Shown piece by piece: positions 1 through 64,000 of a stretch of DNA of 64,000 bases; positions within the stretch are counted from its first letter, which is position 1; every line of letters begins with the position of its first letter. Where the stretch lies: NCBI GenBank assembly GCA_019116485.1, contig DXBO01000027.1, positions 17,373 to 81,372 of the forward strand, written 5' to 3'. The notes beneath the pieces were generated by a model. That model saw only the letters and a program-made list of their open reading frames with translations, was not told the origin of the DNA and made no database searches. Position numbers and translations under genes: made by a program. The stretch is from Candidatus Gemmiger excrementavium. GTDB lineage: Bacteria; Bacillota; Clostridia; Oscillospirales; Ruminococcaceae.

Positions 1-741
1 CTGGCGCAGGGCCAGCCAGGCAGCCACCGCCCCACCGAACACGAGCCCCGCCGGCACATCGCCGTAGGTGGTCAGGTAGGTATCGGCCAGGTAGATGGTA
101 TGGTTGTAGATGGTGAAGAAGAACGGCGTGCACCACAGTACAGCGGCCAGCGGCACCGCCACCCGCCATTTGCCCCAGGGCAGTGCCCCCAGCACCGCCG
201 CAAAGCAGGCGAAATAGAGGACGTCATAGGCCAGGTAGGTTTTCCAGTCCGCATAACTGCCCAGGAACTGGAAGAAATAACTCAGCAGCGGCAGACCGGG
301 GTTCTGGGTCACGGCCCAGGGGGTGCCCAGCGTGGCGGTGGAATACAGGCTGTTGTCCACCTTGGTGACCTTGACTGCCGTGGCCCACAGGCTCAGCTCA
401 TCATACCCGCTGGCAATGGGCTGGCGCACAAAAAAGTACACGGCAAAGGCCAGGGCCATGCCCCAGAACAGCACGCTGCCCGGGGTGAACAGGGCTTTCC
501 CGTCCGGCGTTTGACCCTTTTGGGGCCAGAACGCCCAGACCCCTGCTGCCGCACATGCGATATACAGCACCCAGGTCACCGGGTAGAGTACCCCGGCCAT
601 GCCCGCCAGCGTCAGCACCGAAGCGATGGCCGAAAGGGCGGTCAGCGGGGCCAGGGCGGCGGGCACACGGGCTTTCCGCGTCAATGCCGCGCAGAGCAAA
701 AACAGCGCCAGCAATGCCGCCAATACGCAGAGTAATTCCAT
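1..741 (-). CDS. Polytopic membrane protein, GT-C-like. N-terminal 247 codons only; the gene continues past the window start.
   Basis: ATG at 741 preceded by GGAGAC. The frame is open to position 1, and it is absent from the ORF track because no stop lies in the window. Own translation: MELLCVLAALLALFLLCAAL..., multi-helix hydrophobic. Motif GYDELSLWA (about 370-396) aligns with QWDEFTAWG of the 1426-3417 protein. Confidence 0.7.
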   Translation of the reverse strand, partial: MELLCVLAALLALFLLCAALTRKARVPAALAPLTALSAIASVLTLAGMAGVLYPVTWVLYIACAAAGVWAFWPQKGQTPDGKALFTPGSVLFWGMALAFAVYFFVRQPIASGYDELSLWATAVKVTKVDNSLYSTATLGTPWAVTQNPGLPLLSYFFQFLGSYADWKTYLAYDVLYFACFAAVLGALPWGKWRVAVPLAAVLWCTPFFFTIYNHTIYLADTYLTTYGDVPAGLVFGGAVAAWLALRQ

Positions 742-751
742 GCCAGTCTCC

Positions 752-1426
752 TTATTCCTTGGTCTCGGGGGCATCCCGGCCCCACAGCGCCTGCACCAGC
801 CCTGCAAAGGCAGCGGCCAACGCCGGGGCAAACAGCAACAGCAGCCACTGCCCGCCGGACGGCAGACACCGGGTATACCAGGGGGCGGCGGGGTTCAGCT
901 CTACACCGGTAAACAGCGTCGGCACGCCGCCCACACTGTCGGGGTCGATGCGCAGACCGGTCACCCAGCGCCCGCCCAGGTCAAAGGTATACTGCCCGTC
1001 GCCGGTGACGGCGGCGTAGACTTTCTGGGCTTCGCTGTAATCGGTCTGGCCGGGCAGCAAGTAATACAGCGCCACGCCACCCGGGGGCAGGCTGTGGGCG
1101 GCGTCCAGCCGCACGGTTTCGAGGTAACCCTGGCCCTGCCAGTAGATATGGGGGTCGTTGTCGGTTGACAAATACCAGTTGGGATCGTCGTCGGGTGGGG
1201 TCCACCACTCGTTGGAAGAATAGGGGGCAAAACTTTCGGTGGTCAGTTCCGCCGGGGTCAGCGTCCTCTGGGGCATTTTGCCCTGCAGCTTGTAGTTGAG
1301 CATGACGGCGCCGCCGCCCAGGCAGCGCACCACCCACAGCACTGCCGCCAGCAGATAGGCCAGCAGCAGCAACTGCTGTGGCCGGAACAATGGCCGGTTG
1401 ATCCCAATCGGTTTGCGCTGTGCCAT
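752..1426 (-). CDS. Hypothetical membrane-anchored protein with N- and C-terminal hydrophobic helices and an extracytoplasmic middle domain
   Basis: ORF 752-1429. ATG at 1426 overlaps the upstream TGA by 1 nt (TGATG). Non-shadow amino-acid composition (W/Y/D-rich middle). No family recognised. Confidence 0.65.
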   Translation of the reverse strand: MAQRKPIGINRPLFRPQQLLLLAYLLAAVLWVVRCLGGGAVMLNYKLQGKMPQRTLTPAELTTESFAPYSSNEWWTPPDDDPNWYLSTDNDPHIYWQGQGYLETVRLDAAHSLPPGGVALYYLLPGQTDYSEAQKVYAAVTGDGQYTFDLGGRWVTGLRIDPDSVGGVPTLFTGVELNPAAPWYTRCLPSGGQWLLLLFAPALAAAFAGLVQALWGRDAPETKE

Positions 1427-3417
1427 CACTGCACCTCGCTTTCCGCCACAACGGCCAGGGTAAAGGGCACCGCAGCGTCTTCGCCCTCAAAGTGATAGAG
1501 GGTGGCGGGCATGTCGTTGGTCAGCCCGCCCTCAAACAACGGGCTGAATTCCCGCTGCAGGTAGTCATCAGCCCGGTCAATGAGCAGATAATCGCAGTCT
1601 TTTTCGGCCATGTAAGCCACCAGCGTGGCGGGCACACAGACCGCTTTATAATCGTAGAGGGTCCAGTTCTCACTCTCCACCAGGTTCATGAAATCGCTGT
1701 CCCAACGGTCCTGGGTCTCGCCCAGACGGCCATAGAAGCCGCCAAAGCCGTTGACCACCCGGGCCGTCAGCTCATAGCGGTAGTAGTACCAGCGGGTGGC
1801 ATCGTCGCCCTGGCTCAGCACCAGTACCCGGTCATTCCAGTCCAGCACGGTGTTCATCGCATTGGCACGGCGCTGCACGTCAGCGCGCAGCGTGTACAGG
1901 CTGTCGGCGCCGGTCCAGAACCCAGCTGCCGGCAGCCCCCGCCAACAGAATACCGCCAGCAGCACCGCCGCCGCACCGCCCACCGCCGCACCGCTCAGGC
2001 GCGCATGGGCTGCCCGCCCCAGCAAACAGAGCATGGTCAGCATCCAGGCCTGGTAATAGGGCGCCAGATAGCGGTCATAATCCTTGAGGGCCAGGCCCTC
2101 CACGTCGGAAAAATTGTAATGGTACAAAATCAGATGGAAGGCATACAGCGCCGCAAAGCAAAAGGCAAAGCCCAGGTGCACGGCCAGCACCCGGCGGCGC
2201 CCGGTTTTATCCGACGCCAGCCAGGCAGCCGCCGCCGTGACCGTGATGGCGGCCACCGCCACCGCACCGGCCCCCAGCAGGCAGACCCGCCGGGTGAAGA
2301 AAGCATCCCCCATGGCGGCCATGATTTGGGCAAATTTTTCTTCCCGCCCGATGCCCAGCAGCTGGCGGACACCGCCCGCCAGTACCGCGCCGTAGCTGAG
2401 GCCCGCGCTGCCCACACTGGCCGCCGTGTCCACTGTGGGGGTCACGGCCGCTGTATAGCGGCTCCAGCTCAAAAACGCCGCCAGCACCACCACTGCAAGA
2501 CCCCCCGCGCGGCCCAAAACGGGCAGCAGCCGGGTGCGCAGTGTCCCCTGCCCTGCCGCCAACTGGTCCAGCGCGATGACAAAGACCGCAATCAGGCCGT
2601 AGGCAAAGCAGATGTCCTTGGTCAGCGTCAGCAGCGCCAGGGGCAGCGCTGTGAGCCAGAAGGCATACCGCCGGTCCCGTACGTCCAGGTACAGGCAGAA
2701 AGTTCCGCCGAACAGCATGGCCATGGGCAGGTCCGCCATGGCACTGACATACTGGGTGGCGTAGGCACCCGGCGTGGGATTGCTGAAGAAATACGGCAAT
2801 ACCGCCCCCGCCGCAAACACCAGCACCCCCGCGTACCAGCGGCGGCGCGGCAGGGCGGCAGCCGCCGCCACACAGGCCAGGGCCAGCGTGTCCAGCGCGG
2901 CCAGGCAGGCCCACTCGGCCCAGAGACCGAAAGGCTGGGACAAAAAGGTCACCAGGCTGGTGGCCGGGTAGGTGAAACTGGCTTTGAGGTTTACCGGGTC
3001 GGCCACATAGAACGCGCCGCGCTCCACCACCATTTTGGGTGCCAGGCCCCAGGCGGTGAATTCATCCCACTGGGTAAACATAGGTTGCTGCACAAAAAAC
3101 AGCACCCACAAAAAAGCCGCGCCGCCCACAAACAACGCCAGGCCGGGCTGCCGCAGCTCTGCGCCGCAGGCTTTGGCAAACCCGGCGGGCCGCAGCCTGA
3201 CAAGCCCTACCACCCACAACGTGGCCAGCAGCACAAAGGCCAACACTGCGCCGATGCGCAGCGCACCCGCCACGCCGAAGCCGTAACTCAGCAGCGCGGC
3301 CCCGGCCAACAGTGGCAGCGGCAGCAGGGCGGCATCCAGGTCCGCCCAGGCAGAGAGCACCGCGCTGGCCCCCGCCAGCAAAACCAGCAGGGCCAGGCCC
3401 CAGGCAAGCTGCAGCAT
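1426..3417 (-). CDS. Large polytopic membrane protein, GT-C-fold glycosyltransferase-like, with a C-terminal soluble domain
   Basis: 663-aa ORF with about 12 hydrophobic helices. A WDEF acidic motif follows the early helices, as in ArnT/PMT-type GT-C enzymes. AAAGGAGGG RBS upstream of ATG 3417. Confidence 0.7.
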   Translation of the reverse strand: MLQLAWGLALLVLLAGASAVLSAWADLDAALLPLPLLAGAALLSYGFGVAGALRIGAVLAFVLLATLWVVGLVRLRPAGFAKACGAELRQPGLALFVGGAAFLWVLFFVQQPMFTQWDEFTAWGLAPKMVVERGAFYVADPVNLKASFTYPATSLVTFLSQPFGLWAEWACLAALDTLALACVAAAAALPRRRWYAGVLVFAAGAVLPYFFSNPTPGAYATQYVSAMADLPMAMLFGGTFCLYLDVRDRRYAFWLTALPLALLTLTKDICFAYGLIAVFVIALDQLAAGQGTLRTRLLPVLGRAGGLAVVVLAAFLSWSRYTAAVTPTVDTAASVGSAGLSYGAVLAGGVRQLLGIGREEKFAQIMAAMGDAFFTRRVCLLGAGAVAVAAITVTAAAAWLASDKTGRRRVLAVHLGFAFCFAALYAFHLILYHYNFSDVEGLALKDYDRYLAPYYQAWMLTMLCLLGRAAHARLSGAAVGGAAAVLLAVFCWRGLPAAGFWTGADSLYTLRADVQRRANAMNTVLDWNDRVLVLSQGDDATRWYYYRYELTARVVNGFGGFYGRLGETQDRWDSDFMNLVESENWTLYDYKAVCVPATLVAYMAEKDCDYLLIDRADDYLQREFSPLFEGGLTNDMPATLYHFEGEDAAVPFTLAVVAESEVQ

Positions 3418-3453
3418 ACGCGCCGCCCTCCTTTCTACAAAACGTAATAGTTT

Positions 3454-5136
3454 TTATTTCAAATACACAGTGTATACAGGTCCGATAAAATAGTGCTGGA
3501 ACAGCAGCACCGCGCCCACAAAGGCATACCCGCCGCACAGCGGCAGGGCCAGAGCTTCGGCCCGCTTTTCCGTGAGGGCCGGGCGCAGCGCCCGCCGGGC
3601 CAGCGCCGCCAGCCCCACGGCCAGCAGCAGCCACAGCGGCAGGAAATACCGCGTCTGCAGCCCCACGATGCGCACCATGCCCACCGGCGTGTAGGTGATA
3701 TACATGGCGGTCATGGCGCCGATGCCATACAGCGCCGCAAAGACGGCCAGCCAGCCGGTACGGCGGCGGCCCAGGGCGTTGCCCCGGGGCGTGCAGAGCA
3801 GCGCCGCCGCCAGCAGTACCAGCGGCCCGGTCATACTGAGGAAGGAAACGGGCAGGTCCTTCCAGCCAAAAAGCCCCAGCTGGCCCAGGAAGCCGTCGTT
3901 TTCATACAGTGTGCCCAGCAGCACGGCGATGTAACGCAGCGGGTTGGACAAAATAAAGCCCAGCTGCTGCCCGCCGTTGACGGCCGCGCCGCCTTGCCGG
4001 GCGATGGTGCCGTAGTTATGGCGCATGAGTACGCCATACTGTTCCACAAACACCGTCAAAGCCAGGGAACCGGCGGCGCAGATGCCCGCCCATACCGGGC
4101 GGCTTCCTTTGGCCTTCCAGTCCGGTTTGGCAACGACCAGCGGCAACACCACCCACAAAAGATTCAGATAGGGTTTGGTGCCGTTGGCAAACACGCAGGC
4201 TGCCGTGTACAGCGCCGCGGTGCGGGTGTCCCACACCGGGCGGGTCAGCTGGGCCAGCATCAGGTAGTAGCAGGCCAGCAGCGTGGCGTCGTAACTCAGC
4301 GAGGCCCCCATGTACAGCGACATGGGCAGCAGCATGATGCAAAGAAAGGCCGGGCGGCACTTCTGCGCCGTGCGCAGCCCCAGCCAGCACAGCAGCGTAT
4401 AGGCCAGCAGGTTGCCCAGCCGCCCCGCGTACAGCCAGCCCAGGGCGCCCAGGCCCAGCAACCGGGCCAGCGCCATGCCCAGCGCACCGGGCAAAAACGG
4501 CAGGATCAGAAAGCTGATGGGCTCGGTGACTTCGTTGCCGGCGTCCTCACCCGAGAGGTACTGGGCAAAGCTGTCGGCAATGCTCTGCACCGTGCCGTCC
4601 TTGCCGTATTGTTTGAGGGCGTACCCGGCGGTGTTGTAGGGCTGCTCGGCGCCGGTGTCGGGGTCCACGCCGATACCCGCCGAAGTGTGGGCGTTGACCC
4701 ACGCCCCGGGGAAGGCCGCCATCAGCCGGGCGACATCCTCGGGGTAGCCGCGCTGGGCGTCAAAATCCAGGCGGCCCATAGAGATCGCGCAGGTGCGCAG
4801 ATAATGTTCGGTCTCGTCGGGCGTTTGCAGCGGCGGGTTGGCAAAAGCGAACAGCACCCCGCACAGCAGGATGCACACCGCCCCCCGGGCCGCAAAGTCC
4901 CGCACCCGGCGCAGCAGCAGGCAGGCCGCTGCCGCCGCCAGGCCCAGCCCCAGGCACAGGCCGGTGGGCCACAGGGGCGAGATCCCCCGGGCGTCCAACC
5001 CGTAAAAGACCCGCCAGTAGTAGCTGAACACCAGCCCCAATACCGCACCCAAGGCCAACACGAAAGCCCACCGCACGGCTTTGGGCCAGACGGTGGGTGC
5101 GAAGCGGGATGTTCTGGGTGTATTGCCCCCGCCCAT
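3454..5136 (-). CDS. DUF2142-like polytopic membrane protein (putative glycosyltransferase)
   Basis: 560-aa ORF. The N-terminal TM helix is followed by FANPPLQTPDETEHYLR, the PDExxH signature I associate with DUF2142, then many TM helices. Stop/start TAATATG junction with the epimerase gene. Confidence 0.7.
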   Translation of the reverse strand: MGGGNTPRTSRFAPTVWPKAVRWAFVLALGAVLGLVFSYYWRVFYGLDARGISPLWPTGLCLGLGLAAAAACLLLRRVRDFAARGAVCILLCGVLFAFANPPLQTPDETEHYLRTCAISMGRLDFDAQRGYPEDVARLMAAFPGAWVNAHTSAGIGVDPDTGAEQPYNTAGYALKQYGKDGTVQSIADSFAQYLSGEDAGNEVTEPISFLILPFLPGALGMALARLLGLGALGWLYAGRLGNLLAYTLLCWLGLRTAQKCRPAFLCIMLLPMSLYMGASLSYDATLLACYYLMLAQLTRPVWDTRTAALYTAACVFANGTKPYLNLLWVVLPLVVAKPDWKAKGSRPVWAGICAAGSLALTVFVEQYGVLMRHNYGTIARQGGAAVNGGQQLGFILSNPLRYIAVLLGTLYENDGFLGQLGLFGWKDLPVSFLSMTGPLVLLAAALLCTPRGNALGRRRTGWLAVFAALYGIGAMTAMYITYTPVGMVRIVGLQTRYFLPLWLLLAVGLAALARRALRPALTEKRAEALALPLCGGYAFVGAVLLFQHYFIGPVYTVYLK

Positions 5137-5137
5137 A

Positions 5138-6121
5138 TTACAGGATATACTGCCCGACCTTGTACTGGTCGAGGTTGCCGCGCAGGAATTCGATGGTCTC
5201 AGCCAGGCCCTGCTCGAAGGTGTACTGCGGCGCCCAGCCGGTCAGTTCCCGCAGCTGGGTGGCGTCTCCCAGCAGGCGGTTGACCTCGCTCTTTTCGGGG
5301 CGCAGGCGCTCGGCCTCGCAGACGATGGTGGCGTTGGGGTTGATCTGGGCGATCAGCTCATGGGCCAGATCGCCGATGGAGTGTTCCACACCGGTGGCGA
5401 TGTTCAGTTCCCGGCCGATGGCGGCGTCGCAGTCCGCGATGGTCATGAAGCCGTTGGCGGTGTCCTTGACGTAGTTGAAGTCCCGGGTGGGGGTCAGGCT
5501 GCCCAGCTTGATTTCGGTCTGGCCGGCCAGCAGCTGGGTGATGATGGTGGGGATGATGGCCCGCCCGCTCTGGCGGGGGCCGTAGGTGTTGAAGGGCCGC
5601 ACGATGGTGACCGGCAGGTCAAAGCTGCGGTAGAAGCTCTCAGCCAAACGGTCAGCGCCGATCTTGGTGGCGGAATAGGGGCTCTGACCCTGGTAGGGGT
5701 GCTTTTCGTCGATGGGCACATACTGGGCGGTGCCGTAGACCTCGCTGGTGGAGGTGACCAGCACCCGCTGGGTGCCCAGTTCCCGGGCGACGTTGAGGAC
5801 GTTCAGGGTGCCCTTGATGTTGGTGTCCACATAGCTGTCGGGGCTGTGGTAAGAGAACGGGATGGCAATGAGCGCCGCCAGGTGGAATACCCGCTCCTGC
5901 CCGCGCATAGCGGTGCGCACACCGTTGGGGTCGCGCACGTCGCCCATAAAAATATCGATCTCATCGCGGATTTCTTTGGGCAGGGTGTCGATCCAGCCCA
6001 GGGACCCGAAGGAATTGTACAGGCAGAAAGCGCGGACTTTCTCGCCGCGTTTGACCAGTTCCTCGGTCAGGTGGCTGCCGATAAAACCGTCTGCGCCGGT
6101 GACCATTACGGTATGTGCCAT
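5138..6121 (-). CDS. NAD-dependent epimerase/dehydratase (extended SDR)
   Basis: 327 aa. VTGADGFIGSHL Rossmann motif, YSATK catalytic YxxxK, STSEVYG. AAAGGAG RBS before ATG 6121. Confidence 0.9.
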   Translation of the reverse strand: MAHTVMVTGADGFIGSHLTEELVKRGEKVRAFCLYNSFGSLGWIDTLPKEIRDEIDIFMGDVRDPNGVRTAMRGQERVFHLAALIAIPFSYHSPDSYVDTNIKGTLNVLNVARELGTQRVLVTSTSEVYGTAQYVPIDEKHPYQGQSPYSATKIGADRLAESFYRSFDLPVTIVRPFNTYGPRQSGRAIIPTIITQLLAGQTEIKLGSLTPTRDFNYVKDTANGFMTIADCDAAIGRELNIATGVEHSIGDLAHELIAQINPNATIVCEAERLRPEKSEVNRLLGDATQLRELTGWAPQYTFEQGLAETIEFLRGNLDQYKVGQYIL

Positions 6122-6178
6122 GGTGTGCTCCTTTTATCAACGGGGCGTTTGCCCGGAATTACGATATGATTACAAAAT

Positions 6179-6217
6179 AGTATAACCGATTTTACAGAAG
6201 ATTTCAACCGCCGTCAA
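6179..6217 (-). promoter_or_regulatory. Two overlapping SigA-type promoters for the epimerase/GT-C operon
   Basis: Minus strand: TTGACG(6217-6212)-17 nt-TAAAAT(6194-6189), and TTGAAA(6207-6202)-17 nt-TATACT(6184-6179). The first -35 lies inside the 26-bp duplicated segment. Confidence 0.6.
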
Positions 6218-6237
6218 CAGAAAAGCGGGCGCAGGCC
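6212..6237. repeat. Left copy of the 26-bp direct repeat flanking the IS (CGTCAACAGAAAAGCGGGCGCAGGCC)
   Basis: Exact 26/26 match to 7289-7314. It directly abuts the IS left inverted repeat. Confidence 0.9.
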
Positions 6238-7288
6238 TGTAGGAGTACAATACATCTTGGACAGTTGAATAAAAAAGGATGAAGGATACGGCCTCATCGG
6301 TTATAGTTGAAGTTGCAGTCAACAACGAAACGAGAGGGGGCCATATCCTTCATGAGTAAGAGTATAACACAGGACATGGCATATCGGCAATCCCTGATGC
6401 GATATGCAGAAAAGTACGGCGTCAGCCGTGCCAGCCGGAAGTATAACAAGAGCCGGTCGTATATCTACTTTTGGAAAGCCCGCTGGGATGGAAGTGTAGC
6501 CTCCCTGGCCTGTCAGTCCAGACGACCCCGCAGCCATCCCAATCAGCATACAGAAGCAGAACTGAAACTGATCCGGGATATGCGCCGCCGTAACCCAAAC
6601 CTGGGCATGGTGGAACTATGGCACAGACTGCGGAAACGTGGCTATGCCCGCCGCCCCGAGAGCCTGTTCCGCGTCATGCGCAGATTGGGACTGTTTGCTG
6701 TGAACCAGAAGAAAAAAGCGTACAAGCCCAAGCCTTATGAGCAGATGACCTATCCCGGACAGCGGATACAGGTGGATGTGAAGGTCGTGCCCCGCAGGTG
6801 TATCACAGACCCGGGACTTCGCCTGTTCCAGTATACCGCCATTGATGAGTTCACCCGTCTGCGCTTCCTGGCTGCTTACCCGGAGCAGAGTACCTATTCC
6901 TCGGCTGATTTCCTGGAACGTTTGTGCAAGTGGTACGCACTCCGGGGCATCCGGGTGGAATGTGTCCAGACGGATAACGGTTTTGAGTTCACAAACCGCT
7001 TTTCCAACAGCAGGCACGATCTACCCACTCTCTTCGAAGCTACCGCCGCCAAACTGGGCATCCGCCACAAGCTCATCCGCCCCTACACGCCCCGCCACAA
7101 CGGCAAGGTAGAACGCAGCCACAGAGAGGACCAGAAACGCTTCTACACCTGCCACAGCTTTTACTCTCTCAATGACTTCGCAAAACAACTTGCTGTCCAC
7201 AACAACCGCTCCAACAACTTCCCTATGAGGCCTCTCGGCTGGCTTTCTCCATTAGAATTCACTGTCCAACATGTTTGACAAACCTACA
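6238..7288 (+). mobile_element. IS481-family insertion sequence (1051 bp)
   Basis: Imperfect ~33-bp terminal inverted repeats: TGTAGGAGTACAATACATCTTGGACAGTTGAAT versus the reverse complement of the right end, TGTAGGTTTGTCAAACATGTTGGACAGTGAATT. Single DDE transposase ORF whose stop lies in the right repeat. G+C is visibly lower than the flanks. Flanked by the 26-bp direct repeat. Confidence 0.8.
6352..7278 (+). CDS. IS481-family DDE transposase (HTH + rve integrase core)
   Basis: Translation shows QVDVK...YTAIDEFTR, QTDNGFEF and RPYTPRHNGKVERSHRE, the D, D and E regions typical of IS481/rve. ATG 6352 follows GAGAGGGGG. The listed 6307 start is TTG and is less likely. Confidence 0.8.
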   Translation: MSKSITQDMAYRQSLMRYAEKYGVSRASRKYNKSRSYIYFWKARWDGSVASLACQSRRPRSHPNQHTEAELKLIRDMRRRNPNLGMVELWHRLRKRGYARRPESLFRVMRRLGLFAVNQKKKAYKPKPYEQMTYPGQRIQVDVKVVPRRCITDPGLRLFQYTAIDEFTRLRFLAAYPEQSTYSSADFLERLCKWYALRGIRVECVQTDNGFEFTNRFSNSRHDLPTLFEATAAKLGIRHKLIRPYTPRHNGKVERSHREDQKRFYTCHSFYSLNDFAKQLAVHNNRSNNFPMRPLGWLSPLEFTVQHV

Positions 7289-7314
7289 CGTCAACAGAAA
7301 AGCGGGCGCAGGCC
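7289..7314. repeat. Right copy of the 26-bp direct repeat flanking the IS
   Basis: Identical to 6212-6237. It forms the left arm and A-tract of the ppiB terminator. Confidence 0.9.
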
Positions 7315-7330
7315 CAAAGCCTGCGTCCGC
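7294..7330 (-). terminator. Rho-independent terminator of ppiB
   Basis: Minus strand: GCGGACGCAGGC-TTTGG-GCCTGCGCCCGC followed by TTTTCTGTT. 12-bp stem with one G.U pair, 15 nt after the ppiB stop. Confidence 0.8.
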
Positions 7331-7344
7331 TTGTGTCGGCAAGA

Positions 7345-7815
7345 TCAGACGATCTCCACTTTCTCCATGACCACGGGGGTGCGGGGCTTGTCGTTCCAGT
7401 CGGTAGCGACAGCGGCGATCTCATCCACCACATCCATACCGCTGACCACCTTGCCGAAGGCCGCATAGCCGCCGTCCAGGTGGGGGGCATCCTGGTGCAT
7501 GATGAAGAACTGGCTGCCCGCCGAGTTGGGGTCCATGGCGCGGGCCATGCTGATGACGCCCCGGGTGTGCTTGATGGGGTTGACCACACCGTTCTGCAGG
7601 AACTCGCCCTTGATGTGCCAGCCGGGGCCGCCGGTGCCGTTGCCCTGGGGGCAGCCGCCCTGGATCATGAAGCCGGGGATGACACGGTGAAAAGTCAGAC
7701 CGTTGTAAAAGCCCTGCTTGACCAGCTTTTCAAAGTTTTCGCAGGTGATGGGGGCCGCGGTGGGGTCCAGTTCAATGTCGATGGTTTTGCCGTTTTGCAT
7801 GGTGATGCGGATCAT
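7345..7815 (-). CDS. ppiB: Peptidyl-prolyl cis-trans isomerase, cyclophilin type
   Basis: 156 aa. [18 protein letters not shown]...NSAGSQFFI and other cyclophilin signatures. The start overlaps the upstream stop by 4 nt. Confidence 0.92.
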
Positions 7816-8807
7816 ACAATCGTCTCCTTTGTTTCGGTGGTGGTGTCGGGTTCCGGGGGTTCCGGCGCAGCTGCAGGTTCAGCCGGCGGGGTCTGCGGGG
7901 GTTGCGGCGGTGCGGCGTCGGGGTCACTTTCCGGTGTGGCTATGCCCTGGGTGTAGCTGGCGCTGCCCACCGCCCGGAAGAACTCTTCCTCAGAATATTT
8001 TTTCAGCCACAAGAGCAGCGCCGCGCCCATACATTCTTCGCTGCGGCGCTGGGCCTTGGGCAGCAGGGCGAACAGCCCGCCGTCCCGCGTTGCGCCGGTA
8101 AAGGGGTCGGTCCAGGTATCAGGCAGGTCAGCCAGTTTGCGGGGAGATACATGCCCTGTGATGAACCCCCGTCCGCCGAACAGCGGCTCCACCAGCCAGA
8201 ACAGTGCCCGGCGCAACCCGTGCCGGCTGGGGAAAATCCCCCGCAGCGCGTGGATGTGGTAGAAAGCGTCGGCCAGGTATTCCACCGGGATATCCTCGCC
8301 GTAGACTTCCAGCAGACAGGTATGCAGCAGCGTGGTGATGTCGGCCAGTTCCTCGCCGGTGGGCAGGGGGCTGGCGTCGTCCCCGGGCACCAGGGTATCG
8401 CCGGTGTCCTCGCCGTGCAGCGTGGAGTCGAGGGCGATCTCCAGATAGCCGTGGCCTCCCTTGCCCCCGTAGGGCATGCCCGGTTCGCACATGGCACAGA
8501 CAAAGGGATGCACCACTGTGTCGGTGGCGTAGTGGCACAGAAAGCCCAGAGCGTATTCCACCTGGGGGCGGGTCTTGACATGGCGGCAGAGACTGAGCAG
8601 GAATTGCCCGGTCTTTTCCTCGTGCATGCGTTCCCCCAGGCCGGGCAGATCGTAATGACGTTTGGCCTTTTTCTTCCACACTTCGTAACAGAAAAAACTG
8701 TCCGGCCCGTTGGCGCCCGCCCCGAAAGCTGCGGGACACTGGATTTTATAATGGATGGCAGCCGCGGCCTTTTGCGCGGTGCGCAGGTGGGTATACCCTT
8801 CCGGCAT
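7812..8807 (-). CDS. Zinc-dependent phospholipase C-like family protein with a Pro/Glu/Thr-rich C-terminal tail
   Basis: 331 aa. N-terminus [11 protein letters not shown] and [12 protein letters not shown] are His-rich metal-site motifs as in Zn_dep_PLPC-type proteins. The tail is ...[30 protein letters not shown]. Confidence 0.65.
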
Positions 8808-8843
8808 GGGATTTCACTTCCTTTACGGTAACAGCGTAGCGGT

Positions 8844-8872
8844 ATTGTACCCCGCCGGGGGCAAAAAGTCAA
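8844..8872 (-). promoter_or_regulatory. SigA-type promoter for the PLC-like/ppiB pair
   Basis: Minus strand: TTGACT(8872-8867)-17 nt-TACAAT(8849-8844), about 35 nt upstream of ATG 8807. Confidence 0.65.
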
Positions 8873-8948
8873 ATGTTGTGCGCAGGGTGCACAAAGAGCA
8901 GACCCGGATTCAGCGGCTGCGCCGCCTTTGGCTCCCCTGCCGCCCGCC

Positions 8949-10316
8949 TCAGATGTTGCGGGTATCGCCTTGCAGCGTGCGGGGCAGTACCAGGAAGTAC
9001 AGCAGCGCACCGGCGATGATGATCAGGATCACCGACAGGATGCCGTAGGGTCCCGCCGCCGCGTTGATGGCGTCCACCTGCTCGGCGGTGGCGGTGGCAG
9101 CGGTCAGGCCCTGGTCCGCCAGCATGCGGTCCGCCGCAAAGGCGCTGACCACGCCCACCAGCGTGGGGCCCAGGATAGAGGAAAACTTGCCGAAGATGTC
9201 AAAGAAGCCGAAGAACTCGCCGCTGCGGTCCCGGTCCGGGATCAATTTGCCGAACATGGAACGGGACAGCGCCTGGATTCCCCCCTGGCTGGTGGCACAC
9301 AACACGGCCAACACCCAGAACTGCCACAGGCTGTTCATAAAGAAGCCGAAGATGCAGATGAACATGTACACGCAGATGCCCACCCCCACCATGGTGCGGG
9401 CGCCGAACCGGGCCGCCAGCTTCATGTACAAAAGGCAGAAGGGCAGACCCAGCACCTGCACCAGCAGCAGCGCCAGCAGCATACCGGCGGAGTCCAGCCC
9501 CAGGTTGGTGCCGTAGCTGGTGGCCATGCTGATGATGGTGTGCACGCCGTCGATGTAGAAGAAATAGGAGATGATGTAGACCAGCATGGGTTTGTCGGCA
9601 CCGATCTCCCGGATGGTGGTGAACACCCCCTTGATATTGCGGCCAATGTCCCCTTTTTCATAGGGTTTGCCGGAGGTCTGGCGGCAGTTTTTCAGCAGCG
9701 GCAGACTGAATGCCAACCACCACACGGCGGTGATGGCAAAGATGATGCTCAGGCAGGTGAGCATGGGCACCCCGGCGGCGTTCATCCCCAGGAAGATGAC
9801 CAGCGGGATGGTGGAGCCGCCAATGTACCCCAGGCCGTACCCCATGGTGGAGACGGCATCCATGCGGTCCTCAGTGGTGATATCGGTCAAAAAGGCGTCA
9901 TAGTAGATGCAGGAAGCATCGAACCCGATGGTGCTGAGGATGTACAGCACCAGCACCAGTCCGGCCACCCGGCCCGCCGCGTCGGTGGAGGAGGTGAAGT
10001 CCATGCCCGGCGTGAAGGCCAGGCCCGCCACCGCCAGCACACCCAGCAGTAAAAACGCCGTGAACAGCCGTTTGCGCATGCCGCGGATGTCGCCGAAGAC
10101 GCCCAGGAACGGCGCTGCCAGCGCCACGATGGCCATGGCGATGCTGGTGGCGTAGCCCCAGGTGGACATGCTGGATACACTGTCCGCCGTGCACTCGGCC
10201 ACCGAGTCAAAGAAGATGGGCAGGATGGTGACCACAATGACCGAATGGGCGCTGTTGGCCCAGTCGTACATCATCCAGCTCAGTTCCTGCCGGGTAAATT
10301 TTTTCAGAAAACCCAT
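8949..10316 (-). CDS. MFS transporter, UMF1/Atg22-like
   Basis: The ORF begins at internal MGFLKKFTRQELSWMMYDWANSAHSVIVVT, the characteristic UMF1 N-terminus, with a GGGGGAA RBS before ATG 10316. 12 TM-like segments. Confidence 0.8.
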   Translation of the reverse strand: MGFLKKFTRQELSWMMYDWANSAHSVIVVTILPIFFDSVAECTADSVSSMSTWGYATSIAMAIVALAAPFLGVFGDIRGMRKRLFTAFLLLGVLAVAGLAFTPGMDFTSSTDAAGRVAGLVLVLYILSTIGFDASCIYYDAFLTDITTEDRMDAVSTMGYGLGYIGGSTIPLVIFLGMNAAGVPMLTCLSIIFAITAVWWLAFSLPLLKNCRQTSGKPYEKGDIGRNIKGVFTTIREIGADKPMLVYIISYFFYIDGVHTIISMATSYGTNLGLDSAGMLLALLLVQVLGLPFCLLYMKLAARFGARTMVGVGICVYMFICIFGFFMNSLWQFWVLAVLCATSQGGIQALSRSMFGKLIPDRDRSGEFFGFFDIFGKFSSILGPTLVGVVSAFAADRMLADQGLTAATATAEQVDAINAAAGPYGILSVILIIIAGALLYFLVLPRTLQGDTRNI

Positions 10317-10370
10317 GCACAATTCCCCCTGTTGTGTCAAACATAATTGTATTGTAGCATTTCCGGGGCG

Positions 10371-10412
10371 CAAAAACAACCAAAAACGCCCCGTCTTTCG
10401 TCAACGGGACGT
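10371..10412 (-). terminator. Probable rho-independent terminator after the TrmH-family gene
   Basis: Minus strand: ACGTCCCGT-TGACGAAAG-ACGGGGCGT (9-bp stem, one G.U pair) followed by TTTTTGGTTGTTTTTG. Confidence 0.55.
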
Positions 10413-10444
10413 AAAAAATTCGTCTGTTTTTTGTAGCAGGATGC

Positions 10445-11272
10445 TCACCGGGCCCGCAGCTGCCAGAAAGCCACTGCCGCAGCCGCCGCCACATTGAGGG
10501 AGTCCACCCCATGCTGCATGGGGATCATTACGGTATGGTCGCACCGGGCGATGGTTTCGGCGTTCAGGCCGTCCCCCTCGGTGCCCAGCACCACGGCCAG
10601 CTTTTCCGGCTGCTGCAGGGCAGGGTCGTCCACGGCTTTGGCGCGGTCATCCAGTGCCATAGCCGCCGTGGCAAACCCCAGGGCGTGCAGCCGTGCCAGG
10701 CCCGCCGCGGGCCAGTCTTCTTTCACAGTTCCCAAGCGGGCCCAGGGCACCTGGAACATCGTACCCATACTGACCCGCACGGCCCGGCGGCACAGCGGGT
10801 CGCAGCAGGACGGCGACAGCAGCACGGCATCCATGCCCAGCGCCGCCGCCGAGCGGAAGATGGCGCCGATGTTGGTGGAATCCACAATGTTTTCCAGCAC
10901 GGCCACCCGGCGGGCGTTTTGGCAGATCTCCTCCGCCGTGCGGGGGGCCGGGCGGCCCATGGCGCAAAGCACGCCCCGGGTCAGGGTATAGCCGGTCAGC
11001 CGGGCCAGCACTTCCCGGTCCGCCGTGTACACCGGCACATCCGGGCAGCGGGCCAGTACCCCGGCAGCAGGCCCGTCCACCTGGCGGCGTTCCATCAAAA
11101 AGGACTCCGGCATCAGCCCGGCATCCAGCGCCGTGGCGATGACCTTGGGGCTCTCCACAATGATGCGCGCCTGTTCCGGGTGCAGGCGGCTGCGCAGCTG
11201 GTGGTCGGTCAGGCGGGTGTAGACGTCCAGTTCCGGGGCGGACAGGTCGGTGATCTCGATGACGTTGGGCAT
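10445..11272 (-). CDS. TrmH/SpoU-family RNA 2'-O-methyltransferase
   Basis: LENIVDSTNIGAIFRSAAALG, VVLGTEGDGL and IPMQHGVDSLNVAAAAAV are the SpoU motifs. ATG 11272 is preceded by AGGAGAG. Confidence 0.85.
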   Translation of the reverse strand: MPNVIEITDLSAPELDVYTRLTDHQLRSRLHPEQARIIVESPKVIATALDAGLMPESFLMERRQVDGPAAGVLARCPDVPVYTADREVLARLTGYTLTRGVLCAMGRPAPRTAEEICQNARRVAVLENIVDSTNIGAIFRSAAALGMDAVLLSPSCCDPLCRRAVRVSMGTMFQVPWARLGTVKEDWPAAGLARLHALGFATAAMALDDRAKAVDDPALQQPEKLAVVLGTEGDGLNAETIARCDHTVMIPMQHGVDSLNVAAAAAVAFWQLRAR

Positions 11273-11373
11273 GGGGCGTTTCTCTCCTGTGTTGATGATG
11301 CTTTCAGCATACGCCAAAACGGAACAAAATGCAAACAAAAAGCCGCAGCAGACGCTGCGGCCGGGTCGAAAAA

Positions 11374-12306
11374 TTATTCTGCAAACATAGGGGTGGACAG
11401 GTAGCGGTCACCGGTGTCGGGCAGCAGCACCACGATGGTCTTGCCGGCGTTCTCGGGCCGCTTGGCCAGTTCCAGGGCGGCATGCAGTGCTGCGCCGGAA
11501 GAAATGCCCACCAGCACACCTTCCTTACGGCCCATCATGCGGCCCGCGGCAAAGGCATCTTCGGCGGTAACGGGCATCACCTCGTCATAGACGGTGGTGT
11601 CCAGCACTTCGGGCACAAAGCCCGCGCCGATGCCCTGCAGTTTGTGGGGTCCCGCCTTGCCGCCGCTGAGTACCGCCGAATCCGACGGTTCCACAGCCAC
11701 GACCCGCACAGCGGGATTTTTCTCTTTCAGGTAGCCGCCCACGCCGGTGATGGTACCGCCGGTGCCGGCCCCCGCCACAAAGATATCCACCTGGCCGTCG
11801 GTGTCCTGCCAGATTTCAGGACCGGTGGTGGCCCGGTGGGCTGCCGGGTTGGCAGGGTTGACGAACTGCCCCGCCACAAAGCTGCCGGGAATTTCGGCAG
11901 CCAGCTCGTCAGCTTTGGCAATGGCCCCCGCCATACCCTTGGCGCCTTCGGTCAGCACCAGTTCGGCACCATAGGCTTTCATCAGCAAGCGGCGCTCTAC
12001 GCTCATGGTATCGGGCATGACGATGATGACCCGGTAACCCCGGGCTGCCGCCACCGACGCCAGGCCGATGCCGGTGTTGCCCGAGGTGGGCTCGATGATG
12101 ACCGAACCGGGTTTGAGTTTGCCGGTGGCCTCGGCGTCGTCGATCATGGCCTTGGCCACCCGGTCTTTTACCGAACCGGCGGGGTTGAAATATTCCAGTT
12201 TGGCCAGTACCCGGGCCTGGAGGCCTTCGGCAGCTTCGATGTGGGTGAGTTCCAGCAGTGGGGTGCGCCCGATCAGCTGGTCGGCAGATGTATAAATTTT
12301 GCTCAT
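11374..12306 (-). CDS. cysK: Cysteine synthase A (O-acetylserine sulfhydrylase)
   Basis: From [23 protein letters not shown]-lysine context [30 protein letters not shown] 12306 is preceded by AGGAGACGAAAAGCC. The upstream extension in the ORF track was rejected. Confidence 0.93.
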
Positions 12307-12433
12307 GGCTTTTCGTCTCCTGTCTCTGATTACAAATGTGCGGAATTTTACAAACAGTGCCCCGGACGACATCGCCGGTGCAGCAGAAACCGGTGACCCA
12401 TGGATATTCATACCTTTCTTGTAGGATAGGGAA

Positions 12434-12462
12434 ATTGTACACCAGACCGGCTGATTTGTCAA
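12434..12462 (-). promoter_or_regulatory. SigA-type promoter of cysK
   Basis: Minus strand: TTGACA(12462-12457)-17 nt-TACAAT(12439-12434), with a TG dinucleotide immediately upstream of the -10 hexamer. About 125-nt leader. Confidence 0.7.
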
Positions 12463-12529
12463 TACATCCCTCTCCCAAAGGTTTATGTAAATTTTTACTG
12501 TCCGGCCGGTGCAAAGCCTCCTTTGTACC

Positions 12530-12557
12530 TTGAAATTTGCCGGTCCGCGTGTATAAT
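12530..12557 (+). promoter_or_regulatory. SigA-type promoter of pyrG
   Basis: TTGAAA(12530-12535)-16 nt-TATAAT(12552-12557). AAGGAGGG RBS at about 12588. Confidence 0.65.
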
Positions 12558-12602
12558 ATTAGAGTTATTGTTTTTTTCTTTAGCAATAAGGAGGGTAAAG
12601 TT

Positions 12603-14249
12603 ATGGGAACGAAGTATATCTTTGTGACCGGGGGCGTGGTCTCCGGTCTGGGAAAAGGCATCACGGCAGCCAGCCTGGGGCGGCTGCTCAAGACCCGGGG
12701 ATTGAAAGTGGCCAGCCAGAAGCTGGACCCCTACATCAATGTAGACCCCGGCACCATGAGTCCCTTGCAGCACGGCGAGGTCTTCGTGACCGATGACGGC
12801 ACCGAGACCGACCTGGACCTGGGGCACTATGAACGGTTCACCGATGAAAACCTGAACCGGTATTCCAACCTGACTACCGGCAAGGTGTACTGGAACGTGC
12901 TGAACAAGGAACGCCAGGGCGCCTACCTGGGCCAGACCGTGCAGATCATCCCCCACATCACCAACGAGATCAAGAGCTATATTTATAACCTGGCCAAGAG
13001 TACCGAGGCCGACGTGGTTATCACCGAGATCGGCGGCACCACCGGCGACATTGAGAGCCAGCCTTTCCTGGAGGCCATCCGCCAGGTGGGCATTGAGCAG
13101 GGGCCGGAAAACTGCTGCTATATCCATGTGGTACTGGTGCCCTACATCTCGGGCTCCGACGAATACAAGTCCAAACCGGCCCAGCACTCCTGCAAGGAGC
13201 TGCAGGGCATGGGCATCGCTCCCAATGTCATTGTGCTGCGGGCTGACGGCCCGGTGGGCAGCGATATCAAGCGCAAGATCAGCATGTTTTGCAACGTGCG
13301 GCCCGACTGCGTGATCGAAAATCTGACCATGCCCAGCCTGTACGAGTGCCCGCTGATGCTGGAAGCCGCCGGGCTGACCAACGTAGTGACACGCCAGCTG
13401 CACCTGGACACACCCCGCAGCGACCTGACCGAGTGGAAAGAGCTTATCAGCCGCATTGCCACCCGCAGCCGCACCTGCACCATCGCCCTGGTGGGCAAGT
13501 ATGTCAAGCTGCACGATGCCTACCTGAGCGTGATGGAAAGCCTCTACCACGCCGGGTTTGAGACCGAGAGCAAGATCGACATCAAATGGGTGGACTGCGA
13601 GACACTGGTGGACCAGAACCGCTGCGCCGAAGAACTGGCCGAGGTGGACGGCATTATCCTGCCCGGCGGCTTTGGCAACCGGGGCATCGAGGGCATGATC
13701 CAGGCTGCCCGCTACGCCCGGGAACAGAACATCCCCTATTTCGGCATCTGCCTGGGCATGCAGATTCTGGTCATGGAATACGCCCGCGACGTGCTGGGTT
13801 ACGCTGACGCCAATTCCAGCGAATTCACGCCGGAAGGCGCCCACAATGTCATCGACCTGATGCCGGACCAGCAGGGCAACATTCCCAAGGGCGGCACCAT
13901 GCGCCTGGGCGCTTACCCCTGCTCCATCAAGCCAGACACCACCATGGCCCGCTGCTATGGCAAACTGGAGATTGACGAGCGGCACCGCCACCGCTATGAA
14001 TTCAACAACGATTACCGCGCCGAGTTTGAAGAGAAGGGCCTGACCATTGCCGGCACCAGCCCCGACGGCCGTCTGGTGGAAGCCGTGGAACTGACTGAGC
14101 GCCCCTTCTATGTGGGCGTGCAGTTCCACCCCGAGTTCAAGAGCCGCCCCAACCGGGCCCATCCCCTGTTCAAGGGCTTTATCACGGCAGCGCTGGCCTA
14201 CCAGGACGAACACGCCCCCACCAGCCACCACGCCCTGATGAGCGAATAA
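12603..14249 (+). CDS. pyrG: CTP synthase
   Basis: [21 protein letters not shown]-terminus. GATase region GICLGMQ with HRHRYEFN. 548 aa. Confidence 0.95.
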
Positions 14250-14261
14250 CCCCCTCATAAC

Positions 14262-14550
14262 AAAAAGCACACCGCCGCCGCGGTGTGTTCAGCGTGTCGA
14301 GAAACTCGACACGCTGCAAAAGGGGGAACAGTCCCGCACGGCAATTGCCTGACGGGCCTATTCCCCCTCTTGGACACCCCCTCGACAAAATTTGACGGCA
14401 AATCGCGCACTCGACGCTATGCGTCTCGCACACAATTTGCCGCCAAATTTCCCTGGTTGTGTCTGCGGCGGTCGGCGCATGTCCGCCGCCGCAGACGGTT
14501 TTATACTTTTTCGATAGTCTGAGCACACCGCGGCGGCGGTGTGCTTTTTT
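14262..14550 (+). other. About 290-bp hairpin-dense intergenic element bounded by a perfect 26-bp inverted repeat. Candidate structured ncRNA, 3'UTR or MITE-like element.
   Basis: AAAAAGCACACCGCCGCCGCGGTGTG (14262-14287) is the exact reverse complement of 14524-14549. Inside are a 12-bp perfect hairpin (14290-14316), a stem at 14321-14368 enclosing GGCAATTGCC, a long-range stem at 14388-14450 and a terminator hairpin at 14461-14496. Confidence 0.5.
14461..14512 (+). terminator. Rho-independent terminator (plus strand)
   Basis: GTCTGCGGCGG...CCGCCGCAGAC (11-bp stem) followed by GGTTTTATACTTTTTCG. A second hairpin with T6 lies at 14524-14550. Confidence 0.7.
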
Positions 14551-14653
14551 GTTGCGTTTTGTTCGGAATTTTACCGGGGCAGACAGTCTTCGCTCCCCTT
14601 TCCCGGCTTGGTCGAATAAAAGTTCTTTGCCTACTTTCTTTCAAGAAAGTAGG

Positions 14654-16009
14654 TCAGCGGTCCTGCAGGGGCACATACTCCCGCGGGACCATGATGCTCT
14701 GGTAAGCAGGGCGGATGATCTTGTCCACGTTGACCAGCTCCTCCATGCGGTGGGCGGCCCAGCCCACGATACGGGCGATGGCAAAGATGGGGGTATACAG
14801 CTCCACCGGGATGCCCAGCATATCGTAGACAAAGCCGGAGTAGAAGTCCACGTTGGTGGAAACGCCCTTGTAGATGTGGCGTTTTTCGGCAATGACCTGG
14901 GGGGCCAGCCGCTCGATGGTGTTGTAGTATTCGAAATCCCGGTCCCGGCCCTTGGCGTCGGCCAGCTGATGCACAAAGTTCTTGAACACCACGGCGCGGG
15001 GATCACTGAGGGAGTAGACCGCGTGGCCCATGCCGTAGATCAGGCCCTTCTGGTCGAAGGCCTGCCGGTCCACGATCTTGCCCAGGTAATCCCGCATGGC
15101 GTCCTCGTCGGTGGGATCGGCCACATGGGCGCGCACATCGTCCATCATGTGCATGACCTTGATGTTGGCGCCGCCGTGCTTGGGGCCCTTGAGGCTGGAG
15201 AGCGCCGCCGCAATGACTGAATAGGTATCCGACCCGGAGGAGGTGACCACACGGGTGGTGAAGGTGGAGTTGTTGCCGCCGCCATGCTCCATATGCAGCA
15301 GCAGGGCGATGTCCAGCACGTGGGCTTCCAGGTCGGTGTACTGGCGGTCAGGGCGCAGCATCTGCAGCAGATTTTCCGCCGTGGACAGTTCCGGCTTGGG
15401 CCGGTGGATGTACATGCTGCCGTCGCACTCATAATAATGATAGGCATGGTAGCCGTAGACGGCCAGCATGGGGAACACGCTGATAAGCTTGATGCACTGC
15501 TCCAGCTGGGTCTGCAGGTCGCTCTTGCCGATGTCGTCGTCGTAGCTGGCCAGGGTCAGCACACTGCGGGTCAGGGAGTTCATCAGGTCTTTGCTGGGCG
15601 CTTTCATGATAACGTCCCGCACAAAGTTGGTGGGCAGGTCCCGGCATTTGACCAGGCAATCCTTGAAAGTCTCCAGCTGCTGCTCGTTGGGCAGGTCCCC
15701 CAGCAGCAGCAGGTAGGCGGCTTCCTCAAAAGCATAGCGTTTGCCCCGCAGGCCGCGGATCAGGTCATAGACATTGTACCCGCGATACCACAGCTTGCCG
15801 TCGCAGGGGACCTTTTTGCCGTCCCGTTCCTCGAAAGCGTCGATGCGGGAAATGTTGGTGATGCCTGCCAGCACACCTTTGCCATCCTGGTCACGCAGAC
15901 CGCGCTTGATGTTGTACTGGGCAAACAGCGCCGGGTCCACCCGGTTGTTGGTGACGCATTCCTCGGTAAAAATGCGGGCTTCCTTTTCGATGGCTGCATA
16001 ATCGCTCAT
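14654..16009 (-). CDS. Citrate synthase
   Basis: Citrate synthase hallmarks LLLHMEHGGGNNSTF and GLIYGMGHAVY. ATG 16009 (MSDYAAIEKE) is preceded by AAAGGGAGGG. A hairpin at 14630-14653 directly follows the stop. Confidence 0.9.
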   Translation of the reverse strand: MSDYAAIEKEARIFTEECVTNNRVDPALFAQYNIKRGLRDQDGKGVLAGITNISRIDAFEERDGKKVPCDGKLWYRGYNVYDLIRGLRGKRYAFEEAAYLLLLGDLPNEQQLETFKDCLVKCRDLPTNFVRDVIMKAPSKDLMNSLTRSVLTLASYDDDIGKSDLQTQLEQCIKLISVFPMLAVYGYHAYHYYECDGSMYIHRPKPELSTAENLLQMLRPDRQYTDLEAHVLDIALLLHMEHGGGNNSTFTTRVVTSSGSDTYSVIAAALSSLKGPKHGGANIKVMHMMDDVRAHVADPTDEDAMRDYLGKIVDRQAFDQKGLIYGMGHAVYSLSDPRAVVFKNFVHQLADAKGRDRDFEYYNTIERLAPQVIAEKRHIYKGVSTNVDFYSGFVYDMLGIPVELYTPIFAIARIVGWAAHRMEELVNVDKIIRPAYQSIMVPREYVPLQDR

Positions 16010-16098
16010 AGCAGAACCCTCCCTTTCCATCTCACGATTGACCCTTTGCTCGGTCCCTTTTCATCGCATTGTTTTTTTGTACGAAATGTATACTACCT

Positions 16099-16127
16099 AT
16101 TATAGTAGAAACTGTACACAGTGTCAA
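16099..16127 (-). promoter_or_regulatory. Consensus SigA promoter of citrate synthase
   Basis: Minus strand: TTGACA(16127-16122)-17 nt-TATAAT(16104-16099), a perfect consensus. Confidence 0.75.
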
Positions 16128-16140
16128 ACAAACTTTTCAT

Positions 16141-16181
16141 GAACAAAACCGCGGAACGGGCAGTTCCCCTGCCCGCTCCGC
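16141..16181 (-). terminator. Rho-independent terminator of the pyrophosphatase gene
   Basis: Minus strand: GCGGAGCGGGCAG-GGGAA-CTGCCCGTTCCGC followed by GGTTTTGTTC. Confidence 0.75.
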
Positions 16182-16200
16182 ATAAATATGCATTGCCTTG

Positions 16201-17862
16201 TCAGTCCTGCCGGGCCTGCAGCGCGGCCAGCAGCGGGGGCAGCAGCTGCTTTTTGCGGCTGACCACCCCGGGCAGCACGGCCATGCCGTCCTTGGGTTCC
16301 ACGCCGAAAGCATCCCGCACGATCTCATCGGTATGGCGACCACAGAACATCAGGTCGGTACTTTGGGTCTTCATGTCGGTGAACATATAGAAAATCATGG
16401 GCAGACTTTCCCGGCGGGCAGCTTCCGGCAGGAAAGGCCCTACCAACGCCTCGGCAGCGGCCCGGGATTTGTCGGTCATATAGATGGACTGGCCCACGCC
16501 GAACTTGGCGTCGCCCCGGCTGAACGCCTTGAAGTCGGAGCGGAAGACATCTTCGGCGTCCCGCCCGGTCAGGTCAGCCCCTGCCTCAAACATCTGCTCG
16601 GCATAGGCAGGGATATCCTCCCCCGCCAGTTCCGCCAGGGCATGGGCGGTCTGCTCATCCTGCGGGGTGGAAGTGGGGGAACGGAACATCAGCGTGTCGG
16701 ACAAAATGGCCGACAGCAGCAGCCCGGCAATCGGTTTGCTGGGGGTGACCCCCTGTTCCTGGAAAATCTGGTACAGGATGGTGGCCGTACAGCCCACCGG
16801 TACGTTGCGGAAATAGACGGGCCCGCTGGTCTCCAGGTTGCCGATGCGGTGATGGTCGATGATTTCCAGGATGTCGGCCTGCTCCAGGCCGTCCACCGCC
16901 TGGGTACGCTCGTTGTGGTCCACCAGGATCAGCTTTTTGCGGTGCAGGTTGAGCAGGTTGCGGCGGCTGACCACACCGCAGTATTTGCCGTTTTCGTCCA
17001 GAATGGGGAAATAGCGGTGGCGCACGCTGGCCATGATCTTGCGGGCATCCTCGATAGGGGTGTTGACGCTGAACTTTATCAGGTCATGGGTACGCATGAA
17101 ATGGCGCACCGGCACGGCGGTGGTGACCAGCCGCCCCGAAGCATAGGTATCGTAGGGGGTGGCCAGCACGGCGCAGCCTTTCTCCTGGGCGCGGGCCACG
17201 ATGGTGCGGGGCACGGCGGAACCGCAGCAGACCACAATAGCGGACGCACCGCAGTCAATGGCACACATCTGGGTTTCGTACCGGTTGGACACCAGCACGA
17301 TATCCCCCGGCTTGACCAGTTCTTCCATGATTTCGGGGCTGGTGCCGATGCAGATATCGCCCCGGGTGATGCGGGCGTCGGCGTCGCCTACGATCATCTC
17401 GGCTTCCAGGGTCTCCAACAGATTGCGGTAGCTGGTGTTGGCGGCAGCCAGCACGCCGGTGTCAAACAAATCCATGTTGGCATCGGCAATATCTTTAATT
17501 GTGATCAGGCCCTGCAGCTCGTTGTCGGCGTCGGTGATGCACAGGGTGTCGATCTCCACATCGCGCATCAGGTTCCAGGCGGCGCGTACGCTCATCTCGG
17601 CGTCGATGCCGGGCTGTTTGCGGATGTCGATATCCTTGATCTGGGGGCTCACGTCGGTACACAGCCGGGGCGGTTCCAGCCCGAAATGCTTGAGTACAAA
17701 GGCGGTTTCCCGGTTCACATGTCCGGCGCGGCGGGCCTCATACAAGCCGGTATGGCTGCCGCCGTTTTTAAGCCAGGCATAGGCAATGGCTGAACAGATG
17801 GAATCGGTATCCGGGTTCTGGTGACCGATGATGTTGATATGGCGCACGTGTTCCCTAGGCAT
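16201..17862 (-). CDS. ppaC: Family II (DHH) inorganic pyrophosphatase with a CBS/DRTGG insert
   Basis: 553 aa. IIGHQNPDTDS, IIDHHRIG (DHH motif) and a DHHA2-like C-terminus, with an inserted about 250-aa regulatory region as in clostridial CBS-PPases. Confidence 0.85.
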   Translation of the reverse strand: MPREHVRHINIIGHQNPDTDSICSAIAYAWLKNGGSHTGLYEARRAGHVNRETAFVLKHFGLEPPRLCTDVSPQIKDIDIRKQPGIDAEMSVRAAWNLMRDVEIDTLCITDADNELQGLITIKDIADANMDLFDTGVLAAANTSYRNLLETLEAEMIVGDADARITRGDICIGTSPEIMEELVKPGDIVLVSNRYETQMCAIDCGASAIVVCCGSAVPRTIVARAQEKGCAVLATPYDTYASGRLVTTAVPVRHFMRTHDLIKFSVNTPIEDARKIMASVRHRYFPILDENGKYCGVVSRRNLLNLHRKKLILVDHNERTQAVDGLEQADILEIIDHHRIGNLETSGPVYFRNVPVGCTATILYQIFQEQGVTPSKPIAGLLLSAILSDTLMFRSPTSTPQDEQTAHALAELAGEDIPAYAEQMFEAGADLTGRDAEDVFRSDFKAFSRGDAKFGVGQSIYMTDKSRAAAEALVGPFLPEAARRESLPMIFYMFTDMKTQSTDLMFCGRHTDEIVRDAFGVEPKDGMAVLPGVVSRKKQLLPPLLAALQARQD

Positions 17863-17981
17863 AGGTCCTAACCTCTCTTTGGGCGAAACGCGGCACGGCG
17901 GGCCGCAAAATCACCAAAATACTTTATTACTCTCCCCTTTGGTTTTTCTATTATACCACACTTTTTCCCCCTTTGCGATTC

Positions 17982-18010
17982 TTGACAATATCTTCATAAC
18001 AGCGTAAAAT
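17982..18010 (+). promoter_or_regulatory. SigA-type promoter of typA
   Basis: TTGACA(17982-17987)-17 nt-TAAAAT(18005-18010). Confidence 0.7.
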
Positions 18011-18078
18011 AGGTGCTGTATGTGGATATTGGGGGTCTGCCCCTGTTACGCAAGTTGAATAGAGAGGGAACGGATAGT

Positions 18079-19911
18079 ATGATTCAGGAAAAATTACGCA
18101 ACGTCGCAATCATTGCCCACGTTGACCACGGCAAGACTACCCTGGTGGACCAGATGCTCAAGCAGTCCGGTGCGTTCCGCGCCAACCAGCAGGTGGCCGA
18201 GCGCGTGATGGACTCCGGCGATATCGAGCGCGAGCGCGGCATCACCATTCTGGCCAAGAACTGCTCCTGCGAGTATGAGGGCGTCAAGATCAACATCGTG
18301 GACACCCCGGGCCACGCCGACTTCGGCGGCGAGGTGGAGCGCGTGCTGAAAATGGTCAACGGCGTGCTGCTGCTGGTGGATGCCGCCGAAGGCTGCATGC
18401 CCCAGACCCGTTTTGTGCTGCAGAAAGCCCTGCAGCAGAACCTGTCGCTGGTCATCGCGGTGAACAAGATTGACCGCCCCGACGCCCGCATCAAGGAAGT
18501 CATCGACGAGATTCTGGAACTGCTGATGGACCTGGGCGCCACCGACGAGCAGCTGGACAGCCCGATGGTCTTCTGCTCCGGCCGCAACGGCACCGCCAGC
18601 TACGACTGGACCCATCCCGAGGAAGGCACCGATCTGAAGCCGTTGTTCGATACCATTCTGAAATATGTGCAGCCGCCGGAGGGCGAGCCCGACCAGCCGC
18701 TGCAGATGCTGGTGTCCAGCGTGGACTACAACGAGTTTGTGGGCCGCATGGGCGTGGGCCGCGTGCAGAACGGCGTGATCAAGGTGGGTTCTGCTGTGCA
18801 GGTGTGCGACTGGCACAACCCTGACGTGCATATGACCGGCCGCATCACCAAACTGTTCGACTTCAAGGCCAATGGCCGTGAACCCATTGAGGAAGCCTAT
18901 GCCGGTGACATCGTGGCCTTTGCGGGCCTGCCTGATATCTCCATCGGCAACACCCTGTGCGACCCCAGCAAGGTGCAGCCCCTGCCCTTTGTGAAGATCA
19001 ACGATCCCACGGTGGAGATGACCTTCTCGGTCAACGACTCCCCCTTTGCCGGCAAAGAGGGCAAGTACGTCACCTCCCGCCAGATTCGTGACCGCCTGAT
19101 GCGCGAACTGCTGAAGGACGTGGCCCTGAAGGTGGAGGATTCCGCCACCACCGATTCCTTCCGGGTCATGGGCCGCGGCGAAATGCATCTGTCCATCCTG
19201 ATTGAGACCATGCGCCGGGAAGGCTACGAACTACAGGTTTCTCCCCCGCACGTGCTGACCCACGAGGAAAACGGCAAGACCATGGAACCCATGGAGCGGG
19301 TCGTCATCGACGTGCCCGAGACCTACCAGGGCAACGTCATGACCGCGCTGGGTTCCCGCAAGGCCATCCTGATGAACATGCAGATGATGAACAGCCGCTC
19401 CCGTCTGGAGTTCCGCATGCCCAGCCGCGGCCTGTTCGGCTACCGCAGCCAGTTCCTCACCGATACCCACGGCGAGGGCATCATGAACACCATCTTCGAC
19501 GGGTACGAGGAATGGTGCGGCGATATCCAGACCCGGTCCTCCGGCTCTCTCATCAGCTTTGAGACCGGCGACGCCGTAACCTACGGGCTGTTCAACGCCC
19601 AGCAGCGCGGCACCCTGCTGGTGAACGCGGGCGAGAAGGTCTATGCCGGCGAGGTGGTGGGTTACACCCCCACTGGCGAGGACATCACCGTCAACGTCTG
19701 CAAGACCAAGCACCTGACCAACACCCGCGCTTCGGGCAGCGACGACGCGCTGCGCCTGGTGCCCATCAGCAAGTTCAGCCTGGAGGGCTGCCTGGAGTTC
19801 CTGGCGCCCGACGAGCTGCTGGAAGTCACCCCCGAGAGCCTGCGCATCCGCAAGCGCATCCTGGACCACGACCTGCGCATGAAGGCCGCCAGCAAGAAGA
19901 ACAAAGGTTGA
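18079..19911 (+). CDS. typA: Translational GTPase TypA/BipA
   Basis: [40 protein letters not shown]. 610 aa. ATG 18079 follows AGAGAGGGA. Confidence 0.95.
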
Positions 19912-19958
19912 TGTTCGTCGGCACATGTCCGCCGATGACGATGAAATCATAATACAGC

Positions 19959-19997
19959 AACACCCCCGGCCACATGGCCGGGGGTGTTGTTGTTTCC
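19959..19997. terminator. Bidirectional terminator between typA and lipoprotein gene 1
   Basis: AACACCCCCGGCC-ACAT-GGCCGGGGGTGTT (13-bp perfect stem) followed by GTTGTTTCC. Confidence 0.75.
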
Positions 19998-21203
19998 TTA
20001 GGATGTTTCGGTATAGAGCGTTACCGGTGTCCAGTCGGTGGAGCCTGCCAGATAGTCGTCCATATCGGCCAGAACGTAGTTCATCTCGTAGGAGCCGTCG
20101 TCCCCCCATTGTTCCTGCATCAGATAGACTTTCCCGTCTCCGGTGAGACTCTCGGGCCATCCGCTCAGCCCGATCGTGTGCCAGGCCCGGTCGGTCAGGT
20201 CATAAATTTTTATCGGACTGGTTGCGTTGTCGATCAGCCATCGCAGGGTCGGCCCTTGCCACAGGGGTACGGGCGCCGCATTGCCGGTGGTCAGCGTGCA
20301 TTCCGTCTGCCAGTCGGTACCGTCCACGGCACAGGATTCCACCTGCATGTCCAGCACCTCCACACCGGGATTGCCCCGCAGCAGATGGGTGTTCTGGAAA
20401 TAGAGCCGGTCCCCGGCCATGCCCAGGAAATAGCGCTGATTCTGGGAGCCGTCCGCCTGCTCCACACCGTAGTAGGGTTCCGCATAGATTTTTTCCAGTT
20501 CGCCGGTAGCCGGGTCATACCAGTCATATTCCGTGGTAGCCGACTGGATGGCGGCATAATATTGTTCGTTTTGGGTATAGACATCCGGCAGAGGGGCCTC
20601 GGTGACCAGCCGCCAGAGGATGATTCGATCCTGTCCCACCGCCCAGTACCACTGGACCTGGGGCGGGGTTTTCAGTTCGGTGATCTGCCCGGTGGTAAAG
20701 TCCAGGCGGCGGAAGGTCCTTTGCACATTCCAGTCACCGCCCCAGAATTCGTAAGCGCCGTAGGCATCACAGGCCACCGGCTCAAAACGTCCTTCCAGGG
20801 GCATTGTCTGCACCTCCCCGCCGTCCAGCGGGATGGTGTAAAGGGTCTTACCCACGGGCCTCCGGATCACGCCGGGCTGGATCAGCAGCGGGCCGTCGGG
20901 CATCTTTTCCGACGTAAAGGTATACAGGCAGCTTTCCTGCCCGGTGTCGCAGTCCAGCTCGATGATGCTCTGGGGAGTGTCCTCGGACTCCTGGTAGAAA
21001 TGATACATCTTCCCCGGCGTCTGGGTGTCGTCCCCGCAGCCCACCAGGCTGCCCACGGGAAAGGTGGAGGTCTCCGCGGGTTCTTCCGTCGTGGCGGCTT
21101 CGGCTGCCGGGTTCGTTTCCGATTCCGGCGTTGCAGATTCCGCCGGGGTGCAGGCGGAAAGAAGTACCGCCAGGGCCAGCAAAGCAAGCAGGGATTTTTT
21201 CAT
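19998..21203 (-). CDS. Lipoprotein of unknown function, paralogue 1 of 3
   Basis: 401 aa. Signal peptide MKKSLLALLALAVLLSAC (lipobox LSAC), an acidic T/P/E/A linker, then a globular region sharing motifs with the next two genes. Confidence 0.8.
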   Translation of the reverse strand: MKKSLLALLALAVLLSACTPAESATPESETNPAAEAATTEEPAETSTFPVGSLVGCGDDTQTPGKMYHFYQESEDTPQSIIELDCDTGQESCLYTFTSEKMPDGPLLIQPGVIRRPVGKTLYTIPLDGGEVQTMPLEGRFEPVACDAYGAYEFWGGDWNVQRTFRRLDFTTGQITELKTPPQVQWYWAVGQDRIILWRLVTEAPLPDVYTQNEQYYAAIQSATTEYDWYDPATGELEKIYAEPYYGVEQADGSQNQRYFLGMAGDRLYFQNTHLLRGNPGVEVLDMQVESCAVDGTDWQTECTLTTGNAAPVPLWQGPTLRWLIDNATSPIKIYDLTDRAWHTIGLSGWPESLTGDGKVYLMQEQWGDDGSYEMNYVLADMDDYLAGSTDWTPVTLYTETS

Positions 21204-21221
21204 AATGACACTCCTTTCCCG

Positions 21222-22430
21222 TCAGGAGGCAGGTTTCGCCGGGGCGTCCCGGATGGGCGTCCAGTCGGTGGAACCTGCCAGATAGTCCTCAATGGAAATG
21301 ATGGCAAAGTTGCTGACGACATAGGGTTCCGTGCCCACCGCCACCATTACCTGGTCCCGGCCTACCAGCAGTTCCGGCCAACCGTTGGTCCCGGTAATGT
21401 GGGGCATATCGTACACCTGCCCGTCGGCCAAATCATAAATCCACAGGCTGCCCTCGCTGCCACCCATGAGCCAGCGCAGGCTGCCGTTCTGGGTAAAGGT
21501 CCAGGTGCAGCGATTTTCGCCCGGCTTGCCGGGCAGGGGCTGCCAGTCGGTGCCGTCGGCGGCACAGCTTTCCGTCCCGCCGACGATCCCCATCCCCTCC
21601 TCCGTGAACCACTCAAAGTACAGGCGCCCCCCGGCCATGCCCAGCAGAGAATAGCGCTTTTTGCTGCCGTCGGGCTGCTGGATGCCGTAATAGGGCGCTT
21701 GCCAGATCGTTTCCAGTTCGCCGGTGGCCGGGTCATACCAGTCGTATTCCGCCGTGGCATTCTGGCACACCGCTTCGTACTGCTCCCACTCACGGGAATC
21801 CGGCAGCGGCACATCGGTGATCAGGCGCAGCAGCAGGAACCGGTCCTCCCCCACCGCATAGATGCTCATCGTCTGGCTGGGCAGCTGCAGCGGCGTGAGC
21901 GCGCCGGTGGCCAGGTCCAGGCGGGCACCGTCGGTGCGGCTGTCGGGGTAGTTATAGACAAAATCATAGGCGCTGTACTCGTCGGCGTAATCGGGGGCAA
22001 AAGTGTCCCCCAGCGGCAGGACTTCGGCCTCGCCGCCGCTTTGCGGCACCCGGTACATGGCGCCGTTGGCAAACAGGCAGACGCTGTTTTCATAGGGCAC
22101 CACCTTGGGGATTTCCCAGTTCTCCCCTTCCACCGCAAATACCGAACTGCGCAGGGCATCGGCCAGGTCCACTTTCAGCAGCTGGAGAACCGGGTCGCCC
22201 CCCTCCGGCTGGGCAACCGCTGCATTGTACACAGCATCCGCCGTGGATTCCCGATAGCACAGCGCCCGCAGATGCCCCACAGGGAAAGCCGCGGTCTCCC
22301 CGGTGGACTGCGCCGGGGCGGTCTCGGCGGTGGCCGGGTTCGTTTCCGATTCCGGCGTTGTAGATGCCGCCGGGGTGCAGGCCGTCAGGCAAATGACCAG
22401 CAACAGGGCCGGTATCCATTGTGTTTTCAT
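21222..22430 (-). CDS. Lipoprotein of unknown function, paralogue 2 of 3
   Basis: Start taken at MKTQWIPALLLVICLTAC (ATG 22430, AAAGGAG RBS). Lipobox LTAC. Shares EYDWYDPATGELE and DYLAGSTDWTP with paralogue 1. Confidence 0.8.
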   Translation of the reverse strand: MKTQWIPALLLVICLTACTPAASTTPESETNPATAETAPAQSTGETAAFPVGHLRALCYRESTADAVYNAAVAQPEGGDPVLQLLKVDLADALRSSVFAVEGENWEIPKVVPYENSVCLFANGAMYRVPQSGGEAEVLPLGDTFAPDYADEYSAYDFVYNYPDSRTDGARLDLATGALTPLQLPSQTMSIYAVGEDRFLLLRLITDVPLPDSREWEQYEAVCQNATAEYDWYDPATGELETIWQAPYYGIQQPDGSKKRYSLLGMAGGRLYFEWFTEEGMGIVGGTESCAADGTDWQPLPGKPGENRCTWTFTQNGSLRWLMGGSEGSLWIYDLADGQVYDMPHITGTNGWPELLVGRDQVMVAVGTEPYVVSNFAIISIEDYLAGSTDWTPIRDAPAKPAS

Positions 22431-22443
22431 CCGGGTGCTCCTT

Positions 22444-23664
22444 TCAGAACAGGGTTTTGGCCGCTTCACTCTCCACCGGCGTCAGTTCGGCGGTGCCGTT
22501 CAGGTAGTCCTGCGCGTCGGCCAGGGCGTGGGTGATATGGTAGTTGCCCTGGGCGTCCTCATAGCCGGTTTGCAGCAGAACCCGGCCATCCGCCAGGAAG
22601 GTGTCCGGCCAGGCGCTGACAAAGTTCACCGGCTCGTGGAAGGTCCCGGTCTCCAGGTCAAAGACCTGGGCGTCGGTGCCACCATTGCCCACGATCCAGC
22701 GCAGCTGACCGTCCGGCTGGCACAGGGCTGCGTTCCACTCTGGAGTCTGCGTCAGACCGGCCAGGGGCTGCCAGTCCTGCCCTTGCAGCGTGCAGGATTC
22801 CACCCCTGCATCCAGGAGTGTGCCGTCCTCGCCGGGGACAGTCCAGGAGAAATACAGCCGCCCGTCCCGCAGGCCCAGGAAACGGTGCTGTCGTTTGGTG
22901 CCGTCCGCCTGTACCGCCCCGTAATAGGGTTCTTCCATGATTTTTTCCAGTGCGCCGGTGGCGGGGTCGTACCAGTCGTACTCACGGACGGCGTTTTGCA
23001 GAATGGCCGAAAATGCCTCGCCCTCGTTTTCCCGGCCTGGCAGCGGGACCTCAGTATGCAGGCGGCAGAGCAGGAACCGGTCCTCCCCCACCGGCCAGAC
23101 ATCCCAGGTCAGGGCGGGCAGGTCCAGGTCGGTGATCTGCCCGGTAGCCAGGTCCAGGCGCTTTCCCCGGTAGGTGTTTTCTTCCGTTATGAAGGAAAAA
23201 TTGTAGGCGCTGTATTCATCCGCCGCCACGGCGGACAGGAATTCCGCCAGCGGCAGGGTCTTTGGTTCACCGCCGTCCAGGGGAATCCTGTAAAGTACCT
23301 GGTCCGCCACCACGCAGACCGTATCGCCCTGGACGATTACCCCTCCGACTTGCAGGACCGGCTCCTCCCAGGTATAGAGTACCTCTTCCCGGGTGGCGGC
23401 GTAATCCAGTTTCAGCAGATGGACCCGGATCGTGCCGTCCGACATTCTCTCATTGCCGATGCGATACCAGGCGCTGTCGGTTTCGTTCAGATGCCCGTTC
23501 CCCCGCAGGTGCCCCACCGGAAAGGCGTTCTCGGCTGCGGATTCCGCCGCCAAAGCCGTTTCGGCGGTTTCCGTGGCCGGTGCGGGGGCTTCGGATTCCG
23601 GCGCCGGAGTACAGGCTGCCAGACAGACGGCCAGAGCCAACAGGGGTAACAGTATTTTTTTCAT
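22444..23664 (-). CDS. Lipoprotein of unknown function, paralogue 3 of 3
   Basis: 406 aa. MKKILLPLLALAVCLAAC lipobox. Motifs FPVGHL, LYRIPLDGGE, RLDLATGQIT, EYDWYDPATGALE. AAAAGGAG RBS. Confidence 0.8.
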   Translation of the reverse strand: MKKILLPLLALAVCLAACTPAPESEAPAPATETAETALAAESAAENAFPVGHLRGNGHLNETDSAWYRIGNERMSDGTIRVHLLKLDYAATREEVLYTWEEPVLQVGGVIVQGDTVCVVADQVLYRIPLDGGEPKTLPLAEFLSAVAADEYSAYNFSFITEENTYRGKRLDLATGQITDLDLPALTWDVWPVGEDRFLLCRLHTEVPLPGRENEGEAFSAILQNAVREYDWYDPATGALEKIMEEPYYGAVQADGTKRQHRFLGLRDGRLYFSWTVPGEDGTLLDAGVESCTLQGQDWQPLAGLTQTPEWNAALCQPDGQLRWIVGNGGTDAQVFDLETGTFHEPVNFVSAWPDTFLADGRVLLQTGYEDAQGNYHITHALADAQDYLNGTAELTPVESEAAKTLF

Positions 23665-23757
23665 TATTTTGCTCCTTTTTTCAGAGGGTCAACGTGTTTT
23701 ATGGTCCCAGTATGACACCCCTTTGTATCGGAGTTGTACCAAAATCCGGCATTTTGC

Positions 23758-23799
23758 AGAAAAAACGCCGCACCGCAGCATCTCTGCTGCGGTGCGGCT
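23758..23799 (-). terminator. Rho-independent terminator after tRNA-Pro
   Basis: Minus strand: GCCGCACCGCAGCA-GAGA-TGCTGCGGTGCGGC followed by GTTTTTTCT. Confidence 0.8.
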
Positions 23800-23808
23800 G
23801 TAGAAAAG

Positions 23809-23884
23809 TCCGGGTGACAGGATTCGAACCTGCGAAATCTCCTGGTCCCAAACCAGGCGCGATACCAAGCTTCGCCACACCCGG
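23809..23884 (-). tRNA. tRNA-Pro (anticodon UGG)
   Basis: Hand-folded cloverleaf: acceptor CCGGGTG/CACCCGG, D-arm GCGA-AGCTTGGTA-TCGC, anticodon arm CCTGG-TTTGGGA-CCAGG (UGG, G37), T-arm GCAGG-TTCGAAT-CCTGT. No encoded CCA. The variable region appears to be 7 nt. Confidence 0.85.
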
Positions 23885-23909
23885 ATACCGGCAAAGGCTC
23901 GATTTGTTT

Positions 23910-23939
23910 ATTATAATACGCCGGGTACTGCCCCGTCAA
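23910..23939 (-). promoter_or_regulatory. SigA-type promoter of tRNA-Pro
   Basis: Minus strand: TTGACG(23939-23934)-18 nt-TATAAT(23915-23910), about 20 nt upstream of the tRNA 5' end. Confidence 0.6.
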
Positions 23940-23953
23940 GAGGCAGCGCCCTT

Positions 23954-25321
23954 TCAAATGCGGAATGCCGCCGCCTGGTACAGCGCCCCGTCCCGGGGGG
24001 CTTCCATCTGCAGCGCCACCCCGGGCCGGCCGGTGAGAGGGTCCACAATGCCCACCCATAAGGTATAGTCCCCTGCGGGCAGACGGGCAGTATCTTCCAG
24101 CGGCACCCGCAGAACATGGGTGCCCGGCCCCCAGCGGGAGAAGCTGCCTGCCGCCTGGCCGGACCAGACCGTATGGCCGCCGGTGTCCCGCAGTTCCAGC
24201 GCGATGGGCCAGTCGCCGTACAGCGGGGCCAGGCCGGTGTTCTGCCAGATCAGTTCCGCCTCCAGCTTGCCGCTGAGTACCCCGCGCAGTACCCGGCAGC
24301 CCCGTACCCCCAGGGTATAGCCCATCTCGGCCACAAAGGTCTGCAGGTTGTCCGCCGCCGTGCCGGTAAGTTCCCCGCTCTGGGGGGCGTTGGGGCCCAG
24401 AAAAGTGGAGTGGCTGCGGCGCAGCAGGTCCAGTGTGGTGGAAAACTGCCCCGCCGAGAAATACCACCCGCTTTCCTGCCGGGGGGAAAATTCGCCCCCG
24501 GAGGGTGCCCTGTACCAGAAGTCCGGCATGCCGGGCATCCACTCCCCGCTCTGGTCCGAGGTGTAGCCGTTTTCGATCCAGTCCAGCCACTCGTTGTGGG
24601 AATCCGGCAGGCCGAAGGAGTCATTGTACAGCCCCAGTCCCCGGTCCCGGGCCAGGGCGCAGGGGCGGCGCACCAGCAGGGTGTGGGCGTCGAACACATC
24701 CAGATAGTCCTGCACATAGCCGTCGGTGACTGACTGCGGCGGAAAAGGCTCGATGCCCGCATCGGTATCCACATGCCATTCGCCCCAGTGGCCCAGGCTG
24801 CCCAGTTCGACAAAGGCTACCTGGGGGTCGTCGGCATAGCGGGCCCCCAGCGCCGCCAGCAGCCGCCGGTGGGCCGCCTGCAGCACCGGGCTGGTGTAGT
24901 CGGGGCTGAAGCCCTGGCCGTAGTCCCCGTCGTACCAGGTGCCCGCGCCCTCCATCTCGTCGTAAAGCCACTGGGGCAGACCCAGGCGGGCTTGCTCGCC
25001 GGGGGTGTCCAGCACCAGGCGCAGCACCAGCCGCACGCCGTCGGCCCGCCAGCGGGCAAAGTGGCAGCGTTCTTCCAATGCTGCAAAGTCATACTGGCCC
25101 GGCCGGGGTTCCAGTTCATCCCAATAGACCGGGATATAGGCAAAAGCCACCAGCGGGTCCCGGCGGTAGTTCTCGCCCCAGGCCATAAACCCTTTCAGGG
25201 GGTTGGCAGCCGGTTTTTCCCCCGCCGGGATGACGGCATCCGCCAGGGTGAACCGGGCGCGCAGCAGCGCAGCCGCCAACAGCGCCAGGCCCAGCAGCAG
25301 CAACGGCAGCAGTTTTTTCAT
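23954..25321 (-). CDS. Secreted glycoside-hydrolase-like protein (DUF4874/DUF4832-type)
   Basis: 455 aa. Signal peptide MKKLLPLLLLGLALLAAALL. GSLGHWGEWH motif and TIM-barrel-like N-terminal half as I recall for DUF4832 proteins. GGAGGG RBS inside the upstream gene's end, 5-nt gap. Confidence 0.65.
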   Translation of the reverse strand: MKKLLPLLLLGLALLAAALLRARFTLADAVIPAGEKPAANPLKGFMAWGENYRRDPLVAFAYIPVYWDELEPRPGQYDFAALEERCHFARWRADGVRLVLRLVLDTPGEQARLGLPQWLYDEMEGAGTWYDGDYGQGFSPDYTSPVLQAAHRRLLAALGARYADDPQVAFVELGSLGHWGEWHVDTDAGIEPFPPQSVTDGYVQDYLDVFDAHTLLVRRPCALARDRGLGLYNDSFGLPDSHNEWLDWIENGYTSDQSGEWMPGMPDFWYRAPSGGEFSPRQESGWYFSAGQFSTTLDLLRRSHSTFLGPNAPQSGELTGTAADNLQTFVAEMGYTLGVRGCRVLRGVLSGKLEAELIWQNTGLAPLYGDWPIALELRDTGGHTVWSGQAAGSFSRWGPGTHVLRVPLEDTARLPAGDYTLWVGIVDPLTGRPGVALQMEAPRDGALYQAAAFRI

Positions 25322-25326
25322 GGGCG

Positions 25327-25998
25327 TCAGCCCTCCAGATTGCCGCGGTATTCCACCAGCGTCACGTCCTGCACGCCGTCGATGGTCTGCACCGCCTGGG
25401 TAACGTTGAGGTTGTCGGTCTTCAGGGTCAGTTCCATGGTCAGTTCGGTCAGATCCCCTTTGACCACCTTGGATCGGAAATGCCCGGTCTGGGCGCTGAG
25501 CGCCCGGCGGACCGCCTCTTCCACAGCCAGGTCGGAGCGGTAGGTGACGATAAGTACATAGGTGCCTGCCGCCCCCTTGAGGCGCTTGAGAAAAAACAGA
25601 GACAGCGCCACCGCCGCCCAGGCGATGAAGGCGATGGTGTAATACCGGGCGCCGATGGCGATACCTGAGGTGATGGCCCAGAACAAAAACATCAGGTCCA
25701 GGGGATTTTTGACGGCGGTACGGTAGCGCACGATGCTGAGCGCACCCACCATGCCCAGGGAGAGGGTGATATTGGTGCTGATGGTGATGATGATGACCGC
25801 CACCAGCACCGTCATGATGACCAGCGACAGGTTGAGGGCATGGTCGTACACCACCCCTACAAAGGCCCGCCGGTAGACCCAGAAGATGCCCATGCCCACC
25901 ACAAAGGCCACGGCCAGGGTCAGCACCAGGTCAAAGGCGTCGATCTGGGCGGGGAACAGTTCCAGGGCGGATTTTTTGAACAGGTCTTGAAACGTCAT
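25327..25998 (-). CDS. DUF4956-like membrane protein (4 TM helices plus a C-terminal soluble domain)
   Basis: ATG 25998 (MTFQDLFKK) is preceded by GGAGGA. SIVRYRTAVKNPLDLMFLFWAI core. The GTG at 26013 in the ORF track lies within the RBS and was rejected. Confidence 0.7.
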   Translation of the reverse strand: MTFQDLFKKSALELFPAQIDAFDLVLTLAVAFVVGMGIFWVYRRAFVGVVYDHALNLSLVIMTVLVAVIIITISTNITLSLGMVGALSIVRYRTAVKNPLDLMFLFWAITSGIAIGARYYTIAFIAWAAVALSLFFLKRLKGAAGTYVLIVTYRSDLAVEEAVRRALSAQTGHFRSKVVKGDLTELTMELTLKTDNLNVTQAVQTIDGVQDVTLVEYRGNLEG

Positions 25999-26025
25999 AC
26001 AAGATTCCTCCACAACGCAGCGCGT

Positions 26026-26724
26026 TCACCGCAGGATATGGTTCACCCGGTCCACACACAGGCAGAACTTGGATGCCGAGGTCCTGACGAAAGAATACGC
26101 GCTGAAGATACTTTGAATGTACTCCGGCAGAATGCCGGTATATTTGACCTCCAGGATCAGCCGCCCGGGGTCCAGCACATGGTAGGCCGGAGCGGCAGGG
26201 TCGAACAGGTCCTGCTGGGCCGTGATAGCACAGAGGTTGCGGTCAAAGGTGATGCGCACGGTGCCCACGTCGTTGACGAAGGCCTCCCGGTCATAAGCCA
26301 CTGTGACGCAAGGGCGCAGCACCGCGGCCCGGGCGTCCACATAAAACTGCGCGGCCAGCGGCTGGGGCTTGCCCAACAGAAAACCGCAGTCCCCTGCCAA
26401 AAAACGGTCATACTCGGCCCGGGTCAGGGGCACCGCCTGTTTGTGCACACAGGCGCCGTTTTTGTACTTGCATTCCAGGGCAATGTGGGCGTCGGAACCG
26501 TTGTAGATGCGCACCCGGTATTTTTTGCGTACCTGCACTCCCTCCAGCTTCTGGCGGTAGGCGGTGTGATAGAGGTCGTCCAGGTAAAGGCTGCGGATGT
26601 TGTACCCGCCCCCGGCTCCGGCGTGGGCATCGTACCCCATGACCGCCTGCAGCACGCTGCGCAGCTGGCGGTATTCCGCCATGGTCAGTAAGAATTTCAG
26701 TTCCTGACGGTAGGCTGGTTTCAT
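26026..26724 (-). CDS. VTC-domain (CYTH/triphosphate-tunnel, polyphosphate-polymerase-like) protein
   Basis: 232 aa, with no TM segment. N-terminal RQELKFLL and alternating basic/acidic beta-strand pattern (KYRVRIY, LECKYK, LEVKY) typical of tunnel-fold VTC/CYTH domains. The start overlaps the cotH stop by 1 nt (TGATG). Confidence 0.7.
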   Translation of the reverse strand: MKPAYRQELKFLLTMAEYRQLRSVLQAVMGYDAHAGAGGGYNIRSLYLDDLYHTAYRQKLEGVQVRKKYRVRIYNGSDAHIALECKYKNGACVHKQAVPLTRAEYDRFLAGDCGFLLGKPQPLAAQFYVDARAAVLRPCVTVAYDREAFVNDVGTVRITFDRNLCAITAQQDLFDPAAPAYHVLDPGRLILEVKYTGILPEYIQSIFSAYSFVRTSASKFCLCVDRVNHILR

Positions 26725-28472
26725 CAGGGCACCTCCGCCATATCCACACCGGGATAGTAGATATCCTGCACACAGATTTTGTTCATGGCCTGGGCCGTGC
26801 GGCCGTCCTGGGTCTGGGCCGTGACCCGGTAATACCAGGTGCCGGGGGGCACCAGGTCGGAAGGCGCCTGGTAGGCGGTGCTCTCCAGCCCGGCGGCGTC
26901 GATGACCGGCGCGGCCAGGTCGGGGGTGGCCCCCACCGTCAGGCGGTAGGTGATGGGCTGGTTGTCAAAGTCGTAGGCATCTTCCCAGCGGAAGGTGACG
27001 GTATCCCCTTCCCGCAGCGGCTCATACATAAAAAAGGGCATGAGTTCGTGCAGGCTCTGCTGGAACAGGTCATAAGCCTGCTGCAGCTGGTCTCCCAGCC
27101 CGGCCAGAATGGCATCCCGTTCCTCCGGCGTGTTGCCCAGATGGTACAGGTCCGGCATGGCCAGCACAAAGGGGCGTACCACCCCGTCGTAGTCCCGGGC
27201 CAGGGCATTGACGGTATCCGGGTTGATGGTCTGGTACAGTTCCTCCACCTTGTCGGCCAGCTGCTGGCGGTTGCCCGCGTCTTTGAGAAAGCGCTGGTGA
27301 AGCAGCACGCCCCAGTAGTTGGCCACCCCGTGTTCCCACCCGCCGTAGCTGGGGGTCAGGCCCTCCAGGTCGTCCTCCTGCCAGTGGAGGATGTTGTCGC
27401 CGTCCCAGGGGATGAAATACCACTTGTCACCGTTGAGGGGACTGTAGAGATAGAAATTCTGCACGGTGGTATCGCTGTTGCCGGTAAGGATGTTGTAGGC
27501 CAGCCAGGTCAGGTAGTTGTCCCGGTCTATGTAAGTGCCCACGATCTCGTTGATATCCACGCTTTTGTCGGCGATGCGGTTGACCAGGTCGATGAGTTTC
27601 TGGTTGTCCTGGCGTCCCTTGCAGCTGAGGATCGTCTCAAAGGCAGCCTCATCAAAAGCGGGATCATCGAAATTTTTGAGGGCGTCGGACATCTCGAAAT
27701 TGAAGCTGATGGCCTTGTACAGATACCCGGTCTGGTCCAGCCCATGGTTGGCCAGGTATTTTTTGGTGGGCACCTCGGCCTGGGTGAACAGGCCGTAGTC
27801 GCTGAAGGTGGTCTCCCCCGCTGTTTCGTCCTTGACATACAGGTGGACGAACTGGGTGCGCAGGCTGGAGATATCCGCCACCGGGCGCAGCAGGTCGAAG
27901 TAGAGTTTGTTGCGCAGGCGGGTGGCGTCAAAGGCGTGTTTGTTCAGGGCGATGTTGCTCTGTCCCCGCCACAGCCCGGCCTCGTCGTCCAGCGCCAGTT
28001 TGTAGGATTTCTGGGGCCGTACCGAGGAAGAGTTGCCCCGTACCCGGATGGTGGCGTTGGCGTGGTCCTGGCCGTAGCCCAGCATGCCGGGCAGCGGGCC
28101 GGTCTCGTCCCCCACCTGCACGATAGCCCGGGCGTAAATGTCGTTTTCCACATGGCTGTCCTCCACAAAGCGGACGGCGCTGTTCACCTCGGCAAAGCTG
28201 TGGTCGGTGTCGGAACCGGCGTCGCCCCGCTGTACCGTGACGTAAAAACAGACCACGCTCAACGGGTCATCGGCGCTGTAGACTGTCTTGTCCTCGGCCA
28301 TGCCCAGGGCATCAATGTCCCCGGCGGCCAGTTCGGCGGTGCCGGGGGAAACTTCCGGGGCAATACTTTCCGCCGGGTCGGCGGCGGGCCGCCACAGCAG
28401 CGCCGCCGCCAGGGCCAGCCCAACCGCAGCCACAAAGAATACAGCTTCCAGTTTATTGGTCATCTTCTTCAC
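26724..28472 (-). CDS. cotH: CotH-family atypical kinase-like protein, membrane-anchored, with a C-terminal FN3-like domain
   Basis: N-terminal anchor LEAVFFVAAVGLALAAALLW. The long central region is of the size and composition annotated as CotH in Firmicutes. C-terminus TVTFRWEDAYDFDNQPITYRL...WYYRVTAQTQDG is FN3-like. GTG 28472 lies 6 nt after AAAGGAGGA (alternative ATG 28463). Confidence 0.7.
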   Translation of the reverse strand: MKKMTNKLEAVFFVAAVGLALAAALLWRPAADPAESIAPEVSPGTAELAAGDIDALGMAEDKTVYSADDPLSVVCFYVTVQRGDAGSDTDHSFAEVNSAVRFVEDSHVENDIYARAIVQVGDETGPLPGMLGYGQDHANATIRVRGNSSSVRPQKSYKLALDDEAGLWRGQSNIALNKHAFDATRLRNKLYFDLLRPVADISSLRTQFVHLYVKDETAGETTFSDYGLFTQAEVPTKKYLANHGLDQTGYLYKAISFNFEMSDALKNFDDPAFDEAAFETILSCKGRQDNQKLIDLVNRIADKSVDINEIVGTYIDRDNYLTWLAYNILTGNSDTTVQNFYLYSPLNGDKWYFIPWDGDNILHWQEDDLEGLTPSYGGWEHGVANYWGVLLHQRFLKDAGNRQQLADKVEELYQTINPDTVNALARDYDGVVRPFVLAMPDLYHLGNTPEERDAILAGLGDQLQQAYDLFQQSLHELMPFFMYEPLREGDTVTFRWEDAYDFDNQPITYRLTVGATPDLAAPVIDAAGLESTAYQAPSDLVPPGTWYYRVTAQTQDGRTAQAMNKICVQDIYYPGVDMAEVP

Positions 28473-29937
28473 GCAGGGTCCTCCTTTGGGCGGATTCCCG
28501 CTCCGCACCGGCGAAGCGTTCCTGAATACGGCTGAGTACACCCTGCTGGGGCTGGGCAAACAGGGGTTGCTCACAGAACACATGGTATTCCAGCTCGTTG
28601 AGATAGCGGCGGATGCGCAGCATCAGGTACAGGGCCGTGGCCGCCCCCGCCAGCAGAAAGCCGATGCCCCACCAGCCGCTGTCCAGGGGCAGGGTGGCCA
28701 GTGAAAGCGCCGTGCTCAGCCCCAGGAACAGCGCGGATGCCCGCAGCGCCCCCCGGCGGTCATCAAAGTACAGCAGTATCACGGTGCCGCACTTGACAAA
28801 TCCGTACAGGCAGTAGCCGCAGCACAACAGCCGGTAGGTGCCGGCCATGCGCTCGTCCAGGCCCACGGTCTGCAAAAAATTGCCCACAAAAGTCACCGCC
28901 GCCACCGTGACGATGAGCTGGACCTCCATCATATGGGCCAGTTCGGTATACAGCACGGTACAAAGTTCCTGCTTGGCGGCGCGTATTTCCTCCAGACGGC
29001 CACCGTAGAGTACCGCGTCGAAGTAGGCCCGGTTTTTCACCTCGAACCGGGTCTCCAGCCCCACCACGAACTGCACCAGCATGGGCAGGATGGTCAGCGT
29101 GGCAAAAAAGCAGGGCACATCGTACCGGGTGCAGAACACCCCGGTGGGGTAGATTTTATCCCGGTAAGCACTGGCCCAGAACACAAAGTTGTGGGTATAC
29201 AGACCCAGGGCCAGGCACAGCCCGGTGGCCACCAGCACGCGGTAGCGTTCCAGCGCGGGAAAGAACACCAGCAAATCCCACCGGCCGGGGGGATAGTGGG
29301 CCAGCAGTTGGGCCATGTACAAAAACAGCATCAGCGTAAAGCCCAGAGCCGCCCCCCACAAAGCGCCGGGCAGCGGTGCCACCCCCAGCCCCAGCAGCAA
29401 TGCGGCCAGGCCCAGCGCCCCCGCTACCCCGGCCACAAAACCCAACAGCACATATTCGTACCGTTTGATGGCGGACAGAAAGGCGATCTGTATCCAAAGG
29501 ATGAGCAGCACGCAGAACAACGTGAGCACCGCGCCCCGCACCGCCCAGTCCACCGGCAGGGTGAGCAGGTAGAGCAGCGCTGCCGGGGCGCCTGCCGCCA
29601 ACAGAAAAAACACCACACCGAAAAAGGCGGGCAGCACGTCTTGCAAGCGCTCCTGGTAAATACAGTCCGAGATAAAACGGTTGACGAACAACAGCACCGT
29701 GTTGGACAGGATCAGAGAAAAGATCATGACATAGGTCATGAGGAAAAGGAACTCTTCCCGGGTGCGGTAGACCGCGCCGTCCCGGGCCATCAGGGCCCGC
29801 AGGGTCAGCAGCAATACGATCATGAGCACCATGGGGCCCTCGGTGACCACGGCGGTCAGGGAGTAGCCCCGCAGGGCGCCCAGCACGCTGTCACCGCCCC
29901 GGAATACCTTTTTTAAGGCAAAGCCGACGCCTGCCAT
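28453..29937 (-). CDS. pelG: Pel exopolysaccharide transporter PelG
   Basis: From MAGVGFALKKVFRGGDSVLGALRGYSLTAVVTEGPMVLMIV, the characteristic PelG N-terminus, with about 12 TM helices. The 120-codon Arg/Gly-rich upstream extension in the ORF track was rejected. Confidence 0.85.
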   Translation of the reverse strand: MAGVGFALKKVFRGGDSVLGALRGYSLTAVVTEGPMVLMIVLLLTLRALMARDGAVYRTREEFLFLMTYVMIFSLILSNTVLLFVNRFISDCIYQERLQDVLPAFFGVVFFLLAAGAPAALLYLLTLPVDWAVRGAVLTLFCVLLILWIQIAFLSAIKRYEYVLLGFVAGVAGALGLAALLLGLGVAPLPGALWGAALGFTLMLFLYMAQLLAHYPPGRWDLLVFFPALERYRVLVATGLCLALGLYTHNFVFWASAYRDKIYPTGVFCTRYDVPCFFATLTILPMLVQFVVGLETRFEVKNRAYFDAVLYGGRLEEIRAAKQELCTVLYTELAHMMEVQLIVTVAAVTFVGNFLQTVGLDERMAGTYRLLCCGYCLYGFVKCGTVILLYFDDRRGALRASALFLGLSTALSLATLPLDSGWWGIGFLLAGAATALYLMLRIRRYLNELEYHVFCEQPLFAQPQQGVLSRIQERFAGAERESAQRRTLREEDDQ

Positions 29938-31364
29938 GTGTGGTTCACCTCCCCGGTTTTGGGGGCGGCACCGCTGTACAAAGCGCGGTAGGCCGCCAGA
30001 AAATCTTCCACCTGGTAGCTGTGGGCCACCCGGCGGTAACCGTTTTGCCCCAGCGCCCGCATGTGGGCGGCGCTGCGGCCAATGTCCAGAATCCCTTCGG
30101 CCACCCGTTCCGGGTTCATCACCGGCACCACCACCCCCGCCGGTCCGAAATCGTCGCCCCCGCCGCAGATGATCTCCCGGCAGGCGCCCACGTTGGTGGC
30201 CAGCACCGGGCGGCGGGCGGCCATGGCTTCCAGCAGAACAAAGGGTTGTCCTTCCGAAATGCTGGTCAAAATCACCATGTCCAGCTGGGGCAGCCACTGG
30301 GTCACGTCAGCCCGGCCCACAAACTCGATATCCGGGCAGCCCAGCCGCTCGATGAGGGCCACACATTCCTCGTAATACCCAGGGTCTTCGTCACAGGGGC
30401 CGATGATGGTCAGCCGGGCGTCCCTGCGTTTGGCTTTGACCAGGTTGAAGGCATAGATCATGGTCTTGACATCCTTGATGGGCACCACCCGCAGCACCGC
30501 CCCGATATGCAGGGCGTGCTTACCCCGGGCGATGGGCGGCACCGCGGCAAAACGCTGCACGTCGATGCCGTTGGGGATGACCCGGCAGCGGTAGGCCTCG
30601 GCCCCCAGGCCGATCTGCAGGTCCCGCGCCCCCGAAAACAGCGACAATATCTGGTCGGCCTGGCTGTAGGCCGCCAGGCTCAGCGCCCGGAAGAAGTGAA
30701 TCCAGGTACGTTTGAAGTAGACAGGCACCCACTCTGCCTTGAGAATTTCCTCCTCCCGTTCCCGGGTATAGATGCCGTGTTCGGTGACAAAAAAGGGGTT
30801 GCCGGTGGCCCAGCGGAACCGCGCCCCCAGCAGCCCCGCATACCCGGTGGCCACCGCGTGGTAAAGGTCTGCTTCCGGCACAGGGCAGCGCAGCAGGTTC
30901 AGCGCCGGGATCAGCATGGAGCGCAGCGTCCAGAACAGGTCCTTGAAGGGCATGTGGCGTGCCTCCCCTTCGGCCAGGCGCTGCACGATGTGCAGGAACG
31001 CCGGAGAGGTAAGGAAATCGTTGGCGCTGCAGGGGTGTTCGCCCCCAAACAGGGCAAACAGCGCAGGCCAGTCCGGGTTGGCGCCCCGCAAAAGGTCCAG
31101 TACGGCGTTCTGCTGGGCAGGGGTCAGGCGCACGGCGGCGCCGGTGCCCGGGTGGGTCAGGTATTCATCCAGAAAATATTCCCGCAGTTCCCGCAGGTTG
31201 GGGGGCAACTCATATTTGTAGACGCCGCGCTGCTTCTGCTCGGCGCCGATGGAGACGATGATGAACTCGTGTTCAGGCATCCGGCGCATCAGCATCTGCA
31301 CCCAGGCAGACACGCCGCCCACCACATAGGGGTAACACCCTTCCACGATCAGGCAAATTCTCAT
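29913..31364 (-). CDS. pelF: Pel glycosyltransferase PelF (DUF3492 + GT4)
   Basis: MRICLIVEGCYPYVVGGVSAWV N-terminus and a GT4 C-terminal half (SISEGQPFVLLEAMA, an EX7E-type motif). 483 aa. Confidence 0.88.
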   Translation of the reverse strand: MRICLIVEGCYPYVVGGVSAWVQMLMRRMPEHEFIIVSIGAEQKQRGVYKYELPPNLRELREYFLDEYLTHPGTGAAVRLTPAQQNAVLDLLRGANPDWPALFALFGGEHPCSANDFLTSPAFLHIVQRLAEGEARHMPFKDLFWTLRSMLIPALNLLRCPVPEADLYHAVATGYAGLLGARFRWATGNPFFVTEHGIYTREREEEILKAEWVPVYFKRTWIHFFRALSLAAYSQADQILSLFSGARDLQIGLGAEAYRCRVIPNGIDVQRFAAVPPIARGKHALHIGAVLRVVPIKDVKTMIYAFNLVKAKRRDARLTIIGPCDEDPGYYEECVALIERLGCPDIEFVGRADVTQWLPQLDMVILTSISEGQPFVLLEAMAARRPVLATNVGACREIICGGGDDFGPAGVVVPVMNPERVAEGILDIGRSAAHMRALGQNGYRRVAHSYQVEDFLAAYRALYSGAAPKTGEVNHTWQASALP

Positions 31365-31365
31365 G

Positions 31366-33225
31366 CTACACCAGCTTTACTGTAAAATTGGGGCTTTTGA
31401 CGGTGAGAAGGTAGTACCCTTCCCCCTCGCCGCCGCTGATGCGCCGGATGGCGCAGTTTTCGTCCACCGCCCGGGGAGTGCGGTCGGTTTTCAGGTAGAA
31501 ACAGGTCTCGCCGCAGAAATTTTCGATGCTGCCGCGGATGGCGTCGGTACCGATCTCCAGATGGGGCTGCGCGGATTCCGCAATGCGCAGGGCGTCGGCA
31601 GCCTCGGTGGCAGAGAGGGACCGCAGGAAGGGAAAGTCCGTGTGGACTTGCTGCATCCAGGCGCAGTAACTGCGGTAGAGCTGCTCCCAGGTCTGGCCTT
31701 TGCCCCGCTCCAGGTCAAAAATATCGTCAGGATGGATAAAATGAGAGAAAACACCGTACAGCCCCAGGGCACTGTAGGCGGAAAGCTGTTCAAAGTCATC
31801 GGGGGCCATGCCCGCGGTGACCCGGGGAAATTCCACAACGCCGTCCGCCGCCAGGGAAAAGTCCTGCACATAGACTTCCCCTTCCTCCTCCTCGTTGGTG
31901 TAAATGCCGGAAATCACGCTGAGGTCCGGCAGGGCGGCGGCCACAGCCCGGCGGCCCTCGGCACTCAAGTAGTTGGAAGGCGGCACATAGCAGCGCAGCG
32001 CCACGCCGGGGAACAATTCCGCCGTGATTTCTCCCAGCCGCTGCAGTGAGGCGGTCATGGCCGCCTCGTCGGCCCAGGGGCGGTACTGCATAACAGCAGG
32101 GGTGCCCCCTGCCAGCGTCAGGGGCTGGTGGTTGTACCCGTGGGCGCCCATCTCGTAACCGTTTTTCAGCAGGCTGGCGCCGAAGTAGCGCTCGGTGGCG
32201 GATTCGGCATAGACCAGTTTATCGGGGATGACCTCGTTGTTGTAGGTGGCCACAAACAGCCCGGTGTAGATATCGCCGTAGGCTTTGGCTACCTGCAGCA
32301 TGTCGGGCCACCAGATGTCCCGGTAAAATTCCTTGGCGGAGCGGTTGTATTCCGCCCGCACCACGTCGCTTTCGCTCTCGTACTGGGGTGAGGGGAAATC
32401 GTCGATGAACAGGCACAGGGCGTTGATGACAGGGTAAAGGGTGGTGTCGAACAGCAGGTTGACGCACCCCGCCGCCATGCCGCGCCAGAAATCCCCGCTG
32501 CCGCAGGTGCAGTTGAACACCGCCACCCGGCCCTGGCCGCAGTCATACCGCCAGATCAGGGGGCTTTGGCGCCCGGCGGCATCCCGCCCCCAGGCATAGA
32601 CCACGGCATCCTCTTCCAGCGTGGCGGAAAGCATTACATCGGACAGGCTTTCCCCTGTAAAGCTGCGGCCGGTGATGCCGGGAACCACATCGCCGCAAAA
32701 TTCTATGGTGTCATAGGGCAGGTAGTCCCCATAGTCCGCAATACCGAAACTGCGGTAGCTCAGGGCAAACTGGGGGCCCAGGGATTCCGGCACCGTGCCC
32801 ACCAGCAGCCGGCCGCCTTCCGACACATAGCGCAGCAGCCGGGCGGCGGATTCGGTCATTTCGGCCTCCCAGTAGGCAGAGGCCAAAATCACCAGGTCAT
32901 AGTCGCTGTAGCTGACCGACTCGGTCCGGGACAGTTCCAGGGAATCCGCCCGGATGCGCAGATGCTGCAGGGCGATGCGCAGATTTTTTTCGTATTTGAC
33001 GGAGGCCTCATATCCGGGGCTGTACAGGATCAGCGCCCGGGGGCGGGTATCGCCGGTGACGGACAGGGCCGCCGCCGCGGGCTGGTCCAGCAGCGTGACC
33101 GAGGCCCGTACCCGGTCCCCGCCCCAGCGGCCCAGCTGCAGACCGTGGTTGCTCAACAGGATGAGCAGCGCCAGCCCCAGGCAGCCAGCCAGCAGCAGGG
33201 CCAGTTTTCTATAGGTCTTGTTCAC
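31366..33225 (-). CDS. pelA: DUF2194-type protein, the Gram-positive PelA deacetylase-like component (PelA_DA)
   Basis: Start taken at GTG 33225 (VNKTYRKLALLLAGCLGLALLIL, TM anchor; GAGGGA RBS). The C-terminal half has a polysaccharide-deacetylase-like region (GYEMGAHGYNHQPL, HFIHPDD). The upstream 176 codons in the ORF track are shadow-like. Confidence 0.72.
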   Translation of the reverse strand: MNKTYRKLALLLAGCLGLALLILLSNHGLQLGRWGGDRVRASVTLLDQPAAAALSVTGDTRPRALILYSPGYEASVKYEKNLRIALQHLRIRADSLELSRTESVSYSDYDLVILASAYWEAEMTESAARLLRYVSEGGRLLVGTVPESLGPQFALSYRSFGIADYGDYLPYDTIEFCGDVVPGITGRSFTGESLSDVMLSATLEEDAVVYAWGRDAAGRQSPLIWRYDCGQGRVAVFNCTCGSGDFWRGMAAGCVNLLFDTTLYPVINALCLFIDDFPSPQYESESDVVRAEYNRSAKEFYRDIWWPDMLQVAKAYGDIYTGLFVATYNNEVIPDKLVYAESATERYFGASLLKNGYEMGAHGYNHQPLTLAGGTPAVMQYRPWADEAAMTASLQRLGEITAELFPGVALRCYVPPSNYLSAEGRRAVAAALPDLSVISGIYTNEEEEGEVYVQDFSLAADGVVEFPRVTAGMAPDDFEQLSAYSALGLYGVFSHFIHPDDIFDLERGKGQTWEQLYRSYCAWMQQVHTDFPFLRSLSATEAADALRIAESAQPHLEIGTDAIRGSIENFCGETCFYLKTDRTPRAVDENCAIRRISGGEGEGYYLLTVKSPNFTVKLV

Positions 33226-34132
33226 TTGATCCCTCGTTTCTGAACGCCCGGACCAGGTCCAGGGTCTTGGTGGTAAGCAGCACGGGGCGTTGGGGCAGGG
33301 TGCCCAGGAACCCCTGCAGCCCCGCGGCGTCCCGCGCCTGGATATACAGTTCCAGCCTGTCCCGCACGGCCTGTTCGCTGTGGGGGTACAGGGCCAGGTA
33401 ACGCTCGCAAACCTGCCGGGCTTTGACCAGGTCCCCCTGCTGCAGTTCCAGCCGTACCCGATGGTGCAGATACCGGCTGCGGGGCTTTTTGTCCCGCAGC
33501 AGCCGCCCTGACAGCGCCCGGTAGCGGGCCGTATAGCGGCGGCGGCTGTAGGCGTCGTAGAGGTCGCAGGTGGCGGCACGGTAGAGCAGCTGTTCCCAGG
33601 CAGCCGCAGCATCGAGGTTGGCGGGGTCCCGCTGCCACCGGGTCTGGGCTGCTGCCAGCTGCTGCTGTACCTTGCGGCGCAGTTCCATGATAGCCACGCT
33701 GGCATAGTGGGAAGTTTCGCCGTCCTCATTGTCCAGGGCACGGCGCAGCACATCCAGGTAGGCCAGGGGGTCCTCGGCGTTGAGCAGTTCCATGACCAAG
33801 GCTCGGCGGTACTCTTTGTCTGAAAGGGTCAGCGCTTCGTCCATGGGGACCCGGTCAGCCTCCCGGGCAGTATCGGCCCGGTGCAGCCGGCGGGGATCAT
33901 CCCAGCGATAGTCCGCCCCCAGGCACAGCCCGGTGTAGCCGTCCCGCCGCCGCGCCGCAGCCGCGCTGTCACAAAACCAGACGAACAGCGGCCCCGCCAC
34001 CGGCAGCGCCAGTGATGCCGCCAGGCACAACGCCCCCTTGTGGGCACTGCCGGACCGCCGGGCCAGCACCCAGGCATAAAACCCGCAGAAAAACAGATAC
34101 AGTGCCAGCAGGGCACCCGTGATCCAGTTCAT
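33209..34132 (-). CDS. pelE: PelE-like protein (two N-terminal TM helices plus a helical-repeat domain)
   Basis: ATG 34132 forms an ATGA overlap with the pelD stop. MNWITGALLALYLFFCGFYAWVLA and a second TM helix, then an Arg/Leu/Ala-rich helical region. Assignment by position and architecture. Confidence 0.6.
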   Translation of the reverse strand: MNWITGALLALYLFFCGFYAWVLARRSGSAHKGALCLAASLALPVAGPLFVWFCDSAAAARRRDGYTGLCLGADYRWDDPRRLHRADTAREADRVPMDEALTLSDKEYRRALVMELLNAEDPLAYLDVLRRALDNEDGETSHYASVAIMELRRKVQQQLAAAQTRWQRDPANLDAAAAWEQLLYRAATCDLYDAYSRRRYTARYRALSGRLLRDKKPRSRYLHHRVRLELQQGDLVKARQVCERYLALYPHSEQAVRDRLELYIQARDAAGLQGFLGTLPQRPVLLTTKTLDLVRAFRNEGSSEQDL

Positions 34133-36264
34133 GAAGGCACGACCTCCCAGTGGAAACCTGCCCGGGCGAACCGGACAGCCAGTTCCTCCGCCTGTTCGGG
34201 CGGGGTGTTGGTCAGGATGACGGCGTACCCGCCGGTCTCGTCCTGCCCCATGTAATCCGTCTTGCGGATCATGCCGCCCAGGGCCCGGCCCACGGCGGCG
34301 GCATCCAGCCCGGCAGGGGGCTGCACCCGGCCCAGTGTAAAGCGGCACAGAGCCCGGCCCCCTTCGCCCCGCAGCAAGGCCAGCTTTTCGGCAAAGGCTT
34401 CCGGTTTGAGCAGGGCGGTGCCGGCCACGCAGCGCTCGGACCGGCGGGCCTTTTCATAGGAAAGGGCCCGCAACAGGTTTTTTTCCAGCAAACTGACCAC
34501 CACCCGGAACAGGTCCTGGTAGTAGGTGGTGAACTTGTCCGGCGCGATGTCGTAAGCCGCCACAAAGGCGTAGGGCTGGCCGTCGTACCACACAGGGGCA
34601 GCCAGGTCGGGATGGTCGGCCAGCAGGCCGGTGTTGACGAACAGGCCCCCCCGGCGGAACGCCAGCCGCAGCCGTTCCAGTTCCGCCAGGCCCAGGACGG
34701 CAGGGGCGCTGCCCTCCAGCGCCGGGGAACAGGTCAGCAGCCGGGCGCAGCCCGCCGGCACATCCACATAGTAGACAGCGGCTTTTTCACATTCCAGCAC
34801 CTGCTGCACCACCCCGATCCCCCGCTGCAGCAGCTGTTCCGGCTGCTGCGCGTCCAGTTCCAGCACGATGCGGTACAGGTCCCCGAAGCTGTGTTTGGTG
34901 TTGAGCAGCTGTTGCTGCAGCCGGTTTTTCAGGTCCTGGGTCTCGGTCTGCAGGGCTTCCACCCGGCGGTATTTCTCCTCCAGCAGGTCGTAGCGGCGGC
35001 GCAGGGCGTCGGTGTCTTCCCGCCGGCGGTTGACGATGTACCCCAGTACCGACCCGGTGACGGCATACACTACAAAGGGCAGCCAGGTGTCCACGCTGTA
35101 GAGCAGGTAGGCGGTGTCCACATAGGAGGCCGCCAGACTGTACAGGTAGGAGAGGCTGGCCAGCACCACGGCCAGCACCCCCATCTCACCGCCGTAGCAG
35201 CAGGCGGTCAGGGCCACAAACATCAGCCGGATGTCCACATATTTCAGGTCGGACACATCCTTGCCGAAACGCAGCAGCAGCGATGTGGCCGCAAAGAGCA
35301 GCAGCGTCTCCCCCAGCGTGCGCAGCGGTGCGTGCCGGGCCAGCCAGGCGCGCAGCCGGGCCAGCGGGACCCGGACGGGCCGGGGTGCACCGGAGGGGGC
35401 CGACGCAGGCATTGCCAGGGCCCGGCCCAGTGTATCGGCCCCGTCCTGCGCAAAAAGATGGGTCGGTATCCAGCCGGTGGCCAGCTGCAAAGGGCGCGGG
35501 TCAAAGTCCCCGGGGGGCAGTGTGGGGCGCTGTGCCTGCCAGGTCACGTCCGGTTCGCACCCGGCGACCCGGCCCAGGCAGGCAAAGTATTCTGCCAGCG
35601 GCACAGGATGCCCTGTCACCACCAGGTAACGGCCCGCCGCCCGGACCAGGACCAGGTCATACAGTGCTGCGGCGGCGTCCTCGGCATGGATGACATCCAC
35701 GCAGTCCCCGGCACTGCAGGGGCAGGTCACCGGTTCTCCCCGTGCCATGCGGGCCAGCAGGGCGCCGGTGTAGCCCATATCCCCCGGCGGCACCGGTGCG
35801 TACACATAGCCCAGCCGGGCGATGAGCAGCGGCAGGCCGAAATGGCTCTGGTGAGCCTGGCAGTACAGTTCCCCGGCAGCCAGGTCGGCCTGCAGCGGGG
35901 TCAGCGCCCCGCCGTACCCCAGTTCCACCGAGGACAGGTAGACAAAGGTCTGCACCCGATGTTCCCGCAGGGCCTCCAGCAGGGCAGCCAGCGCGGGGAT
36001 GCAGCTCTCATAAGCGGCGCCGGGGGCATTTTCCCGCAGGGCCCCGGTCAGAAACACCACTGTATCGATACGGTTGGATGTAAGTATCGGGGCGATCTGC
36101 TGTGCCCCAAAGGTTCCGCGGTAAATGCTGCCCCGCAGCCGCGGGTGCCACAGGGCACGCTGGTCTTCCCCGGTGATCCAGCAGGCGGTGTGCCCCTCGC
36201 TCAGAAAGCGATTGGCCAGGTAAGCGCCGGCCAGGTCCCACCTGCCCATGAACAAGACATTCAT
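34129..36264 (-). CDS. pelD: PelD-like c-di-GMP receptor: degenerate SDR domain, TM helices, GAF-like region and degenerate GGDEF with an intact RxxD site
   Basis: 711 aa. The N-terminus resembles epimerases but has GRWDLAG in place of GxxGxxG and YCQAH in place of YxxxK. 4 TM helices in the middle. C-terminal RKTD-YMGQ-DETGGY-AVIL aligns to RxxD-x4-GGDEF-AVIL. GGAGGAGAGGG RBS. Confidence 0.75.
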   Translation of the reverse strand: MNVLFMGRWDLAGAYLANRFLSEGHTACWITGEDQRALWHPRLRGSIYRGTFGAQQIAPILTSNRIDTVVFLTGALRENAPGAAYESCIPALAALLEALREHRVQTFVYLSSVELGYGGALTPLQADLAAGELYCQAHQSHFGLPLLIARLGYVYAPVPPGDMGYTGALLARMARGEPVTCPCSAGDCVDVIHAEDAAAALYDLVLVRAAGRYLVVTGHPVPLAEYFACLGRVAGCEPDVTWQAQRPTLPPGDFDPRPLQLATGWIPTHLFAQDGADTLGRALAMPASAPSGAPRPVRVPLARLRAWLARHAPLRTLGETLLLFAATSLLLRFGKDVSDLKYVDIRLMFVALTACCYGGEMGVLAVVLASLSYLYSLAASYVDTAYLLYSVDTWLPFVVYAVTGSVLGYIVNRRREDTDALRRRYDLLEEKYRRVEALQTETQDLKNRLQQQLLNTKHSFGDLYRIVLELDAQQPEQLLQRGIGVVQQVLECEKAAVYYVDVPAGCARLLTCSPALEGSAPAVLGLAELERLRLAFRRGGLFVNTGLLADHPDLAAPVWYDGQPYAFVAAYDIAPDKFTTYYQDLFRVVVSLLEKNLLRALSYEKARRSERCVAGTALLKPEAFAEKLALLRGEGGRALCRFTLGRVQPPAGLDAAAVGRALGGMIRKTDYMGQDETGGYAVILTNTPPEQAEELAVRFARAGFHWEVVPS

Positions 36265-36378
36265 TTCCCTCTCCTCCGTTTTTTTCTGCTGCGCCGTGCC
36301 CCCACCAGGGGCCGGTCACCTACACTGTAGCGCCTGCAGGGCGAGAAACCTGCCGAAATGCCGCGCCCCCGCACTTTA

Positions 36379-36393
36379 TGTGACCAAATCACA
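36379..36393. promoter_or_regulatory. TGTGA-N5-TCACA palindrome in the pelD/trxA divergent region (candidate Crp/Fnr-family site)
   Basis: TGTGACCAAATCACA. Its centre lies about 41 bp upstream of the start predicted from a TATACT -10 at 36415-36420. Confidence 0.35.
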
Positions 36394-36454
36394 GAAAAGC
36401 CGCCGCGGACGGCGTATACTATAGGCACAACGAACAACAAAGGAGGACACAACG

Positions 36455-36769
36455 ATGTCTGCATTGCATATCAACAAAGCCAATTTCAACGAACAGGTGC
36501 TTCAGTCCGACAAACCGGTGCTGCTGGATTTCTGGGCCAGCTGGTGCGGCCCCTGCCGCATGGTGGCGCCTCTGGTGGAGGAACTGGCCGCCGAACACAA
36601 CGAATTCAAGGTAGGCAAGATCAACGTGGATGAAGAACCCGAACTGGCCGCCCGGTTCCAGATCATGAGCATCCCCACCCTGGTGGTCATCAAGAACGGC
36701 CAGGTGGTGCAGCGGGCCACCGGCGCCCGGCCCAAGAGCCAGATTCTGGCCCTGGTCCAGGGGGTGTGA
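36455..36769 (+). CDS. trxA: Thioredoxin
   Basis: 104 aa. [10 protein letters not shown] active site. AAAGGAGGA RBS. Confidence 0.95.
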
Positions 36770-36772
36770 GCC

Positions 36773-37093
36773 ATGGGGCTGCTGGAATTTCTGCGGGGGC
36801 CGGATATGGATGCCGGTGTGGCCCAATGCCGCCAGACCCCCGGCGCGGTGCTGCTGGACGTGCGCACGCCGGAAGAATACCGGGGCGGGCATATTCCCGG
36901 CAGCCGCAACCTGCCGCTGGACGCACTGCAGGGCGTGACGGACGCCGTACCGGACAAGGGTACGCCGCTGTTTGTCTATTGCCGCAGCGGCGCCCGGTCC
37001 GGGCAAGCCGTACGGCTGCTGGGGCAGATGGGCTACACCCGGGTGACAAACATCGGCGGGATCATGCAGTATCACGGAAAGGTGGAACGATAA
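36773..37093 (+). CDS. Single-domain rhodanese (sulfurtransferase)
   Basis: 106 aa. LLDVRTPEEYRGGHIPGS and active-site loop YCRSGARS. Confidence 0.85.
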   Translation: MGLLEFLRGPDMDAGVAQCRQTPGAVLLDVRTPEEYRGGHIPGSRNLPLDALQGVTDAVPDKGTPLFVYCRSGARSGQAVRLLGQMGYTRVTNIGGIMQYHGKVER

Positions 37094-37094
37094 G

Positions 37095-38786
37095 ATGAAA
37101 GTGGTCATCGTAGGCGGGGTGGCGGGCGGTGCCACGGCAGCGGCACGGCTGCGCCGGCTGGATGAAAACGCCGAGATCGTGGTGTTTGAGCGCTCGGGTT
37201 TTGTCTCGTATGCCAACTGCGGGCTGCCCTATTACATCGGCGGCGTCATTGAAGATGAGGCAGAACTGACGCTGCAAACCCCGGAGAGTTTTTATGAGCG
37301 GTTCCGGGTGGTGATGAAGGTCCGCCACGAGGTGCTTTCCATTGACCGGGCAGCCAAGACCGTTACGGTGCGGGACCTGGAAACCGGCCGGGAATTTGCC
37401 GAGGCCTACGACAAACTGCTGCTGGCCCCCGGCGCCAAACCTACTCAGCCCAAGTTGCCGGGCGCCGGGCTGGACCGGGTGTTCACCCTGCGCACGGTGG
37501 AGGACACCCTGCGCATCCGCCGTTTTGTGGAGCAGCAGCGGCCCCGGTCCGCCGTACTGGCGGGGGGCGGGTTCATCAGCCTGGAACTGGCGGAGAACCT
37601 GCGGGAGCAGGGGCTGGAGGTGACCATCGTACAGCGGCCCAAACAGCTGATGAATCCCTTCGACGCCGATATGGCCGCCCTGATCCACACCGAACTGCGC
37701 ACCCACGGTGTGCGGCTGGCCCTGGGCCATACGGTGGAAGGATTTGCCGAAGCGGAGGGCGGTGTGCAGGTGCTGCTGCAGGGCGAAGTTCCGCTGCAGG
37801 CCGACATGGTGATTCTGGCCATCGGCGTAACACCGGACAGCCACCTGGCCGCTGAAGCCGGGCTGGACCTGGGCATCAAGGGCACCATCGCCGTCAACGA
37901 CCACATGCAGACCTCCGACCCGGACATCTACGCCGTGGGGGACGCCGTACAGGTACAGCAGTTCGTCACCGGCCAGCCCGCCCACATCGCCCTGGCGGGT
38001 CCCGCCAATAAACAAGGGCGCATCGCGGCGGACAATATCGCCGGGGGCGACAGCCGCTATACCGGCGCCCAGGGCAGTTCTGTCATCAAGGTATTTACCC
38101 TGACCGCCGCTGCCACCGGGCTGAACGAGACCGCCGCCCGCAAGGCCGGGCTGGACGTGGAGGCGGTCATTCTGTCCCCCATGAACCACGCGGGCTACTA
38201 CCCTGGCGGGCGCGTCATGACCATCAAGGCGGTCTTTGCCCGGGACACCGGCAAACTGTTGGGTGCCCAGATCGTAGGGGCCGACGGTGTGGACAAGCGC
38301 ATCGATGTGCTGGCCACCGCCATCCGCGCCGGCATGACCGCCGCCGACCTGACCGAACTGGACCTGGCCTACGCGCCGCCGTATTCCTCGGCCAAGGACC
38401 CGGTGAACATGGCGGGTTATATGATGGAAAACATCCGCCGGGGGCTGGTGCGCCAGTTCCGGCTGGAGGACCTGGACGCCCTGCCCCGGGACGGCAGCGT
38501 GACGCTGCTGGACACCCGTACCCCGGCAGAATACCGCCGGGGACATGCCGACGGCTTTGTGCACCTGCCGCTGGATGACCTGCGGGACCGGCTGGGCGAA
38601 CTGGACCCCGCCAAGCCGGTATACGTCATGTGCCAGAGCGGGCTGCGCAGCTATCTGGCCTGCCGTCTTCTGACCCAGCACGGGTTTGCCTGCCGCAACT
38701 TTGCCGGGGGCTATCGCTTTTATGAGGCGGTGATCACCGACCGCTGCCAGAGCGACCAGGCCTGGCCCTGCGGCATGGACCGATAA
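37095..38786 (+). CDS. CoA-disulfide reductase/NADH-oxidase-family flavoprotein with a C-terminal rhodanese domain
   Basis: 563 aa. VVIVGGVAGGATAA FAD motif, redox Cys in SYANCGLPYY, second dinucleotide fold, C-terminal rhodanese LLDTRTPAEYRRGH...MCQSGLRS. Confidence 0.85.
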   Translation: MKVVIVGGVAGGATAAARLRRLDENAEIVVFERSGFVSYANCGLPYYIGGVIEDEAELTLQTPESFYERFRVVMKVRHEVLSIDRAAKTVTVRDLETGREFAEAYDKLLLAPGAKPTQPKLPGAGLDRVFTLRTVEDTLRIRRFVEQQRPRSAVLAGGGFISLELAENLREQGLEVTIVQRPKQLMNPFDADMAALIHTELRTHGVRLALGHTVEGFAEAEGGVQVLLQGEVPLQADMVILAIGVTPDSHLAAEAGLDLGIKGTIAVNDHMQTSDPDIYAVGDAVQVQQFVTGQPAHIALAGPANKQGRIAADNIAGGDSRYTGAQGSSVIKVFTLTAAATGLNETAARKAGLDVEAVILSPMNHAGYYPGGRVMTIKAVFARDTGKLLGAQIVGADGVDKRIDVLATAIRAGMTAADLTELDLAYAPPYSSAKDPVNMAGYMMENIRRGLVRQFRLEDLDALPRDGSVTLLDTRTPAEYRRGHADGFVHLPLDDLRDRLGELDPAKPVYVMCQSGLRSYLACRLLTQHGFACRNFAGGYRFYEAVITDRCQSDQAWPCGMDR

Positions 38787-38800
38787 GCGCCGATACACAC

Positions 38801-38850
38801 AAAAAACCGCGGAAGGATCTTGCGATCCTTCCGCGGTTTTTGCGTTTTGT
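38801..38850. terminator. Bidirectional rho-independent terminator
   Basis: AAAAA-ACCGCGGAAGGATC-TTGC-GATCCTTCCGCGGT-TTTTGCGTTTT. 14-bp perfect stem. Confidence 0.85.
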
Positions 38851-38867
38851 CCGGGGGCCGGCCCTGT

Positions 38868-39527
38868 TTATGTTTCGCCCAGCGCACGCAGGCGTTCCTC
38901 GTCCAGGACCTCCACGGTGCCCCGGGACAGTTTGACCCAGCCCTCGCTCTGGAAATAGCGCAGCATGCGGGTGACTACCTCCCGGGGGGAACCCAGATGG
39001 TTGCCGATGGTCTCATGGGTGGTGTGCAGCCTGGTGGTGTGTTCCAGGGCACATTCCTCCGCCAGAAAAGCGGCCAGCCGTTTGTCCAGGCTCTTCCACA
39101 TGATCTGCTCCACGAGCCACATCACATCGGTAAAACGGGCGGCCATGACCTCGTTGGTGTAATTGGCCAGGGGAGCCGATTCTTCCATCAGCGGTTTGTA
39201 CAGCCCCGCCGGAATCAGCCACAGCTCGGTGTCGGCTTCGGCTTCAATGGTCACATCGAACTGCAGGCTGTTCATGACGCAGGAGGCGGACAATAGGCAG
39301 ATGTCCCGCGCAAACAGCCGGTAGAGGGTGATCTCCCGCCCGTCTTCCGACAAAATATACACCCGCAGCCGCCCGCTGCGCAGCACCAGCAGACCCAGGC
39401 AGTCCATGCTGCCGTCGTACAGCCGGGCCCCTTTGGGCACCGTGCGGTATACCAGGCCCCGGGCGACCCGCTCCTGCTGCCGGGGGGTAAGTTTTTGCCA
39501 TACGGGGAAATATTCTGCAAATTCCAT
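38868..39527 (-). CDS. Crp/Fnr-family transcriptional regulator
   Basis: cNMP-binding-like beta-roll (LLVLRSGRLRVYILSEDGREITLYRL) and C-terminal HTH (THETIGNHLGSPREVVTRMLRYF). ATG 39527 follows AAAGGA. Confidence 0.85.
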   Translation of the reverse strand: MEFAEYFPVWQKLTPRQQERVARGLVYRTVPKGARLYDGSMDCLGLLVLRSGRLRVYILSEDGREITLYRLFARDICLLSASCVMNSLQFDVTIEAEADTELWLIPAGLYKPLMEESAPLANYTNEVMAARFTDVMWLVEQIMWKSLDKRLAAFLAEECALEHTTRLHTTHETIGNHLGSPREVVTRMLRYFQSEGWVKLSRGTVEVLDEERLRALGET

Positions 39528-39550
39528 GGTGGGTATCCTTTCCACGGCGC

Positions 39551-40420
39551 TCAGCCGTCCTTGCGGATAAAATGGGTCTGGCGGTAGGTCCGGGGCGCCA
39601 CGCCGTACACCGACTTGAACGCCCGGGAAAAATGCAGTTGGTTGGCATAGCTGACCATGCTGCTGATGGTGCCGATGGGCAGCGCCGTTTCCTTGAGCAT
39701 CTGGGCGGCCCGGGCCATGCGGTAGTGCAGCAGAAAGGCCTGGGGGCTCTCCCCCATGGTATCCCGGAACAATTTGCTGAAATAGCTTCGGTTCAGCCCG
39801 CAGAAGGCCGCGATCTCCTCGATGGAGACATCCCGCTGGAAATTCTGCTCAATAAAGGACAGGGCTTCCTTCATATAAAAGTCCCGCAGCCGCCGGGGAC
39901 TCTGCCGCCGGGGCGCCGCCGATGACTGCACCAGCTGGTCCAGAAACAGAAACGCCTGGCCGATCTGGCGCACCGGGCTGTCCTGGGGATGGTTGACGAT
40001 GTACAGCATCTGTTCCTGCAGGCGCAGGCCCGCTTCCCGGTTCTGGGGGGTGTACAGGGGCTGGTCCCCGCTGATGCCCGCCAGGCTCAGGCTTTCATTT
40101 ACCCGCAGGCCGTCCAGTTCGATCCAGGTATACTCCCAAGGGTCGGCGGCGTCCGCCACATAGGTGGTGGTCTGCCCCGGCACGATCAGGAAACCATGAC
40201 CCGCCGTGATGCGGTAACTGGTCTCGTTGGCGTAAAGGGTGCCGCTTCCGGTGATCACATAGTGGAACAGATAGTGGTCACGTTTGTGGGGCCCGTAGGA
40301 GTGCAGGGGTTCGGTGCGTTCCCAGCCATACTGGTACAGGTTCAGGTCTACAAACCGCTCATCCTGGAAAACATGGAACTTGAGTTTGTTCTCTGTTTTG
40401 ACATCATCCTGCCGCTGCAT
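39551..40420 (-). CDS. AraC-family regulator (cupin sensor + HTH), MsmR-like, divergent from the sugar operon
   Basis: From MQRQDDVKTE (ATG 40420, GGGGGAGG RBS). C-terminal IEEIAAFCGLNRSYFSKLFRD...HFSRAFKSVYGVAPRTYR. Confidence 0.85.
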   Translation of the reverse strand: MQRQDDVKTENKLKFHVFQDERFVDLNLYQYGWERTEPLHSYGPHKRDHYLFHYVITGSGTLYANETSYRITAGHGFLIVPGQTTTYVADAADPWEYTWIELDGLRVNESLSLAGISGDQPLYTPQNREAGLRLQEQMLYIVNHPQDSPVRQIGQAFLFLDQLVQSSAAPRRQSPRRLRDFYMKEALSFIEQNFQRDVSIEEIAAFCGLNRSYFSKLFRDTMGESPQAFLLHYRMARAAQMLKETALPIGTISSMVSYANQLHFSRAFKSVYGVAPRTYRQTHFIRKDG

Positions 40421-40529
40421 GGCACAACCTCCCCCGCTGTTTTTTCTATTATATACCATAATGTGTCCCAACTTCAACATTTTACATAGAAAAACTATAA
40501 ATTGAGATATAAAAAATCCTGCCAAGATA

Positions 40530-40558
40530 TTCACGATTCGTTAGCTAAATTGTATAAT
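40530..40558 (+). promoter_or_regulatory. SigA-type promoter of the msm-like operon
   Basis: TTCACG(40530-40535)-17 nt-TATAAT(40553-40558), in an AT-rich gap. Confidence 0.5.
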
Positions 40559-40580
40559 ATCCTCGACAATTCGGGAAACA

Positions 40581-40609
40581 TTTTGTGCATAGTGCACATT
40601 GCACAAAAG
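40581..40609. promoter_or_regulatory. Perfect 9-bp inverted repeat TTTTGTGCA-N11-TGCACAAAA just downstream of the promoter (operator or 5'UTR hairpin)
   Basis: Read directly from the sequence. The spacer itself contains the GTGCAC palindrome. Confidence 0.4.
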
Positions 40610-40712
40610 TAGGTAGGAAATTTCGTCAAAATGGCAAAGTTCCCATCCCGGCTGCCGTACCGGCCGGACGGCAGTGTACCACCGCAAATGATCGACAGGG
40701 AGGAAGACATCT

Positions 40713-42005
40713 ATGAACATCAAACGGAAGTTGGCTGCCGGATTGATGGCGACGTGCCTGACGGCAGGTTTGGCCACAGGTCTGACCGCATGCGGATCGG
40801 ACAGCACCGACGGCACCGTCAACCTGACGTTCCAGATTTGGGACGTGTTCCAGCGCGACGGCATGCAGGCCATGTGCGACGCCTACACCGCCGAGCACCC
40901 CAACGTCCACATCGAGGTGCAGGTCACCAGCTGGGACGAGTACTGGACCAAGCTGGAGGCAGGCGCCATCTCCAACCAGATGCCGGACATTTTCTGGATG
41001 CACACCAACGAGATCCTGAAATATGCCGACTACGGCAAGCTGGCTGACTGCTCCGACATTGTGGAGACCGAACACTTCTCGGACATTTCGCTGGCCAACG
41101 CCAGCGGTTCGGACGGCGTTTTGTACGGCGTACCCAAAGACAAGGACACCGTGGGCCTTGTGTACAACAAGGAAATGTTTGACGCCGCCGGCGTGGCTTA
41201 CCCCGACGAAACCTGGACCTGGGACGACCTGGTCAGCGCGTCGGAGGCCATTTATGAGGCCACCGGCAACTACGGCTACATGGCCTATGCCGACGACCAG
41301 CTGGGCTACTGGAACTTTGTGTATCAGGCGGGCGGCAGCATCCTGACTGAGGACAAAAAGCACGCCAACTTTACCGACCCGGGCACCAAGATGGGCATGG
41401 AATTCTACATCGGCCTGCAGCAGAACGACTGGTGCCCCGACCAGAACTACTTTGCCGAAACCGCCCCCGGCACCGCCTTCTTCTCTGAGAAGGGCGCCAT
41501 GTTCTTTGAGGGCGACTGGAACATCCTGCCCGAACTGCAGAACTACCCCGACATGGTGGGCAAGTGGGGCGTGGCTGTGCTGCCCATGTGCCCCAACCCC
41601 GTCAGCGGCGACGGCCGGGCCACCATCTCCAACGGTCTGAGCTACGCCACCAGCGCCACCAACAAGCACATGGACATCGTAAAGGACGTGCTGAAGTTCT
41701 TCGGCAGCGAGGAAGGCCAGCGCATCCAGGGCGAGAGCGGCGCCGCCATCCCCGCCTATGAGGGGCTGGAGGATACCTGGGTGAGCTGCTTTGCGGAATA
41801 CCCCATCGACGTGACCCCCTTCATCGACATGTTCGACTACAGCATCCAGAGTGTCAACAACGCAGCCCGCCCCGAGTGGAAGAGCCCCGTCAGCGACACC
41901 CTCATCAAGATCTACACCGGCGAACTGAGCCTGGACACCGGTCTGGAACAGATGCAGAACATCGTGGAGAGCGCCAGCGCTGAATATTACGAGGAGGATG
42001 CGTAA
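40713..42005 (+). CDS. Sugar ABC transporter substrate-binding lipoprotein (MsmE-like)
   Basis: 430 aa. Lipobox LTACGS. Family-1 SBP features. GGGAGGAAG RBS. Confidence 0.88.
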   Translation: MNIKRKLAAGLMATCLTAGLATGLTACGSDSTDGTVNLTFQIWDVFQRDGMQAMCDAYTAEHPNVHIEVQVTSWDEYWTKLEAGAISNQMPDIFWMHTNEILKYADYGKLADCSDIVETEHFSDISLANASGSDGVLYGVPKDKDTVGLVYNKEMFDAAGVAYPDETWTWDDLVSASEAIYEATGNYGYMAYADDQLGYWNFVYQAGGSILTEDKKHANFTDPGTKMGMEFYIGLQQNDWCPDQNYFAETAPGTAFFSEKGAMFFEGDWNILPELQNYPDMVGKWGVAVLPMCPNPVSGDGRATISNGLSYATSATNKHMDIVKDVLKFFGSEEGQRIQGESGAAIPAYEGLEDTWVSCFAEYPIDVTPFIDMFDYSIQSVNNAARPEWKSPVSDTLIKIYTGELSLDTGLEQMQNIVESASAEYYEEDA

Positions 42006-42889
42006 TGCAGAAGACATCGAAACTTGCCCGCGACGGTGCGGTGTGGGGCCTCATCATGGTGGCGCCCACCATCATCGGCCTGCTGGTTTTGAACATCTAT
42101 CCCTTTATTGAAGCCATCTACATGAGCTTCTCCAAATCGCTGCCCTTCGGCATGTTCGAGTTTGAGGGCATCGATAACTACGTGGAAATGTTCCAGAACG
42201 TAGAGTTCTGGAAAGCCACCGGCAACACCATCCTGTTCTGTATCCTGACGGTGCCGGTGGGCATCTTCCTGGCTTTGCTGGTGGCGGTGCTGCTCAACAG
42301 CAAGATCCGTGGCCGCACCACCTTCCGCGCCATCTTCTTCCTGCCCATGGTGGTGGCCCCTGCCGCAGTTGCCATGGTGTGGAAGTGGATTTTCAACTCC
42401 CAGTATGGTATAATCAACATGGTGCTGGGTTCCAACGTGGGTTGGCTTACCAACCCCAGTGTGGTGCTGTTCTCCTGCGCGGCGGTCCAGATCTGGTCCA
42501 ACATCGGCTACGACGCCGTGCTGCTGCTGGCCGGGTTGCAGAACGTTTCCGCCACACTGTATGAAGCCGCCGACCTGGACGGTGCCGGCAAGGTACGTCA
42601 GTTCTTCAGCATCACGCTGCCTATGGTTTCGCCCACCCTGTTCGTGGTCATGATTATGCGTCTGATGTCCTCTTTGAAGGTGTTCGACCTGATCTACATG
42701 ATGGTGGACGATACCAGTCCCGCTTTCAATGACGCCCAGAGTCTGATGTCCCTGTTCTACCGCGAAAGCTTTATCGCCGGTGACAAGGGCTACGCATCCG
42801 CCATCGTCGTCTGGACCGTGCTGCTGATCGGCGTTGTCACGCTGCTGCAGTTCGTCGGCCAGAAAAAGTGGGTCAATTACGAGGTGTAA
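42005..42889 (+). CDS. Sugar ABC transporter permease (MsmF-like)
   Basis: 294 aa, 6 TM helices, EAA loop YEAADLDGAG. TAATG overlap with the SBP gene. Confidence 0.9.
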   Translation: MQKTSKLARDGAVWGLIMVAPTIIGLLVLNIYPFIEAIYMSFSKSLPFGMFEFEGIDNYVEMFQNVEFWKATGNTILFCILTVPVGIFLALLVAVLLNSKIRGRTTFRAIFFLPMVVAPAAVAMVWKWIFNSQYGIINMVLGSNVGWLTNPSVVLFSCAAVQIWSNIGYDAVLLLAGLQNVSATLYEAADLDGAGKVRQFFSITLPMVSPTLFVVMIMRLMSSLKVFDLIYMMVDDTSPAFNDAQSLMSLFYRESFIAGDKGYASAIVVWTVLLIGVVTLLQFVGQKKWVNYEV

Positions 42890-42892
42890 AGT

Positions 42893-43729
42893 ATGAATAC
42901 CAGTATGAAAAGCAGCAAGCAACTTTCCACCGCGGTGACATACATCGTGCTGATCCTGGGCAGCGTGGTCATGATCTTCCCCTTTGTGTGGATGCTTCTG
43001 ACCAGCTTCAAGACCCAGGCCGAATCGATGGCCATTCCGCCGCAGATTCTTCCCTCTCATTGGGACCTGGCCAACTTCACCACCGCGCTGGCCAGCCTGC
43101 CCTTTGTAAACCTGTATGTGAACACCGGCCTGCTGATCCTGTTCCGCGTGCTGTGCGCCGTAGTGTTCAGCTCCATGGCGGGGTACGCTTTCGCCAAGCT
43201 GGAGTTCCCCTGCAAGAACCTGCTGTTCGGCATCGTACTGGTGCAGATGATGCTGCCCAGCCAGATTTTCATCACCCCCCAGTACCTGATGCTGGCCCGC
43301 GTGGGTCTGACCAACTCCATCTTCGCCCTGGTGTTCCCGGGCCTGGTCAGTGCTTTCGGCACCTTCTTCCTGCGGCAGACCTATCTGGGTATCCCCAATG
43401 AGATCGCTGAAGCCGCCTACCTGGACGGCTGTACCAAATGGCAGAGTTTCTACAAGGTCATGTTCCCCCTGACCGGTTCCAGCTGCGCCGCGCTGGCCAT
43501 CTTCACCGCCGTGTTTGCTTACTCCGACCTGATGTGGCCGCTGATCTGCAACACCGACCTGAATATGATGACCCTTTCGGCCGGCCTTTCCACGCTGAAC
43601 GGCCAGTACACCACCAACTTCCCGGTGTTGATGGCCGGCAGCCTGCTGGCCATGATCCCCATGGTGGTGCTGTACCTGATCTTCCAGAAGCAGTTTATCC
43701 AGGGCATCGCGATGACCGGCGGAAAATAA
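42893..43729 (+). CDS. Sugar ABC transporter permease (MsmG-like)
   Basis: 278 aa. EAA loop EAAYLDGCT. Confidence 0.9.
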   Translation: MNTSMKSSKQLSTAVTYIVLILGSVVMIFPFVWMLLTSFKTQAESMAIPPQILPSHWDLANFTTALASLPFVNLYVNTGLLILFRVLCAVVFSSMAGYAFAKLEFPCKNLLFGIVLVQMMLPSQIFITPQYLMLARVGLTNSIFALVFPGLVSAFGTFFLRQTYLGIPNEIAEAAYLDGCTKWQSFYKVMFPLTGSSCAALAIFTAVFAYSDLMWPLICNTDLNMMTLSAGLSTLNGQYTTNFPVLMAGSLLAMIPMVVLYLIFQKQFIQGIAMTGGK

Positions 43730-43887
43730 TACGCTGCATCGCTTATACCGCCTGACAACAGGCATCCCCTCGCGGCAGGCGGACGGACGGCACAGCTGTC
43801 CGCCCGCCCGCTGCTGTTTGCGGGGCACCCGGCACGCAGGGCTTTTGGGCCCGCGGGCTGTACTCTATTTTTTCAGGAGGTCCTTTT

Positions 43888-46143
43888 ATGGGCATTCATT
43901 TCGACTCCGGGGCGGGCCTTTTCACGCTGGAGACCGCGCACACCAGCTACCACATGCAGGTGGATGAGCGCGGGCACCTGCTGCACCTGTACTACGGGCG
44001 CCGTATCGGCCAGGGCTGCCTGAGTACCCTGTACCCCCCCGCCGACCACGGTTTTTCCCCCGACTATTATCCCAACCGCCGGGACCGGGGCGTTTCGCCC
44101 GATGTGCTGCCCCAGGAATATACCGGCTGCAATGTGGGTGATTTCCGGCTTGGCTGCCTGGTGGCACGGGATGAGCACGGTGCCGCCGGCGCGGATTTCC
44201 TCTACGTTTCCCACACCATCCGGCCGGGCAAGTATGCCCTCAACGACCTGCCCGCCGCCCACGACGAGGAAGAGGAAGCCGAAACCCTGATCGTCTGCCT
44301 GAAGGACGCCGTCACCGGGTTGGAACTGGAACTTTTGTACGGCGTATTCGCCCGGCAGGATGTCATCACCCGGGCCGCCCGGCTGCGCAACGGCGGCTCC
44401 GCCCCCCTGCGCCTGGAAAAAGCCGCCAGCCTGTGCCTGGACCTGCCTTTCGGGCAGTGGGACCTGATCCACTTCCATGGCCGCCACGCCATGGAACGCC
44501 AGATGCAGCGCGCACCGCTGACCAACGCCATCCACACGGTGTCTTCCACCCGCGGGGCGTCCAGCCACCATCACAATCCTTTCGTGATCCTGTGTGACCG
44601 CAGCGCCACCGAGGACGCCGGCCTGTGCTACGGCGTCATGCTGGTCTATTCCGGCAGCCATCGCACCGACATTGAGGTGGATCAGAACGGTTCTACCCGG
44701 CTGGTTTCCGGCCTGCATGACCAGGGGTTCTGCTGGTATCTGCAGCCAGGCGAATCCTTTGAAACGCCGGAGGCGCTGCTGTGCTGTGCGCCTGACGGCC
44801 TGGGAGCGTTGTCCCGCCGGTATCACCGCTTTATCCGGCACAATATCTGCCGGGGCGTCTGGCGCTTTGCCCGCCGCCCGGTGCTGATCAACAACTGGGA
44901 AGCCACCTACTTCCATTTCGACACCGAGACCATCTGCCGCATCGCCGAAAAGGCCGCCAGCCTGGGCGTGGAGATGCTGGTGCTGGACGATGGCTGGTTC
45001 GGCAAGCGGGATGACGACAACAGCGGCCTGGGTGACTGGTATGTAAACGAAAACAAGCTGCCCGGCGGCCTGAACCCGCTGATCGAGCGCATCAACGCCC
45101 TGGGCATGAAGTTCGGCATCTGGATCGAGCCGGAAATGGTCAGCGAGGATTCCGACCTGTACCGTGCCCACCCCGACTGGGCTTTCACCCTGCCGGGTCG
45201 TGCCCCCGCCATGGGCCGCGATCAGCTGGTGCTGGACATGGGCCGCCCCGAGGTCGTGGACCACCTGACCGATGTACTCAGCGACCTGCTGCGCCGCCAC
45301 CACATCGAATACGTCAAATGGGATATGAACCGCAACATGTCTGACGTATACAGCCGCGCCCTGCCCCCCGAGCGCCAGGGCGAAGCAGCCCACCGCTATA
45401 TGCTGGGCGTCTACCGGCTGCTGAACCGGCTGACCATTGCGTTCCCCCATGTGCTGTTTGAGGGATGTGCCGGCGGCGGTGGCCGCTTTGACGCCGGTAT
45501 GCTGGCCTATTTCCCCCAAATTTGGTGCAGCGACAACACCGACGCCATTGAGCGGCTGACCATCCAGCACGGCACCTCTTTCGGATATCCCGTGTCGGCG
45601 GTAGGGGCCCATGTGTCGGCCTGCCCCAACCACCAGACCGGCCGCAACACCCCGCTGTGGACCCGGGCCGTGGTGGCCATGAGCGGCACCTTTGGCTATG
45701 AACTGGACCTGGGCCGCCTGACAGACGAGGAATGCCGGCAGGTGAAAGAGCAGATTGCCGCTTTCAAGCGGTACTATGACGTGATCCAGAACGGGCAGTA
45801 TTACCGCCTGAGCGACCCCTCCCGCGAGCCCCGCTATGTGGCCTGGCAGACCGTGACGGACAGCGAGGCATTGCTCAATCTGGTGCTGACCCGGCCCGAG
45901 GGCAACGCCCGCCCGCTGCATCTCTGCCTTCGTGGCCTGGAGGAGGACGCCCTCTACTGTGTGGATACCATGCGGCTGTACGGCACCACCGTGACCCCCG
46001 AGGTCCACAGCGTACAGGCCGGTATCTCGGAAGGGGCGGTATACAGTGGCAGCACCCTGATGTACGCGGGTTGTACCCTGCCCCAGCTCAGCGGTGACTA
46101 CCCCAGCGTGCAGCTGCACCTGACCCGTGTGACCAACCACTGA
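43888..46143 (+). CDS. Alpha-galactosidase, GH36
   Basis: 751 aa. FVLDDGWFGKRDDD, KWDMNR and CAGGGGRFD are the GH36 catalytic-region motifs. AGGAGG RBS. Confidence 0.9.
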   Translation: MGIHFDSGAGLFTLETAHTSYHMQVDERGHLLHLYYGRRIGQGCLSTLYPPADHGFSPDYYPNRRDRGVSPDVLPQEYTGCNVGDFRLGCLVARDEHGAAGADFLYVSHTIRPGKYALNDLPAAHDEEEEAETLIVCLKDAVTGLELELLYGVFARQDVITRAARLRNGGSAPLRLEKAASLCLDLPFGQWDLIHFHGRHAMERQMQRAPLTNAIHTVSSTRGASSHHHNPFVILCDRSATEDAGLCYGVMLVYSGSHRTDIEVDQNGSTRLVSGLHDQGFCWYLQPGESFETPEALLCCAPDGLGALSRRYHRFIRHNICRGVWRFARRPVLINNWEATYFHFDTETICRIAEKAASLGVEMLVLDDGWFGKRDDDNSGLGDWYVNENKLPGGLNPLIERINALGMKFGIWIEPEMVSEDSDLYRAHPDWAFTLPGRAPAMGRDQLVLDMGRPEVVDHLTDVLSDLLRRHHIEYVKWDMNRNMSDVYSRALPPERQGEAAHRYMLGVYRLLNRLTIAFPHVLFEGCAGGGGRFDAGMLAYFPQIWCSDNTDAIERLTIQHGTSFGYPVSAVGAHVSACPNHQTGRNTPLWTRAVVAMSGTFGYELDLGRLTDEECRQVKEQIAAFKRYYDVIQNGQYYRLSDPSREPRYVAWQTVTDSEALLNLVLTRPEGNARPLHLCLRGLEEDALYCVDTMRLYGTTVTPEVHSVQAGISEGAVYSGSTLMYAGCTLPQLSGDYPSVQLHLTRVTNH

Positions 46144-46164
46144 ATATAAGGAAGGATCGTTGCG

Positions 46165-48174
46165 ATGAAATCCGGCAAGACCCCCAAAGAGGCCGCCCCC
46201 AAGGCGCTGAAAGCCAAAAAGGAATCCCCCAAGCTGAAGGCGGCCCCCGCCAAACCCAAACTGAAACCGGCCCCGGCCAAGCCCAAGCTGGCCGCCGCCC
46301 CCGCCAAGCCGCAGCTGAACGCCGCTGCGGAGGACGCCGCCTTTGAGCGCCGCCTGGCCCGCCATTATGACGAACTGAAATGGCTGTACTGCGAGCTGTA
46401 CAACGGCGACCTGGAAGCTTTTGATTACTGCGTGATCATGCTGCGCCGCGCCTGGGCTGACCGCAAGGCCGAGCTGCGGGCCCAGGATGCCGCCCGGGAG
46501 GCCGACCCCAACTGGTATCGCCGCCGGGACCTGCTGGGCATGATGCTGTACACCAATGCTTTTGCAGGCGATCTGAACGGCGTACAGCAAAAGCTGCCCT
46601 ACTTGCAGGAATGCGGCGTCAACTATCTGCACCTGATGCCGCTGCTGCAAAGCCCCAAGGGCCGCAGCGACGGCGGTTACGCGGTGGCGGATTTCCGCAC
46701 CGTGCAGCCGGAACTGGGCACTATGGACGACCTGGAAGCCCTGGCCGATGCCTGCCGTGCCCAGGGCATGAGCCTGTGCCTGGACTTTGTGATGAACCAC
46801 ACCAGCGAAGACCACGAGTGGGCAAAAAAGGCCCGGGCCGGGGAGCCCGGCTACCGGGAGCGGTATTTCTTCTATGACAACTGGGATATCCCCAATGAGT
46901 TTGAAAAAACCGTACCCCAGGTGTTCCCCACCACGGCGCCGGGCAGTTTTACCTGGCTGGAGGATTGCCGGCAGGTGGTCATGACCAATTTCTACCCCTA
47001 TCAGTGGGACCTGAACTACGCCAACCCCGTGGTGTTCAACGACATGACGGAAAACCTGCTGTACCTGACCAACCGTGGCATTGATATCATCCGTCTGGAC
47101 GCGGTACCCTATATCTGGAAGGAACTGGGCACCAGCTGCCGCAACCTGCCCCAGGTGCACACCCTGGTGCGGATGATGCGGATGGTGTGCGAGATCGTCT
47201 GCCCCAGCGTGCTGCTGCTGGGCGAGGTGGTCATGGAACCCGCCAAGGTGGCGCCCTACTTCGGCACCACCGAAAAGCCGGAGTGCCACATGCTGTACAA
47301 CGTTACCACCATGGCCACCACCTGGCACACGCTGGCCACAGCGGATGTCTCGCTGCTGCGCCACCAGATGGACACCGTCTGCGCCCTGCCCCGGGATTTC
47401 CTGTTCCTGAATTATCTGCGCTGCCACGACGATATTGGCTGGGGGCTGGACTACCCCTGGCTGAACGCCCGGTTCGGCACCGACGAGGTGGCCCACAAGA
47501 AATATCTCAACGACTGGTTCACCGGCAAATGGCCGGGCAGCCCCAGCCGGGGTGAGCTGTACAATGATGACCCGCGCCTGGGCGATGCCCGCCTGTGCGG
47601 GACCACGGCCTCGCTGTGCGGGGTGGAGACAGCTGAGCAGCGGCAGGACCCCTTCCTGATGGAACGGGCCATCGCCTGTGACCTGATGCTGCACGCCTGG
47701 ATGCTGGTGCAAAGCGGTATTCCTGTGCTGTACAGCGGCGACGAGGTGGGCCAGCTGAACGACTACACCTACCACGACGACCCCGACAAGGCCGCTGACA
47801 GCCGCTACATCCACCGGGGCGACTTCCTGTGGGACCTGGCCGAACTGCGCAAGGACCCCGATACCCGCCAGGGCAAGCAATTTGCCGGGCTGCGCCGGCT
47901 GGAACAGCTGCGGGCCGCCGAACCTGCCTTTGACGCCCAGGCCACCGTCTGGACCTTTGACACCGGCAGCGACCATGTGCTGGGCATTGGCCGGTGGTAT
48001 AACGGGCACAAGCTGATCGCCTTCTTCAATTTCAGCGCCGAGTTTGTGCATGTTTCCTCCTGGGAGAAAGGCCCCTACGAGGAACTGATGTACGGCGGCC
48101 ACCGTGAGGACCTGAACGACGTGGAGTTGTACCCTTACGGCTTTGCCTGGTTCCTGCACACCGAAGAGATCTGA
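46165..48174 (+). CDS. Amylosucrase-type GH13 alpha-glucan/sucrose enzyme with a Lys/Ala/Pro-rich N-terminal extension
   Basis: The core aligns by eye to Neisseria amylosucrase: GVNYLHLMPL, DFVMNHTS, GIDIIRLDAVPYIWK, LLGEVV, LRCHDDIGW. The N-terminal 55 aa contain three 9-aa AKP repeats. Confidence 0.85.
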   Translation: MKSGKTPKEAAPKALKAKKESPKLKAAPAKPKLKPAPAKPKLAAAPAKPQLNAAAEDAAFERRLARHYDELKWLYCELYNGDLEAFDYCVIMLRRAWADRKAELRAQDAAREADPNWYRRRDLLGMMLYTNAFAGDLNGVQQKLPYLQECGVNYLHLMPLLQSPKGRSDGGYAVADFRTVQPELGTMDDLEALADACRAQGMSLCLDFVMNHTSEDHEWAKKARAGEPGYRERYFFYDNWDIPNEFEKTVPQVFPTTAPGSFTWLEDCRQVVMTNFYPYQWDLNYANPVVFNDMTENLLYLTNRGIDIIRLDAVPYIWKELGTSCRNLPQVHTLVRMMRMVCEIVCPSVLLLGEVVMEPAKVAPYFGTTEKPECHMLYNVTTMATTWHTLATADVSLLRHQMDTVCALPRDFLFLNYLRCHDDIGWGLDYPWLNARFGTDEVAHKKYLNDWFTGKWPGSPSRGELYNDDPRLGDARLCGTTASLCGVETAEQRQDPFLMERAIACDLMLHAWMLVQSGIPVLYSGDEVGQLNDYTYHDDPDKAADSRYIHRGDFLWDLAELRKDPDTRQGKQFAGLRRLEQLRAAEPAFDAQATVWTFDTGSDHVLGIGRWYNGHKLIAFFNFSAEFVHVSSWEKGPYEELMYGGHREDLNDVELYPYGFAWFLHTEEI

Positions 48175-48196
48175 CCATTCCCGTTTTTCTCCCTAT

Positions 48197-48238
48197 ACAG
48201 CAAAAGGAGCGCACCGGCCGGTGCGCTCCTTTTGCTGT
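48197..48238. terminator. Bidirectional terminator between convergent operons
   Basis: ACAGCAAAAGGAGCGCACC-GGCC-GGTGCGCTCCTTTTGCTGT. 19-bp perfect stem. Confidence 0.8.
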
Positions 48239-48250
48239 ATATTCGGTATT

Positions 48251-51040
48251 TTACCGCAGCAGAATGCGGAATTTTGCGGTGTAGTCGGCCTGACCGCTGA
48301 GACGGCAGGCTTCCTCCACATCTGTCCCCCAGCTGTCGATGCCGCCCACGCCCCGCACCGCACCCAGCACTGTAATGCTGGTACGGCCGGTATCGGGCAG
48401 CTCGCAGAGGTGCTGGGCAGCCTCCAGTTCCTGGGCCGTGTTGGGCAGGGCGCTGAAGGCAAAGGGCGTGCCGCAGCTCTGCAGTTCCAGGGCGGCGATG
48501 GTACGGCCCCGGGTGTCCCGCTGCTGCAGCACCGCCCGCCGCGTGGCCAGGTGCAGACCGCACTCCTGGGGGACCAGGTGGGGTTCGATGTGCGGCACTT
48601 CCTCAAAGCAGCCGAAGTCAGCCCCCTTGTACCGGTCAGGGTAGGTCTCGCCCGAAAGGCCGGTCCAGCGGGTGGCCGCCACCGGGGCGGCGGTCTGGAA
48701 TTTAAGGCCGAAGCAGGGCAGTTCCGGGGCGTTTTCGGCGCCATGGTAGACCGCTTCCACCTCCATGCTCCCCCGGTGGGTGACGGTGTAGGTCACTTCG
48801 GCCTCGGCTCCCGGCACGCCGGGCAGGGCAAAACGGTAGCGCAGGGCCACCGCCTCGGAGGTGGCGGTCAGGATTTCCGGCATCCCGGCCTTGGCCAGTG
48901 CATCGGCGGCCAGCCAGGCGGCACTCTTCTGAGCGAAGCCGCAGCCCCGGTCATTGTCGGTAGAAGCACGCCACACCGCCGGGCGGGGGGCCCGCCACAA
49001 CCATTCCGTGCCGTTTTTGCGCAGCGAGGAGGGACCGCCCTCACTGTAAGAGAAGAGGACTTCAAATCCATCGCTCCGGACACCCAGGTTGCCGTCGCCC
49101 TTGGTCACGGTCAGCGGGGCAGCGGGCCGGGCGGCCCATTCCGCCGCCAACGCCTCGTCGGCGGCTGCGGCAGCCGCCGCGTTGCGGGCGTCGTGGGCGG
49201 CCCGGGCGGCAGCATTCTTATGCCAGTAGCGGACCTCCTGCAATACGGGCTTTTCGGCACCATCGGCGTAAACGATACCGTTGCCGCTGAAATTGTAGTC
49301 GGTGGTACGCTCGCCGAAGTCGCCGCCATAGCCCAACACCCGGCGGCCCCGGGCATCGGTGTGCCAAAGGGCCTGGTCCATGTAGTCCCAGATGAAGCCG
49401 CCCTGGTATTGCGGATATTCTTCGGCCAGGCGGATGTAACTTTCCATGCCGCCCAGGCTGTTGCCCATGTCGTGCATATACTCGCACAGGATAAAAGGCT
49501 TGGCGGGTCTGGATTCCAGGTAGTCCCGGATCACCCAGGGTTTTTCATACATACGGCTTTCCATGTCGCTGATCTGGTCAAAGGCCCGGTTGTGGAACAC
49601 GCCCTCGTAATGGACCAGGCGGCTGGGGTCCTTTGCATGGAAGAATTCCGTCATGGCCAGGATATCCTCGCCGGCATAGCTCTCGTTGCCGCAGGACCAG
49701 ATCAGGATAGCGGTATGGTTTTTGTCCCGCTCAAACATACTGCGGGCCCGGTCCACCACACAGTCCCGCCATTCCGGCTTGCTGCCGGGCACGTTCCAGT
49801 CGGGGTCCACAGCTCCCAGTTTCTGCCAGCTGCCGTGGCTTTCCAGGTTGGCCTCGTCGATCATATAGATGCCGTTTCGGTCACACAGGTCGTACCACAG
49901 GCTCTGGTTGGGGTAGTGGCAGGTGCGCACAGCGTTGATATTGGCCTTGCGGAACATCTCCAGGGCCGCATACATATCCTCAGGGCCGATGGCGCGGCCT
50001 TTTTCGGCATTCCACTCGTGGCGGTTGACGCCGTTGAAGACGATGCGCTGGCCGTTGAGGCACATGACGCCGTCCACCATCTCAAACCGGCGGAAACCGA
50101 TGTCGTAGGGCACCACTTCCTGCACCGCGCCGTCGGCGTCGGTCAGGGTCAGTTCGGCGTGGTAGAGCACCGGCGTTTCGTGGCTCCAGGGCTGCACGCC
50201 GGGCAATTCCAGGGTATCCCCGGTGACGGGTCCATCATACAGGGCGCAGCCCTCGTCGTCGGTCAGGCGCAGGGTCACGCCGGCGCCCTCGGTCTCCCCT
50301 TCCAGTTTCAGGCGGGGGATCAGCGTGCCGGTGGTGTTGTCAGTCTCCAGGCCTGCGTCCAGCCACAGGTCGGTCAGGTGTACTTTGGGCTTGGCGTAGA
50401 GGAAAACGGAACGGAAGATGCCCGAGAACCGGAAGAAATCCTGGTCCTCAACCCAGGAGGCACTGCACCGCTTGTGCACTTCCACACACAGACGGTTGAC
50501 GCCTTCTTTCAGGCAGGGGGTCAGATCAAAATCCGACGGGGTGAAGGTATCCTCGGCATAACCCACAAACTGCCCGTTGCACCACAGGTACATGGCCTGC
50601 TCGACGCCCTGGAAACTGACGCAGACGGTCTGCCCGCGCAGCCCTTCGTCCAGGGTGAAATCGGTGACATAGCTGCCCACGGGGGCGTTGTCCCAGTCGA
50701 TCTGGGGCGGACAGAGGGCGGCCCGGCCATCCCAGGGGTAAAGGGTGTTGGTGTACTGCAGTTCGCCGTAGCCCTGCAGCTCGATATGCCCCGGCACCCG
50801 GATGGTACCGAAAGCAGACAAATCGGCATCGGTACGCCAGAAATCTGCCGGGCGGGCGGCAGGGTTGGGGCTGTAGGCAAAGCGCCATGTGCCGTCCAGG
50901 CTCTGGCGCAGGCTGGTGCGGCCGGCGGCGGCTTCCTCCCCATTGCGGTAACACACATGGTCGGAGTGGGCATCCAGCCGGTTGACCGCAAAAATACGGG
51001 GGTCGGTGAGCCAGGCGAGATCAGGGGTCACAGCTTTCAT
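48251..51040 (-). CDS. GH2 beta-galactosidase (LacZ-like)
   Basis: From MKAVTPDLAWLTDPRIFAVNRLDAHSDH (ATG 51040, GGAAAGGA RBS). GVNRHEW and WSCGNESY catalytic-region motifs. The 130-codon upstream extension was rejected. Confidence 0.85.
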   Translation of the reverse strand: MKAVTPDLAWLTDPRIFAVNRLDAHSDHVCYRNGEEAAAGRTSLRQSLDGTWRFAYSPNPAARPADFWRTDADLSAFGTIRVPGHIELQGYGELQYTNTLYPWDGRAALCPPQIDWDNAPVGSYVTDFTLDEGLRGQTVCVSFQGVEQAMYLWCNGQFVGYAEDTFTPSDFDLTPCLKEGVNRLCVEVHKRCSASWVEDQDFFRFSGIFRSVFLYAKPKVHLTDLWLDAGLETDNTTGTLIPRLKLEGETEGAGVTLRLTDDEGCALYDGPVTGDTLELPGVQPWSHETPVLYHAELTLTDADGAVQEVVPYDIGFRRFEMVDGVMCLNGQRIVFNGVNRHEWNAEKGRAIGPEDMYAALEMFRKANINAVRTCHYPNQSLWYDLCDRNGIYMIDEANLESHGSWQKLGAVDPDWNVPGSKPEWRDCVVDRARSMFERDKNHTAILIWSCGNESYAGEDILAMTEFFHAKDPSRLVHYEGVFHNRAFDQISDMESRMYEKPWVIRDYLESRPAKPFILCEYMHDMGNSLGGMESYIRLAEEYPQYQGGFIWDYMDQALWHTDARGRRVLGYGGDFGERTTDYNFSGNGIVYADGAEKPVLQEVRYWHKNAAARAAHDARNAAAAAAADEALAAEWAARPAAPLTVTKGDGNLGVRSDGFEVLFSYSEGGPSSLRKNGTEWLWRAPRPAVWRASTDNDRGCGFAQKSAAWLAADALAKAGMPEILTATSEAVALRYRFALPGVPGAEAEVTYTVTHRGSMEVEAVYHGAENAPELPCFGLKFQTAAPVAATRWTGLSGETYPDRYKGADFGCFEEVPHIEPHLVPQECGLHLATRRAVLQQRDTRGRTIAALELQSCGTPFAFSALPNTAQELEAAQHLCELPDTGRTSITVLGAVRGVGGIDSWGTDVEEACRLSGQADYTAKFRILLR

Positions 51041-51078
51041 AAGGTGTCCTTTCCGCCTCTGACCACACCGCGCGGCGG

Positions 51079-52782
51079 TCATCGGCATTCGCTTTCTACA
51101 CAGGTTGTCAGGGTCACGGTGCCGGCGGGGATGGCATACCGCACGGCGGGGATCACAGTGTTGGGGGTGTACAGGCTGGTGTTGGGCCATGCATCGACGA
51201 TACAGCCGGTGCCCCCCTGCCCGGTGACGGTGCAGGAAAGGGCCGCGTTCTGTGCCCGGGCTGTCTCGCCGTCCGCGGCAGCGGCAAAGCCCGCACAGAA
51301 CTTGGGGACGGCAAAACCGCAGTCGTAGGCGGTGCAGGCGATGCTGCTCTGCACCGTATGGCGGCGGATATGGCCCTTGCCCTGGGGGATCAGTTCGGTG
51401 ACTACCGTGATGCCCGCAAAGGGGGACCATTTGCTGATGAGACGGTCACCCCACAGCTGGAAGCTTTCGCTGTGGCGGCGGATAAAGACATAGCCGTCGA
51501 TAACGAAAGCCAGCATGCTGTCCGGCGCAGCCTGTTCCAGCTGCACATTGCTGCGGGAGGCCGAAAAACCGAACCGGGTGTTGTAGACGAACTTGCCGTA
51601 TTTCTCGCTGAACTGGCCGTGTTCGCTGCATTCCACCTCAGCGGGGGCGTAGGCGTTGACCTGGCCGTCCGGCAGACGCTGGAACAACAGGTCGGCACTC
51701 TTCATGGCATAGAGAGCGGGCAGCGGGGGCAGCGGCGCCGCCGGGACGGACCAGAAGGGGTGGCCTTCCGGCAGGGCCAGCACCAGGAAGGTTTTCATGC
51801 CCCAGTAGGGGCTGCCGGGGGAGTTGTATTTTTCGCTCATGTAAAGCTGGGGATAGCAATACCCGATGGTGAGCACACCGTCCCGGTCAAAGATGGGGCG
51901 CTGGCACCACCATTGCAGGTTGCGCACGATGATGCCCTTCATCACGTCCAGGGGCAGCGGTTCCAGCCCGGCAAATACACAGGCCGAATAAAAAGCGCAC
52001 TGGCCGAACCGGTAACCCAGACTGCGGCCATAGGGCAGCGCGGCGCCGTTTTCGTCGAACCAGAAGGCAAACTCTTTGCCAAATTCCAGGGCACGTTTAC
52101 GGAATTTCTCCGCCCGGGCGGGGTCGCGCCCCGCGGCAAAAACGCTGTACAGCACCCCGTAGTACTGGATGGCCCAGGGGATGTAGTAATCCCGCTGGGG
52201 TTTGACGTCGGGTGTACCGTCGGTGTACCAGCCGCTGCCCACGTACCAGCTGTCCACCTCGTCCAGGTCGTGGTACATTCGCTCCAGGTCGCAGGGCATG
52301 CCCACGGCGTCCAGGCCCAGGTTGACCAGCACCCGGAAAAACAGCCAGTTGCAATGGGGCAGTTCGTGGTGGTTGATGGTATCCAGCCAGCGGGCCAGAT
52401 TTTTCTTCTGTTCCCCGGTCAAGGGGTCCCATACGATCTGGGGCACTTCCAGCAAGGCACAGCCAATGGCGGCCATCTCCACAAAGAGCTGGTCATAGTC
52501 CCCGGGGTCGCCCCAGTATTCGGGGTTTTGGGGATCGCTGCCGGCGGCCAGGCCCTTGCGGTAGATGGCGGCAAAGTCCTCGTCCACACCGCCGCCCATC
52601 CAGTAGGGGGCCAGCCCCCACAGCGGGCGGGAAAATCCTTCCATACCGATGGTGCGGGGCGGGTAGCTTACGCCGGTATCCCCCAGCTGCAGCAGCGCCT
52701 TTTGCGGGGAATAGAGCGGCTTGAGGGGGTCCAGCATGCGCCGCAGCAAAGCGGCAAAATCCTGACGGGTCTGCAGTTCCAT
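51079..52782 (-). CDS. DUF2264-domain protein
   Basis: About 567 aa. N-terminal LRRMLDPLKPLYSP...GFSRPLWGLAP is typical of DUF2264. ATG 52782 lies 6 nt after AAGGGGTG. Confidence 0.7.
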   Translation of the reverse strand: MELQTRQDFAALLRRMLDPLKPLYSPQKALLQLGDTGVSYPPRTIGMEGFSRPLWGLAPYWMGGGVDEDFAAIYRKGLAAGSDPQNPEYWGDPGDYDQLFVEMAAIGCALLEVPQIVWDPLTGEQKKNLARWLDTINHHELPHCNWLFFRVLVNLGLDAVGMPCDLERMYHDLDEVDSWYVGSGWYTDGTPDVKPQRDYYIPWAIQYYGVLYSVFAAGRDPARAEKFRKRALEFGKEFAFWFDENGAALPYGRSLGYRFGQCAFYSACVFAGLEPLPLDVMKGIIVRNLQWWCQRPIFDRDGVLTIGYCYPQLYMSEKYNSPGSPYWGMKTFLVLALPEGHPFWSVPAAPLPPLPALYAMKSADLLFQRLPDGQVNAYAPAEVECSEHGQFSEKYGKFVYNTRFGFSASRSNVQLEQAAPDSMLAFVIDGYVFIRRHSESFQLWGDRLISKWSPFAGITVVTELIPQGKGHIRRHTVQSSIACTAYDCGFAVPKFCAGFAAAADGETARAQNAALSCTVTGQGGTGCIVDAWPNTSLYTPNTVIPAVRYAIPAGTVTLTTCVESECR

Positions 52783-52787
52783 GGCGC

Positions 52788-54584
52788 TCACCCCTTATAG
52801 CCGAAGTTGGGGATGGCCAGCCAGCGGCGGCGCAGCAGGTGGGCCGCCAGTTTGGGGCGGCGGTCCCGGGTGAAGATGCCTTTGCGGTTGCCGCCCACCC
52901 GCATGGGGCCCTGGATGGTGGCAAAGTCCGCAAAATTCCAAAGCAGTTCGCCCACAAAGAAATCCCGTTTGTCGATCTCAGCGTTGATGCGGTCAAAGTA
53001 CTCGGCCTGGTATTCCTCACTGAACATACCGGCCCGGGTGTCGTGCAGGCCTTCCACGGTGTCGGCGCCGTACTCAGTGAACATGACCGGCTTGCCCTGC
53101 CCGGCCCAGAAGTCCAGTTCCTCGTTCCAGGCGGCGCAGGCGGCGTCCAGGTCGCCGGACAGGTTGTACCAGCCGTAGTAGCGGTTCAGGCAGACCACGT
53201 CCATGGTGCGGGTGGTGATATCCTTGGTGTAATCGTTCTGGCAGCAGACCAGGGTAACGGGCCGGTCCTGAGGGTCCAGTGCGTGGGCCAGATCATACAG
53301 GGGTCTCCAATAATCATACGCCGATTTCGGGAAATGTTCAAGGTCCGGTTCGTTGCCCAGGCTCCACAAAATCACGCAGGGGTGGTTTTTGTCCCGGTCA
53401 ATCATATCCCGGATCACATCCCGGTGATGCTCGGCAATGGGAAAGGTCTGGTAGGGGTCCTGGGCCGCCCCGGCGCCGATGCCCACGGCGGGGGTCTCGT
53501 CGATGACCAGAATGCCCTCCCGGTCACAGAGATCGTAAAATTCCTCGCTGTAGGGGTAGTGACTGGTGCGCACGGCGTTGGCGCCGATCCAGTGCAGCAG
53601 ATTCACGTCCTTGACGTTGAGGCACTCGTCCAGGCCGCGGCCATGGAAAGCCTCATCCTCGTGCTTGCCGAAGCCCTTGAAATAAAGGGGCTGGCCGTTG
53701 AGCAGCACTTTGACCCCTTCCACCCGGATTTCCCGGAAGCCGAAGGTCTCGTCGTAACAGTCGGTGCCGAAAGTGACCCGGGCGGTGTACAGGGCAGGTT
53801 TGCCGGGCCAGGGTTCCCACAACTGCGGGTTTTCCACCGTCAGGGTGCCGGTGCTTCCGGTGGCCGTGGCCACGGCATTGCCCTTTTCGTCCAGGATGGT
53901 GACGCAGACGGTCCCCTCCCCTTCTGTCTCGACACGGTAGTCCACCCGGCCGTCGTTATGGGGCACCAGCGTGATATCCCGGATACAGGCCGCCGGGGTG
54001 GTGTACAGCCACACCGGGCGGTGGATGCCCGCAAAATTGAAGAAGTCGAAGTTGGGGCGGTTCTGGGGTGCGGCGTTGGCCTTGGCATGTTCCACCGAGG
54101 GGATGCCTGCGTTGTCGGAGCCGAAGAAAGCGATCTGCCCCGGCTCGTTGCCCACGGGCAGGGTGGAATGGTCCACCCGGTTGTCGCAGGCCACAGTCAG
54201 GCGGGCCGGTATGCCGGGCTGCAGTTTGCCGGTGACATCGGCCTCAAAGGGCAGGAAGCCGCCCTTGTGCCGGGCAATGAGTTCCCCGTCCAGCCAGACC
54301 ATGGCCTGGTGGGTGACGGCCCCGAAGCGCAGCATCACCCGCTGCCCGGCGCACAGCCCGGGCAGCGTAACGGTTGTCTGGTAAAAAGCCCAGCCGTAGT
54401 GGTCCCGCAGGGCTTTGTCCTCCCCCTGGTCATTGTAGCTGGCGGGCACCGCCATGGGGCGGGCACCGGGCAGCGGCGCGGCGGGGTCGATGTCGGCGGC
54501 GGAAAGGTCATGGCTGAGGCAGAAATCCCACAGCCCGCTGAGATTCACCCGCAGGCGGGCGGCGTTTTGTTGCGGATACAGCAT
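52788..54584 (-). CDS. uidA: Beta-glucuronidase, GH2
   Basis: 598 aa. NLSGLWDF, VPASYNDQ, HPCVILWSLGNEP and FTEYGADT are GUS-type motifs. Confidence 0.85.
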   Translation of the reverse strand: MLYPQQNAARLRVNLSGLWDFCLSHDLSAADIDPAAPLPGARPMAVPASYNDQGEDKALRDHYGWAFYQTTVTLPGLCAGQRVMLRFGAVTHQAMVWLDGELIARHKGGFLPFEADVTGKLQPGIPARLTVACDNRVDHSTLPVGNEPGQIAFFGSDNAGIPSVEHAKANAAPQNRPNFDFFNFAGIHRPVWLYTTPAACIRDITLVPHNDGRVDYRVETEGEGTVCVTILDEKGNAVATATGSTGTLTVENPQLWEPWPGKPALYTARVTFGTDCYDETFGFREIRVEGVKVLLNGQPLYFKGFGKHEDEAFHGRGLDECLNVKDVNLLHWIGANAVRTSHYPYSEEFYDLCDREGILVIDETPAVGIGAGAAQDPYQTFPIAEHHRDVIRDMIDRDKNHPCVILWSLGNEPDLEHFPKSAYDYWRPLYDLAHALDPQDRPVTLVCCQNDYTKDITTRTMDVVCLNRYYGWYNLSGDLDAACAAWNEELDFWAGQGKPVMFTEYGADTVEGLHDTRAGMFSEEYQAEYFDRINAEIDKRDFFVGELLWNFADFATIQGPMRVGGNRKGIFTRDRRPKLAAHLLRRRWLAIPNFGYKG

Positions 54585-54618
54585 ATGTTTTCACCTGCTA
54601 TTTCGTTGTAATCGGTAT

Positions 54619-55779
54619 TTACCAGTACAGCTGCCAGTCCTTGGTCAGGCGGGTCAGCGCTTCCATATAGAAGTAGTCGCCCCAGCTGGTGCATTCATCC
54701 ACACCCTCAGGGGTGCAGGTATTGTAGGGGCTCTTTTTGCTGTAGGTGCCGTGGGCCAGCAGGCCCGCGCCGGGCCGCTGCACTTTCACGGCATAGCGGG
54801 CATCCAGGCTGGCCAGCATCTGCCGGGCCAGGGTGACGCACTGCCCGGCCTCGGCAGGCTCAAGATATTTGGCGGCTTCCAGCAGGCCGCAGGCTACGAT
54901 AGCCGCCGAGGAGGAGTCCCGGGGTTCCTCGGTGCCGGTGGTGAAGATCATGTCCCAGTAGGGGATCAGATCGTCGGGCAGACGGGTCAGATAGAAGTCC
55001 AGCGCCTTGCGGAAGGTGTCCAGATAGGCGGGGTTCTTTGTATAACGGTAGCTCAGCACGCTGCCGTAGACGCCCCAGGCCTGGCCCCGGGCCCAGAAGC
55101 TGTCATCCTTGTACCCCTGGCAGGTGGCGCCGTGGCTGGGGGTGCCGTCGGGGTTCATGAAAAAGGTGTGGTAGGTGGAGCCATCCGCCCGGAAGGAGTT
55201 GGCCAGGCAGGTGGTGATGTGCCGGTGGGCGATGTCGGCATATTTGCCGTCGCCGGTGACCTCCGCCGCCCAGTACAGCAGCGGCAGGTTCAGCAGGCAG
55301 TCGATGATGTAGCGGTAGTTTTCCGGCGCGCCCATGGCGCCCCAGGCCTGGATGAACTGGCCTTTCTCCTGAAAACGGGCCATCAGCTGGTCGGCGGCCT
55401 TGACGGCGGCCCGTTTGCCCACCTCGCTGCCGGTCAGCTTGTAGGCCGCCACGCAGGAGGGGCTGTACAGAAAGCCCATGTCGTGGTGGTCCACCTCGAT
55501 CTTGTGGTCAATGCGGTAGGCAAAGCTTTCCACCAAGGTTTCGGCGGTCTTGCGGAAGGCTTCGTCCCCGGTGCGCTCATAGGCCAGCCAGACTTCCCCG
55601 GGCCAGAAGCCGCAGGTCCACTGGTTGTTGTCGCAGGCAGGGTAGAGACCGTTCACGCTGGAATGGTTCTGGCAGCGGTGGGTGTACAACGGCAGGTTCA
55701 GGCGTACCTGGGCCACGGCACGGTCCAGCGCGGCGGCGGCCTGGGCATCGGTCATGGCGGGAAGCGGATAGGTTTTCAT
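54619..55779 (-). CDS. GH88 unsaturated glucuronyl hydrolase
   Basis: From MKTYPLPAMTD (ATG 55779, GAGGTG RBS). WTCGFWPG, DHHDMGF and ARGQAW motifs of GH88. Confidence 0.85.
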   Translation of the reverse strand: MKTYPLPAMTDAQAAAALDRAVAQVRLNLPLYTHRCQNHSSVNGLYPACDNNQWTCGFWPGEVWLAYERTGDEAFRKTAETLVESFAYRIDHKIEVDHHDMGFLYSPSCVAAYKLTGSEVGKRAAVKAADQLMARFQEKGQFIQAWGAMGAPENYRYIIDCLLNLPLLYWAAEVTGDGKYADIAHRHITTCLANSFRADGSTYHTFFMNPDGTPSHGATCQGYKDDSFWARGQAWGVYGSVLSYRYTKNPAYLDTFRKALDFYLTRLPDDLIPYWDMIFTTGTEEPRDSSSAAIVACGLLEAAKYLEPAEAGQCVTLARQMLASLDARYAVKVQRPGAGLLAHGTYSKKSPYNTCTPEGVDECTSWGDYFYMEALTRLTKDWQLYW

Positions 55780-55801
55780 ACAAAACACCTCATCAAAGCA
55801 A

Positions 55802-55832
55802 AAGGGGCACGGGCCCATATGCCGTGCCCCTT
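55802..55832 (-). terminator. Intra-operon hairpin (attenuating terminator or processing site) between the permease and GH88 genes
   Basis: Minus strand: AAGGGGCACGG-CATATGGGC-CCGTGCCCCTT followed by TTGCTTTG (weak U-tract). Confidence 0.45.
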
Positions 55833-55843
55833 GGGGGTAAGGA

Positions 55844-56704
55844 TCAGCCTTTCAGGCCCGCGGACGCAACGCCCTGCACAAAGTATTTCTGCAGGGAGAG
55901 GAATACGATCAGCACGGGGATCAGGGCGATGACCGAGGCGGCCATAATCAGGCCGTACTCGGCGGAATACTGGCTGATGAACATGCGCAGACCGATCTGG
56001 ATGGTCTTGAGTTCAGTCTTGGTCAGGTAGATCAGGGGTCCCAGGAAGTCGTTCCAGGTGGAGACGAAGGTGAAGATGGTCAGGGTGGACAGCGCCGGCT
56101 TGGACAACGGCAGCATGACCCGCCACCAGATGCCATACTCCGAAAGGCCGTCGATACGGGCGGCTTCACACAGTTCGGTGGGGACGCCCTCATAGAACTG
56201 CTTCATCAGGAACACGCCGAAGGCGGAGAACGCCTGCAGGCAAATGATGGCCAGGTGGGTGTTGTTGAGACCCCAGGAGCGCATCATCATGAACTGGGGC
56301 ACCATGTAAGCCTGCCAGGGCACCGCGATGGTGGCGATGTAGCCCAGGAACAAAGCCTTTTTGCCCCGGAAGTTCAGCTTGGCAAAGGCATAGGCCGCAA
56401 AACTGGAGGTGAACAGCTGCAGCAGCGTGACGATGATGGTCAGCTTGGCGGTGTTCAGGATAAAGGTCAGCAGGGGGATCTTGGTCCAGATGTCCACATA
56501 GTTGCGGGGGCGCGGATTGGAGGGGATCCACTCGATGGGGAACGCGAACACGTCCTTGTTCATTTTGAAAGACGCCGAAAGCATCCACAGGAAGGGAACG
56601 AGCATCAGCGCCGCTACCACCACCAGCAGGATGTAGACCAACACCATGAGAGTGCGGTGCTGGGCCTTGGCGGAATGAGATTTGACTGCCATAGTTTCTG
56701 CCAT
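55844..56704 (-). CDS. Carbohydrate ABC transporter permease
   Basis: 286 aa. EAA loop CEAARIDGLSE. AAAGGAGGAA RBS. Confidence 0.9.
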   Translation of the reverse strand: MAETMAVKSHSAKAQHRTLMVLVYILLVVVAALMLVPFLWMLSASFKMNKDVFAFPIEWIPSNPRPRNYVDIWTKIPLLTFILNTAKLTIIVTLLQLFTSSFAAYAFAKLNFRGKKALFLGYIATIAVPWQAYMVPQFMMMRSWGLNNTHLAIICLQAFSAFGVFLMKQFYEGVPTELCEAARIDGLSEYGIWWRVMLPLSKPALSTLTIFTFVSTWNDFLGPLIYLTKTELKTIQIGLRMFISQYSAEYGLIMAASVIALIPVLIVFLSLQKYFVQGVASAGLKG

Positions 56705-56722
56705 GTTGGGTTCCTCCTTTCC

Positions 56723-57640
56723 TTATTCGTTGGCGGCAGAGCCGCGGAACTGCACGATGGTGACGATGAGCACCAGCACAAAAAGTACCATGGAGATGGC
56801 GCTGGCGTAACCATAGCGCGGGGTGTTGACAAAGGCCACGTTGTAGATATCGTAGACCAGCGTCATGGTGGCATTGCCGGGACCGCCCTGGGTAATCATG
56901 TACATCTGGTCATACACCTTGAAGGAGGAGATGGTCAGCATGATGATGACAAAGAAGGTGGTGGGACGCAGCTGAGGCAGCACCACATGCCAGAAAATCT
57001 GCCACTTGTTGGCGCCGTCCAGTTCGGCAGCCTCGTTCAGTTCCAGGTTGGTGCCCTGCAGGCCGGCCAGGTAGATGACCATGTAGTAGCCCATGTTCTT
57101 CCACACGCTGAACAGAATGACGGTCAGCATGGCGGTCTCTTTGCCGGCGGCCCAGCGGGGCAGGTTTTCCACCCCCAGAGAAGCCAGAAGCTGGTTGACG
57201 GGACCCATGGAAGGGCTGAAGATCATGTTCCACACAGCGGCCACCGCCACCAGCGAGGCCACATAGGGGAAGAAGGAAACGGTGCGGAAAAAGTTGCGGC
57301 ATTTGACTTTCTGGTTCAGCAGCACGGCCAGGCCCAGGCTGCAGACCAGGGTCAGAGGCACAGTGCCCACAGTGTAGACGATGGTGTTGACGAAAGACGC
57401 CTTGAAAGTGTTATCGTCCAGCAGATCGATAAAGTTCTGCAGGCCGATGAATTCCACGGCGTGCACGCCGTCCCAGTCGCAGAAGGCCAGGCCGATGGCG
57501 AACACCATCGGGATCAGGGTAAAGATGCAGAAGCCGATGAAGTTGGGCGCGATGAAGCTGTACGCCACAAGGCTGTCGCGCAGGCCCTTGCTCATTCCCT
57601 TCTTCTGCACCGCCGGTGCGGTTTGGGCGGTTTCAGGCAT
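56723..57640 (-). CDS. Carbohydrate ABC transporter permease
   Basis: 305 aa. EAA loop NEAAELDGAN. GAGGAGGAA RBS. Confidence 0.9.
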   Translation of the reverse strand: MPETAQTAPAVQKKGMSKGLRDSLVAYSFIAPNFIGFCIFTLIPMVFAIGLAFCDWDGVHAVEFIGLQNFIDLLDDNTFKASFVNTIVYTVGTVPLTLVCSLGLAVLLNQKVKCRNFFRTVSFFPYVASLVAVAAVWNMIFSPSMGPVNQLLASLGVENLPRWAAGKETAMLTVILFSVWKNMGYYMVIYLAGLQGTNLELNEAAELDGANKWQIFWHVVLPQLRPTTFFVIIMLTISSFKVYDQMYMITQGGPGNATMTLVYDIYNVAFVNTPRYGYASAISMVLFVLVLIVTIVQFRGSAANE

Positions 57641-57671
57641 AACAATTCCTCCTCATGCTCGGAATGGCCGT

Positions 57672-57707
57672 AAAAAAATCGGGGCGGGCGCGCTCGCCCG
57701 CCCCGAT
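57672..57707 (-). terminator. Hairpin with U-tract immediately after the SBP gene (partial terminator)
   Basis: Minus strand: ATCGGGGCGGGCG-AGCG-CGCCCGCCCCGAT followed by TTTTTTTAC. Confidence 0.7.
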
Positions 57708-57742
57708 GGTTGCGGTAGGTTGGTTACGGTCAGAACAGCGGA

Positions 57743-59065
57743 TCAGCCGGCCAGCAGAGCGGAGACCTGCTCGTTCATGTTGGCGATGCCCTCATCCACG
57801 CTCTCGGCGCCGGTCATGATGGCGTCGTGCTCCTGGTTCAGGATGGTCTCGATCTCAGAAGCCTTGTCGGACAGAGGCATTTCCAGATAGACGGCGGTGG
57901 TGTTCAGCGCCTCGACAGAAGCCTCGTCAGTGGGGAAGCCTTCGGTGGCGGCGATGATGCTGTTGATCTCGCTGTTGGAAACAGCCGGGAAGGTGCCGGT
58001 GGCGGCGATGGCGGCAGCGCCCTCGTCAGAGACACACCAGTTGATGAAGTCGGCGGCGGCCTCCTGCTTCTCGGAGTAGGGGTTGATGCCCAGGCTGGTC
58101 ACAGTGCCCAGGGTGGTGCCGGCCTCGACGCCATCGGGATGGGGGTACTTGACCATGCCGAAGTTGACAGGCTCCACGCCGTTGGCCTCAGCCTCGGCGT
58201 TGTAGGTCTGCAGGGTGGCGATGAACCAGCTGCCCATGTTGCACATGGCGGCCTGGCCGTTTTCGAAGGCGGCGGAGTAGTGCAGGCCGCTGGTCTTCAG
58301 CTCACCGTAGTCGGGCACGACCTTGTCGGTCTGCTCGGCCAGGATGGTGTCGTAGTAGGGCTTCAGGAAGTCATAGCTGCCATCAATGATGGTGTTCTGG
58401 CCGTCCAGGATGCCGAACAGGGTGACGGTGGAGCGCCAGGTGTGGTAGAAGTTGCCGTAAGCGCCGGTCTTTTCAGACACTTCGCGGATCAGGGCGTCGA
58501 ACTCGTCGAAGGTCATATCGTTGGAGGGGTACGCAATGCCGGCCTCGTCGAACATGTCCTTGTTGTAGAACAGAACCCAGAAGTCGGAGCGGAAAGGCAC
58601 GGCGTAGAAGTTGCCGTCAGAAGCAGTCAGCTGCTCGATCACGCCGCCGAAGTCCGCGGTGTCACGGGTCAGGATGTCGTTCATGGGAACGAGCATTTCC
58701 AGGTTAATCAGGTTGGAGTAGCCGGGGATGTCCTTGATGGTCAGGATGTCCAGCTCGCCATTGCCGCCGGCCAGCTGGGTGGCCAGCTGGGTCATGTAAT
58801 CGGTGGAACCCAGGTCGGTCATCTCAATGGTGACGTTGGGGTTGGCGGCCATGTAGCCGTCGGCCATTGCTTTCCAGTAAGCGGTGGACTCCAGATCCCA
58901 CACCGCCCAGTTCAGGGTGACCTGCTCGCCGTCGGCAGCGGTCTCGGTGGTGGTGCTGGCATCCGCAGGGGCGGAATCCTCAGCGGCGGAGCTGGTGCTG
59001 CCGCCGCAAGCGGCCAGAGACAGCGCCATCGCACCGGCCATGGTCAGGGCCAAGAGCTTCTTCAT
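57743..59065 (-). CDS. ABC transporter substrate-binding lipoprotein
   Basis: 440 aa. MKKLLALTMAGAMALSLAACGG lipobox. AAGGAGGAAAAA RBS. Confidence 0.88.
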   Translation of the reverse strand: MKKLLALTMAGAMALSLAACGGSTSSAAEDSAPADASTTTETAADGEQVTLNWAVWDLESTAYWKAMADGYMAANPNVTIEMTDLGSTDYMTQLATQLAGGNGELDILTIKDIPGYSNLINLEMLVPMNDILTRDTADFGGVIEQLTASDGNFYAVPFRSDFWVLFYNKDMFDEAGIAYPSNDMTFDEFDALIREVSEKTGAYGNFYHTWRSTVTLFGILDGQNTIIDGSYDFLKPYYDTILAEQTDKVVPDYGELKTSGLHYSAAFENGQAAMCNMGSWFIATLQTYNAEAEANGVEPVNFGMVKYPHPDGVEAGTTLGTVTSLGINPYSEKQEAAADFINWCVSDEGAAAIAATGTFPAVSNSEINSIIAATEGFPTDEASVEALNTTAVYLEMPLSDKASEIETILNQEHDAIMTGAESVDEGIANMNEQVSALLAG

Positions 59066-59167
59066 ATGTCTTTTTCCTCCTTATTTTTGGGCGCGCCGTC
59101 AGGGACGCGGCCCTTGGTGATTTTCATTATACTGTGTCGGGGCCAAAAAACAGATGGAATTTTTGCG

Positions 59168-59247
59168 GAAACTTCTGCAAATTTATCAGCCTTTGACTCG
59201 TTCCTGTGGCATTAAACCTGTAATTTTTTATGAAACCTGCAATTTTT
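59168..59247. promoter_or_regulatory. Three direct repeats AAAC(C/T)T..TG(T/C)AA(A)TTTTT in the divergent SBP/kinase control region
   Basis: GAAACTTCTGCAAATTTA (59168-59185), AAACCTGTAATTTTT (59214-59228), AAACCTGCAATTTTT (59233-59247). The last two match 14/15 and start 19 bp apart. Confidence 0.4.
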
Positions 59248-59268
59248 CAAGCCTCTTGCCAGATCCCT

Positions 59269-59297
59269 TTGCTTTGCACTTCCATTTTTTGTATAAT
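59269..59297 (+). promoter_or_regulatory. SigA-type promoter of the two-component genes
   Basis: TTGCTT(59269-59274)-17 nt-TATAAT(59292-59297). Confidence 0.5.
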
Positions 59298-59342
59298 AAA
59301 TACATCTTTCGTCTGTTGTCAAACCAGAAAAGGGGGTCGGCC

Positions 59343-61136
59343 ATGTCGCGTCGCTGCGCTTCGATCCGGGCGCGGGTCATTCTTCTATCGCTGGCGTTTA
59401 CAGCGCTTATCGCCCTGAGCGTCTGCGTAGGCAGCCTGATCGCCCTGTACAACAGCACCACCCGGGCCACCGCCCAGACGGTGGAATACAACCTGCAGAT
59501 CGCCGCCAACACCCTGTACCAGGGCGTGGAAGAGATCGACACCCTGGCCGACTGGTGCACCGTAGACAACACGGTGCGCGGTTTTGTGCTGTCCACTTAT
59601 CCCCAGCGCCAGCTGCTGGATGTATACAACCTGATTTTGAATAAGTATTCTTCCCAGCATACGGCGCGGTATCTGCGCCGTTTCCTGGTCACCGACGGCA
59701 GCACCCGCATCATGCAGCAGGGCACCGCCACCGCCCAGAGTCTGGCCCTGACCGCCGAAACGCTGCCCCTGCTGCCCTGCTATGACGGGCTGAAAAGTGA
59801 TTCCTGGACCACGCTGGCTACCGACCCCCTGATTACCGCCGGTTCGCGGGAGATCATCCCCGTGATCCGCACCCTGTCCAGTTCCTCCACCGGTGCCGGG
59901 GGACGGGTCTACATCGGGGTTTCCAGCGCTTTCATCACCGATACGGTGGCCGATTACATGCTGCTGGATGGCTGCCAGCTGTTCTGGATCATGGGCGGGC
60001 AGGTCTACGCCGTGGAAAACGGCAGCCTTTCCCCGCTGGAGACTGTGCAGGACGCCCTGGGCGAAGGCGACGCCCCCCGGAGTTTTGAACTGCTGGACCA
60101 GCGCACCCGGGTATACAGCTACGCGGACCAGACCGTACTGGCCTACCCGGTGGGCAGCCACGACCTGTACATTGCCCAGACACTGCCCCGCACCGTTATT
60201 ATGAGCCAATTGCCCAACATGCTGGTGCCCCTGCTGGGGGCGCTGGTGGCCATTCTGCTGTTGGGCCTTATCCTGGGCATTCTGCTGCGGCAGATGATCT
60301 CCACCCCGGTGCTGGCCCTGCAGGCCCAGCTGCGGCGTATTGGCGAAGGAGACTTTGCCCCCAACCCGGCCATTGAGTGGAACAATGAAATGGGCGACAT
60401 CGGCCGGGGTATCAACGGGCTGTCCCGCTCCATCACGGCGCTGATGGAACGCCGCCTGGAGGACGAGCGCCAGAAAAAAGACCTGGAATACCGCATGCTG
60501 CAAAACCAGATCAACCCCCACTTTATTTACAACACGCTGAACAGCATCAAATGGATGGCCACCATCCAGCACGCGCCCGGCATTGCCGAGATGACCATGG
60601 CCCTGTCCCGGCTGCTCAAGAGTGTGTCCAAGGGCAACGAGCGCCTGGTCCCCCTGCAGGAGGAGTTTGCCCTGCTCAACGACTATTTCACCATTCAGCA
60701 GTACCGCTACGGCGGCACCATCACGCTGGACGTGACCTACATCGAAGACGAGCGCCTGTGCCGGGACTGCATGATCCCCCGTTTCACCCTGCAGCCCCTG
60801 GTGGAAAACGCCATTTTCCACGGCATCGAACCCAAGGGCTGCGCGGGCAGCATCGCCCTGACGGTGGCCCACGACCCCGCCAACCGGGATGTGCTGATCT
60901 CACTGACAGACGACGGCGTAGGTATGACGGCGGAACAGGCCGCCAGGGCCCTGACCGAACCCGGCCCCGAAGAAGCCGCCGCCAAGTTCCGCCATGTGGG
61001 TATGTGGAACGTCCACCGCCGCCTGCAGTACAGCTTTGGCGAGGGGTACGGCCTGGCCATCCAGTCCCAGCCAGGCCAGGGCACCACCGTCACCGTACGG
61101 CTGCCCGGCGCCCCCACCGGAAAGGAGCCCCTATGA
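59343..61136 (+). CDS. Sensor histidine kinase, YesM-like (2 TM helices, HAMP, His_kinase, HATPase)
   Basis: From MSRRCASIRARVILLSLAF (ATG 59343, AAAAGGGGG RBS). QINPHFIYNTLNSI H-box and LVENAIFHG N-box. Confidence 0.88.
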   Translation: MSRRCASIRARVILLSLAFTALIALSVCVGSLIALYNSTTRATAQTVEYNLQIAANTLYQGVEEIDTLADWCTVDNTVRGFVLSTYPQRQLLDVYNLILNKYSSQHTARYLRRFLVTDGSTRIMQQGTATAQSLALTAETLPLLPCYDGLKSDSWTTLATDPLITAGSREIIPVIRTLSSSSTGAGGRVYIGVSSAFITDTVADYMLLDGCQLFWIMGGQVYAVENGSLSPLETVQDALGEGDAPRSFELLDQRTRVYSYADQTVLAYPVGSHDLYIAQTLPRTVIMSQLPNMLVPLLGALVAILLLGLILGILLRQMISTPVLALQAQLRRIGEGDFAPNPAIEWNNEMGDIGRGINGLSRSITALMERRLEDERQKKDLEYRMLQNQINPHFIYNTLNSIKWMATIQHAPGIAEMTMALSRLLKSVSKGNERLVPLQEEFALLNDYFTIQQYRYGGTITLDVTYIEDERLCRDCMIPRFTLQPLVENAIFHGIEPKGCAGSIALTVAHDPANRDVLISLTDDGVGMTAEQAARALTEPGPEEAAAKFRHVGMWNVHRRLQYSFGEGYGLAIQSQPGQGTTVTVRLPGAPTGKEPL

Positions 61137-62422
61137 TCCGCGTTTTTCTTGTTGACGACGAGCCTCTGGTCCTCATCGGCATGCAGAGTATGCTGGACTG
61201 GCCCGCCCTGGGCTACGAGCTGGCGGGCACCGCCCGCAACGGCGCCGAGGCGCTGGAAAAGATCGGGGAACTGCACCCCGACATCGTAGTGTCGGACATC
61301 CGTATGCCGGTGCTGGACGGGTTGCAGCTGGCCGCCCGTTCCCACGAGGAATGCGGTGCCCTGCCGGTGTTTATCATTCTGACCAGCTACGAGGAATTCG
61401 ACTATGTGCGCCGCAGCCTGGGGCTGGGTGCCGTGGATTACCTGGTCAAGATGGACCTGACCGCCGAAAGCCTGACCGCCGCCCTGGACCGGGCCAAGTC
61501 CGCCATTGAAAAAGAAAAGGCGCTGCATGCCCCGGCCCACCCCGCCACCGGCAGCCTGGAATCCTACCGGGAACGGTTTTTCATCCAGCTGTACAGCGGG
61601 CTGTTTTCCAACGACGCCATCATCCGGGAACATTGCCAGGAACTGGACCTGACCCTGGACGCCGCCGCTTACGCCGTGGCCATTGCCGATATCCGCAACC
61701 GGGAACTGGACCCCGAACAGCAGCTGGCCCTGAGCGCCGGTGTCACCCGGATGGCTGCCGACATCCTGCCCAAGTACCTGCCCTGCCATGTGACCGGCAT
61801 GGACCTGCGCCATTTTTCGGTGCTGGTACTGCTGGACAGCCGGGACGGCCTGGAGGAACTGCTGACCCCGGTACTGCAAAAGGTCAACACCATCCTGTAC
61901 AAATACTTTTCCACCACCCTGTGGTGGGCGGTGGGCACCCCTACCGACGCCCCCCGTCAGATACCTCAGAGCCAGAAAAACGCGCTTTCGGCCCTGCCGC
62001 TGCTCAGCGAGGAGGAGCCCATCGTCTTTTACCGGGCCGAAGCCCGCACCCCCCTGGACCACCGCACCCGCATCGTGGCCGAAGTGCAGGATTACATCCG
62101 CAAAAATCCCGACAAACGCCTCTCCCTCAACGATGTGGCCGCCGTATTCAATTTCAGCCCCGGCTACCTGAGCCAGTTGTTCAGCCAGAACGGCGAGACC
62201 AGCTTTGTGGAATTTGTCACCGAGACCCGCATCTCCGCCGCCAAGGAGATGATGGCTTCCACCGACCTGAAAATCTATGAGATCAGCGAGCGTTTGGGCT
62301 TTGAGAGCGCTTTCTATTTCAGCAAGGTATTCAAAAAGATCGAGGGGGTCAGCCCCCGCACCTACCTGCAAAAACTGCGCGGCGACGCCGACGCCAAGGA
62401 GGAAACGCCCGATGTTGACTGA
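61133..62422 (+). CDS. Response regulator with an AraC-type HTH output (YesN-like)
   Basis: MIRVFLVDDEPLVL...VVSDIRMPVLDG receiver domain. C-terminal LSLNDVAAVFNFSPGYLSQLF...FYFSKVFKKIEGVSPRTY. ATGA overlap with the kinase gene. Confidence 0.9.
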   Translation: MIRVFLVDDEPLVLIGMQSMLDWPALGYELAGTARNGAEALEKIGELHPDIVVSDIRMPVLDGLQLAARSHEECGALPVFIILTSYEEFDYVRRSLGLGAVDYLVKMDLTAESLTAALDRAKSAIEKEKALHAPAHPATGSLESYRERFFIQLYSGLFSNDAIIREHCQELDLTLDAAAYAVAIADIRNRELDPEQQLALSAGVTRMAADILPKYLPCHVTGMDLRHFSVLVLLDSRDGLEELLTPVLQKVNTILYKYFSTTLWWAVGTPTDAPRQIPQSQKNALSALPLLSEEEPIVFYRAEARTPLDHRTRIVAEVQDYIRKNPDKRLSLNDVAAVFNFSPGYLSQLFSQNGETSFVEFVTETRISAAKEMMASTDLKIYEISERLGFESAFYFSKVFKKIEGVSPRTYLQKLRGDADAKEETPDVD

Positions 62423-64000
62423 ACTGCTGGCCGCCAGGCCGGATTTTGCCCCCGGCCGCTGGGTCCCCTGCCCGCCGGTGCGGGACCGGGCTGCCTGGGA
62501 CACCCTGCCCGCCTTTGACCGGTGGCTGTACGCCGGCGGCCAGGCCGCCCGGGACGCCCGGCATATTCCGCCGCTGCCCCTGCACCTGTGGCTGGACTTT
62601 ACCCATACCGGCAACCGCGCCCGGTACGAACACGCCTACTTTGCCCGCCGCCGCCTGCTGTGCCGGCTGGTGATGGCGGAATGCATGGGCGACACCGGGG
62701 AATTTCTGCCCCCCATCGCCGATCTGGTCTGGGCCATCTGCGAGGAGAGTGCCTGGCAGCTGCCCGCCCACAACAGTTATGTACGGGATATGCCCCAGTT
62801 GCCCCTGCCCGATACCACCCGCCCTGTGGTGGACCTGTTTGCCGCCGAGACCGGCGCCCTGCTGGCCATGGTACACTACCTGCTGGGCCGTGCGCTGGAC
62901 AGCGCCATGCCCGGCCTGGAAAAGCGGCTCACCGGCGAGGTGGAGCGCCGCATCCTGCGGCCCTGGGAGCGGGAACATTTCTGGTGGATGGGCAACGGCG
63001 ACGAACCCATGTGCAACTGGACCACCTGGTGCACCCAGAACTGCCTGATCGCCACCGCGCTGCTGCACCCCGGCAGCCCCCGGCGCATCCGCGCCGCCGT
63101 GGCCCGGGCGGCGTACAGCATCGACTGTTTCCTGAAAGATTACGGCGAGGACGGCTGCTGCAGCGAGGGCGCCCAGTACTACCGCCATGCTTCGCTGACA
63201 CTGTTCAACGCGCTGGAAATCCTGTGCGCCCTGGCACCCGGCGTGTTTGACTGTGTATGGCAGCAGCCCAAGGTCCGCAACATGGCTGAATACATCGCCC
63301 ATATGCATGTGGCCGGGCGGTATTACCTGAATTTTTCCGATTGCAGCCCCCTGGCCGGCGTGCGGGGCGTACGGGAATTTTTGTTTGGCAAACGGGTGGG
63401 CAGCATACCGCTGATGGCGCTGGCTGCTGCCGACTTTGCCGCCGACCCGGACCCTGACGGCCTGCACCACGCGGATGATTCCGAGGGGATCAACCTCTAT
63501 TATATGGTGCAGATCGCCTTCGGCGAGGCGGAAGTCCGCGCCTTTACCGCATCGGGCGCCGCCACTCCCGGCGACATATGGTATCCCAGCGTAGGGCTGC
63601 GGGTCTGCCGGGCCGGTGCCTTTGTGGCGGGCATCAAGGCGGGCGGCAATGCCGACAGTCACAACCACAATGACACCGGCAGCGTGACCCTGTACAAAAA
63701 CGGCCAACCGCTGCTCATCGACGTGGGGGTGGAGACCTACAGCAAAAAGACTTTCAGCCCCCGCCGGTACGAAATCTGGACCATGCAGTCCTGCTGGCAC
63801 AACCTGCCCCGCTTTGTGGGGGACGGCGCAGTATACGACCAGCATGACGGCGCCCGGTACACCGCCCGGGAGGTCCAGCCCCTGGAGGGCGGCCTGTCCA
63901 TGGACCTGGCCCCCGCCTACGGCGCCGTGCCGGGGCTGAGCTGTTACCGCCGCACTGCCCGGCTGACCGACGCCGGACTGACCCTGTGCGACGAGACCGA
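62412..64000 (+). CDS. Heparinase II/III-like (polysaccharide lyase-like) protein. 5' part only; the gene continues past the window end.
   Basis: Own translation from ATG 62412: MLTELLAARPDFAPGRWVP... The frame is open to the window end, so it is absent from the ORF track. GGNADSHNHNDTGSVTLY resembles the His-rich heparinase II/III C-domain motif. Confidence 0.7.
   Translation, partial: MLTELLAARPDFAPGRWVPCPPVRDRAAWDTLPAFDRWLYAGGQAARDARHIPPLPLHLWLDFTHTGNRARYEHAYFARRRLLCRLVMAECMGDTGEFLPPIADLVWAICEESAWQLPAHNSYVRDMPQLPLPDTTRPVVDLFAAETGALLAMVHYLLGRALDSAMPGLEKRLTGEVERRILRPWEREHFWWMGNGDEPMCNWTTWCTQNCLIATALLHPGSPRRIRAAVARAAYSIDCFLKDYGEDGCCSEGAQYYRHASLTLFNALEILCALAPGVFDCVWQQPKVRNMAEYIAHMHVAGRYYLNFSDCSPLAGVRGVREFLFGKRVGSIPLMALAAADFAADPDPDGLHHADDSEGINLYYMVQIAFGEAEVRAFTASGAATPGDIWYPSVGLRVCRAGAFVAGIKAGGNADSHNHNDTGSVTLYKNGQPLLIDVGVETYSKKTFSPRRYEIWTMQSCWHNLPRFVGDGAVYDQHDGARYTAREVQPLEGGLSMDLAPAYGAVPGLSCYRRTARLTDAGLTLCDET

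Follow-up and report, generated by a model that had tools for sequence, protein, structure and literature searches.

Pel operons of the class most relevant here were published in 2020: in streptococcal and clostridial species, cotH and the genes for a poly-phosphate polymerase, a DUF4956 protein and a DUF4832 protein are contiguous with pelDEA_DAFG, and this accessory-gene architecture goes together with a PelD that carries an additional epimerase domain at its N-terminus (Whitfield et al. 2020, text and S4 Fig, PMC7112168). The arrangement of nine genes is already known, therefore, and it was partly tested experimentally in 2025 in Streptococcus intermedius (SIR_1591-1594, PMC12345266), where the DUF4832 homolog SIR_1591 is an active hydrolase that disrupts Pel-dependent aggregates (PMC12345266, mBio 2025). 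In the same species, deletion of cotH yields less Pel and deletion of the DUF4956 gene more Pel, aggregation in ASM being reduced by more than 50% in both cases, and deletion of the VTC gene has no aggregation phenotype (PMC12345266). The operon of Bacillus cereus ATCC 10987 shares the core gene order with the locus described here, but published descriptions of it comprise pelDEA_DAFG alone and do not list the four downstream genes, and the B. cereus hydrolase is the product of a separate, divergently encoded gene. In Pseudomonas aeruginosa (pelABCDEFG), PelD, PelE, PelF and PelG are homologous to the proteins described here, whereas PelB and PelC, the outer-membrane parts, are absent from the present locus, and the two activities of PelA are divided between its DUF2194 and DUF4832 proteins.

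In the window that we analyzed, a 64,000-nucleotide stretch of DNA from Candidatus Gemmiger excrementavium, a Pfam search recovered nine ORFs, all on the minus strand between positions 23954 and 36264, with the family content named in the original prediction (Table 1). Proteins encoded in the window are exact matches to those of a Candidatus Gemmiger excrementavium MAG, under consecutive accessions. The nine assignments stand, that of PelE as a putative one, given the Pfam profiles and, for PelF, an NCBIfam equivalog, and the predicted order pelD-E-A(DA)-F-G agrees with both the Pfam families and the recomputed junctions. The accompanying statement that no described Pel locus includes the four downstream genes is, however, contradicted by PMC7112168, and the S. 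intermedius study deleted all four. As in the streptococcal and clostridial clusters, the nine families are contiguous and in the same order, with the four accessory families located 3' of pelG, an order also found in relatives. The locus is very probably a Gram-positive Pel operon of this published class that works as proposed below, accessory trio included. In contrast to S. intermedius, the bacterium that carries the present locus is represented by an Oscillospiraceae MAG from chicken gut, and its predicted ability to produce Pel follows from homology. One more uncultured gut Oscillospiraceae species thereby joins the published operon class, an addition of small weight.

Table 1. Coordinates of the pel locus and its flanking features, counted from the first nucleotide of the window
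Feature	Position	Strand	Description
pelD, long form	34129..36264	-	711 aa; Pfam Epimerase, weak DUF4118 and GAF
pelE-like	33209..34132	-	307 aa; TPR_14/TPR_19 below Pfam cutoff
pelA(DA), DUF2194 protein	31366..33225	-	619 aa; Pfam DUF2194 E 6e-112
pelF, GT4 glycosyltransferase	29913..31364	-	483 aa; DUF3492 + Glycos_transf_1, NCBIfam NF038011
pelG	28453..29937	-	494 aa; Pfam PelG PF16933 E 5e-114
cotH	26724..28472	-	582 aa; Pfam CotH E 2e-56
VTC-domain gene	26026..26724	-	232 aa; Pfam VTC E 9.5e-35
DUF4956 membrane protein gene	25327..25998 (TTG) or ..26013 (GTG)	-	223 or 228 aa; Pfam DUF4956
DUF4832 protein gene	23954..25321	-	455 aa; Pfam DUF4832 E 7e-11, weak Glyco_hydro_42
First strong terminator-like hairpin downstream of the cluster	23767..23798	-	14-pair stem, 11 G-C, then GTTTTTTCTG
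Intergenic region 5' of pelD	36265..36454	-	common to the divergent thioredoxin gene; presumed promoter site

Gene junctions and conservation of gene order

The tight, largely overlapping junctions reported previously were reproduced on recomputation: pelD and pelE share ATGA (4 nt), pelE overlaps the DUF2194 gene by 17 nt, the latter meets pelF at TAG-C-ATG, pelF overlaps pelG by 25 nt and pelG overlaps cotH by 20 nt, cotH and the VTC gene have a single nucleotide in common (TGATG), and the DUF4956 and DUF4832 genes are separated by 5 nt. The gap between the VTC and DUF4956 genes is 27 nt if counted from the TTG at 25998 and 12 nt if counted from the first GTG at 26013; the TTG is preceded by GGAGG, and the resulting 223-aa product agrees with the gene calls in two relatives (P0121 and L001). 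From this layout, we infer co-transcription and translational coupling across the nine genes. A hairpin scan found no terminator-like structure at any junction of the cluster, as had been anticipated; the weak terminator-like matches within the cluster (29 found versus 11 expected in shuffles) are all inside coding sequences. The sole strong terminator, in which the stem is followed by a T run, lies 3' of a tRNA-Pro gene (23808-23884), no comparable hairpin being present between the DUF4832 stop codon and this gene, and read-through transcripts probably end there. On the other side, the pelD ATG is preceded at 8 nt by GGAGG, and the divergent plus-strand neighbors encode, by Pfam matches, a thioredoxin (36455-36769) and a pyridine-nucleotide disulphide oxidoreductase. 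The intervening region, where the operon promoter is presumably located, has no match to any Rfam family, and its folding stability does not exceed that of shuffled sequences (z = 0.22).

The linkage of cotH, VTC and DUF4956 genes to pelF and pelG, for which a search of pelF/pelG neighborhoods had been suggested, recurs across a sample of 80 species-level genomes, where nearly every informative locus has the genes in this order. The nine-gene order is shared by Oscillospiraceae, Lachnospiraceae, Christensenellaceae and Coriobacteriia, with different flanking genes. In 69 of the 74 loci that contain both genes, the homology-projected N-terminus of cotH is no more than 60 nt away from the stop codon of pelG (median -8 nt), and the VTC and DUF4956 genes are adjacent, in this order, in all 84 loci in which both were found by tblastn, the median distance between them being 14 nt. 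Nothing was found in favor of a chance adjacency of the pel core and the four genes 3' of it, except that the weak in-gene terminator-like matches could hint at internal stops; against it stand the order and tight junctions retained by dozens of species that span two phyla and differ in the flanks, as well as the published deletion phenotypes (PMC12345266). The synteny data effectively refute chance adjacency, to which we assign virtually no probability, and the original view of the two halves of the locus as one conserved unit holds.

Domain architecture of the encoded proteins

The long-form PelD consists of a degenerate N-terminal SDR/epimerase domain, a membrane region, a GAF domain and a degenerate GGDEF domain with an RxxD motif (R667-K-T-D670), a putative c-di-GMP site, the C-terminal layout expected for a Gram-positive Pel operon. 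Residues 11-202, the extra domain characteristic of the class and present also in the streptococcal and clostridial cluster, match the Pfam Epimerase family (E 6.5e-11). In the alignment with the epimerase 2p5u, Leu124 and Leu128 occupy the positions of the catalytic Tyr and Lys, so the epimerase-like domain is degenerate; a search for the GxxGxxG motif in this domain was negative as well. The AF2 model of residues 430-711 (pLDDT 85) has as its best eight Foldseek matches in the PDB exclusively structures of the P. aeruginosa PelD GAF-GGDEF region (E 3e-9 to 1e-6), and R667, D670, G673, G678 and R698 are invariant across 22 long-form homologs. A GGDEF domain is missing from the PelD of S. intermedius, whereas the Gemmiger protein retains GAF and a degenerate GGDEF with RxxD, a combination that has been described for Bifidobacterium in the preprint of the 2025 paper (PMC12345266). 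The PelD of B. cereus, which has GAF and GGDEF domains and binds c-di-GMP (PMC12345266), possesses four membrane helices besides these two domains according to published descriptions, in which, unlike for the protein described here, an SDR domain is not listed. The identification of PelE relies on the position of its gene between pelD and the DUF2194 gene, which is kept in relatives, on two hydrophobic segments (residues 6-24 and 35-53) and on a TPR-like C-terminal part with sub-threshold matches.

The deacetylase-like gene between pelE and pelF, in the place expected for a Pel operon, encodes a protein that aligns with positions 34-578 of the 582-position DUF2194 model, with a weak DUF2334 match in addition; given a hydrophobic segment at residues 8-26, it is predicted to be an extracytoplasmic Pel deacetylase anchored at the N-terminus. 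PelF, a predicted cytoplasmic enzyme, exceeds the cutoff of its NCBIfam equivalog more than threefold (364 bits versus 100), its DUF3492 domain (E 4e-74) is N-terminal, and an identical protein carries the PelF name in NCBI record HIZ47505.1. PelG matches its Pfam family over the full length and, judging by its many hydrophobic segments, is a polytopic, exporter-like membrane protein. The DUF4832 protein, like its counterpart in the streptococcal and clostridial cluster, combines a signal peptide (hydrophobic segment at residues 4-22) with a glycosidase-like barrel; the TIM-barrel glycoside-hydrolase-like domain, present in addition to DUF4832, shows weak PDB matches to beta-galactosidase, and the protein is predicted to be a Pel hydrolase.

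CotH is similar to the B. cereus CotH of known structure (5jd9, E 4e-13), with the N-x-D334, N339 and PWDGD (D357, D359) signatures aligned with NFD, N and PWDYD of the latter, so that the catalytic and metal-binding Asp positions of the family are retained; D334, N339, D357 and D359 would have the catalytic or metal-binding roles of their counterparts in this structure. The protein has an N-terminal hydrophobic segment (residues 8-26) and a beta-rich C-terminal domain, the same layout as in the streptococcal and clostridial cluster, and a hydrophobic signal or anchor is found in nine of the ten CotH proteins checked in pel and non-pel contexts. It is predicted to be an outward-facing kinase-like protein, either membrane-anchored or secreted.

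The VTC protein is a VTC domain alone, covering positions 2-232 of the 235-position model, with neither hydrophobic segments nor an SPX domain nor a VTC (DUF202) membrane subunit, its neighbor being DUF4956 instead; an identical protein is named polyphosphate polymerase domain-containing protein by NCBI. Invariant in 12 homologs are R6, E8, K10, R44, R66, K68, R70, R72, E84, K86, K88, R146, E147, R157, E192 and K194. A profile search against solved structures returned no match by sequence, Vtc4 included. The yeast VTC complex likewise pairs the triphosphate-tunnel domain (Pfam VTC) with a membrane component, but it has SPX and DUF202-type membrane domains, both of which the Gemmiger protein lacks, with an MgtC-like DUF4956 protein as the partner; Vtc4 is a polyphosphate polymerase, and the Gemmiger protein is a putative enzyme of this type. 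The AF2 model of the DUF4956 protein (pLDDT 72.5) consists of a short N-terminal helix, five further helices and a C-terminal ACT-like domain, the architecture of membrane region plus ACT-like domain being that of the streptococcal and clostridial cluster. In Foldseek searches, the C-terminal part matched ACT domains, including the C-terminal domain of MgtC (2lqj), with E-values from 2e-4 to 7e-4, and the membrane part matched no PDB structure; no Pfam MgtC match was returned, and the description of the membrane domain as MgtC-like follows PMC12345266.

In the proposed mechanism, PelF would use UDP-sugar to polymerize a GalNAc-rich chain on the cytoplasmic side of the membrane, and a membrane complex of PelD, PelE and PelG would carry it out; the GAF and degenerate GGDEF domains of PelD probably bind c-di-GMP and so would switch synthesis on, the epimerase-like domain being, presumably, catalytically dead. 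Outside the cell, the DUF2194 protein would partially deacetylate the polymer, and the DUF4832 glycosidase would cut or release it.

The CotH/VTC/DUF4956 trio inside and outside pel loci

The trio also occurs without pel genes, namely, in three loci from rumen Lachnospiraceae MAGs (L042, L044 and L071), in all four plasmid-collection records that hold a VTC relative (Pseudobutyrivibrio xylanivorans pNP95, a Planococcus maritimus plasmid, Enterococcus faecalis record LR962858 and Nonomuraea), where the VTC and DUF4956 genes are likewise adjacent in this order, and in Clostridium perfringens NELoc-2 (PMC2879425). This distribution contradicts the 2025 statement of pel-specific synteny (PMC12345266) and is the point at which the present analysis goes beyond the published papers: CotH, VTC and DUF4956 are a separable module that can stand on its own and accompanies polysaccharide loci of several types. 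NELoc-2, the P. maritimus plasmid and pNP95 share with Gemmiger the adjacency of the three families and the N-terminal hydrophobic segment of CotH, but the neighbors belong to other systems (a HEAT-repeat protein and a glycosyltransferase, or a GT2/GT4/acyltransferase/pyruvyl-transferase cluster), and, unlike in pel loci, the order may be VTC-DUF4956-CotH.

Within the Pel operon, the trio would have an accessory role, adjusting both how much Pel is made and how strongly the cells aggregate. Its parts would be divided by the membrane: VTC, a triphosphate-tunnel enzyme, would be soluble in the cytoplasm, DUF4956, MgtC-like and with an ACT domain, would reside in the membrane, and CotH would be an extracytoplasmic kinase-like protein; in our view, VTC and DUF4956 may jointly handle phosphate or polyphosphate at the membrane, supporting the action of CotH on a target in the surface or matrix. 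The S. intermedius phenotypes constrain such schemes, as the deletions of cotH and the DUF4956 gene affect aggregation and that of the VTC gene does not, which argues against a strict dependence of CotH on VTC. Moreover, the opposite shifts in Pel upon deletion of cotH and of the DUF4956 gene (PMC12345266) are expected of a regulatory circuit, and a simple linear pathway explains them no better than regulation does. CotH could then be a protein kinase regulating the Pel machinery via phosphorylated Pel proteins or a regulator, as hypothesized previously (PMC7112168), with VTC and DUF4956 only adjusting the phosphate/ATP status, as Salmonella MgtC does. The ACT domain of DUF4956, of a ligand-sensing type and similar to the MgtC C-terminus, and the interleaving of the trio with a two-component system in the E. 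faecalis record speak for this possibility, which we consider nevertheless to be on the improbable side: CotH is predicted to face outward, away from PelF and the cytoplasmic domains of PelD, and the occurrence of the trio beside unrelated polysaccharide clusters or alone makes a Pel-specific target unlikely.

A different scheme, in which VTC makes polyphosphate and DUF4956 passes it out to serve as the phosphoryl donor of CotH or as an anionic cross-linker of the cationic deacetylated Pel, is more doubtful still. In its favor are the predicted split of the trio among cytoplasm, membrane and exterior in pel and non-pel contexts, the constant VTC-DUF4956 order in the tblastn loci and plasmid-collection records alike, and the tandem duplication of CotH alone (in L038, L058, L065 and L081), VTC and DUF4956 remaining single. 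It would also meet the problem of ATP supply, as we know of no obvious source of ATP for an extracytoplasmic kinase, and yeast VTC, which couples polyphosphate synthesis to membrane translocation, offers a precedent. However, DUF4956 and the membrane domain of yeast VTC are unrelated, the membrane part of DUF4956 has no PDB match, polyphosphate is not known to be used by any CotH (literature searches found no case), and the VTC deletion in S. intermedius had no aggregation phenotype (PMC12345266).

A further reading, which we consider unlikely, is that the trio is a portable membrane-spanning phosphorylation module that joins different surface-polysaccharide systems, VTC and DUF4956 supplying phosphoryl groups, for example, as exported polyphosphate, and the outward-facing CotH phosphorylating polysaccharide or matrix proteins. 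The free-standing trio and its predicted split across the membrane narrow the search to a general function in surface phosphorylation or polyphosphate metabolism, away from a Pel-specific regulator; the role of the trio in Pel biofilms matters because such biofilms affect streptococcal aggregation and infection. One locus (L051), in which VTC and DUF4956 are present with no CotH within about 12 kb, counts against the accessory-module reading that we prefer. In most of the related loci, DUF4956 shows the highest identity among the nine proteins.

Gene content and boundaries of the pel cluster

The interval 23954-36264 is filled by nine minus-strand ORFs, each of which was assigned to a family by Pfam, and PelF additionally scored 364 bits on the NCBI equivalog model, whose cutoff is 100, in full agreement with the families named in the original prediction. 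Among the nine proteins, NCBIfam gives a name to PelF alone and leaves the other eight without one; five proteins of the window are identical to those in NCBI records of a Candidatus Gemmiger excrementavium MAG (HIZ47502 to HIZ47511, 209-kb contig), and these records name PelF and a polyphosphate polymerase domain protein. When each junction was recomputed, the tight and mostly overlapping arrangement that had been described was reproduced, with overlaps of 4, 17, 25, 20 and 1 nt and gaps of 1 and 5 nt. The gap between the VTC and DUF4956 genes, previously put at 27 nt, holds if translation of the latter begins at the TTG at 25998 but is 12 nt from the first GTG; the TTG is the likelier start: GGAGG precedes it, and the resulting 223 aa agree with the gene calls of relatives. 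The cluster is real and its gene content had been correctly interpreted.

Features of the pel cluster and its downstream flank (positions in the window)
Feature	Position	Strand	Assignment or remark
pelD, 711 aa	34129-36264	-	Pfam Epimerase, weak DUF4118
pelE position, weak-TPR protein	33209-34132	-	Pfam
DUF2194 gene	31366-33225	-	Pfam
pelF	29913-31364	-	Pfam DUF3492 and GT4; NCBI equivalog model
pelG	28453-29937	-	Pfam PelG
cotH	26724-28472	-	Pfam CotH
VTC gene	26026-26724	-	Pfam VTC
DUF4956 gene	25327-26013 (first GTG) or 25327-25998 (TTG)	-	Pfam
DUF4832 gene	23954-25321	-	Pfam DUF4832, weak GH42 match
Promoter-like site of tRNA-Pro	23939..23910	-	near-consensus TTGACG-18-TATAAT
tRNA-Pro(TGG) gene	23808-23884	-	Rfam; 70 nt past the DUF4832 stop
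Strong terminator after tRNA-Pro	23798-23767	-	
Predicted lipoproteins, three tandem paralogs, ~400 aa	22444-23664, 21222-22469, 19998-21203	-	

The predicted lack of an internal terminator between the genes was borne out by a terminator pattern scan, in which none of the junctions showed a terminator-like hairpin and the weak matches within the cluster all fell in coding sequence, several of them in pelG and the DUF4956 gene, which encode membrane proteins. The stems of the matches inside the cluster are mostly short; across 22500-37500 of the window, there were 29 terminator-like matches versus 11 expected from shuffles. On its upstream side, the cluster is flanked by a divergent thioredoxin gene. 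The 190-nt pelD leader was considered as a riboswitch or attenuator, and this was rejected, given that Rfam returned noise and no family and that the leader folded no better than its shuffles. The sole Rfam match at gathering score in the whole window is the tRNA-Pro downstream of the cluster. This tRNA is absent from the corresponding position in 13 related loci, the one tRNA found there being a tRNA-Thr in locus L016; lacking conservation in relatives, it is incidental to the cluster. The three predicted lipoproteins encoded farther downstream share 39-41% identity with each other and carry the lipobox cysteine close to the N-terminus; they have no match in Pfam, and none of the related pel loci contained a match to their genes.

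Conservation of the cluster and its published counterparts

A scan of the VTC alignment against one genome per species yielded 505 relatives, of which the 80 best loci were taken forward to tblastn with the nine window proteins. In these best 80 of the 505, the gene order from pelD through DUF4956 is identical in nearly every sufficiently flanked locus, with representatives in Oscillospiraceae, Lachnospiraceae, Christensenellaceae and Coriobacteriia, the closest loci being those of Gemmiger and Subdoligranulum, both Oscillospiraceae. The genes flanking the cluster vary from locus to locus. The distance from the pelG stop to the homology-projected N-terminus of cotH does not exceed 60 nt in 69 of 74 loci (median -8 nt). 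Chance neighbourhood of pel and the downstream genes is rejected on this synteny, seen in nearly all informative loci of the 80, together with the pelG-cotH spacing. DUF4832 had no tblastn match in about a dozen pel-bearing loci, in agreement with the remark in a 2025 study of Streptococcus intermedius that it behaves independently (PMC12345266).

Six loci of Coriobacteriia (Collinsella, Atopobium, Coriobacteriaceae; L027, L043, L045, L047, L048 and L068) carry pel clusters with the CotH-VTC-DUF4956 trio that are relatives of the clostridial ones, which extends the range of the cluster to two phyla; on the short contig L045, VTC, DUF4956 and DUF4832 alone are visible. A further contig with all nine genes, at 31-61% identity to the window, bears the label of a Bacteroides thetaiotaomicron MAG (L070, JAWZDV010000052.1); a binning error or transfer is more likely here than a native Bacteroides locus.

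The original prediction knew of no described Pel locus with the four downstream genes. This is contradicted by the literature: CotH, a poly-phosphate polymerase, DUF4956 and DUF4832 have been reported contiguous beside pelDEA_DAFG in streptococcal and clostridial species, where this accessory set goes along with a PelD extended at its N-terminus by an epimerase domain (Whitfield et al. 2020, PMC7112168), and each of the four genes has been deleted in S. intermedius (preprint and mBio 2025, PMC12345266). The architecture is already known, and the modest residual lead is the portability of the trio. On CotH in connection with polyphosphate or polysaccharide phosphorylation, the literature yielded nothing apart from these two papers.

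Modularity of the CotH-VTC-DUF4956 trio

The three-gene synteny was said not to occur outside pel loci (PMC12345266). Contrary to that statement, we found the trio in places that lack pel genes, either by itself or next to other glycosyltransferase clusters. In rumen Lachnospiraceae MAGs, it takes the form CotH-VTC-DUF4956 (L042, where ruvX and RNase J follow, and L044) or PLD-VTC-DUF4956-CotH (L071); on the Pseudobutyrivibrio xylanivorans plasmid pNP95, it lies within a cluster of GT2, GT4, acyltransferase and pyruvyl-transferase genes; and a Planococcus maritimus plasmid has VTC-DUF4956-CotH-hypothetical-HEAT-glycosyltransferase, the layout also seen in NELoc-2 of C. perfringens (PMC2879425). 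On the E. faecalis plasmid record LR962858, the trio is interleaved with a two-component system, and Nonomuraea gerenzanensis has VTC, DUF4956 and CotH. All four matches in the plasmid collection, L086 (NZ_CP043029), L087 (NZ_CP059541), L088 and L089, contained the full trio.

Modularity is also evident within pel loci, in some of which cotH is present as two or three tandem paralogs, placed between pelG and one VTC-DUF4956 pair (L038, 4041-9927; L058, 6265-9969; L065, 6440-9963; L081, 5998-9861). In L051, VTC and DUF4956 are present and CotH was not found nearby.

Features of the proteins and possible functions

The N-terminal domain of PelD lacks GxxGxxG and, in the alignment to epimerase 2p5u, has leucine in place of the catalytic tyrosine and lysine, which marks it as a degenerate SDR. 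The predicted model of residues 430-711 (pLDDT 85) found P. aeruginosa PelD GAF-GGDEF structures as all eight of its best PDB matches. Within this region, R667-x-x-D670 and R698, which we take to be the c-di-GMP-binding residues of PelD structures, are invariant among 22 long-form homologs and fit a putative c-di-GMP site. Homologs occur in two sizes, a form of ~711 aa that has the C-terminal GGDEF-like domain and one of ~600 aa that lacks it; the closest relatives commonly have the short form, and tblastn of the Gemmiger loci points likewise. The Pel core most likely operates in the manner of the systems already studied, and control by c-di-GMP via PelD is probably retained in this organism.

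CotH retains the Asp, Asn and Asp positions of B. cereus CotH (5jd9) and has a hydrophobic anchor at the N-terminus; of ten CotH proteins examined, nine have a hydrophobic signal, anchor or lipobox there, and the start of the tenth (L038b) is probably mis-assigned. The DUF4956 protein, which in most related loci has the highest identity to the window of all nine, is modelled (pLDDT ~72) as a short N-terminal helix followed by five helices and an ACT-like domain. A structure search matched this domain alone, to ACT domains including the MgtC C-terminus, with no match for the membrane region. The VTC profile had no match among PDB sequences at E up to 1, solved Vtc4 included. For DUF4832, marginal beta-galactosidase matches were all that PDB yielded.

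The trio proteins are likely divided among the cytoplasm, the membrane and the outside. In the reading we prefer, VTC and DUF4956 would act jointly at the membrane and thereby support CotH, which would face outward and act on a surface target; alternatively, the trio may constitute a polyphosphate export line or may have a regulatory role. Strict dependence of CotH on VTC is counted against by the S. intermedius data, since deletion of VTC had no phenotype and since loss of DUF4956 led to more Pel and loss of cotH to less; with either of these two genes deleted, aggregation in artificial sputum medium fell to less than half, and the DUF4832 protein SIR_1591 disrupts Pel aggregates (PMC12345266).

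In the protein collection, the exact VTC sequence sits in a 90% cluster represented by a 582-aa CotH (P0333) that shares 99% identity with the window CotH and shows no resemblance to VTC; this placement is a database artefact, which kept the identical VTC out of the first homolog search.

Follow-up and report, generated by a model that had tools for sequence, protein, structure and literature searches.

The Pel operons of Gram-positive bacteria, of the type pelDEA(DA)FG, carry an accessory block described as cotH-PPP-DUF4956-DUF4832, and an epimerase-type PelD correlates with the presence of the accessory genes (Whitfield 2020). The same gene set (SIR_1591-1594) was annotated gene by gene in a 2024 preprint on S. 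intermedius, which reported finding no trio of CotH, VTC and DUF4956 genes outside pel operons. This preprint also gives the sole published opinion on function, namely that the polyphosphate may be retained in the cytoplasm, and it places the membrane protein in the MgtC family. The preliminary description of the present locus missed that the set, with an annotation of each gene, was already in the literature. In the literature searched, no biochemical or genetic function was found for any of the three genes, in agreement with that description.

Related proteins are known from other systems. In the eukaryotic VTC machine (yeast Vtc4/Vtc3/Vtc1), the channel is lined by basic residues. CotH of Bacillus is a spore-coat Ser/Thr kinase. 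The necrotic-enteritis pathogenicity locus NELoc-2 of C. perfringens contains a VTC protein, a membrane protein (about 225 aa), a CotH protein, another protein (about 685 aa), one with HEAT repeats and a chitin-synthase-like GT2, and its 2010 annotation labelled the membrane protein a "tubulin/FtsZ GTPase".

The operon of the window

In this study, the window is the whole stretch of 64,000 nucleotides that was analysed, from the gut bacterium Candidatus Gemmiger excrementavium / Subdoligranulum. Its minus strand carries a tightly packed operon of pelD, pelE, pelA, pelF and pelG followed by the CotH, VTC, DUF4956 and DUF4832 glycosidase genes (Table 1), and neighbouring genes overlap or are separated by gaps of 5-27 nt, with ribosome-binding sites. 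The coordinates first assigned to the three genes were right. The CotH gene most likely starts at the GTG at 28472, where the ribosome-binding site AAGGAGGA lies 7 nt 5' of the GTG, and its stop codon shares 1 nt with the ATG of the VTC gene (TGATG). The DUF4956 gene most likely starts at the ATG at 25998, with a GGAGGA site 8 nt 5'. The product of the DUF4832 gene, which is part of the same accessory block as the trio (a point that the preliminary description missed), has a hydrophobic segment at its N-terminus (residues 1-27).

Table 1. Features of the Pel operon and its 3' end in the window.
Feature	Coordinates	Strand	Evidence or remark
PelD with N-terminal NAD-epimerase-like domain	34129..36264	-	Pfam Epimerase and DUF4118
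PelE-like TPR membrane protein	33209..34132	-	Weak TPR_14 match; place fits the pelDEAFG order
PelA deacetylase-like protein (DUF2194)	31366..33225	-	Pfam DUF2194, E 1.5e-111; GTG start
pelF (GT4 glycosyltransferase)	29913..31364	-	Pfam DUF3492 and Glycos_transf_1; identical protein is PelF at NCBI
pelG	28453..29937	-	Pfam PelG, E 7.9e-112
CotH-family kinase, 582 aa	26724..28472	-	Pfam CotH; GTG start and ribosome-binding site
Soluble VTC (triphosphate-tunnel) domain protein, 232 aa, putative polyphosphate polymerase	26026..26724	-	Pfam VTC
DUF4956 membrane protein, 223 aa, proposed VTC membrane partner	25327..25998	-	Pfam DUF4956; AF2
DUF4832 / TIM-barrel glycoside-hydrolase-like secreted protein	23954..25321	-	Last gene of the operon; Pfam DUF4832, E 7e-11, and weak GH42
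tRNA-Pro	23808-23884	-	Directly after the operon
Terminator, 14-bp stem	23767-23798	-	After tRNA-Pro, just past the operon

The contiguous pelD(epimerase)-E-A(DA)-F-G genes and the four accessory genes agree with the definition of a Gram-positive Pel operon with this accessory block (Whitfield 2020). The operon has exactly the genes of the published Pel blocks in the same order, down to the epimerase-type PelD, with no structural difference, and the window is a new instance of the published block. This order recurs in 80/80 genome loci whose flanks permit a check, which is far beyond chance.

The cassette across genomes

A VTC gene is directly followed by a DUF4956 gene in about 165 loci of Bacillota and Actinomycetota. 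The DUF4956 gene was found directly 3' of the VTC gene on the same strand in 87 of the 88 assessable loci of the first set and in 78 of the 80 metagenome loci, the exceptions being contig ends or truncated gene remnants; the two are an essentially obligate gene pair. CotH adjoins the pair wherever 2 kb or more of sequence is available on each side. Non-Pel CotH proteins, which are too divergent for single-sequence phmmer with the CotH of the window, were found by profile and Pfam searches.

The trio occurs in at least five different genomic settings, always with the order VTC to DUF4956. It was found in Pel loci, on a plasmid polysaccharide locus of Pseudobutyrivibrio, in NELoc-2-type loci with HEAT and chitin-synthase-like GT2 genes (a Planococcus plasmid and the metagenome locus L103), beside CcsA-like GT2-PilZ cellulose-type loci and in Nonomuraea, and in one locus (L090) it is flanked by identifiable housekeeping genes, with no polysaccharide genes. 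The layout of NELoc-2 itself is that of the Planococcus plasmid and L103, and it differs from the window in having another polysaccharide synthase and no pel genes. From size, position and membrane prediction, we infer that the NELoc-2 membrane protein is a DUF4956 protein.

These results indicate that CotH-VTC-DUF4956 travels as a unit between the sugar-polymer loci of many bacteria and is not Pel-specific, which clearly contradicts the preprint's report of a trio confined to pel operons. An earlier idea, that cationic Pel calls for a polyanion as its partner, is weakened by the same trio standing beside cellulose-synthase-like loci or away from any polysaccharide genes in its flanks. The established part of this work is the cassette-level comparative genomics, and some of it is new relative to the open literature searched. 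The pairwise identities of CotH, VTC and DUF4956 correlate with r of about 0.95 over 125 loci, a value in which functional coupling and shared ancestry are not separable. No trio member matched NCBIfam or PADLOC, and a reading of the trio as a defence system was dropped on that ground.

If the three genes were chance neighbours or an annotation artefact, they would have no joint function. We put the probability of this close to nil: no support for it was found, the sole oddity being a database cluster in which CotH and VTC proteins are mixed, and it is already refuted by the synteny, that is, by the number of loci in two phyla, the variety of contexts and the fixed gene order.

The three proteins

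The identities of CotH, VTC and DUF4956 proposed in the preliminary description were borne out by HMM matches to Pfam, all above the cutoff. The VTC protein matched the VTC family (PF09359) with 120.7 bits against a cutoff of 23 (E 9.5e-35; profile positions 2-232 of 235), and this was the sole Pfam domain found in its 232 aa; unlike eukaryotic VTC, it has no SPX regulatory domain. As had been described, it has no hydrophobic or membrane segment (max KD19 1.06). The AF2 model (pLDDT 92) has the closed beta-barrel of the triphosphate-tunnel fold. In the Foldseek search against PDB, the top matches of the model were the Vtc4 structures 3g3r/3g3q (3g3r: E 1.7e-13, TM 0.71), and other tunnel enzymes ranked after them. 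With the protein as a single query, phmmer returned no match in PDB and profiles were needed; the profile search matched the family to Vtc4 with E 1.7e-11.

In the profile alignment, K10 is the equivalent of K200 of Vtc4, R70/R72 of R264/R266 and E192 of E426, and these four residues are invariant across 55 diverse bacterial VTC homologues. K200 is reportedly a catalytic residue of Vtc4 (Hothorn 2009). A published inactivating mutant of VTC carries R264A/R266A/E426N. The preliminary description named a lack of tunnel-fold catalytic residues among the findings that would refute its proposal, and these residues are present in a Vtc4-like tunnel. Like eukaryotic VTC in Pfam family, fold and key residues, the protein resembles an active Vtc4-type enzyme and is a putative polyphosphate polymerase.

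Triphosphatases and CyaB-type cyclases share this fold and were among the Foldseek matches, and the beta-1 strand of the bacterial proteins contains an invariant Glu (E8), which is Thr in Vtc4, in an R-x-E-x-K motif that looks closer to the hydrolase-type ExExK motif. The protein might therefore have another tunnel activity, as a tripolyphosphatase, a nucleotide triphosphatase or a cyclase-like enzyme, and the ACT-like domain of the DUF4956 protein would then sense or handle its product or substrate. We hold this to be very doubtful, since the Vtc4 structures lead the other matches by a wide margin, the Pfam assignment is VTC and all the Vtc4 residues needed for polymerisation are invariant.

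The CotH protein matched PF08757 with 192.4 bits against a cutoff of 23.8 (E 1.9e-56) and aligned with B. cereus CotH 5jd9 (E 3.9e-13). Its D334 and D357 align with Asp228 and Asp251, the catalytic residues in B. subtilis CotH; D334, D357 and K155 are conserved in 77, 78 and 78 of 79 sequences, respectively. Where an N-terminal anchor had been proposed earlier, a single hydrophobic segment was found (residues 3-28), and because this is a signal peptide or a membrane anchor, the protein is predicted to face outward. The FN3-like C-terminal domain proposed with it had no Pfam match even at E<=10, and its one source is the AF2 model of the streptococcal orthologue published in the 2024 S. intermedius preprint. 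Long CotH variants in other loci contain domains of glycan-binding type (LTD, CHB_HEX_C and Fn3_assoc). The protein shares its Pfam family and catalytic Asp pair with the Bacillus spore-coat kinase, whereas it stands outside a sporulation context, and cassette CotH proteins begin with a signal peptide or anchor and have further domains at the C-terminus or the N-terminus. The predicted position outside the cell raises the question of the phosphate donor.

The DUF4956 protein matched PF16316 with 36.2 bits against a cutoff of 30.6 (E 6e-9), scored on the open frame 25327-26013(-). It had been described as a protein of four TM segments with a C-terminal soluble domain. The AF2 model (moderate pLDDT of 68, no obvious pore) has the soluble part as an ACT-like beta-alpha-beta domain at residues 145-217, which matched ACT domains in Foldseek, but five helices, not four, in the membrane region (21-46, 53-72, 77-94, 99-116 and 120-140). 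The motif VGALS-x-x-R-x-R-x-x-x-K-x-x-x-D (R91, R93, K97 and D101) is invariant across 28 broad members of the family. Charge-based topology reasoning places the R-x-R...K site at the cytoplasmic membrane interface, and R91, R93 and K97 echo the basic residues of the yeast VTC channel.

Neither in sequence nor in fold did DUF4956 match the membrane parts of Vtc1/3/4; only noise came from the PDB profile search, and Foldseek matched the ACT-like part only. The pair can therefore be an analogue of VTC at best, but no split homologue of it. Some DUF4956 genes are found apart from both VTC and CotH, adjoining a caspase-like peptidase in Sinorhizobium and TolC in Hymenobacter, so the family is not a dedicated polyphosphate channel. 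No natural VTC-DUF4956 fusion was present among the best 150 of 9322 VTC relatives in a search of 1.84 billion proteins, and the long VTC relatives (360-620 aa) have disordered, basic, Pfam-less N-terminal extensions that are not DUF4956. One of the long matches proved to be chimeric, with trigger factor as the other part. The VTC protein cluster also lists a 582-aa "member" that looked like a possible fusion; it is the CotH protein, placed there by a clustering artefact.

What stands of the possible split VTC analogue put forward in the preliminary description is the tunnel enzyme and its near-obligate pairing with DUF4956, whereas no relation of the membrane part to that of VTC was detected and DUF4956 is not reserved for VTC. 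As in eukaryotic VTC, the enzyme is obligately tied, here by its gene, to a small multi-helix membrane protein with conserved basic residues. In contrast to eukaryotic VTC, the catalytic and membrane parts are in separate genes, the membrane protein (about five helices and an ACT-like domain) has no detectable relation to the three-helix membrane domain, and a CotH kinase invariably completes the set. A split VTC is a plausible hypothesis.

MgtC/SapB proteins are similar to DUF4956 in size and layout: in both, about five helices precede a cytoplasmic ACT-like domain. This layout, the published opinion on the streptococcal orthologues with its MgtC assignment, the non-VTC partners of DUF4956 and a weak Pfam match to MgtC (PF02308) over the equivalent helices (E 0.31; 11.8 bits, the cutoff being 31.4) favour polyphosphate that stays in the cytoplasm. 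The VTC protein would then make a local pool, serving as a phosphate or energy buffer or as a regulator in polysaccharide production, DUF4956 would serve in the membrane as an MgtC-like anchor or regulator, with its ACT-like domain as a metabolite sensor, and CotH would work independently outside with another phosphate donor. This seems rather unlikely to us. It leaves unexplained both the outward-facing kinase that is invariably there in every context and the obligate membrane partner of a cytoplasmic enzyme, and the likeness to MgtC is one of architecture, a sequence relationship being unsupported by the Pfam match below threshold and by hhalign against E. coli YhiD (probability 0.4%).

Proposed mechanism and its meaning

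We favour, with a probability of roughly 40%, a self-contained cassette in which polyphosphate is made at the membrane, passed outward and coupled to the external kinase. The soluble VTC protein would polymerise polyphosphate from ATP at the cytoplasmic face of the membrane and would act on or with the DUF4956 protein; this joint action is proposed because the two genes are almost always adjacent and lie here in one tightly packed operon. The R-x-R...K site and the ACT-like domain of DUF4956 would take up the chain and then hand it on or present it across the membrane. Outside, CotH would act with or on the exported polyphosphate, with the growing polysaccharide, or a protein of the surface or matrix, as possible targets of modification; alternatively, the polyphosphate may simply be left in the matrix. 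We infer the polyphosphate synthesis, the physical coupling of VTC and DUF4956, the translocation and the link of CotH to polyphosphate; the evidence for coupling between synthesis and translocation is synteny.

The cassette could go further and be an extracellular phosphorylation system, in which VTC-made polyphosphate, exported via DUF4956, is the phosphoryl donor of CotH or the group that it transfers, with Pel, cellulose-like or chitin-like exopolysaccharides and surface or matrix proteins as targets. We consider this quite improbable. If true, it would explain how a kinase works outside the Gram-positive cell with no ATP supply there, and it would be a PPK-independent route to extracellular polyphosphate.

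If the favoured reading holds and polyphosphate is made and exported, bacteria would here have their first counterpart to the VTC machine of eukaryotes, one whose membrane partner is unrelated, and also a polyphosphate synthase outside the PPK1/PPK2 families. According to an August 2026 preprint, the Bacillus cereus group has extracellular polyphosphate that does not depend on PPK and whose origin is unknown, and no Vtc4 homologue is present in that group. Since Pel, cellulose-type and chitin-synthase-type loci all carry the cassette, as does NELoc-2 of C. perfringens, the function of the cassette would bear on the biofilm matrix chemistry of gut and oral commensals and of pathogens. Once defined, this function could also show how secreted CotH-family kinases obtain their phosphate donor.

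Operon architecture in the window

The preliminary description had placed three adjacent genes in the window, which encode a CotH-like protein, a soluble VTC tunnel-domain protein of 232 aa and a DUF4956 membrane protein. Pfam identities and inspection of the gene junctions confirmed the presence and the coordinates of this trio, which belongs to a longer run with the Pel exopolysaccharide genes.

Genes of the Pel operon and the feature that follows it
Feature	Coordinates	Strand	Remarks
Nine-gene run, head to tail	36264 to 23954	minus	identities from Pfam
PelD, N-terminal NAD-epimerase-like domain	34129-36264	minus	Pfam; gene 1 of nine
TPR PelE-like protein		minus	Pfam; gene 2 of nine
DUF2194 PelA-deacetylase-like protein		minus	Pfam; gene 3 of nine
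PelF		minus	Pfam; gene 4 of nine
PelG		minus	Pfam; gene 5 of nine
CotH-family protein	28472-26724	minus	Pfam; gene 6 of nine
VTC-domain protein	26724-26026	minus	Pfam; gene 7 of nine
DUF4956 protein	25998-25327	minus	Pfam; gene 8 of nine
DUF4832/TIM-barrel protein	25321-23954	minus	Pfam; gene 9 of nine
tRNA-Pro (TGG anticodon), then strong 14-bp-stem terminator	23767-23884	operon's strand	directly after last operon gene

The CotH gene starts with GTG, preceded by a AAGGAGGA site, and its stop codon overlaps the VTC start by 1 base (TGATG). Between the VTC stop and the DUF4956 start, which has a GGAGGA site ahead of it, there are 27 nt, and the DUF4832 gene follows DUF4956 after 5 nt. Because the junctions show overlap or short spacing, the nine genes were regarded as one tightly packed operon. 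The tRNA-Pro gene behind it has a promoter-like site of its own. Identical proteins in NCBI come from Candidatus Gemmiger excrementavium or uncultured Subdoligranulum and are named 'polyphosphate polymerase domain-containing protein', 'DUF4956 domain-containing protein' and 'PelF'. The 582-aa members in the 90%-identity cluster of the VTC protein are not fusions; they are the neighbouring CotH protein, and this mixed cluster looks like a database clustering artefact.

The identical accessory block, consisting of cotH, a 'poly-phosphate polymerase', DUF4956 and DUF4832, had been described by Whitfield et al. 2020. In streptococci and clostridia it was contiguous with pelDEA(DA)FG, and its presence correlated with an epimerase-type PelD. 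In the window, an Epimerase domain and DUF4118 were the sole Pfam domains of PelD at E<=0.01, with no GAF or GGDEF match at this threshold, and this content fits the epimerase-type PelD that has been reported to accompany the accessory genes. Upstream of the operon, at higher coordinates, are genes for an AraC-family regulator and a GH2 beta-galactosidase (39551-40534 and 48251-51430). An AraC-family regulator is also found ahead of the non-Pel trio of metagenome locus L103 (7937-8857), which may be a coincidence.

Properties of the three proteins

The VTC protein has no hydrophobic segment along its sequence, in agreement with the preliminary description, and its AF2 model is confident (pLDDT 92). 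The best PDB matches were the catalytic domain of yeast Vtc4 and VTC complexes (E 1.7e-13, TM about 0.71), ranked above the YgiF, CyaB-like and thiamine-triphosphatase tunnel enzymes, and a profile built on 55 diverse homologues from bacteria matched Vtc4 at E 1.7e-11. In the profile alignment, K10 corresponds to K200 of Vtc4, R70/R72 to R264/R266, K86 to K281, Y144/R146 to Y359/R361, R157 to R373, E192 to E426, and S218/K219 to S457/K458. K10, R70, R72, Y144, R146, R157, E192 and K219 are invariant among the 55 homologues, and K86 and S218 are conserved in at least 90% of them. The triple mutant R264A/R266A/E426N has been used to inactivate yeast VTC. The catalytic residues of the tunnel fold are in place, and a 2024 S. 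intermedius preprint, in which the four accessory genes were analysed individually, likewise reported the polymerase as VTC-like with catalytic residues. One difference lies in strand beta-1, where the bacterial protein has an invariant Glu (E8) and Vtc4 a Thr; E8 is nearer to the hydrolase ExExK motif than this Thr. With E8 on one side and the Vtc4-like model and residues on the other, we consider a non-polymerase tunnel activity of the VTC-domain protein unlikely, a lesser rival of polyphosphate synthesis.

The CotH protein aligns to B. cereus CotH; the catalytic residues of the B. subtilis protein, Asp228 and Asp251, are represented in it by D334 and D357. The latter two are conserved in 77/79 and 78/79 sequences, respectively, non-Pel ones among them. 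Its one hydrophobic segment is N-terminal and may be a signal peptide or the membrane anchor described earlier; the C-terminal FN3-like domain was not confirmed with Pfam. The preprint describes CotH as a secreted kinase with an FN3 domain and the fourth gene as a glycoside hydrolase.

DUF4956 is very conserved (60-83% identity within Pel-linked members). Its model has five membrane-region helices and an ACT-like C-terminal domain, so that the membrane protein with a C-terminal domain of the preliminary description stood and its four TM segments did not. The core VGALS-x-x-R-x-R-x-x-x-K-x-x-x-D (R91, R93, K97, D101) is invariant in broad members, other contexts included, as are N76, F106, G112 and G116. 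Judging by where basic residues fall in the loops, we predict that the R-x-R...K site and the ACT-like domain face the cytoplasm. No similarity between DUF4956 and the VTC membrane domain was detectable; therefore, if the VTC–DUF4956 pair is VTC-like in action, it would be analogous to VTC rather than a split homologue.

The DUF4956 family is broader than its partnership with VTC, which counts as evidence against the export reading discussed below. It occurs without VTC or CotH on Sinorhizobium meliloti pSymA (L089, 5266-8627), where the gene immediately before it encodes a caspase-like Peptidase_C14 protein and a NAGPA phosphodiester glycosidase lies alongside, and on a Hymenobacter plasmid (L088, 8929-11012), where it precedes a TolC-family gene.

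Conservation of the trio within and outside Pel loci

Scanning 185,579 species genomes yielded 439 VTC loci, and the closest 80, from Clostridia, streptococci, bifidobacteria and Coriobacteriia, were inspected. All of these 80 carry pelD...G-cotH-VTC-DUF4956(-DUF4832) wherever the flanks suffice. The VTC–DUF4956 pair was present in 87/88 assessable loci of the first set; in the sole exception, Collinsella ihumii (L022, 10745-10870), DUF4956 is reduced to its first 42 aa after an intact VTC. In the metagenome sample, DUF4956 lay directly 3' of VTC in 78/80 loci, the others being a contig end and a VTC fragment of residues 6-150 without DUF4956 (L172, 711-1142). The degenerate copies in L022 and L172 may be pseudogenes or assembly breaks. 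The metagenome sample included 28 loci of Pel type, 25 with VTC-DUF4956-CotH without Pel and 13 with CotH-VTC-DUF4956 and no Pel seen, and CotH was present in every locus that had 2 kb or more of sequence on each side. Across 125 loci, the three proteins diverged in parallel (pairwise identities correlated at r about 0.95), which fits inheritance as a cassette and by itself is no proof of interaction. Chance adjacency of the three genes was excluded.

The preprint reported the trio as not found outside pel operons, but in more distant relatives it is present without Pel. On the Pseudobutyrivibrio plasmid pNP95, CotH-VTC-DUF4956 lies within a polysaccharide locus with GT2, GT4, GT61, acyl-transferase and pyruvyl-transferase genes, which also holds a very large 'phosphodiester glycosidase family protein' (L081, 1-2228). 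Together with the Sinorhizobium NAGPA, this hints at sugar-phosphodiester chemistry near trio or DUF4956 genes. Nonomuraea has VTC-DUF4956-CotH. A Planococcus plasmid has VTC-DUF4956-CotH-X-HEAT-GT, the same layout as L103, where the GT is chitin-synthase-like, and as C. perfringens NELoc-2 (CP4_0460-0468). In NELoc-2, each VTC gene is followed by a membrane protein of 226 or 222 aa annotated 'tubulin/FtsZ GTPase' (PMC2879425); by size, position and membrane prediction, these are very likely DUF4956, and the whole locus, judged by its published annotation, matches the VTC-DUF4956-CotH-X-HEAT-GT2 layout of L082 and L103.

In L109 (9992-18142), L112 (9986-16476) and L127 (8311-16456), the trio adjoins a CcsA-like GT2-PilZ synthase that is accompanied by MBOAT/AlgX-like or GH5 genes; these are loci of the Ccs-type cellulose system. 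A large sub-family of long VTC proteins (360-620 aa), with members in L090 (4940-10212), L142 (6981-11417), L163 (3311-7673) and L092, has a disordered, basic, Pfam-less N-terminal extension. In L090, L142 and L163, such a VTC stands between DUF4956 and a CotH protein of ~1000 aa, for which Pfam confirmed the architecture LTD-LTD-CHB_HEX_C-Fn3_assoc-CotH in L090 and L142. Downstream, the next gene encodes a metallo-beta-lactamase-fold protein in L090 and L092; in L142 and L163 it encodes an ABC exporter, which was the single neighbour scanned there. The identifiable flanking genes of L090 encode an AddAB-type helicase-nuclease, a rubredoxin and a flavoprotein, with no polysaccharide genes among them.

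Possible function of the cassette

Across two phyla and at least five contexts, the VTC–DUF4956 pair is fixed and has an outward-facing kinase as its constant third member. This pattern argues for a single task, spanning the membrane, that is shared by the three proteins. If a putative polyphosphate polymerase in the cytoplasm is to be connected with an enzyme outside the cell, the simplest route would be passage of the polymer across the membrane, and we therefore favour synthesis and export of polyphosphate by the cassette, with a probability of about 0.4. The main rival is the published view, in which polyphosphate is kept in the cytoplasm and DUF4956 is an MgtC-like anchor or regulator; we rate it as less probable than export. 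The preprint states that polyphosphate 'may remain in the cytoplasm' and describes a four-helix, MgtC-like membrane protein with an ACT domain; the MgtC assignment was not reproduced here (Pfam E 0.31; hhalign against YhiD 0.4%). Under synthesis and export, CotH might further act on, or together with, the exported chain, a weaker suggestion; that polyphosphate is the phosphate donor of CotH seems quite doubtful.

The preliminary description had proposed a split bacterial analogue of the eukaryotic VTC polymerase/translocase, with an exported polyanion as partner of cationic Pel. The partner idea fits the Pel and chitin-synthase/deacetylase contexts and misfits the cellulose-type loci and the L090-type loci, in the latter of which polysaccharide genes were not seen. 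The observation in the preliminary description was borne out, and its interpretation is partly supported.

The gene arrangement itself is already known, since Whitfield et al. 2020 and the 2024 preprint describe the accessory block; no further open-access paper on the trio was found. The paper describing the Ccs-type cellulose system mentions none of 'spore coat', 'kinase' and 'polyphosphate', and the searchable literature held neither an association of the trio with such loci nor the idea of split-VTC export. That the cassette is independent of Pel, and that it is linked to loci of cellulose and NELoc-2 type, appears to be new relative to that literature; the mechanistic reading, polyphosphate export, would if true be a new form of VTC-type system.
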